From contig CAXHJY010001111.1 in NCBI GenBank assembly GCA_964016885.1, positions 1-55,459 on the forward strand: a stretch of 55,459 nucleotides of DNA, given 5' to 3'. Shown here piece after piece: positions 1-55,459 of the stretch. Each line of letters opens with the position of its first letter. Positions within the stretch are counted from its first letter, which is position 1. The notes under the pieces were generated by a model. The model saw nothing but the letters and a program-made list of their open reading frames with translations. It was not told the origin of the DNA and made no database searches. Made by a program: the position numbers and the translations under genes. The DNA is from Eledone cirrhosa. Taxonomy: Eukaryota.

Positions 1-134
1 TATATCATATATAATATATATATAATATATATATTATATATATATATAATATATATATATATATATAATATATATATTATATATATATATATAATATACA
101 TATATATATAATATATATATATATAATATAATAT
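1..134. repeat. (TA)n-rich microsatellite
   Basis: Almost pure A/T dinucleotide run. Confidence 0.95.
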
Positions 135-748
135 ATCATCATCATCAATGTTTAACGTCCGTGTTCCACGCTTGCATGGGTTTGGATGGGGGTATTCCCA
201 CTTGAGGCAAGAGTGATTGTCTTGCTCGCATAGGACTGTCTGGCAGGTTTTCTACAGTTGGATGCCCTTCCTAACACCAACCACATTTACAGTGTGGGTC
301 TGGGAGGTTTTTACCGTGTTGCCTACACGGCCACATTACAGCGTGGACTGTGTGTTTTTTTTGTCGTGACACCTACACGATCTCATTTGTTTCGGCCTGG
401 ATGGTGTGGCACCAACATAACTTTACATAGGAGGGGGGTGGTGTGGATGGGATGGCGGTGGTGGGACGGGTGGTGTATTTTGTTAGAGATGCCTACTGGC
501 TGTAGTAGGTTTTACTATGTATTTAGGTAAGGTGGGTCTTCTCTATTACTGAGTACCGCCAAAGGTCTCGGTCCAGTGACATTGTCTTGGAGAGGTGTAA
601 GTGTGTGAAGTCGGAGTTTATCAGCTCGTCCCAGGTTTTTCTAGGTCTGCCTATTCCGTGGCTACCGTCTATCTTTATTGCCCTGCACTTTGTTATACAG
701 CTATCGACTTTCATGCGCATCACGTGTCCATACCAACGTAGCCTTCTA
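135..748 (-). mobile_element. 5'-truncated RTE-clade LINE 3' end (ORF C-terminus, 3'UTR, (GAT)n tail)
   Basis: Minus strand reads RRLRWYGHVMR...GRPRKTWDELINSD...DRDLWR, a typical RTE C-terminus. It ends in ggacgttaaacattgatgatgatga. Related copies lie at 47440-47928 and 48122-48475. Confidence 0.85.
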
Positions 749-1712
749 TAATATATATATATATAATATATATATATATATAATATATATATATATGTAT
801 ATAATATATAATATATATAATATATATAAATATAAAATATATAATATATATATATATAAATATAAAATATATAATATATATATATATAAATATAATATAT
901 ATAATATATATATATATAAATATAATATATATGATATATATATATATATAAATATAATATATATGATATATATATATATATAAATATAATATATATGATA
1001 TATATATATATATATAAATATAATATATATAATATATATATATATAAATATAATATATATAATATATATATATAATATATAATATATATAATATATATAT
1101 ATATAAATATAATATATATAATATATATATATATATAAATATAATATATATAATATATATATATATAAATATAATATATATAATATAATAATATATATAA
1201 ATATAATATATATAATATAATAATATATATAAATATAATATATATAATATATATATATATAAATATAATATATATAATATATATATAAATATAATATATA
1301 TAATATATATATAAATATAATATATATAATATATATATAAATATAATATATATAATATATAATATATATAAATATAATATATATAATATATATATATATA
1401 AATATAATATATATAATATATATATATATAAATATAATATATATAATATATATATATATAAATATAATATATATAATATATATATATATAAATATAATAT
1501 ATATAATATATATATATATAAATATAATATATATAATATATATATATATAAATATAATATATATAATATATATATATATAAATATAATATATATAATATA
1601 TATATATATAAATATAATATATATAATATATATATATATATATATAAATATAATATATATAATATATATATATATAAATATAATATATATAATATATATA
1701 TATATAAATATA

Positions 1713-1744
<32 letters not shown>

Positions 1745-1814
1745 AATATAATATATATAATATATATATATATAAATATAATATATATAATATATATATA
1801 TATATATAAATATA

Positions 1815-1848
<34 letters not shown>

Positions 1849-2087
1849 AATATAATATATAACATATATATATATATATAAATATAATATATATAATATA
1901 TATATATATATAAATATAATATATATAATATATATATATATATAAATATAATATATATAATATATATATATATATATAAATATAATATATATAATATATA
2001 TATATATAAATATAATATATATATATATAAATATAATATATATAATATATATATAAATATAATATATATAATATATATATATATATA
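749..2087. repeat. AT-only minisatellite with ~30-bp unit
   Basis: Unit atataatatatatatatataaatataatat repeats with exact 30-bp period at about 1381-1620. Confidence 0.9.
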
Positions 2088-2383
2088 GTATTAGTTATAC
2101 TATTTATGGTTATGTAAGCACAAAACCTTAAGCAGTTGTAAGTATTTTACACACACCCTAAATAGTGGTAGGCAGTAATGTATTACTACCTTATTACCAG
2201 TAAGTTAAGTAGCTCAATGTAAAAACATCAGATGATTTACAGAGCAGTTATATGAAATATAAGAATCAAATTTTGTAATGAATGTTGACCCACAATGTTT
2301 GAATATGTATCAATGTTTGAATATGTATTGGTATGTCTCTCGGCTGAAAAGGAGGTCATATAACTGTCCATGCATTAATAAAT

Positions 2384-2430
2384 TGCTCCGAAGAATCCAA
2401 ACCTCGGTTTGGAGGAAACAGCTGTAAGCA
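2384..2430 (+). ncRNA. Minimal hammerhead-ribozyme-like motif (variant core), copy 1
   Basis: tgct-CCGAAGA-a-tccaaac(ctcg)gtttgga-g-GAAA-c-agct-GTA-agca: stem I tgct/agca, 7-bp stem II, palindromic stem III ACAGCTGT, GUA cleavage triplet. Confidence 0.65.
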
Positions 2431-2654
2431 CAATAATGTTTTGAACAGTTCTTTGATTCTTATATTTCATATATATATATATAAATATTATATATATAAT
2501 ATATATATATATATATAAATATTATATATATATATATTATATATATAATATTTATATATATATATATATTATATATATTATATATATAATATATATATAT
2601 ATATAATATATATATAAAATATATATATAAAATATATATGTAATATATATATAT

Positions 2655-2839
2655 AATTGTTTCTACTTTAGGCACAAGGCCAGCAATTAGCCAGTGCATT
2701 ACTGGTACTTTATTTTATCGACCCCGTAAGGATGAAAGGCAAAGTCAACCTCGGCGGGATTTGAACTCAGATCGTAAAGGGACGTAACTATGCTTCAAAG
2801 CATGGCGTCCGACCCTCTACCGATACTGCCAATCCACCG
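2655..2839 (-). mobile_element. tRNA-derived SINE, family A
   Basis: A box tggcagtatcgg, B box gagttcaaatc and core gcctttcatccttacggggtcgataaaataaagtaccag (resembles the MetaSINE core, from memory). About ten copies or fragments in the window. Confidence 0.85.
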
Positions 2840-2909
<70 letters not shown>

Positions 2910-2942
2910 TACATGAATCAAAGTTCAGTTTAAATCATTTAT

Positions 2943-2991
2943 TTGCTTACAATTGTTTCCTCCAAACCGAGGTTTGGATTCTTCGGAGTAA
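2943..2991 (-). ncRNA. Minimal hammerhead-ribozyme-like motif (variant core), copy 2
   Basis: Minus strand: tact-CCGAAGA-a-tccaaac(ctcg)gtttgga-g-GAAA-c-aatt-GTA-agca; palindromic stem III ACAATTGT. Confidence 0.6.
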
Positions 2992-3724
2992 CTATTTAGT
3001 GATTTTTTACATACTTGACCTCCTTTTCAACACAAGAGACATATAAAAACATATGTATATATTGACCCACAGTGGGTTGACATCCATCATAATAATATAG
3101 CATGGCAACTTACATATAAAGGTTAGTCATATTAAAGGACAAAATTAAAGTTAAAATTAAAATAAAAATAAAAATAAAACATCGGCAGTTTATGAAGATA
3201 AAGCAAGAGGAAAGTTTAGAGTCGTCAGTGTATGAAACAGTCTCACGTGCGGCATGCACGCGTGTCTTATTTATACAGCATTATAGTGCGGCAGATTGTT
3301 ACATGTAAAACAAGCAGTTAAAGCAGGCAATCAATAGCATCATGGGGGCTGTATTGTTAAAGCATTTTTCACACACACCTGTACGATATATAAGCCCGTT
3401 TGTAGAGAAATATCAAAAATATTACAAATGAGAAGCAAAACAGCACCACTGTCCTCGCACCCACCACCACTCACACAATCCAGGAAACGCAATTTATAGA
3501 CTACATGTCCATCACACAATGCACGATGATTCAACATTGGGTGCCTGGTGAACCATGTTATAAATTATAGCTTGTCGTTCCTTAATTCGATTCATAGATC
3601 AGGTTGCTACAAACAACCTGACCTCAATTAAAGTTTTGTTTTTACTGTTTATGTATGTGCAATGTTCTTGTTGTGTTGCAGTGGTTTTTGTCTGCTGTTC
3701 TTGTGGGAGCTTTCGTTTTGTTGT

Positions 3725-5012
3725 AGGTGTTTCAGATAGTTAGGTTATTAGCGTCACAGAATTCCAGGATTCTGAAGCCTTCCTCATTTCTAGTACCAAA
3801 TCTATAACCTCCATGGATTCCGTCATAGACGTCACAATGTTGTCCAACATGACCATTTAGGTCACCAGCAATAATTATGTAGTCACTGTTGGTTATTTGG
3901 GAGGTAGTGAGCATTAGCGACTCATAGAATCCGTCTTTTATAACGCCAGGCAGTCCAGATTGGGGTGCATACGCAGATATTTTTGTCACAGTAGTTCTAT
4001 TTAGGACAAGTCTTATTTTAATAATTCTGTTGTTCACTCTATTTACGTCTATTACCTAATCTACCCATTTTTCTGCTAACATAATTCCTACTCCACCCAG
4101 CCCTTTGTCATTTCCCATCCAGAAAAGCTTATAGCATCGTTTTTTACACACAATGAATCTAGCAGACCCACCCCTCCACCTGGTCTCTCGAACACAGCAA
4201 ATATCAACTTCTTTATTGACAAGCATCTCTACATCCTCATTAGAGCGACCTTTTAAAGTGTCTACATTCATGGTACCAACCCTGAAGTTTTTGGATTTCG
4301 TTTGGTGGGTGGAAGGGATGGGTTGGAGGCGCAGGGAGGGATGAGGGAGATGGGGTTATGTTAGCCATCCACGGCCAAAATAAAGAGGAGTCCTTGCATT
4401 CTCGTCCGGCAACATGAGGTGAATTTATCTTTATCTTTGACATTGTCATTGAGTGTCCAGATCCTTCAGACTCTCCAGAATTCTATAGTCCATCTACCAT
4501 ATCGAAAAGCAACCAGGTTTAAACTTAAGGAGTGATAGCCGAGGCGGTGGTTTTGTGAAAGAGATTGGTAAGGGAAACATATTATAAGCCGCTGAATTAT
4601 GATTGGGCCAAATAATAATGGTGGCAAGTGGGAGGGATATGGGGGAGTTAATTAGAAGGTTATTTTACAATATAATCCTAGAAATTCGGCCATAATTAAA
4701 CGAACATATAACAGTAATCAGAGTTTAAATACAAGAAGAAGATTGTTTTCGAAGGTCTGACAGAATTATGGGAGTTTAAAATACAAGAAGATTGTTTTGA
4801 AGATTGTTCGGCCAAGATAAGGGATCGACAAATTCTGAGATCTCACAATAGGTACATTTTATAATTGCGGAGAGAGAGAGAAAGAGAGAGGGAGGGAGGG
4901 GGGGGAGAGAACCTGCAAGGAGGACAGAGAAGGGAACCATACTCTACTACTCCAAGTATCGAGTACTCTATTAAGTAATGGTCTAACTAGTTTCAAACTG
5001 AATCCATCCTGA
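3725..5012 (-). mobile_element. RTE-clade LINE 5' part: probable 5'UTR and apurinic-like endonuclease pseudogene
   Basis: ORFs 4056-4271 and 3732-4037 are in frame across a stop: TMNVDTL..DICCVRETRW..GVGIML..SAYAPQ..IIAGDLNGHVG..RNEEGFRILEFC (EEP endonuclease motifs). No RT follows. The 5' boundary at (TA)n is inferred. Confidence 0.8.
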
Positions 5013-5044
5013 TTTATATATATATATATATATATGCACAATAG

Positions 5045-5200
5045 GCTTATGCAGTTTCCATCTCTAAAATTTCCCTCATAAGGCATTGGTCAAATAAAGT
5101 ATCTTGCCCCAGGATGCAGTGTGCTGCTTAGTCCAAGAATCAAACTCACAACTTTACAGTCCTGCGTTCAACACCTTCACCACCAAGATACACATCTCCA
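5045..5200 (-). mobile_element. Degenerate SINE fragment
   Basis: agtttccatct...aaggcattggt...cttgccccagg...gaatcaaactcacaac; a similar piece lies at 6035-6105. Confidence 0.45.
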
Positions 5201-5573
5201 TGCCAGTTATGATGAAAGGTTATATCTGATAGAAAAACTGGACATACAATATCAACATGAACCTGTAACATGTAATTATAAATGGTGCAAGTACAGAATA
5301 GCAAAGAGAAATATGATATAATCTTGTTGACTGCTTGATGTCAGAGGCTCTTTATGGATGTTGTGGGTAGCTGGAGAGGCAGGGAAGTGGGGTGGCATCA
5401 TAAGGAAGAGATTCTGCTTCAGTAGATGTGAAACTAGTATGTTATGATTGATTATAGTTAATTATCTTATATTATTTTGTTTATTCTACTTGGAAATATG
5501 ATGCATCAAAGCAAATTACCATAATTACACATGCACAGTATTCTAGTTTGCATCACCTTAGGAAAAACATATA

Positions 5574-5822
5574 CCGTATATACTTCAATATGAACTGATT
5601 TGGATATAAGTTGACCCAACCCACTACATTATACTTTAGAAATGGGCAAAAATCCAAAGTACATTTATAAGCTGAGTCAACTAATTAACGCATTATGTTT
5701 AGATGGCAAATATAAGCTCCCACCCCGCCCCATTTTACCATTGATTTTTTTCTTTTTTCAGTCACATATTCCTCCTTCATGTGGGTTAACATATTCCTTT
5801 GCTTATATTCATGTATATATGG
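5574..5822. mobile_element. Tc1/mariner/pogo-type MITE
   Basis: TA-ccgtatatacttcaatatgaac ... gcttatattcatgtatatatgg-TA: imperfect TIRs with TA flanks. The same terminus recurs at 13945. Confidence 0.65.
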
Positions 5823-6934
5823 TAATATAAATGTGGACTTCTTCCGATTCCAACGTTGAGTGTTCCAATTCTTTGATCAATGGAACAGCCTACTCATGAA
5901 ATTAACATGCAAGTGGCTGAGCATTCTACAAACACATGTACCCTTATCATAATTCTCAGGAAGATTCAGCATGACACAGAACATAACAAAGCTGGCCCTT
6001 TGAATTCTAAGTACGATCCATTTGACAAGTTTCTAAACAGTTTCCATCTACCCAATTTCATTTACAAGGCTTGGTTTCACCTGAGGCTATGATAAAGAAG
6101 ACTTTTTTTCTTTTATTAGAAACTCCCAAATAAGGCATGAAGCCACTTAGTGTAAGGAACTATGAAGAAGGAGAAATTAAGACGAAAGGAATGAACTTAT
6201 TTTAAACTTGACAGAGTTCAGGTCATAAGAAGGAGGAGGAGAACAATGAGATGGAAGAGAGTTTCAAAGTCTGGCAGTTTGAGGAAAAAAACTACGATCA
6301 TTGAAAGACTTCCTTATTTGTGGAATCACAATACACATATGGGTGAAGATTCTGTAAGTTTCGAGTTAGGTAAGATGGCACAAAGTGATCTGGAACCAAA
6401 GGAGAAAGTTCATCATAACATTTGCCTAAGATGTCATGCACTGGGATCAAACCTGGGACCTTATGATTATGAAGTGAACTTCTGACATTTATACATTATT
6501 CTATGTACTATACATGCACCTTTGATGAGTTGCAGTGCACCTCAGCACTGTACACAATAATTTCATTATCGTTATTATTTAACCATAAGGTACAACAGCA
6601 ACTGCAACAACAACAATGAAAGAAAAAAGCACTTACCACTAGACAGAGCCAACAAGTGTGTTTTACATGTTCATGACCAACTAAAAAATAGCAAGATATA
6701 ACTACACTTGCTTGTATCACCTCATTTCCTTAGGGGAAAATATGTAATAAAGAACTACAACAACAACAACAAAAACCTCATAATAGAGCACTACTACCCA
6801 TAAATTTGATAAAAAATTATGTATTGAAAATTAAATTTTAATAATTAAAACATTTATTGTATAATTAAGAGACAATTTTACAGGCAGCTACTAATTTGTT
6901 TTCTTTGACCTCTTCCTCCCTCCCTACTCTTACC

Positions 6935-7206
6935 TTCCAATTGATTGAATTGATCAGCAAGATTCCAGATCTCATTCACTTATTGAGAGTGGGGAGGGGG
7001 GGGGGGGACTCGCCAAATCGGATCAAGGAAACAATGTTTTCATTGGTCTTTCTATTGCTGATGCTATCTACCAGTTGCAACTTCTAGCAGAACGAGCAAC
7101 ATGAAACAAAGTGTCTTGCTCAAGGACATACTGCATTACCCAGTCCAGGAATCAAACCCACCTCATGCTTGTGAATCTAATTCTTTAACCACTAAGCCAT
7201 GCACCA
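6935..7206 (-). mobile_element. tRNA-derived SINE, family B
   Basis: Minus strand has A box tggcttagtgg and core ccttgagcaagacactttgtttcatgttgctc. Homologous to 10330-10597; head also matches 46362. Confidence 0.7.
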
Positions 7207-7610
7207 CCTTCCAATGACCTCCCATCTACCACCCATTTCCTTCCAGTTCCCCAAAGGTGAATGTAAAGCCTACTTTGGTAACCAGTCTCGTAGATGCAGA
7301 AAATACAATCTATATCAAGTTTGTGACAGGCCATACACATCCATCAGGTTCACAAGCAACTTCAGCCAGTGTTGTTGAAACTGTTTACAAGTGCAATCTT
7401 CATGGCATACTTCCAGTCACCACAGTTACCTAGGCAACTATTCCTGCCACCAGGTCTTCTACAGAGCCCTCCTTCAGCATTCTCAGATAAATGAAAATCA
7501 TACTTTCAGTCTTAACAGCTACCTAGTCAACTATTCCTACCACATGCCATAAGGTGTTCTACAGAGCACTCTATCATTCTCAGTTGCATGAAGAGAAATC
7601 GGAGGATTAA

Positions 7611-7733
7611 CTCTTTTGTTACTATATTCCTAATTTAGAACACTGATTATTTTTAAATTGATTGAAAATCACAGACAATGAACAGTTTAGTTCCACAGAA
7701 CAAGTACCAGTTTCAAGTTTGGTATCAAAAGGG
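7611..7733. mobile_element. piggyBac-type MITE (short family)
   Basis: TTAA-ctcttttgttac ... ggtatcaaaaggg-TTAA. Partial relatives at 7961-8022 and 42218-42290. Confidence 0.6.
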
Positions 7734-7747
7734 TTAAAATATATTAA

Positions 7748-7956
7748 ACCTTTAGCATTTACATTACTCTATATATACTATTGTATTTTTGTGGTAAAGG
7801 CTTTTATCTCACATAATATTGAATCTTCATGATTTTGATGTTATTTATTTTGAAAACATTACCTTAACATCGGTATGAGTGGCCAGTTACAGCTGGTTTG
7901 GACAGAAAGAAGTGAGAGAATTCTGGCCAGATATGGCCGGTTTAAATGCTAAAAGG
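7748..7956. mobile_element. piggyBac-type MITE (~210 bp)
   Basis: TTAA-acctttagcattta ... taaatgctaaaagg-TTAA; a reverse-orientation copy lies at 41924-42135. Confidence 0.75.
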
Positions 7957-8331
7957 TTAAAATGTACAGTTTCATTTCACAGAAAAAGAACCAATTTCAG
8001 GTAACGTGGTGTCAAAAGGGTCAAAATATATGAGACATCATGAAAACAGGGTAGTAATACTAAATACTGAGCATAAGTATGCCAACATTGTCTGTCGGCA
8101 AAATATGTTGAACAGATAATTGATATTTCTGCTGCTAAGAAAGGCAGAAAATAATATTTCTTTTAAATTGTATACTGTATTATTTGTACTAATGGTGTAT
8201 CATCGATTGATAAAAAGATTTTAATGAAAATTACTATTTGTGATTTTATTTGTGGAATGTTTCAGCTAAACCAATTCCTCTGCTGCTTCTTAACCAAAGA
8301 ATCCTGTTGCCCATGTGTGACAATGTATCAT

Positions 8332-8692
8332 TTGGCAGTATCGGTAGAGAGTTGGATGCCATGCTTTCCAGCATAGTTACGCCCCTTTACGGTCTGAGTT
8401 CAAATCCCGTCGAGGTTAACTTTGCCTTTCATCCTTACGGGGTCGATAAAATAAAGTACCAGTAATGCACTGGGTGATTGCTGGCCTTGTGCCAAAAGTA
8501 ATAAAAAAAAAAAATTATTATCATCATTGGCAGTATCGGTAGAGCATCGAACACCATGCTTCGCAGCATAGAGTTATGGCCTTTCATACTTACAGGCTCG
8601 ATAAAGTAAGTACAAATGATGCACTGGGGTTGATTCAATCGACTTTCCCCTCCACTAATATTGTTGGCCTTGTGCCTAAATCAGAAACCATT
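8332..8692 (+). mobile_element. Two tandem SINE family A copies (second internally deleted)
   Basis: ttggcagtatcggtagag heads at about 8332 and 8527, with shared core and ggccttgtgcc tail. Confidence 0.8.
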
Positions 8693-9109
8693 ATCATCAT
8701 CATTGTTTTATGTTTGCTTTTCCATGCTTACATTGTTTAGATGGGACTTTTCCAGTACAGTTTTCCTCTACCTTTTGCATTAATTCATCATCTTTAGTAT
8801 GATGTTCAGCAATTAGAGATCAGATATCATCACTTTAGACCAGGTTCTCTTCATTATTCCTCTACTACAATTTCCTTCCATTGGGATCTTCTGGCATTTC
8901 TTCACCCAACAATTATCACAATTATACACATTATATATCTATATCAGTGCAATCTTCACTCTAGCACACTACATCTGATTCCTTAAATGTGTGTATGTAT
9001 AAGGACTTGTGTCTGATACATTGAAACCCTCATTTACTTCTTCCTAAGCATGAACCTAATAAGACTGTTTTTACATCTTTGGTTTAACTTGTTTATTCTT
9101 GAATTATAT

Positions 9110-9275
9110 AACATTCATTTTACACATTAGCATGAGTTAGATAGGTTGTCCTGTTGTGAGACAAGTCAGATCAGATGACCCTGTTTTACTCATACAGAAC
9201 GGTTTCTGGCTTGGTTTACAGCTGGATGCCCTTCTTAATGCCAACCCCTTTTACAGTGTGAACTGGGTGCCTTTC
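9110..9275 (-). mobile_element. RTE-tail SINE/LINE 3' fragment
   Basis: cagctggatgcccttcttaatgccaac motif shared with the RTE 3'UTR; similar to 40030-40185. Confidence 0.6.
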
Positions 9276-10329
9276 ATCAAGAGAAGTTGGAATTGTTGTT
9301 GTTGTATAAGAAAGATAGAAAAGAGGAGATGCTATATGTTAGTGTGTGCAACAGTTTTCCTTGTATTGGAGAATTTAGATATATAAATTGGATAAGTGAT
9401 TCTCAATGTGGGTCTGAGAAATCTTTTAAATGGGCTTGGAGTTGACTCAAGGAAAATAGGTAGGCTTTGAAATTCTGTTTTTTTTTTTTCCACTGGTGTA
9501 AAATTACAAAAACAAGCTATGTTATTTATTTTAAAAGGCAAATAATTCAGAAATTACTTTAAAATTTTTTCCATGTTTTCTTATAATAAATCATATTTTC
9601 AAATTGATTTGTAACATGTTTTTTGTTGTTGTTGTTCTGTTTTATTGTGTGTTGTTACAAAGAACAGTGTAGTCATTAATCACGATTTATATTTTCTACT
9701 ACATTTTGCTTAAATTTTGTAAATAAAATGTATTTCCTTGTTACAGAATTTCTATTTGTGCTTATGCAGGCCTGAAATTGTTTTGACACCAAAAATGGGA
9801 GCCATAAGGAAGAAAAGGTCGAGAAAGACTGAATTAGATAACGTTCTTTGGCATTATGTATACTGGTTTTATCACGTTTTTCTGCCAAGAGTTGCAGCCT
9901 ATAGATATTATCAACAATGGAAAGACCAATGGAAACATTGTTTCATTGGTCTGATCTTGCAATCAGCTCCTTTCTGTTTTTGTTTCTTTATTATATTTGG
10001 CAGAGATAAAAGGAATATTGTTCATTTCATATGTTAAACAATTTTTTTGAAAACTTTAGTTTTCATATTTCTAATGAAATATACTGCCTATGATTTTATA
10101 TCATTTGGATGGATTTAGTTATATAACTTACTTTCTTATTCAACTGGAACATAACATAACAAAGGTTCTTACATAAAATTATGATGGAAATTTTTTAAAT
10201 AAATATAAACACTTAAAAACAAACAATTTTGTATTGTAGAATTAGAGGTGGTTAAAATATAACCAGATTAATATTAAGTGTACCTAATATACCACCATCA
10301 CCACTATCTTCACCTTTTAAATAAATAGC

Positions 10330-10597
10330 TTTTGTCAATCGATTTCATTGACCGACAAGATCCCAAACCTCATTCACTTATAGAGTGGGGCAAACTCCTC
10401 AAATCGGATCAAGGAAACAATGTTTCCATTGGTCTTTCCATTGCTGTTACTATCTACTGGTCAAATTTGCCTAGCAGAAAGAGCAATATGAAATAAAGTG
10501 TCTTGTTCAAGAACATAATGCATCACCAGATCTGGGAATTGAACTTGCAACCACACGATTGTGAATCCAATTCTATAACCACTAAGACACGTGTCTT
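10330..10597 (-). mobile_element. tRNA-derived SINE, family B
   Basis: Aligns by eye with 6935-7206 (aatcggatcaaggaaacaatg, aaagtgtcttg, aaccactaag). Confidence 0.7.
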
Positions 10598-11211
10598 CCT
10601 GCAGCCTAATAATAGCATTTCACTTGTTTTATGACCTTTTCATTGCAATTTTAGGTGCTGTTTTGTTTTTATGGTTGCATAAATTGAAAACACACAAAAA
10701 TCAATACCCTCCTTGGTTATTTTAGAAGTTTATAAGGTCAGTTGTTTCTTACTTTTAACTATTTACCATCTATAATAATTTATAATATTTATAGTATCTT
10801 TTGTTAATAAAAAAAAGTACCAGTTTAGTACTGGAGTCAATTCTTTCTCACTTCCTTTCTCTTACTCTATCTATCCTTCACTGGAAGAAATCTGCTGTAC
10901 TCAGGCATGGAGAAGAGATGGGATCTGCCAGGTTTAAGATGCCCAAGAAACAGCGTAAAGACTACTTTTTATTGTGATGCACTCATAGTGTTGTTTTGTA
11001 CTTTTCAAGAATATTTTGCTAATTGAGTTTCATGCAGTACAAGTTATTAAGAGTTTATTTTCCAGGTATTTCATGGACTGTGTTATTTTAATTTTAATTT
11101 TAATTTATTTTATTGGGGGGGGGGGGGTCTGATACTCAGTGTTATTTATATTTAAAAGTTCTTTTTTTTAAAATTATTTGTGCAGAATTTATTATGCATT
11201 AACAGCTAAGG

Positions 11212-11745
11212 CTTCTTCTTCGCCAACATACTCCTGAGAGGGTTGTGGGGGCAGAGTCCTCAAACACTCCTTCCAGCAGGTGCTGTCAGAAGCAACCATC
11301 TCCAATTGATCCAGCTGGATCCTCAAGCAAGTCCAGCCGAGCTCATGGATGTTATCCAACCATCTTGTTCAGTGTCTGCCCCGAGGTCTGCTGCCGGTTG
11401 GTTTGCTCATAAAATCTGTGCAGCGATTCTTTCCCCAAGACATTCTAACCAGATGCCCTTAGTATCAGAGCTGTGATCTCTCAATTTGGAGAAGTAGTGG
11501 CTCTACCTGGAGTGACTGATCTTCAAGCTACATACTCTATCAAGTAACATTACTCCTAAGACCCTTGAGAGGAACCTCATTTCAGCTGCTTGTATTTACA
11601 ATCATATTCTTTTGGTCATTACCCAAGATTTATGACCATAGGGAAGAGTTGGCAAGAATACCATATTCAAGATAGCGAATTTGGCTTTTACACCTACCTC
11701 TCCTGATTACCGAATGTTGAAGCTGGTGCATTACTGCACTTAATT
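11212..11745 (-). mobile_element. RTE (Expander/Rex3-like) LINE 3' fragment, decayed
   Basis: Minus strand gives YGHKSWVMT..IQAAEMRFL..VEPLLLQIERSQL..GHLVRM..RPRGR..RW, with a (GAA)n tail. Second copy at 38385-38812. Confidence 0.8.
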
Positions 11746-12059
11746 CAGCCAAGATTTAACATTATAAATTAACAAGTGCCCCAGTATGACAACAATGTGA
11801 ACAGATATAGGTCAAAGAGTAAAAGTAAGATTTAATTATATATGATACAAGACCATCAGTATCATTAACATTTAGCACCTGTTTCCCCTTCATCAGTATG
11901 ATTCAGTCTTGGCTATATACAGGGTGTTCCAAAAAAACACATAAATATTGCCTGTACAGGTAATCAAAGTATGTATTAGAATGCACAGCCTTTCCCCAAA
12001 ATAAAATGATCTACAGACATTATTCAATTGTATGTAAACACCCAAAAATGTTTCCAAAA

Positions 12060-12434
12060 TCTATATATTAATACGCTAATACCTACGTACCGCACAACCG
12101 TGTGTGTCACGCTTTCAGTAAAACAATGGAAGTGGGGTGGTAAACAATCTACGACAATCTACGGCCAAAGAAAATCAAAGAGCATTACAACATTTGGAAA
12201 CGAGAGAGAGAGGGAGGGGGTTATCATATAGAGAAAGGAGGGTTAAAATATATATATAGAGAGAGGGGTGTTATAATATATAGAGAGGGTGGTTTTAATA
12301 GGGAAAGGGATGGGTTTATATATATAGAGAGGGTGGTTTTAATAGGGAAAGGGATGGGTTTATATATATAGAGAGAGGGGCTTATAATATAGAGAGAAGG
12401 GATTATCTGTGAATTTTTTCATGGGTCCAGCTAG
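12060..12434 (+). mobile_element. Non-autonomous Helitron
   Basis: A|TCTATATATTAATA 5' end, subterminal hairpin ctgtgaa-tttt-ttcatgg, CTAG|T 3' end, internal GA-rich tandem repeats. Confidence 0.65.
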
Positions 12435-12441
12435 TTTAAAT

Positions 12442-12819
12442 AATTGTTTCTACTTTTGGCACAAGGCCAGCAATTATCCCAGTGTATTACTGGTACTTTA
12501 TTTTATCAACCCTGTAAGGCAAAGTTAACCTCGGTGGGATTTGAACTTAGACCATAAATGGCCGTAACTCTTTGCTGCAAAGCATGGCATCCGACCCTCT
12601 ACCAATACTGCCAATTCACCGCCCTTTAAATAATTGTTTCTACTTTAGGCACAAGGCAAGCAATCACCCAGCGTATTACTGGTACTTTATTTTATTGACC
12701 CCGTAAGGATGAAAGGCAAAGTCAACCTCGGCGGGATTTGAACTCAGATCGTAAAGGGACGTAACTATGCTGGAAAGCATGGTGTCCGACCCTCTACTGA
12801 TACTGCCAATCCACCGCCC
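12442..12819 (-). mobile_element. Head-to-tail dimer of SINE family A
   Basis: Copies at 12442-12624 and 12632-12819; tttaaataat occurs at all three junctions (12435, 12625, 12820). Confidence 0.85.
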
Positions 12820-13297
12820 TTTAAATAATGCATATAAAACAGAATTTATTTTAATGCATTTTTGGGGGTCATCTTTTATATATCTCACATTGCATGAAAA
12901 TACTAGTCATCAGTCCAAGGAAGAATTTTTGAAAAAGTTCTCCACATGGTGTTAAAATAACATTTAATGGAAATCAAGGTCTTAGAATGTTTATTACCAA
13001 AATTGATCATTTGTGAGTCATACTAATTACTGAGATTGAAGGTTTGTATTCTTTTTGGCTTCTAGAAACAGATCTATAAATGGAATTGTAAACCACTATA
13101 CCATCTTGAAGTATCTATTTTTATTTACATATTTTTTCTGTATATATGTAGAAAATAATAGCTGCTTCTCAATTGATATAGCTTGTTATATATCATTTAA
13201 ACTTATATTATGCTCTGAACTACAGTTTCATGGAGCTTTGTACTGAGAAACATTGATATATATTTTATATGTATTGATTGAACCTAAAATAAGCATA

Positions 13298-13329
<32 letters not shown>

Positions 13330-14427
13330 ATATATATTACATATCATTCTTTGAGAAACATAAAATGATAACACAAACATAAATTACAGTTCTAGTTATT
13401 GCTCCAAAAAAGTTACAGAATTTTTTTTACCGTAAAAATTGGTACTTTTGTTAATTTTCTTTTTTTTTTTTTTGTAAAAGTTAAACAATCTTCAAAAGTT
13501 GAAGAATTTCTGACCGATTCCAATGAAGGCTTTAACTGAGAGCCAAATGAATCAAAATTCTTTCCTTTTGAGTAAAAGTAAAAACCCTTTGAATATGAAT
13601 CAAAGCAAAAAGATCACAAAAGATTGATTTTCTTAAAGATATCGTTTCCAAACTCAATGCAACTAATGCCATGAGCGAAGAAGAATTTTGGTAGCTTTGA
13701 CGTTAAATCTTTTATTGGAAATCTATGATGAACATGTAGAGAAATGTTAGGAAATATCAATGCAAGAGTAACTATTGCAGTAGCTGTTTCATATCAAACC
13801 TTATTATATAGAAATTAAATCCACATACCTTGAAATGAATTACAAAAGCACAGTGGATGGTAGAGATTAAAAGACCGAATTACTGACTTCAAGATTGTCA
13901 CTTCCAGATAATGGCTACAGCTATCATGCGTAGGTAGTGACATACCGTATATACTTGTATATAAGCCAAGAATTATGTGACGAAAAAGAAAAAAAAAAAA
14001 TTGATGGTAAAATGGGGGTCAGTTTATATTTGAGGTCAATATTTTGCTGTCTTTCACTAACTTAAAAATTCTACATAAATAAAGAGTTCAAATATTTTTG
14101 CTTTGAAGGTGAATATTATGCCAGTTTCAATTTGGAGGTGAATATTACACAAATTTCACTTTCAACATGAAATTCATATTTCCTATTGTTTTTTTTTTTT
14201 TGTTTTGAATGAATATGGACTTCAAAATGGTCAGAAATTGTCTAAAAAATTATTATGTAATGAAGTTGTGAAACAAAACTATACTCTTTAAATCTGCATG
14301 AAGACATTACATAACATAGTTCTAGATACTAAAAAAAAACATATGTGATGATTATAACTGAAATACTTTTGATCATAGATCTGCTAATTTAAGGAGCTGT
14401 AGGGCTAAATAATCCACATTATATAAT

Positions 14428-14533
14428 GCCACCGAGGTTAACTTTGCCTTTCATCCTTACGGGGGTCGATAAAATAAAGTACCAGTAATACACTGGGATA
14501 ATTGCTGGCCTTGTGCCAAAAGTAGAAACAATT
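14428..14533 (+). mobile_element. SINE family A, 3' half
   Basis: ccgaggttaactttgcctttcatcc...ggccttgtgccaaaagtagaaacaatt. Confidence 0.8.
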
Positions 14534-14596
14534 ATATAATGTAGTTCTAGGCATATAAATCTGTTCATTTAAAGATCACCTGGGGCTAAATAATGG

Positions 14597-15405
14597 CTTC
14601 TGATTTAGGCACAAAGCCAATAATTTTTAGGAGGAAGGAGTCGATTAAATCGACCCCTGTGCATTACTGGTGGTTTATTTTATTGACCCTGTAAGGATGA
14701 AAGGCAAAGCTAACCTCAGCAGGATTTGAACTCAGAACGTAAAAGGAAATAACAACGAGGGTCGGCTGAAAAGTTCATATGCTGACCAAGATACTCTCAT
14801 GGAATTACCAAATGTAGTTTATTTTTCAACATAGTCCCTGGAAAGAAACAATAGTTATTAACAAGAAGAGTTAAAATAAATGCATGCAAGATTTTACAGC
14901 TCAAGCATCACTCCTTCATAAGCAACCTATGAACTTTTCAGCAGACCCTCATATATGCCATAAAGCATGTCGTCCAATGTTCTACCAATGCTGCCAATCC
15001 ATCTCCCTACCTGGGACTAAAGAATTGTTTCTACTTTTGGCACAAGGCCAGCAATTACCCAGTGCATTACTGGTACTTTATTTTACCAACCTCGTAAGGA
15101 TAAAAGGCAAAGTTAACCTTGGCGGGATTTGAACTCAGACTGTAAAGGGCTGTAACTCTATGCTGCAAAGCATGGCGTAGACTCTCTATGCTACCTGGGA
15201 CTAAATAATGTTTTTTTTATATAGGCAGAAAGCCAACAATTTGGGGGAGGGGGAAGTCGATTAAATCGACCCAAGTGCATTACTGGTACTTTATTTTATC
15301 GACCCCCGTAAGGATGAAAGGCAAAGTTAACGTCGGCGGGATTTGAACTCAGATCATAAAGGGCTGTAACTATACTTGCAAAGCATGGCGTCCAACCCTC
15401 TATGC
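14597..15405 (-). mobile_element. Three tandem SINE family A copies
   Basis: Copies at about 14597-15001 (interrupted by a MITE), 15023-15190 and 15209-15405. Confidence 0.8.
14756..14951. mobile_element. Mariner-type MITE nested in a SINE
   Basis: 24-bp TIRs cgagggtcggctgaaaagttcata / tatgaacttttcagcagaccctca; the SINE sequence resumes on both sides. Confidence 0.75.
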
Positions 15406-15694
15406 TACCCGGGACTAAATAACAACAATTTAGCAGTGAGACATGTCTGGTTGATATAGAGAGGGAGAGAAAGAAGAGAGTGAGATGGCAGAGATGTTAT
15501 TAGAAATAAATGAGACTGGTTGGATAGATAAACTATAATAATGGAAATCTGTCTTGTGGAGATAAGAATGGATTAGAATTAATATAAAATGAAATGAGAT
15601 CAATTAATTAGCTTCACAGTAGATTTAATTAACAAAGCCATAATTATCAAATAAACAAGTTAAGCAAATTAAATTATATTGCTACGTGATAACT

Positions 15695-18600
15695 GTTGTT
15701 GTTTAGCCCCAGGTCAGACCTAAATTAGAAAGAGGTATGATCAAATATGTACCAGCCATAACCATCCTGTCTTTATCATTGGTGTTGTTTAGCCCCAGGT
15801 CAGACCTAAATTAGAAAGAGGTATGATCAAATATGTATCAGCCATAACCATCCTGTCTTTATCATTGGTGTTGTTTAGCCCCAGGTCAGACCTAAATTAG
15901 AAAGAGGTATGATCAAATATGTATCAGCCATAACCATCCTGTCTTTATCATTGGTGTTGTTTAGCCCCAGGTCAGACCTAAATTAGAAAGAGGTATGATC
16001 AAATATGTACCAGCCATAACCATCCTGTCTTTATCATTGGTGTTGTTTAGCCCCAGGTCAGACCTAAATTAGAAAGAGGTATGATCAAATATGTACCAGC
16101 CATAACCATCCTGTCTTTATCATTGGTGTTGTTTAGCCCCAGGTCAGACCTAAATTAGAAAGAGGTATGATCAAATATGTACCAGCCATAACCATCCTGT
16201 CTTTATCATTGGTGTTGTTTAGCCCCAGGTCAGACCTAAATTAGAAAGAGGTATGATCAAATATGTATCAGCCATAACCATCCTGTCTTTATCATTGGTG
16301 TTGTTTAGCCCCAGGTCAGACCTAAATTAGAAAGAGGTATGATCAAATATGTATCAGCCATAACCATCCTGTCTTTATCATTGGTGTTGTTTAGCCCCAG
16401 GTCAGACCTAAATTAGAAAGAGGTATGATCAAATATGTACCAGCCATAACCATCCTGTCTTTATCATTGGTGTTGTTTAGCCCCAGGTCAGACCTAAATT
16501 AGAAAGAGGTATGATCAAATATGTACCAGCCATAACCATCCTGTCTTTATCATTGGTGTTGTTTAGCCCAAAGTCAGGCCTAAATTAGAAAGAGGTATGA
16601 TCAAATATGTACCAGCCATAACCATCCTGTCTTTATCATTAGTGTTGTTTAGCCCCAGGTCAGACCTAAATTAGAAAGAAGTATGATCAAATATGTACCA
16701 GCCATAACCATCCTGTCTTTATCATAGTATTGTTTAGCCCAAAGTCAGGCCTAAATTAGAAAGAGTTATGATCAAATATGTACCAGCCATAACCATCCTG
16801 TCTTTATCATTGGTGTTGTTTAGCCCCAGGTCAGACCTAAATTAGAAAGAGGTATGATCAAATATGTACCAGCCATAACCATCCTGTCTTTATCATTGGT
16901 GTTGTTTAGCCCAAAGTCAGGCCTAAATTAGAAAGAGGTATGATCAAATATGTACCAGCCATAACCATCCTGTCTTTATCATTGGTGTTGTTTAGCCCCA
17001 GGTCAGACCTAAATTAGAAAGAGGTATGATCAAATATGTACCAGCCATAACCATCCTGTCTTTATCATTGGTGTTGTTTAGCCCAGGTCAGACCTAAATT
17101 AGAAAGAGGTATGATCAAATATGTACCAGCCATAACCATCCTGTCTTTATCATTGGTGTTGTTTAGCCCAGGTCAGACCTAAATTAGAAAGAGGTATGAT
17201 CAAATATGTACCAGCCATAACCATCCTGTCTTTATCATTGGTGTTGTTTAGCCCAGGTCAGACCTAAATTAGAAAGAGGTATGATCAAATATGTACCAGC
17301 CATAACCATCCTGTCTTTATCATTGGTGTTGTTTAGCCCAAAGTCAGGCCTAAATTAGAAAGAGGTATGATCAAATATGTACCAGCCATAACCATCCTGT
17401 CTTTATCATTGGTGTTGTTTAGCCCCAGGTCAGACCTAAATTAGAAAGAGGTATGATCAAATATGTACCAGCCATAACCATCCTGTCTTTATCATTGGTG
17501 TTGTTTAGCCCAAAGTCAGGCCTAAATTAGAAAGAGATATGATCAAATATGTACCAGCCATAACCATCCTGTCTTTATCATTGTGTTGTTTACCCCCAGG
17601 TCAGACCTAAATTAGAAAGAGGTATGATCAAATATGTACCAGCCATAACCATCCTGTCTTTATCATTGTGTTGTTTAGCCCAAAGTCAGGCCTAAATTAG
17701 AAAGAGGTATGATCAAATATGTACCAGCCATAACCATCCTGTCTTTATCATTGTGTTGTTTACCCCCAGGTCAGGCCTAAATTAGAAAGAGGTATGATCA
17801 AATATGTACCAGCCATAACCATCCTGTCTTTATCATTGGTGCTGTTTAGCCCCAGGTCAGACCTAAATTAGAAAGAGGTATGATCAAATATGTACCAGCC
17901 ATAACCATCCTGTCTTTATCATTGTGTTGTTTAGCCCAAAGTCAGGCCTAAATTAGAAAGAGGTATGATCAAATATGTACCAGCTATGACCATCCTGTCT
18001 TTATCATTGGTGTTGTTTAGCCCAGGTCAGGCCTAAATTAGAAAGAGGTATGATCAAATATGTACCAGCCATAACCATCCTGTCTTTATCATTGGTGTTG
18101 TTTAGCCCCAGGTCAGGCCTAAATTAGAAAGAGGTATGATCAAATATGTACCAGCCATAACCATCCTGTCTTTATCATTGGTGTTGTTTACCCCCAGGTC
18201 AGACCTAAATTAGAAAGAGGTATGATCAAATATGTACCAGCCATAACCATCCTGTCTTTATCATTGGTGTTGTTTAGCCCCAGGTCAGACCTAAATTAGA
18301 AAGAGGTATGATCAAATATGTACCAGCCATAACCATCCTGTCTTTATCATTGGTGTTGTTTACCCCCAGGTCAGACCTAAATTAGAAAGAGGTATGATCA
18401 AATATGTACCAGCCATAACCATCCTGTCTTTATCATTGGTGTTGTTTAGCCCAAAGTCAGGCCTAAATTAGAAAGAGGTATGATCAAATATGTACCAGCC
18501 ATAACCATCCTGTCTTTATCATTAGTGTTGTTTAGCCCCAGGTCAGACCTAAATTAGAAAGAAGTATGATCAAATATGTACCAGCCATAACCATCCTGTC

Positions 18601-20820
18601 TTTATCATAGTATTGTTTAGCCCAAAGTCAGGCCTAAATTAGAAAGAGTTATGATCAAATATGTACCAGCCATAACCATCCTGTCTTTATCATTGGTGTT
18701 GTTTAGCCCCAGGTCAGACCTAAATTAGAAAGAGGTATGATCAAATATGTACCAGCCATAACCATCCTGTCTTTATCATTGGTGTTGTTTAGCCCAAAGT
18801 CAGGCCTAAATTAGAAAGAGGTATGATCAAATATGTACCAGCCATAACCATCCTGTCTTTATCATTGTGTTGTTTAGCCCAAAGTCAGGCCTAAATTAGA
18901 AAGAGGTATGATCAAATATGTACCAGCCATAACCATCCTGTCTTTATCATTGGTGTTGTTTAGCCCAGGTCAGACCTAAATTAGAAAGAGGTATGATCAA
19001 ATATGTACCAGCCATAACCATCCTGTCTTTATCATTGGTGTTGTTTAGCCCAAAGTCAGGCCTAAATTAGAAAGAGGTATGATCAAATATGTACCAGCCA
19101 TAACCATCCTGTCTTTATCATTGGTGTTGTTTAGCCCCAGGTCAGACCTAAATTAGAAAGAGGTATGATCAAATATGTACCAGCCATAACCATCCTGTCT
19201 TTATCATTGGTGTTGTTTAGCCCAAAGTCAGGCCTAAATTAGAAAGAGATATGATCAAATATGTACCAGCCATAACCATCCTGTCTTTATCATTGTGTTG
19301 TTTACCCCCAGGTCAGACCTAAATTAGAAAGAGGTATGATCAAATATGTACCAGCCATAACCATCCTGTCTTTATCATTGTGTTGTTTAGCCCAAAGTCA
19401 GGCCTAAATTAGAAAGAGGTATGATCAAATATGTACCAGCCATAACCATCCTGTCTTTATCATTGTGTTGTTTACCCCCAGGTCAGGCCTAAATTAGAAA
19501 GAGGTATGATCAAATATGTACCAGCCATAACCATCCTGTCTTTATCATTGGTGCTGTTTAGCCCCAGGTCAGACCTAAATTAGAAAGAGGTATGATCAAA
19601 TATGTACCAGCCATAACCATCCTGTCTTTATCATTGGTGTTGTTTAGCCCAAAGTCAGGCCTAAATTAGAAAGAGGTATGATCAAATATGTACCAGCTAT
19701 GACCATCCTGTCTTTATCATTGGTGTTGTTTAGCCCAGGTCAGGCCTAAATTAGAAAGAGGTATGATCAAATATGTACCAGCCATAACCATCCTGTCTTT
19801 ATCATTGGTGTTGTTTAGCCCCAGGTCAGGCCTAAATTAGAAAGAGGTATGATCAAATATGTACCAGCCATAACCATCCTGTCTTTATCATTGGTGTTGT
19901 TTACCCCCAGGTCAGACCTAAATTAGAAAGAGGTATGATCAAATATGTACCAGCCATAACCATCCTGTCTTTATCATTGGTGTTGTTTAGCCCCAGGTCA
20001 GACCTAAATTAGAAAGAGGTATGATCAAATATGTACCAGCCATAACCATCCTGTCTTTATCATTGGTGTTGTTTACCCCCAGGTCAGACCTAAATTAGAA
20101 AGAGGTATGATCAAATATGTTCCAGCCATAACCATCCTGTCTTTATCATTGTGTTGTTTAGCCCAAAGTCAGGCCTAAATTAGAAAGAGGTATGATCAAA
20201 TATGTACCAGCCATAACCATCCTGTCTTTATCATTGGTGTTGTTTAGCCCAAAGTCAGGCCTAAATTAGAAAGAGGTATGATCAAATATGTACCAGCCAT
20301 AACCATCCTGTCTTTATCATTGGTGTTGTTTAGCCCCAGGTCAGACCTAAATTAGAAAGAGGTATGATCAAATATGTACCAGCCATAACCATCCTAGTCT
20401 TTATCATTGGTGTTGTTTAGCCCAAAGTCAGGCCTAAATTAGAAAGAGGTATGATCAAATATGTACCAGCCATAACCCTCCTGTCTTTATCATTGGTGTT
20501 GTTTAGCCCCAGGTCAGACCTAAATTAGAAAGAGGTATGATCAAATATGTACCAGCCATAACCATCCTGTCTTTATCATTGGTGTTGTTTAGCCCAAAGT
20601 CAGGCCTAAATTAGAAAGAGGTATGATCAAATATGTACCAGCCATAACCATCCTGTCTTTATCATTGGTGTTGTTTAGCCCCAGGTCAGACCTAAATTAG
20701 AAAGAGTCATGATCAAATATGTACCAGCCATAACCATCCTGTCTTTATCATTGTGTTGTTTAGCCCCAGGTCAGACCTAAATTAGAAAGAGTCATGATCA
20801 AATATGTACCAGCTATGACC
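15695..20820. repeat. 86-bp tandem satellite, ~60 copies
   Basis: Unit ggtgttgtttagccccaggtcagacctaaattagaaagaggtatgatcaaatatgtaccagccataaccatcctgtctttatcatt (period 15781 to 15867). Diverged copies continue to about 20955. Confidence 0.97.
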
Positions 20821-20957
20821 ACTCTGTTTTTGTTGCTGTTGCTGAACCTTAGGTCAACACTAAATTAGCAAGACTATAATATAAAGTGTACCAGCTGCAA
20901 CCATCTTCTCTGTTTGATGGGTATGATTTAGCCCCGAGTCAGTCATAATTTAGCAGC

Positions 20958-21090
20958 ATTGGCAGTATCGGTAGAGGGTTGGATGCCATGCTTTCGAGCA
21001 TAGTTACGTCCCTTTACGTTCTGAGTTCAAATCCCGCCGAGGTTGACTTTGCCTTTCATCCTTACAAGGGTCGATAAAATAAAGTACCAG
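20958..21090 (+). mobile_element. SINE family A, 3'-truncated at the 21-bp satellite
   Basis: Head and core are intact up to aaagtaccagt, after which the satellite starts. Confidence 0.85.
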
Positions 21091-24000
21091 TGTATAGTGG
21101 TGTTGGTGGGGAGTATGGTGGTGTTGGTGGGGTGTATAGTGGTGTTGGTGGGGAGTATAGGGGTGTTGGAGGGGAGTATGGTGGTGTTGGTGGGGAGTAT
21201 AGTGGTGTTGGTGGGGTGTATAGTGGTGTTGGTGGGGAGTATGGTGGTGTTGGAGGGGAGTATGGTGGTGTTGGTGGGGAGTATAGTGGTGTTGGTGGGG
21301 TGTATAGTGGTGTTGGTGGGGTGTATAGTGGTGTTGGTGGGGAGTATAGTGGTGTTGGTGGGGAGTATAGTGGTGTTGGAGGGGAGTATAGTGGTGTTGG
21401 TGGGGTGTATAGTGGTGTTGGTGGGGAGTATGGTGGTGTTGGAGGGGAGTATGGTGGTGTTGGTGGGGAGTATAATGGTGTTGGTGGGGTGTATAGTGGT
21501 GTTGGTGGGGTGTATAGTGGTGTTGGTGGGGAGTATAGTGGTGTTGGAGGGGAGTATGGTGGTGTTGGTGGGGAGTATAGTGGTGTTGGTGGGGAGTATA
21601 GTGGTGTTGGTGGGGAGTATAGTGGTGTTGGAGGGGAGTATGGTGGTGTTGGTGGGGAGTATAGTGGTGTTGGTGGGGTGTATAGTGGTGTTGGTGGGGA
21701 GTATAGTGGTGTTGGTGGGGTGTATGGTGGTGTTGGTGGGGTGTATGGTGGTGTTGGAGGGGAGTATGGTGGTGTTGGTGGGGAGTATAATGGTGTTGGT
21801 GGGGAGTATAGTGGTGTTGGTGGGGAGTATAGTGGTGTTGGAGGGGAGTATAGTGGTGTTAGTGGGGAGTATAGTGGTGTTGGTGGGGTGTATAGTGGTG
21901 TTGGTGGGGTGTATAGTGGTGTTGGTGGGGAGTATAGTGGTGTTGGTGGGGTGTATAGTGGTGTTGGTGGGGAGTATAGTGGTGTTGGTGGGGAGTATGG
22001 TGGTGTTAGTGGGGAGTATAGTGGTGTTGGTGGGGTGTATAGTGGTGTTGGTGGGGAGTATAGTGGTGTTGGTGGGGAGTATAGTGGTGTTGGAGGGGAG
22101 TATAGTGGTGTTGGTGGGGAGTATAGTGGTGTTGGTGGGGAGTATAGTGGTGTTGGTGGGGAGTATGGTGGTGTTGGAGGGGAGTATGGTGGTGTTGGTG
22201 GGGAGTATAATGGTGTTGGTGGGGAGTATAGTGGTGTTGGTGGGGTGTATAGTGGTGTTGGTGGGGTGTATGGTGGTGTTGGAGGGGAGTATGGTGGTGT
22301 TGGTGGGGAGTATAATGGTGTTGGTGGGGAGTATAGTGGTGTTGGTGGGGAGTATAGTGGTGTTGGTGGGGAGTATAGTGGTGTTGGTGGGGTGTATAGT
22401 GGTGTTGGTGGGGAGTATAGTGGTGTTGGTGGGGAGTATAGTGGTGTTGGAGGGGAGTATAGTGGTATTGGTGGGGAGTATAATGGTGTTGGTGGGGAGT
22501 ATAGTGGTGTTGGTGGGGTGTATAGTGGTGTTGGTGGGGTGTATGGTGGTGTTGGAGGGGAGTATGGTGGTGTTGGTGGGGAGTATAATGGTGTTGGTGG
22601 GGAGTATAGTGGTGTTGGTGGGGAGTATAGTGGTGTTGGTGGGGTGTATAGTGGTGTTGGTGGGGAGTATAGTGGTGTTGGTGGGGAGTATGGTGGTGTT
22701 GGAGGGGAGTATGGTGGTGTTGGTGGGGAGTATAATGGTGTTGGTGGGGAGTATAGTGGTGTTGGTGGGGAGTATAGTGGTGTTGGAGGGGAGTATGGTG
22801 GTGTTAGTGGGGAGTATAGTGGTGTTGGTGGGGTGTATAGTGGTGTTGGTGGGGAGTATAGTGGTGTTGGAGGGGAGTATAGTGGTGTTGGTGGGGAGTA
22901 TGGTGGTGTTGGAGGGGAGTATGGTGGTGTTGGTGGGGAGTATAGTGGTGTTGGTGGGGTGTATAGTGGTGTTGGTGGGGAGTATGGTGGTGTTGGTGGG
23001 GAGTATAGTGGTGTTGGTGGGGAGTATAGTGGTGTTGGTGGGGAGTATAATGGTGTTGGTGGGGTGTATAGTGGTGTTGGTGGGGAGTATGGTGGTGTTG
23101 GTGGGGTGTATAGTGGTGTTGGTGGGGAGTATGGTGGTGTTGGTGGGGAGTATGGTGGTGTTGGTGGGGAGTATGGTGGTGTTGGTGGGGAGTATAGTGG
23201 TGTTGGTGGGGAGTATAATGGTGTTGGTGGGGAGTATAGTGGTGTTGGTGGGGTGTATAGTGGTGTTGGTGGGGAGTATGGTGGTGTTGGTGGGGAGTAT
23301 GGTGGTGTTGGTGGGGAGTATAGTGGTGTTGGTGGGGAGTATAATGGTGTTGGTGGGGAGTATAGTGGTATTGGTGGGGTGTATAGTGGTGTTGGTGGGG
23401 AGTATGGTGGTGTTGGAGGGGAGTATAATGGTGTTGGTGGGGAGTATAGTGGTGTTGGTGGGGAGTATAGTGGTGTTGGTGGGGAGTATGGTGGTGTTGG
23501 AGGGGAGTATGGTGGTGTTGGTGGGGAGTATAGTGGTGTTGGTGGGGTGTATAGTGGTGTTGGTGGGGAGTATGGTGGTGTTGGTGGGGAGTATAGTGGT
23601 GTTGGTGGGGAGTATGGTGGTGTTGGAGGGGAGTATAGTGGTGTTGGTGGGGAGTAGTGTGGTGTTGGTGGGGGGTATGGTGGTGTTGGAGGGGAGTATA
23701 GTGGTGTTGGTGGGGAGTATGGTGGTGTTGGAGGGGAGTATAGTGGTGTTGGTGGGGAGTATAGTGGTGTTGGTGGGGAGTATGGTGGTGTTGGAGGGGA
23801 GTATGGTGGTGTTGGTGGGGTATATAGTGGTGTTGGTGGGGAGTATAGTGGTGTTGGTGGGGAGTATGGTGGTGTTGGAGGGGAGTATAGTGGTGTTGGT
23901 GGGGAGTATAGTGGTGTTGGTGGGGAGTATGGTGGTGTTGGAGGGGAGTATGGTGGTGTTGGTGGGGTATATAGTGGTGTTGGTGGGGAGTATAGTGGTG

Positions 24001-27000
24001 TTGGTGGGGTGTATAGTGGTGTTGGTGGGGAGTATGGTGGTGTTGGTGGGGAGTATAGTGGTGTTGGTGGGGAGTATGGTGGTGTTGGAGGGGAGTATAG
24101 TGGTGTTGGTGGGGTGTATAGTGGTGTTGGTGGGGTGTATAGTGGTGTTGGTGGGGAGTATGGTGGTGTTGGTGGGGAGTATGGTGGTGTTGGTGGGGAG
24201 TATGGTGGTGTTGGTGGGGAGTATGGTGGTGTTGGAGGGGAGTATGGTGGTGTTGGTGGGGAGTATAGTGGTGTTGGTGGGGAGTATGGTGGTGTTGGTG
24301 GGGAGTATGGTGGTGTTGGAGGGGAGTATGGTGGTGTTGGTGGGGAGTATAGTGGTGTTGGTGGGGAGTATGGTGGTGTTGGTGGGGAGTATGGTGGTGT
24401 TGGTGGGGAGTATGGTGGTGTTGGAGGGGAGTATGGTGGTGTTGGTGGGGAGTATAGTGGTGTTGGTGGGGTGTATAGTGGTGTTGGTGGGGAGTATGGT
24501 GGTGTTGGTGGGGAGTATAGTGGTGTTGGTGGGGAGTATGGTGGTGTTGGAGGGGAGTATAGTGGTGTTGGTGGGGTGTATAGTGGTGTTGGTGGGGAGT
24601 ATGGTGGTGTTGGAGGGGAGTATGGTGGTGTTGGTGGGGAGTATAGTGGTGTTGGAGGGGAGTATAGTGGTGTTGGTGGGGAGTATAGTGGTGTTGGTGG
24701 GGAGTATGGTGGTGTTGGTGGGGAGTATAGTGGTGTTGGTGGGGTGTATAGTGGTGTTGGTGGGGAGTATGGTGGTGTTGGTGGGGAGTATAGTGGTGTT
24801 GGTGGGGAGTATAGTGGTGTTGGTGGGGAGTATAGTGGTGTTGGAGGGGAGTATAATGGTGTTGGTGGGGTGTATAGTGGTGTTGGAGGGGTGTATAGTG
24901 GTGTTGGTGGGGAGTATAGTGGTGTTGGAGGGGAGTATGGTGGTGTTGGTGGGGAGTATAGTGGTGTTGGTGGGGAGTATAGTGGTGTTGGTGGGGAGTA
25001 TAGTGGTGTTGGAGGGGAGTATAATGGTGTTGGTGGGGTGTATAGTGGTGTTGGAGGGGAGTATAGTGGTGTTGGTGGGGTGTATAGTGGTGTTGGTGGG
25101 GAGTATAGTGGTGTTGGAGGGGAGTATAGTGGTGTTGGTGGGGAGTATAGTGGTGTTGGAGGGGAGTATGGTGGTGTTGGTGGGGAGTATAGTGGTGTTG
25201 GTGGGGAGTATAGTGGTGTTGGTGGGGAGTATGGTGGTGTTGGAGGGGAGTATGGTGGTGTTGGTGGGGAGTATAGTGGTGTTGGTGGGGAGTATGGTGG
25301 TGTTGGTGGGGAGTATAGTGGTGTTGGTGGGGAGTATAGTGGTGTTGGAGGGGAGTATAATGGTGTTGGTGGGGAGTATAGTGGTGTTGGTGGGGAGTAT
25401 AGTGGTGTTGGTGGGGTGTATAGTGGTGTTGGTGGGGAGTATAGTGGTGTTGGAGGGGAGTATGGTGGTGTTGGTGGGGAGTATAGTGGTGTTGGTGGGG
25501 AGTATAGTGGTGTTGGTGGGGAGTATAGTGGTGTTGGTGGGGAGTATGGTGGTGTTGGAGGGGAGTATGGTGGTGTTGGTGGGGAGTATAATGGTGTTGG
25601 TGGGGAGTATAGTGGTGTTGGTGGGGAGTATAGTGGTGTTGGAGGGGAGTATGGTGGTGTTAGTGGGGAGTATAGTGGTGTTGGTGGGGTGTATGGTGGT
25701 GTTGGTGGGGAGTATGGTGGTGTTGGTGGGGAGTATAGTGGTGTTGGTGGGGAGTATAGTGGTGTTGGTGGGGAGTATGGTGGTGTTGGAGGGGAGTATG
25801 GTGGTGTTGGTGGGGAGTATAATGGTGTTGGTGGGGAGTATAGTGGTGTTGGTGGGGAGTATAGTGGTGTTGGAGGGGAGTATGGTGGTGTTGGTGGGGA
25901 GTATAGTGGTGTTGGTGGGGTGTATAGTGGTGTTGGTGGGGAGTATAGTGGTGTTGGTGGGGTGTATAGTGGTGTTGGTGGGGAGTATGGTGGTGTTGGA
26001 GGGGAGTATGGTGGTGTTGGTGGGGAGTATAATGGTGTTGGTGGGGAGTATAGTGGTGTTGGTGGGGAGTATAGTGGTGTTGGTGGGGTGTATGGTGGTG
26101 TTGGTGGGGTGTATGGTGGTGTTGGTGGGGAGTATAGTGGTGGTGGTGGGGAGTATAGTGGTGTTGGTGGGGAGTATAATGGTGTTGGTGGGGAGTATAG
26201 TGGTGTTGGAGGGGAGTATGGTGGTGTTGGAGGGGAGTATGGTGGTGTTGGTGGGGAGTATAATGGTGTTAGTGGGGAGTATAGTGGTGTTGGTGGGGAG
26301 TATAGTGGTGTTGGTGGGGAGTATAGTGGTGCTGGGGTGTACAGTGGTGTTGGTGGGGAGTATAGTGGTGTTGGAGGGGAGTATGGTGGTGTTGGTGGGG
26401 AGTATAGTGGTGTTGGTGGGGTGTATAGTGGTGTTGGTGGGGAGTATGGTGGTGTTGGTGGGGAGTATGGTGGTGTTGGAGGGGAGTATGGTGGTGTTGG
26501 TGAGGAGTATAATGGTGTTGGTGGGGTGTATAGTGGTGTTTGTGGGGAGTATGGTGGTGTTGGACGGGAGTATAGTGGTGTTGGTGGGGTGTATAGTGGT
26601 GTTGGTGGGGTGTATAGTGGTGTTGGTGGGGAGTATGGTGGTGTTGGTGGGGTGTATAGTGGTGTTGGTGGGGAGTATGGTGGTGTTGGAGGGGAGTATG
26701 GTGGTGGTGGAGGGGAGTATAGTGGTGTTGGTGGGGAGTATAGTGGTGTTGGTGGGGAGTATAGTGGTGTTGGAGGGGAGAATGGTGGTGTTGGGGGGGT
26801 GTATAGTGGTGTTGGTGGGGAGTATAGTGGTGTTGGTGGGGAGTATAGTGGTGTTGGTGGGGAGTATAGTGGTGTTGGAGGGGAGTATAGTGGTGTTGGT
26901 GGGGAGTATAGTGGTGTTGGTGGGGAGTATAGTGGTGTTGGTGGGGAGTATAGTGGTGTTGGTGGGGAGTATAGTGGTGTTGGAGGGGAGTATAGTGGTG

Positions 27001-30000
27001 TTGGTGGGGAGTATGGTGGTGTTGGTGGGGAGTATAGTGGTGTTGGTGGGGAGTATAGTGGTGTTGGTGGGGAGTATAGTGGTGTTGGTGGGGAGTATAG
27101 TGGTGTTGGTGGGGAGTATAGTGGTGTTGGTGGGGAGTATAGTGGTGTTGGAGGGGAGTATAGTGGTGTTGGTGGGGAGTATAGTGGTGTTGGTGGGGAG
27201 TATAGTGGTGTTGGTGGGGAGTATAGTGGTGTTGGAGGGGAGTATAGTGGTGTTGGTGGGGAGTATGGTGGTGTTGGTGGGGAGTATAGTGGTGTTGGTG
27301 GGGAGTATAGTGGTGTTGGAGGGGAGTATAGTGGTGTTGGTGGGGAGTATGGTGGTGTTGGTGGGGAGTATAGTGGTGTTGGTGGGGAGTATAGTGGTGT
27401 TGGTGGGGAGTATGGTGGTGTTGGTGGGGAGTATAGTGGTGTTGGTGGGGAGTATAGTGGTGTTGGAGGGGAGTATAGTGGTGTTGGTGGGGAGTATAGT
27501 GGTGTTGGTGGGGAGTATAGTGGTGTTGGTGGGGAGTATAGTGGTGTTGGTGGGGAGTATAGTGGTGTTGGTGGGGAGTATAGTGGTGTTGGAGGGGAGT
27601 ATGGTGGTGTTGGAGGGGAGTATGGTGGTGTTGGTGGGGAGTATAGTGGTGTTGGTGGGGAGTATAGTGGTGTTGGTGGGGTGTATAGTGGTGTTGGTGG
27701 GGAGTATAGTGGTGTTGGAGGGGAGTATAATGGTGTTGGTGGGGAGTATGGTGGTGTTGGAGGGGAGTATAGTGGTGTTGGTGGGGAGTATAGTGGTGTT
27801 GGTGGGGTGTATAGTGGTGTTGGTGGGGAGTATAGTGGTGTTGGAGGGGAGTATGGTGGTGTTGGTGGGGAGTATAGTGGTGTTGGTGGGGAGTATAGTG
27901 GTGTTGGTGGGGAGTATAGTGGTGTTGGTGGGGAGTATGGTGGTGTTGGAGGGGAGTATGGTGGTGTTGGTGGGGAGTATAATGGTGTTGGTGGGGAGTA
28001 TAGTGGTGTTGGTGGGGAGTATAGTGGTGTTGGAGGGGAGTATGGTGGTGTTAGTGGGGAGTATAGTGGTGTTGGTGGGGTGTATGGTGGTGTTGGTGGG
28101 GAGTATGGTGGTGTTGGTGGGGAGTATAGTGGTGTTGGTGGGGAGTATAGTGGTGTTGGTGGGGAGTATGGTGGTGTTGGAGGGGAGTATGGTGGTGTTG
28201 GTGGGGAGTATAATGGTGTTGGTGGGGAGTATAGTGGTGTTGGTGGGGAGTATAGTGGTGTTGGAGGGGAGTATGGTGGTGTTGGTGGGGAGTATAGTGG
28301 TGTTGGTGGGGTGTATAGTGGTGTTGGTGGGGAGTATAGTGGTGTTGGTGGGGTGTATAGTGGTGTTGGTGGGGAGTATGGTGGTGTTGGAGGGGAGTAT
28401 GGTGGTGTTGGTGGGGAGTATAATGGTGTTGGTGGGGAGTATAGTGGTGTTGGTGGGGGGTATAGTGGTGTTGGTGGGGTGTATGGTGGTGTTGGTGGGG
28501 TGTATGGTGGTGTTGGTGGGGAGTATAGTGGTGGTGGTGGGGAGTATAGTGGTGTTGGTGGGGAGTATAATGGTGTTGGTGGGAAGTATAGTGGTGTTGG
28601 AGGGGAGTATGGTGGTGTTGGAGGGGAGTATGGTGGTGTTGGTGGGGAGTATAATGGTGTTAGTGGGAAGTATAGTGGTGTTGGTGGGGAGTATAGTGGT
28701 GTTGGTGGGGAGTATAGTGGTGCTGGGGTGTACAGTGGTGTTGGTGGGGTGTATAGTGGTGTTGGAGGGGAGTATGGTGGTGTTGGTGGGGAGTATAGTG
28801 GTGTTGGTGGGGTGTATAGTGGTGTTGGTGGGGAGTATGGTGGTGTTGGTGGGGAGTATGGTGGTGTTGGAGGGGAGTATGGTGGTGTTGGTGAGGAGTA
28901 TAATGGTGTTGGTGGGGTGTATAGTGGTGTTTGTGGGGAGTATGGTGGTGTTGGACGGGAGTATAGTGGTGTTGGTGGGGTGTATAGTGGTGTTGGTGGG
29001 GAGTATGGTGGTGTTGGTGGGGTGTATAGTGGTGTTGGTGGGGAGTATGGTGGTGTTGGAGGGGAGTATGGTGGTGGTGGAGGGGAGTATAGTGGTGTTG
29101 GTGGGGAGTATAGTGGTGTTGGTGGGGAGTATAGTGGTGTTGGAGGGGAGAATGGTGGTGTTGGAGGGGTGTATAGTGGTGTTGGTGGGGAGTATAGTGG
29201 TGTTGGTGGGGAGTATAGTGGTGTTGGTGGGGAGTATAGTGGTGTTGGTGGGGAGTATAGTGGTGTTGGAGGGGAGTATAGTGGTGTTGGTGGGGAGTAT
29301 AGTGGTGTTGGTGGGGAGTATAGTGGTGTTGGTGGGGAGTATAGTGGTGTTGGTGGGGAGTATAGTGGTGTTGGTGGGGAGTATAGTGGTGTTGGAGGGG
29401 AGTATAGTGGTGTTGGTGGGGAGTATGGTGGTGTTGGTGGGGAGTATAGTGGTGTTGGTGGGGAGTATAGTGGTGTTGGTGGGGAGTATAGTGGTGTTGG
29501 TGGGGAGTATAGTGGTGTTGGTGGGGAGTATAGTGGTGTTGGTGGGGAGTATAGTGGTGTTGGTGGGGAGTATAGTGGTGTTGGAGGGGAGTATAGTGGT
29601 GTTGGTGGGGAGTATAGTGGTGTTGGTGGGGAGTATAGTGGTGTTGGTGGGGAGTATAGTGGTGTTGGAGGGGAGTATAGTGGTGTTGGTGGGGAGTATG
29701 GTGGTGTTGGTGGGGAGTATAGTGGTGTTGGTGGGGAGTATAGTGGTGTTGGAGGGGAGTATAGTGGTGTTGGTGGGGAGTATGGTGGTGTTGGTGGGGA
29801 GTATAGTGGTGTTGGTGGGGAGTATAGTGGTGTTGGTGGGGAGTATGGTGGTGTTGGTGGGGAGTATAGTGGTGTTGGTGGGGAGTATAGTGGTGTTGGA
29901 GGGGAGTATAGTGGTGTTGGTGGGGAGTATAGTGGTGTTGGTGGGGAGTATAGTGGTGTTGGTGGGGAGTATAGTGGTGTTGGTGGGGAGTATAGTGGTG

Positions 30001-33000
30001 TTGGTGGGGAGTATAGTGGTGTTGGAGGGGAGTATGGTGGTGTTGGAGGGGAGTATGGTGGTGTTGGTGGGGAGTATAGTGGTGTTGGTGGGGAGTATAG
30101 TGGTGTTGGTGGGGTGTATAGTGGTGTTGGTGGGGAGTATAGTGGTGGTGGTGGGGAGTATAGTGGTGTTGGTGGGGAGTATAGTGGTGTTGGAGGGGAG
30201 TATAGTGGTGTTGGTGGGGAGTATAGTGGTGTTGGAGGGGAGTATGGTGGTGGTGGTGGGGAGTATAGTGGTGTTGGTGGGGTGTATAGTGGTGTTGGTG
30301 GGGAGTATGGTGGTGTTGGTGGGGAGTATAGTGGTGTTGGAGGGGAGTATAGTGGTGTTGGTGGGGAGTATAGTGGTGTTGGAGGGGAGTATGGTGGTGG
30401 TGGTGGGGAGTATAGTGGTGGTGGTGGGGAGTATGGTGGTGTTGGTGGGGAGTATAGTGGTGTTGGTGGGGAGTATAGTGGTGTTGGAGGGGAGTATAGT
30501 GGTGTTGGTGGGGAGTATAGTGGTGTTGGTGGGGAGTATAGTGGTGTTGGAGGGGAGTATAGTGGTGTTGGAGGGGTGTATGGTGGTGTTGGTGGGGAGT
30601 ATAGTGGTGGTGGTGGGGAGTTTGGTGGTGTTGGTGGGGAGTATAGTGGTGTTGGTGGGGAGTATAGTGGTGTTGGAGGGGAGTATAGTGGTGTTGGAGG
30701 GGAGTATAGTGGTGTTGGTGGGGTGTATAGTGGTGTTGGTGGGGAGTATAGTGGTGTTGGTGGGGAGTATAGTGGTGTTGGTGGGGAGTATGGTGGTGTT
30801 GGTGGGGAGTATAGTGGTGTTGGTGGGGTGTATAGTGGTGTTGGTGGGGAGTATGGTGGTGTTGGTGGGGAGTATAGTGGTGTTGGAGGGGAGTATAGTG
30901 GTGTTGGTGGGGAGTATAGTGGTGTTGGAGGGGAGTATGGTGGTGGTGGTGGGGAGTATAGTGGTGGTGGTGGGGAGTATGGTGGTGTTGGTGGGGAGTA
31001 TAGTGGTGTTGGTGGGGAGTATAGTGGTGTTGGAGGGGAGTATAGTGGTGTTGGTGGGGAGTATAGTGGTGTTGGTGGGGAGTATAGTGGTGTTGGAGGG
31101 GAGTATAGTGGTGTTGGAGGGGAGTATAATGGTGTTGGTGGGGTGTATAGTGGTGTTGGTGGGGAGTATAGTGGTGTTGGAGGGGAGTATGGTGGTGTTG
31201 GTGGGGAGTATAGTGGTGTTGGTGGGGAGTATAGTGGTGTTGGTGGGGAGTATAGTGGTGTTGGTGGGGAGTATAGTGGTGTTGGAGGGGAGTATAGTGG
31301 TGTTGGTGGGGAGTATAGTGGTGTTGGTGGGGAGTATAGTGGTGTTGGAGGGGAGTATAGTGGTGTTGGTGGGGAGTATAATGGTGTTGGAGGGGAGTAT
31401 GGTGGTGTTGGTGGGGAGTATAGTGGTGTTGGTGGGGAGTATAGTGGTGTTGGAGGGGAGTATGGTGGTGTTGGTGGGGAGTATAGTGGTGTTGGTGGGG
31501 TGTATAGTGGTGTTGGTGTGGAGTATGGTGGTGTTGGAGGGGAGTATGGTGGTGTTGGTGGGGAGTATAATGGTGTTGGTGGGGAGTATAGTGGTGTTGG
31601 TGGGGAGTATAGTGGTGTTGGAGGGGAGTATGGTGGTGTTGGTGGGGAGTATAGTGGTGTTGGTGGGGTGTATAGTGGTGTTGGTGGGGAGTATGGTGGT
31701 GTTGGAGGGGTGTATAGTGGTGTTGGTGGGGAGTATGGTGGTGTTGGAGGGGTGTATAGTGGTGTTGGTGGGGTGTATAGTGGTGTTGGTGGGGAGTATA
31801 GTGGTGTTGGTGGGGAGTATAGTGGTGTTGGTGGGGTGTATAGTGGTGTTGGTGGGGAGTATAGTGGTGTTGGTGGGGAGTATAGTGGTGTTGGTGGGGA
31901 GTATAGTGGTGTTGGTGGGGAGTATAGTGGTGTTGGTGGGGAGTATAGTGGTGTTGGTGGGGAGTATAGTGGTGTTGGTGGGGAGTATAGTGGTGTTGGT
32001 GGGGAGTATAGTGGTGTTGGTGGGGAGTATAGTGGTGTTGGTGGGGTGTATAGTGGTGTTGGAGGAGAGTATGGTGGTGTTGGTGGGGAGTATAGTGGTG
32101 TTGGTGGGGTGTATAGTGGTGTTGGAGGGGAGTATGGTGGTGTTGGTGGGGAGTATAGTGGTGGTGGTGGGGAGTATAGTGGTGTTGGTGGGGAGTATAA
32201 TGGTGTTGGTGGGGAGTATAGTGGTGTTGGAGGGGAGTATGGTGGTGTTGGAGGGGAGTATGGTGGTGTTGGTGGGGAGTATAATGGTGTTGGTGGGGAG
32301 TATAGTGGTGTTGGTGGGGAGTATAGTGGTGTTGGTGGGGAGTATAGTGGTGCTGGGGTGTATAGTGGTGTTGGTGGGGAGTATAGTGGTGTTGGAGGGG
32401 AGTATGGTGGTGTTGGTGGGGAGTATAGTGGTGTTGGTGGGGTGTATAGTGGTGTTGGTGGGGAGTATGGTGGTGTTGGTGGGGAGTATGGTGGTGTTGG
32501 AGGGGAGTATGGTGGTGTTGGTGAGGAGTATAATGGTGTTGGTGGGGTGTATAGTGGTGTTTGTGGGGAGTATGGTGGTGTTGGAGGGGAGTATAGTGGT
32601 GTTGGTGGGGTGTATAGTGGTGTTGGTGGGGAGTATGGTGGTGTTGGAGGGGAGTATGGTGGTGGTGGAGGGGAGTATAATGGTGTTGGTGGGGAGTATA
32701 GTGGTGTTGGAGGGGAGAATGGTGGTGTTGGTGGGGAGTATAGTGGTGTTGGTGGGGAGTATAGTGGTGTTGGTGGGGAGTATAGTGGTGTTGGTGGGGA
32801 GTATAGTGGTGTTGGTGGGGAGTATGGTGGTGTTGGTGGGGAGTATAGTGGTGTTGGTGAGGAGTATAGTGGTGTTGGAGGGGAGTATAGTGGTGTTGGT
32901 GGGGAGTATAGTGGTGTTGGAGGGGAGTATAGTGGTGTTGGTGGGGAGTATGGTGGTGTTGGTGGGGAGTATAGTGGTGTTGGTGGGGAGTATAGTGGTG

Positions 33001-36000
33001 TTGGAGGGGAGTATAGTGGTGTTGGAGGGGAGAATGGTGGTGTTGGTGGGGAGTATAGTGGTGTTGGTGGGGAGTATAGTGGTGTTGGTGGGGAGTATAG
33101 TGGTGTTGGTGGGGAGTATGGTGGTGTTGGAGGGGAGTATAGTGGTGTTGGTGGGGAGTATAGTGGTGTTGGTGGGGAGTATAGTGGTGTTGGTGGGGAG
33201 TATAGTGGTGTTGGTGGGGAGTATAGTGGTGTTGGAGGGGTGTATAGTGGTGTTGGAGGGGTGTATAGTGGTGTTGGTGGGGTGTATAGTGGTGTTGGAG
33301 GGGTGTATAGTGGTGTTGGAGGGGTGTATAGTGGTGTTGGTGGGGTGTATAGTGGTGTTGGTGGGGAGTATAGTGGTGTTGGAGGGGAGTATAGTGGTGT
33401 TGGTGGGGAGTATGGTGGTGTTGGTGGGGAGTATGGTGGTGTTGGTGGGGAGTATAGTGGTGTTGGAGGGGAGTATAGTGGTGTTGGAGGGGAGTATGGT
33501 GGTGTTGGTGGGGAGTATGGTGGTGTTGGAGGGGAGTATGGTGGTGTTGGTGGGGAGTATGGTGGTGTTGGTGGGGAGTATGGTGGTGTTGGTGGGGAGT
33601 ATAGTGGTGTTGGTGGGGAGTATAATGGTGTTGGTGGGGTGTATAGTGGTGTTGGTGGGGAGTATAGTGGTGTTGGAGGGGTGTATGGTGGTGTTGGAGG
33701 GGAGTATAGTGGTGTTGGTGGGGAGTATGGTGGTGTTGGAGGGGAGTATGGTGGTGTTGGTGGGGAGTATGGTGGTGTTGGTGGGGAGTATGGTGGTGTT
33801 GGTGGGGAGTATAGTGGTGTTGGAGGGGAGTATAGTGGTGTTGGAGGGGAGTATGGTGGTGTTGGAGGGGAGTATAATGGTGTTGGTGGGGAGTATAGTG
33901 GTGTTGGAGGGGAGAATGGTGGTGTTGGTGGGGAGTATAGTGGTGTTGGTGGGGAGTATAGTGGTGTTGGTGGGGAGTATAGTGGTGTTGGAGGGGAGTA
34001 TAGTGGTGTTGGAGGGGAGTATAGTGGTGTTGGTGGGGTGTATAGTGGTGTTGGAGGGGAGTATAGTGGTGTTGGTGGGGTGTATAGTGGTGTTGGAGGG
34101 GAGTATGGTGGTGGTGGAGGGGAGTATAGTGGTGTTGGTGGGGAGTATAATGGTGTTGGTGGGGTGTATAGTGGTATTGGTGGGGGGTATGGTGGTGTTG
34201 GAGGGGAGTATAGTGGTGTTGGTGGGGAGTATAGTGGTGTTGGAGGGGAGTATAGTGGTGTTGGTGGGGAGTATAGTGGTGTTGGAGGGGAGTATGGTGG
34301 TGTTGGTGGGGAGTATAGTGGTGTTGGTGGGGAGTATGGTGGTGTTGGTGGGGAGTATAGTGGTGTTGGTGGGGAGTATAGTGGTGTTGGTGGGGAGTAT
34401 AGTGGTGTTGGTGGGGAGTATAGTGGTGTTGGTGATGAGTATAGTGGTGTTGGTGGGGAGTATAGTGGTGTTGGTGGGGAGTATGGTGGTGTTGGAGGGG
34501 AGTATAGTGGTGTTGGTGGGGAGTATGGTGGTGTTCGTGGGGACTATAGTGGTGTTGGTGGGGAGTATGGTGGTGTTGGTGGGGAGTATAGTGGTGTTGG
34601 TGGGGAGTATAGTGGTGTTGGTGGGGAGTATAGTGGTGTTGGTGGGGAGTATAGTGGTGTTGGTGGGGAGTATGGTGGTGTTGGTGGGGAGTATGGTGGT
34701 GTTGGTGGGGAGTATAGTGGTGTTGGTGGGGAGTATAGTGGTGTTGGTGGGGAGTATAGTGGTGTTGGTGGGGAGTATGGTGGTGTTGGTGGGGAGTATG
34801 GTGGTGTTGGTGGGGAGTATAGTGGTGTTGGTGGGGAGTATAGTGGTGTTGGTGGGGAGTATGGTGGTGTTGGTGGGGAGTATAGTGGTATTGGTGGGGA
34901 GTATGGTGGTGTTGGTGGGGAGTATAATGGTATTGGTGGGGAGTATAGTGGTGTTGGAGGGGAGTATAGTGGTGTTGGTGGGGAGTAAACTGGTGTTGGA
35001 GGGGAGTATAGTGGTGTTGGTGGGGAGTATAATGGTGTTGGTGGGGTGTATAGTGGTGTTGGTGGGGAGTATAGTGGTGTTGGAGGGGAGTATAGTGGTG
35101 TTGGAGGGGAGTATAGTGGTGTTGGTGGGGAGTATAGTGGTATTGGTGGGGAGTATGGTGGTGTTGGTGGGGAGTATAGTGGTATTGGTGGGGAGTATAG
35201 TGGTGTTGGAGGGGAGTATAGTGGTGTTGGTGGGGAGTAAACTGGTGTTGGAGGGGAGTATAGTGGTGTTGGTGGGGAGTATAATGGTGTTGGTGGGGTG
35301 TATAGTGGTGTTGGTGGGGAGTATAGTGGTGTTGGAGGGGAGTATAGTGGTGTTGGAGGGGAGTATAGTGGTGTTGGTGGGGAGTATAGTGGTGGTGGTG
35401 GGGAGTATAGTGGTGTTGGAAGGGAGTATACTGGTGTTGGAAGGGAGTATAGTGGTGTTGGTGGGGAGTATAGTGGTGTTGGTGGGGAGTATGGTGGTGT
35501 TGGTGGGGTGTATAGTGGTGTTGGAGGGGAGTATGGTGGTGTTGGAGGGGAGTATGGTGGTGGTGGTGGGGAGTATAGTGGTGGTGGTGGGGAGTATAGT
35601 GGTGTTGGTGGGGAGTATGGTGGTGTTGGTGGGGAGTATGGTGGTGTTGGTGGGGAGTATAGTGGTGTTGGTGGGGTGTATAGTGGTGTTGGAGGGGAGT
35701 ATGGTGGTGTTGGTGGGGAGTATAGTGGTGTTGGTGGCGAGTATAGTGGTGTTGGTGGCGAGTATAGTGGTGTTGGTGGGGAGTATAATGGTGTTGGTGG
35801 GGTGTATAGTGGTGTTGGAGGGGAGTATGGTGGTGTTGGTGGGGAGCATAGTGGTGGTGGGGTGTATAGCGGTGTTGGTGGGGAGTATGGTGGTGTTGGT
35901 GGGGTGTATAGTGGTGTTGGTGGGGAGTATAGTGGTGGTGGGGTGTATAGTGGTGTGTGTGGGGAGTATAGTGGTGTTGGTGGGGAGTATGGTGGTGTTG

Positions 36001-36890
36001 GTGGGGTGTATAATGGTGTTGGGGAGTATAGCGGTGTTGGTGGGGAGTATAGTGGTGTTAGGTGAGGAGTATAGCGGTGGTGATGGTGCGTATAGTGGTG
36101 TTGGTGGGGTGTATAGTGGTGTTGGGGAGTATAGCGGTGTTAGTGGGGAGTATAGTGGTGGTGAGTATAGTGGTGGTGGTGGGGAGTATAGTGGTGTTGG
36201 TGGGGAGTATAGCGGTGGTGGTGGTGAGTATAGTGGTGGTGGTGGGGTGTATAGTGGTGTTGGGGAGTATAGCGGTGTTAGTGGGGAGTATAGTGGTGGT
36301 GAGTATAGTGGTGGTGGTGAGGTGTATAGTGGTGGTGGTGGGGAGTATAGCGGTGTTGGTGGGGAGTATATTGGTGGGGAGTATAGTGGTGGTGGTGAGG
36401 TGTATAGTGGTGGTGGTGGGGAGTATAGCGGTGTTAGTGGGGAGTATAGTGGTGGGGAGTATAGTGGTGGTGGTGAGGTGTATAGTGGTGGTGGTGGGGA
36501 TTATAGCGGTGTTGGTGGGGAGTATAGTGGTGTTGGTGGGGAGTATGGTGGTGTTGGTGGGGAGTATAGTGGTGTTGGTGGGGAGTATAGCGGTGTTGAT
36601 GGGGAGTATAGCGGTGGTGGTGGGGTGTATAGTGGTGTTGGGGAGTATAGCGGTGTTAGTGGGGAGTATAGTGGTGGTGGTGAGGTGTATAGTGGTGGTG
36701 GTGGTGGGGAGCATAGCGGTGTTGGTGGGGAGTATAGTGGTGTTAGTGGGGAGTATAGTGGTGTTAGTGGGGAGTATAGTGGTGGTGAGTATAGTGGTGG
36801 TGGTGGGGTGTATATTGGTGGTGGTGGGGAGTATAGTGGTGTTGGTGGGGAGTATAGTGGTGTTGGTGGAGAGTATAGTGGTGGTGGTGT
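21091..36890. repeat. G-rich 21-bp minisatellite, ~750 copies
   Basis: Consensus gtatagtggtgttggtgggga, homogeneous to about 35850 and then degenerating toward (GGT)n. Confidence 0.98.
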
Positions 36891-37073
36891 GTAGTGTGTA
36901 AATAGTTGAGGTGGTGGTGGGTCTATAGTGGTGGTGTATGTGTGTAGTTGAGGTGGTGGTGGGTCTATAGTGGTGGTGGTGGTGGTGTACGTGTGTAGTT
37001 GAGGTGGTGGTGGAGTATGTCTATAGTTGTAGTGGTCCAGTTAGAGCTGACATATGGTGACCTGAGGCTAAAA

Positions 37074-37790
37074 ACCAACAACAACAACACCACAACCACC
37101 ACCAACAACAACAACACCACAACCACCACCAACAACAGCAACACCACCAACACCAAAACTACCACCACCAACAACACGAACACTACCAAAACCACCAACA
37201 CCCCCACTACCAAAACCCCTAACACCACCACCACTAAAACCACCAAGAACACCACCACCACCAACAACAACTAAACCACCAACAACACCACCAAAACCAG
37301 AACAACACTACCAAAATCACCACCACCACCACCAAAACGACCACCACCACCATTAACAACAACAACATCACCAACAACAAGTGGAGATTTGAATTTAGAA
37401 TGTAAAGGAAACTAAATATCATAAGATCTAACGTTATGATACTATTACTACTAATACTATTACTGATACTACTACTTCTATTGTTGCTATTACTACTACA
37501 ACTGTTACTACCACAACTATTACTGCTTCATCATATGAGCTGCTGTCCCCACCACTGCCATCACCCCCACTGCCAACATCACTACCACCACTGCCACTAT
37601 TATTTCCCCCACCGCTACCACCACTGCCAACACTGCAACCACCATCATCTCCACTGCTACCGCCACCACCACCACCACTACTACTCAGCCTTTCATCATA
37701 TGTAAGGTAATGCAGCAACTTAAGATCTAACTCAACTACTTCTACCATATGCAGCACCACACCCTCACCACCACCCACAGTCTCACACAC
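37074..37790. repeat. (AAC/ACC)n, (TAC)n and (CAC)n low-complexity tracts
   Basis: Imperfect trinucleotide runs. Confidence 0.85.
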
Positions 37791-38384
37791 AAGCACCATA
37801 CACGCACACACAGTCACAAACCATGCTTTTCCCACCAAGCCTACACCATCCATTTGCACCACATGCTATAGTCATTATTTTAACATCTTTTATAGAACAT
37901 CCAAGGAATTTCACTGTAATACCATCAAATATACTTCTCTCTAGCTTCTACTGTAATCAAACCATCCAAGCTGTTCATCTGCTGAAGCTAACACTCATCT
38001 GGAATCAATCACTTGAAAATCAATAACATATTTCCAAATCAATCAGGTGGTTTATAAACAATACTATTCTGTCTATTGATGCTGAATGGTTAAAAAGTTT
38101 GCTGTTCAATCAAGTAGTCCTGGGTTCAAGACCAGCACTGCTATTCTGGCCAACTAGAGAACCATGTAGAGTGCAGACCTCAGAAAGTTGCATTACTGAA
38201 CCTGTAACCAGGGCTGGTGCTACCTTTAAAACCAACTAGGCAGCTACCTAAGATGCAGACCTCAGAGAAACACATTATTGAACCTTATAGGATAATAGTT
38301 TTATATAAATTTGTATAATCAAATAAATTATATAATAATCTCCTGCAATCAATAAATAAATTGCTAAACATCTTTGCTCTGTAG

Positions 38385-38812
38385 CTTCTTCTTCGACCAC
38401 TTATTCCTGAGAGGGTCATGGGGGCAGAGTCCTCAAACACTCCCTCCAGTAGATCCTGTCAGAAGCAACCATCTCCAACTGATCTGGCTGGATCCCCAAG
38501 CGTGACCAGCCAAGCTCATGGATGTTATCCAACCATATTGCTTGGGGTCTACCCCTGGGTCTCCTGCCAGTTGGTTTTGCCCGTAAAATCTGCCCTGCAA
38601 TTTTTCATGAACCATTCTAACCACATGCCCATAGTGTCGGTGCTGTGATCTCTCAATTCAGAGAAGTAGTAGTTCTACCTAGAGTGACTCTTTGATCTCC
38701 GAGCTACACTATCGAGTAATGCTAGTCTAAGACCCATTGGAGGAATCCCATTTCAGTCACTTGTATTTACAATCATATTCTTTCGGTCATTACCCAAGAT
38801 TCATGACCATAG
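38385..38812 (-). mobile_element. RTE (Expander/Rex3-like) LINE 3' fragment
   Basis: Homologous to 11212-11640, with the same cttcttcttcg terminus. Confidence 0.8.
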
Positions 38813-38857
38813 GTATCTAAAATGGTGGAGAATGCCATATGGCGTTCTGATCTGTAA

Positions 38858-39478
38858 CCAGGGCTGGTGCTACCATTAAGGCCAACTAGGCAACCACCTA
38901 GGGTGCAGAACTAAGAGAGGTGCATTACTAAACCTTAAAGAATCACAGTTTTATATATATTTGTATAGTTATGTAATAAACAACATAAAGCAATTATTTC
39001 ATTTACCAGTGGTTTCTTAAAAGCAAAAGCATTTTGCTTTCAATCATCAGAATGAAAAAATCCTGGTGTATTTATTGGCGTTGGATTTTAAAAACAAAAA
39101 TATAATCTATATGAAAGTGAGGCTGGAAAAGTAATATTTGTATAGTTAAATTAAACGTAAAATAATTTCCTGTGGTCAGTAAATACAACACGAGATATCT
39201 TTACAACATAGCAGTGTTTTGGAAATATGTAAAGTGGTGAAGTGTTGTATGGTGTTATAACCTGCCACATGGTTTCACATAGATCAGTGAGAACTGTGTA
39301 GTGTAAAATACAGGCTTCGTAATTTTATGTGTGGTCAGAACAAGATTTATCAAAATCTAAGTTCTTCAGCTTACCAAACTCTAAATTGAAATTATTTGAT
39401 GTGGGAGATTGGGGTCATAATTTACAGAAGGGGGCACACATTATAAGGTTAGCCTAAATACCTAGACACCAGCCCAGT
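38858..39478. mobile_element. Possible hAT-type non-autonomous DNA transposon
   Basis: cagggctggtgcta ... tagacaccagcccag imperfect TIR; the left end is also repeated at about 38130 and 38208. Confidence 0.35.
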
Positions 39479-39581
39479 CCAGGTTAAATACCACAGTTTG
39501 CCAGACAGAAACTTCATGGAAGCCCACTGGATGGATTGTACCTGTAATTCAAATGTCCAACTTTGTCACATTTTGTTACAT

Positions 39582-40030
39582 GACAAAAAGCACCCAGTCC
39601 ACCCTGTGTTGGTGACACAACAAAAAGCATCCAGTCCATCCTGTAAAGTGGTTGTGCTGGTGACATGACAAAAAGCACACAGTCCATCCTGTAAAGTGAT
39701 TGTGTTGGTGACACGACAAAAAGCACACAGTCCATTCTGTAAAGTGGTCGTGTTGGTGACATGACAAAAAGCACCCAGCCCACCCTGTAAGGTGTTTGTA
39801 TTGGTAACACGGCAAAAAGCACCTGGTCAACCCTGAAAAGTGGTTGTGTTGTGGTCACAATAAAAAGCACCCAGCCCACATTGTAAGCTGGTTGTGTTGG
39901 CAACACGACAAAAAGCACCTAGTCCACCCTGTAAAGTGGTTGTGTTGTTGTCACAACAAAAGTACCCAGTTCAACCTGTCAGTTGGTTGTTTTGGTGCCA
40001 CGATAAAAAGTACTCGGTCCACCAAATGAA
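39582..40030 (+). repeat. Diverged 48-bp tandem array (~10 units)
   Basis: gacaaaaagcacccagtccaccctgtaaagtggttgtgttggtgacat-like units at 39619, 39667, 39715, 39763, 39811, 39859, 39907, 39955 and 40003, plus a shorter unit at 39582. Confidence 0.85.

Positions 40031-55459: not shown

Follow-up and report, generated by a model that had tools for sequence, protein, structure and literature searches.

Type I hammerheads near the 3′ end of the element are described for Hydra-clade Penelope-like elements (PLEs) (Craig 2021, PMC8557442), and the repeats analysed here share both this topology and this position. Penelope-1_SK, Penelope-2_NV, Hydra-1_aMil and the Penelope_HM families are comparison examples in that paper; its File S2 is used here as 26 rows that represent 25 Hydra-clade families, counted by hand. 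PLEs typically show inverted 5′-truncated partners, according to the same source. Dimer action and low activity in vitro are reported for minimal PLE hammerheads (Cervera and de la Pena 2014, PMC4209133), and the hammerhead of the Poseidon PLE PAc from Anolis requires protein (Frangieh et al. 2024, PMC11167929). Purified PAc cuts AT-rich DNA and extends both strands, and its reverse transcription (RT) starts at two sites internal to the RNA (PMC11167929). The literature consulted calls the role of PLE hammerheads unclear: a part in precursor processing, a need for protein help and mere hitchhiking are all conceivable.

GUA is a natural hammerhead cleavage site, somewhat slower. In a deep mutational scan, as far as its data are used here, core mutants, those of CUGA included, had low activity except for the C3-G8 swap. 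A viroid variant in which U4 is replaced by C has considerably lower activity in vitro, which is nevertheless sufficient in vivo (Ambros and Flores 1998, cited in PMC3088659).

We analysed a stretch of 55,459 nucleotides (the window) of animal DNA that is AT-rich and full of repeats, among them long (TA)n arrays, tRNA-like sequences and two satellites. A repeat family in it combines a Hydra-type hammerhead build with a core that reads CCGAAGA.

Three repeat copies at TA arrays

The window holds exactly three copies of the family; BLAST and a profile of the three found no fourth. Copy 1 (2268–2468, + strand) is a 5′-truncated 3′ end (pLTR/3′ UTR) that ends at the (TA)n array 2469–2655. Copy 2, of an older subfamily, occupies 2905 to about 3265 on the − strand, with the array 2840–2904 at its 3′ end, and copy 3 runs from about 45738 to 46096 (+ strand), with (TA)n from 46097. 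Pairwise identity is 76–78% between copies 1 and 2, 71% between 1 and 3, and 66–70% between 2 and 3. In all three, the TA run begins at nearly the same distance past the predicted cleavage site (42, 43 and 43 nt), which makes this a common 3′ end point; a loose contig end at 2464 in sequencing run X5 likewise enters TA. BLAST and profile searches and these distances confirm what an initial annotation had proposed, namely three diverged copies that share a motif and end at (TA)n. Its shared length of 180–270 bp is too short, as copies 2 and 3 can be aligned over about 360 bp.

Copy 1 has a partner. The segment 2090–2270 (− strand) lies head to head with it at 2268–2270 and ends at the (TA)n array 747–2087. 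Its first 22 nt duplicate 2452–2473 identically, an X2 contig passes from 2383–2451 (+) directly into 2270–2100 (−) (joint 2270/2451), and loose contig ends in X5, at 2270 and 2253, agree with this joint. For these reasons we regard the segment, which the initial annotation had overlooked, as the element's own downstream continuation, in inverted orientation. X5 depth over 2100–2270 equals that of copy 1 and is high. The whole is a complex insertion of PLE type, with an inverted 5′-truncated partner, an extension beyond the usual end and (TA)n at both outer ends.

The inverted segment contains a hairpin of the form GCTC-stem-loop-stem-TT-GAGC (2212–2245, − strand), 50 nt past the predicted cleavage site in element order. 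On its own its fold is weak (z −1.06). By eye, the same shape occurs in four of the six new Hydra consensus ends of Craig 2021 (PMC8557442): it lies 38–47 nt past cleavage in Hydra-2_Amil, Hydra-2_Ajap and Hydra-1_Crog (one mismatch), is found at the 5′ start of Hydra-1_Ajap, and is absent from the Hydra-1_Amil and Hydra-1_Obim consensus sequences as given there. Being common to Hydra consensus ends by this visual comparison, the hairpin is a candidate RT-initiation signal.

Several other repeats surround the copies. Pieces of LINE reading frames (endonuclease-like and C-terminal parts) at 3732 to about 4250 (−) and 523–750 (−) flank the TA arrays and hammerhead copies; by their motifs they are probably of RTE type. 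The satellite region (21092–36889 and 15697–20821) consists of two adjoining satellites, one with a 21-bp unit (755 copies) that is extremely skewed between strands and contains very long frames free of stops, the other with an 86-bp unit (60 copies). tRNA-like sequences at 47020–47092 (−), which ARAGORN calls tRNA-Ser AGA, and at 46371–46428 (+) are probably the heads of short interspersed repeats. The short interspersed repeats of the window presumably resemble those of octopus. Between 45648 and 48575, a TA-rich unit of ~28 nt (TGTATGTGTATGTTTACA-type) forms numerous short arrays interspersed with (TA)n, which also border copy 3 on either side.

The motif and its core C

Every copy presents, in order, a 4-bp stem I, CCGAAGA, a 7-bp hairpin with a single extra letter on either side, GAAAC, a palindromic insert, GTA and the stem I partner. 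In copy 1 the motif spans 2384–2430 (+), with stem I at 2384–2387/2427–2430, the core CCGAAGA at 2388–2394 (C3 at 2388, C4 at 2389), an A2395/G2414 mismatch, stem II at 2396–2413, GAAA at 2415–2418 and the palindromic stem III ACAGCTGT at 2418–2425; cleavage is predicted after A2426. The copy 2 motif (2990–2944, −) has C3 at 2986, an A-C mismatch in stem I and predicted cleavage after A2948. That of copy 3 (46001–46057, +) has C3 at 46005, a 10-nt duplication in stem II, absent from the initial annotation, and predicted cleavage after A46053. As the initial annotation had noticed, the insert changes from AGCT in copy 1 to AATT in copies 2 and 3 and stays palindromic in all three.

The motif is conserved above its surroundings. 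All 15 core letters are invariant in the three copies, versus 64 of 110 flank columns (P about 3e–4 at the flank rate), and 38 of the 47 motif positions are identical (Fisher test, P 0.005 against flanks). C3, G5, A6, G8, A9, G12, A13, A14, A15.1, U16.1 and H17 are present throughout. The U4 of the CUGA turn is absent, C4 taking its place in every copy; given C4, the motif is a hammerhead-like variant and no canonical member of the class. Standard pairs fill 44 of 45 pair cells, versus 24–43% in slid controls, the sole break being the A-C pair of copy 2. Palindrome retention, on which the initial annotation had placed weight, holds in all three copies. Covariation is a different matter: because these three sequences contain one two-sided pair change only (AGCT/AATT), and 281 of 500 shuffles equal it, it is not shown statistically. 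What these data establish is thus that the motif is conserved; two-sided change is limited to one pair.

A relaxed hammerhead descriptor matched five sites in the whole window: the three copies, a canonical motif at 39050 (−) and a weak site at 49427 (−). Its chance rate is 0.03 per dinucleotide shuffle (200 shuffles of the 28-kb non-satellite part). We rejected the 49427 match as chance: it spans an inversion junction and has a 2-bp stem I. The canonical motif (38997–39057, −; z −2.23) has type I topology and the Hydra build: a CTGATGA core, a 12-bp stem II, an ACCA-C-TGGT stem III, a GUA site and a 7-bp stem I. It belongs to a different family, and no similarity to the CCGAAGA family was listed for it. 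A short TA run lies about 45 nt beyond it, and a related flank occurs at 38254–38375 without the motif. Rfam gave no hammerhead match on the window or on 2250–3250; since it misses this canonical motif too, its silence is uninformative.

We followed C4 through public sequencing runs. Of 24 listed runs, 15 (11 studies) contain all or part of the initial 181 bases of copy 1, and there is no RNA run among the listed ones that carry the start of copy 1. Contigs of X1, X2 and X5 were aligned to 2100–2466 at 80% likeness; a raw-read run, X17, yielded no aligned reads and carries no weight. X5 yielded 727 aligned contigs (195 at ≥99% identity, 138 at <90%), from an organism that may differ from that of the window. 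Among these 727 contigs no change reached 2% of depth within 2383–2433, and the flank positions 2205, 2206, 2209, 2223, 2344, 2364 and 2434 were variable, up to 67%; the depth in X5 stems mostly from one young subfamily, that of copy 1, and Logan contigs lose rare variants. X1 and X2 contributed three contigs each, whose core is without listed change, and no T at 2389 was listed in any of the three runs. Loose ends in X1 and X5 that are similar to the flanks of copies 2 and 3 run into the same core; hence at least two subfamilies carry C4. The pair C4G5 is a CpG in DNA with a CpG observed/expected ratio of 0.40, and plain decay would therefore be expected to bring U4 back. Because all three copies have C4, the core is unvaried in the runs and reversion to U4 would be easy, C4 is the family's master state and not decay. 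The initial annotation was right to call the U4-to-C variant fixed, and right that a strict CUGANGA search would miss a motif that lacks U4.

Searches elsewhere for this combination were negative within their scope. A metagenome scan with the family pattern gave 0 matches. A looser CCGAAGA pattern (58 of 64 parts) gave at least 119; among the matches listed, 0 of 119 had stem I, stem II and the palindrome together, and none had family likeness save one 34-nt AT-rich match. In viral scans, 3-bp stems I and II occurred in 1 of 120 C4 and 1 of 120 U4 matches listed, which is chance level. Words specific to the family are absent from the Craig 2021 supplement (PMC8557442); bare CCGAAGA occurs 17 times in it, and the two occurrences inspected are both apparently coding DNA.

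Probable origin of the repeats and possible activity of the motif

A PLE reading frame lies elsewhere in the window (50221–52147, −, between TA arrays). It is 5′-truncated and frameshifted, covers the RT thumb and GIY-YIG region, and has the CxCX5C linker that marks the Hydra clade. The ORF has 7964 relatives at E 0.001, and Pfam gave nothing above cut-off in it or in seven relatives. We rejected it as parent of the repeats, as it belongs to a different family and has no DNA similarity to copies 1–3. A 127-nt part of its 5′ region is repeated, identical and inverted, at 49276–49402 (+). Its 3′ UTR contains CTGATGA, then an 8-bp hairpin, then AAAACGTC; the CTGATGA/AAAACGTC stretch looks like a decayed hammerhead that has lost G12. 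Together, the CxCX5C frame and the canonical Hydra-build hammerhead place the Hydra clade in this genome. For the CCGAAGA family no ORF is linked, and its putative clade assignment is thus purely one of RNA architecture and insertion pattern.

We suggest that the repeats are probably the 5′-truncated 3′ ends (pLTR region) of a PLE family of Hydra build, and that they reached (TA)n through target-primed reverse transcription. The data show the shared 3′ end point, the TA targets, the inverted partner, the Hydra-type hammerhead architecture and the family-wide C4. In such a model a PLE RT/GIY-YIG protein, own or borrowed, would nick (TA)n, and reverse transcription would start within the RNA, where the GCTC/GAGC hairpin has its base, about 43 nt past the hammerhead. 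At 2090–2468 the second strand might have been primed about 160 nt further downstream, with the two truncated cDNAs then joined head to head. The hammerhead would be under purifying selection in the master copies and might act as a dimer through its 8-bp palindrome; we propose dimer action because a monomer cannot form a good stem III.

It is quite possible, and compatible with the PLE reading, that the family is a short, never-coding, non-autonomous element that stands alone and owes its mobility to Hydra-type proteins acting in trans, for example that at 50.2–52.1 kb; this is how the initial annotation read it, apart from the retrozyme label. Copies 2 and 3 remain alike, and non-coding, for at least 280 nt upstream of the core, the abundance in X5 is high, and the single ATG of 2090–2248 (−) lies within the hairpin. 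No ORF or PLE-protein match adjoins any copy (tblastn with 151 proteins and a profile of those of at least 450 aa), and so none of them lies next to the single frame expected of the Hydra clade, with RWK, DKT, a CxCX5C linker and GIY-YIG but no CCHH. However, the truncated copies are, by eye, barely longer than the published Hydra 3′ UTRs, and 5′ truncation is usual in PLE copies. The copies also bear no likeness to the 3′ end of the PLE ORF in the window, and the upstream DNA before 2268 in X1 and X2, different from that in the window, is visible for 30 letters only.

Whether the motif of the PLE-derived repeats cuts is a separate matter. The predicted probability of the hammerhead fold in a monomer is 0.002 for copy 1 and the same or less for copy 2, the z-score of the motif is weak (−1.32), and in the minimum free energy structure CUC pairs with GAG and the core does not form. 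The ACAGCTGT or ACAATTGT palindromes form intermolecular pairs in the predicted dimer, and again CUC is mispaired with GAG in place of stem I. On balance the motif is slightly more likely than not a slow cutter that would be assisted by dimerisation or protein and would cleave after GUA; a fold that has lost cleavage and acts as a structural signal is the less probable case. We favour the slow cutter because all catalytic letters are kept.

The non-cutting alternative, with the same PLE origin, holds that the motif is retained for protein binding, dimerisation or positioning of the RT start and that C4 drifted to fixation once catalysis was dispensable. Mutating the hammerhead of PAc does not abolish insertion in vitro, and RNA ends at the cleavage site were not found (PMC11167929); Naiads spread without a canonical hammerhead; U4C reduces activity (PMC3088659); and stem I is just 4 bp long and broken in copy 2. 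Against this, G8, G12, the C3-G8 pair, A15.1-U16.1 and H17 are kept in all three copies and unvaried in X5, a structural role alone would not obviously preserve all 15 core letters, and the viroid U4C variant cleaves enough in vivo (PMC3088659). In this full form we consider the alternative doubtful.

A non-LTR retrozyme, that is ~300-nt tandem units excised by hammerheads and circularised, would fit the type I hammerhead, the palindromic stem III and the lack of an ORF, and a 2026 preprint, in the part seen, derives retrozymes from PLE pLTRs. Retrozymes have canonical hammerheads in tandem repeats (PMC7229834), whereas the copies here are single and 5′-truncated with a fixed end point in (TA)n, so a retrozyme is very improbable; the window contains no tandem units of the element, for which reason, and given a motif of minimal PLE type, we do not retain the retrozyme-like label of the initial annotation. 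That the copies are decay products of a canonical CTGAAGA family, or that an ordinary repeat mimics the motif by chance, is largely refuted and barely credible: only three copies can be aligned base by base and Rfam matches no hammerhead, but it misses the canonical motif as well and so lends no support, C4 stands in all three copies although they are 22–34% apart, the descriptor's chance rate is low, and no T is listed at 2389 in X1, X2 or X5.

Besides the fold itself, an exact 11-nt complement connects the predicted cleavage site (2423–2433) with the downstream tail (2113–2123). Its length is reached by 3 of 1000 shuffles, in an observation made post hoc; the energy of the whole duplex between tail and cleavage site is unremarkable (826 of 1000 shuffles), and in copies 2 and 3 the antisense match is only 8 letters. 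As a lead only, this stretch may be an inhibitory pairing, or off-switch, over the cleavage site.

Tentatively, and with more doubt than attaches to the PLE origin, we can imagine that an animal retroelement of several subfamilies fixed the slowing U4C change and dropped loop III, and so became strictly dimer-dependent, C4 being kept, in the face of easy CpG reversion, as a slow, protein-triggered or non-cutting hammerhead was favoured; the antisense tail may be its off-switch. If so, the family would exemplify in nature a hammerhead whose activity has been lowered or that has become a structural signal. A family that keeps the fold and the dimer palindrome and yet has fixed an activity-lowering letter is a natural test of the need for the ribozyme. 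It permits a direct comparison of C4 with U4 and of monomer with dimer, with and without PLE protein, and the canonical motif of the window can serve as control.

Comparison with described hammerheads

The Hydra rows of Craig 2021 (PMC8557442) share much of the build described here. Several have a 4-bp stem III of ACAG/CTGT or ACAA/TTGT, and both forms occur in the CCGAAGA copies; 11 of the 25 families cut after A, and the cleavage predicted for our family is after GUA. The extra letters after A9 and before GAA, often unpaired in the Hydra rows, are common to the CCGAAGA motif, (TA)n is the target of nearly all Hydra families, and by eye the GCTC…GAGC hairpin lies 38–50 nt past cleavage in Hydra consensus ends and in our element alike. 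The position 10.1/11.1 is unpaired in 15 of the 25 families, as it is here, so this mismatch, pointed out by the initial annotation, is not new; the pair is A-G or C-U in the CCGAAGA copies and U-U in the Hydra rows. There are further differences. C4 is found in 0 of the 26 rows, all of which have U4; the stem III loop is 1–3 nt long in them, whereas our family has a loopless pure palindrome; the CCGAAGA copies lack an attached ORF; and by eye the family differs in sequence from Hydra-1_Obim.

With the minimal hammerheads of metazoan PLEs (PMC4209133) the family shares a long stem II, a short stem I and a palindromic stem III, as well as dispersed single motifs, truncated copies and predicted dimer action with low activity. 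The proposal of the initial annotation that the fold is hammerhead-like, minimal, of type I and of the PLE kind, with a dimer-type palindrome, is supported. The consensus of that study is CUGANGAH with G10.1-C11.1, and its core variant is U3-A8; C4 occurs in 0 of the 56 rows of its Fig. S3, all of which have U4, versus its fixation in our family. We also compared related literature in the parts available (PMC6765202, PMC3907566, PMC3376415, PMC2837043). In paper searches, which covered listings and the openings of abstracts, a C4 core was nowhere reported for an animal retroelement; Lunse et al. 2017, which deals with small hammerhead variants of PLEs, may contain such cases. CUGANGA-anchored searches, as in Craig 2021 (PMC8557442), would undercount ribozyme-like motifs of this kind in animal genomes.

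PAc (PMC11167929) is a model for AT-rich targeting, for RT initiation within the RNA downstream of the hammerhead, for priming on both strands and for a protein-assisted hammerhead. It belongs to a different clade, its ORF begins inside the hammerhead, and its RT starts are 30–40 nt apart, versus the about 160 nt that we infer for the CCGAAGA element. Animal non-LTR retrozymes (Cervera and de la Pena 2020, PMC7229834) have a type I hammerhead in a non-coding repeat, as here, but their units stand in tandem, their hammerheads are canonical and they give circular RNAs, whereas the CCGAAGA copies are single, truncated and anchored at TA.

The change at position 4 has a precedent in the viroid U4C hammerhead, which shows the same core change (Perreault 2011, PMC3088659), and U4C as such, also pointed out by the initial annotation, is therefore already described in nature. 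The viroid form is a sequence variant of a plant RNA replicon, whereas here the change is the fixed state of an animal retroelement of high copy number, in a fold that is minimal and of dimer type. Judged from the sequences compared, what is new is a U4-to-C core together with a loopless stem III, both fixed in a high-copy animal family.
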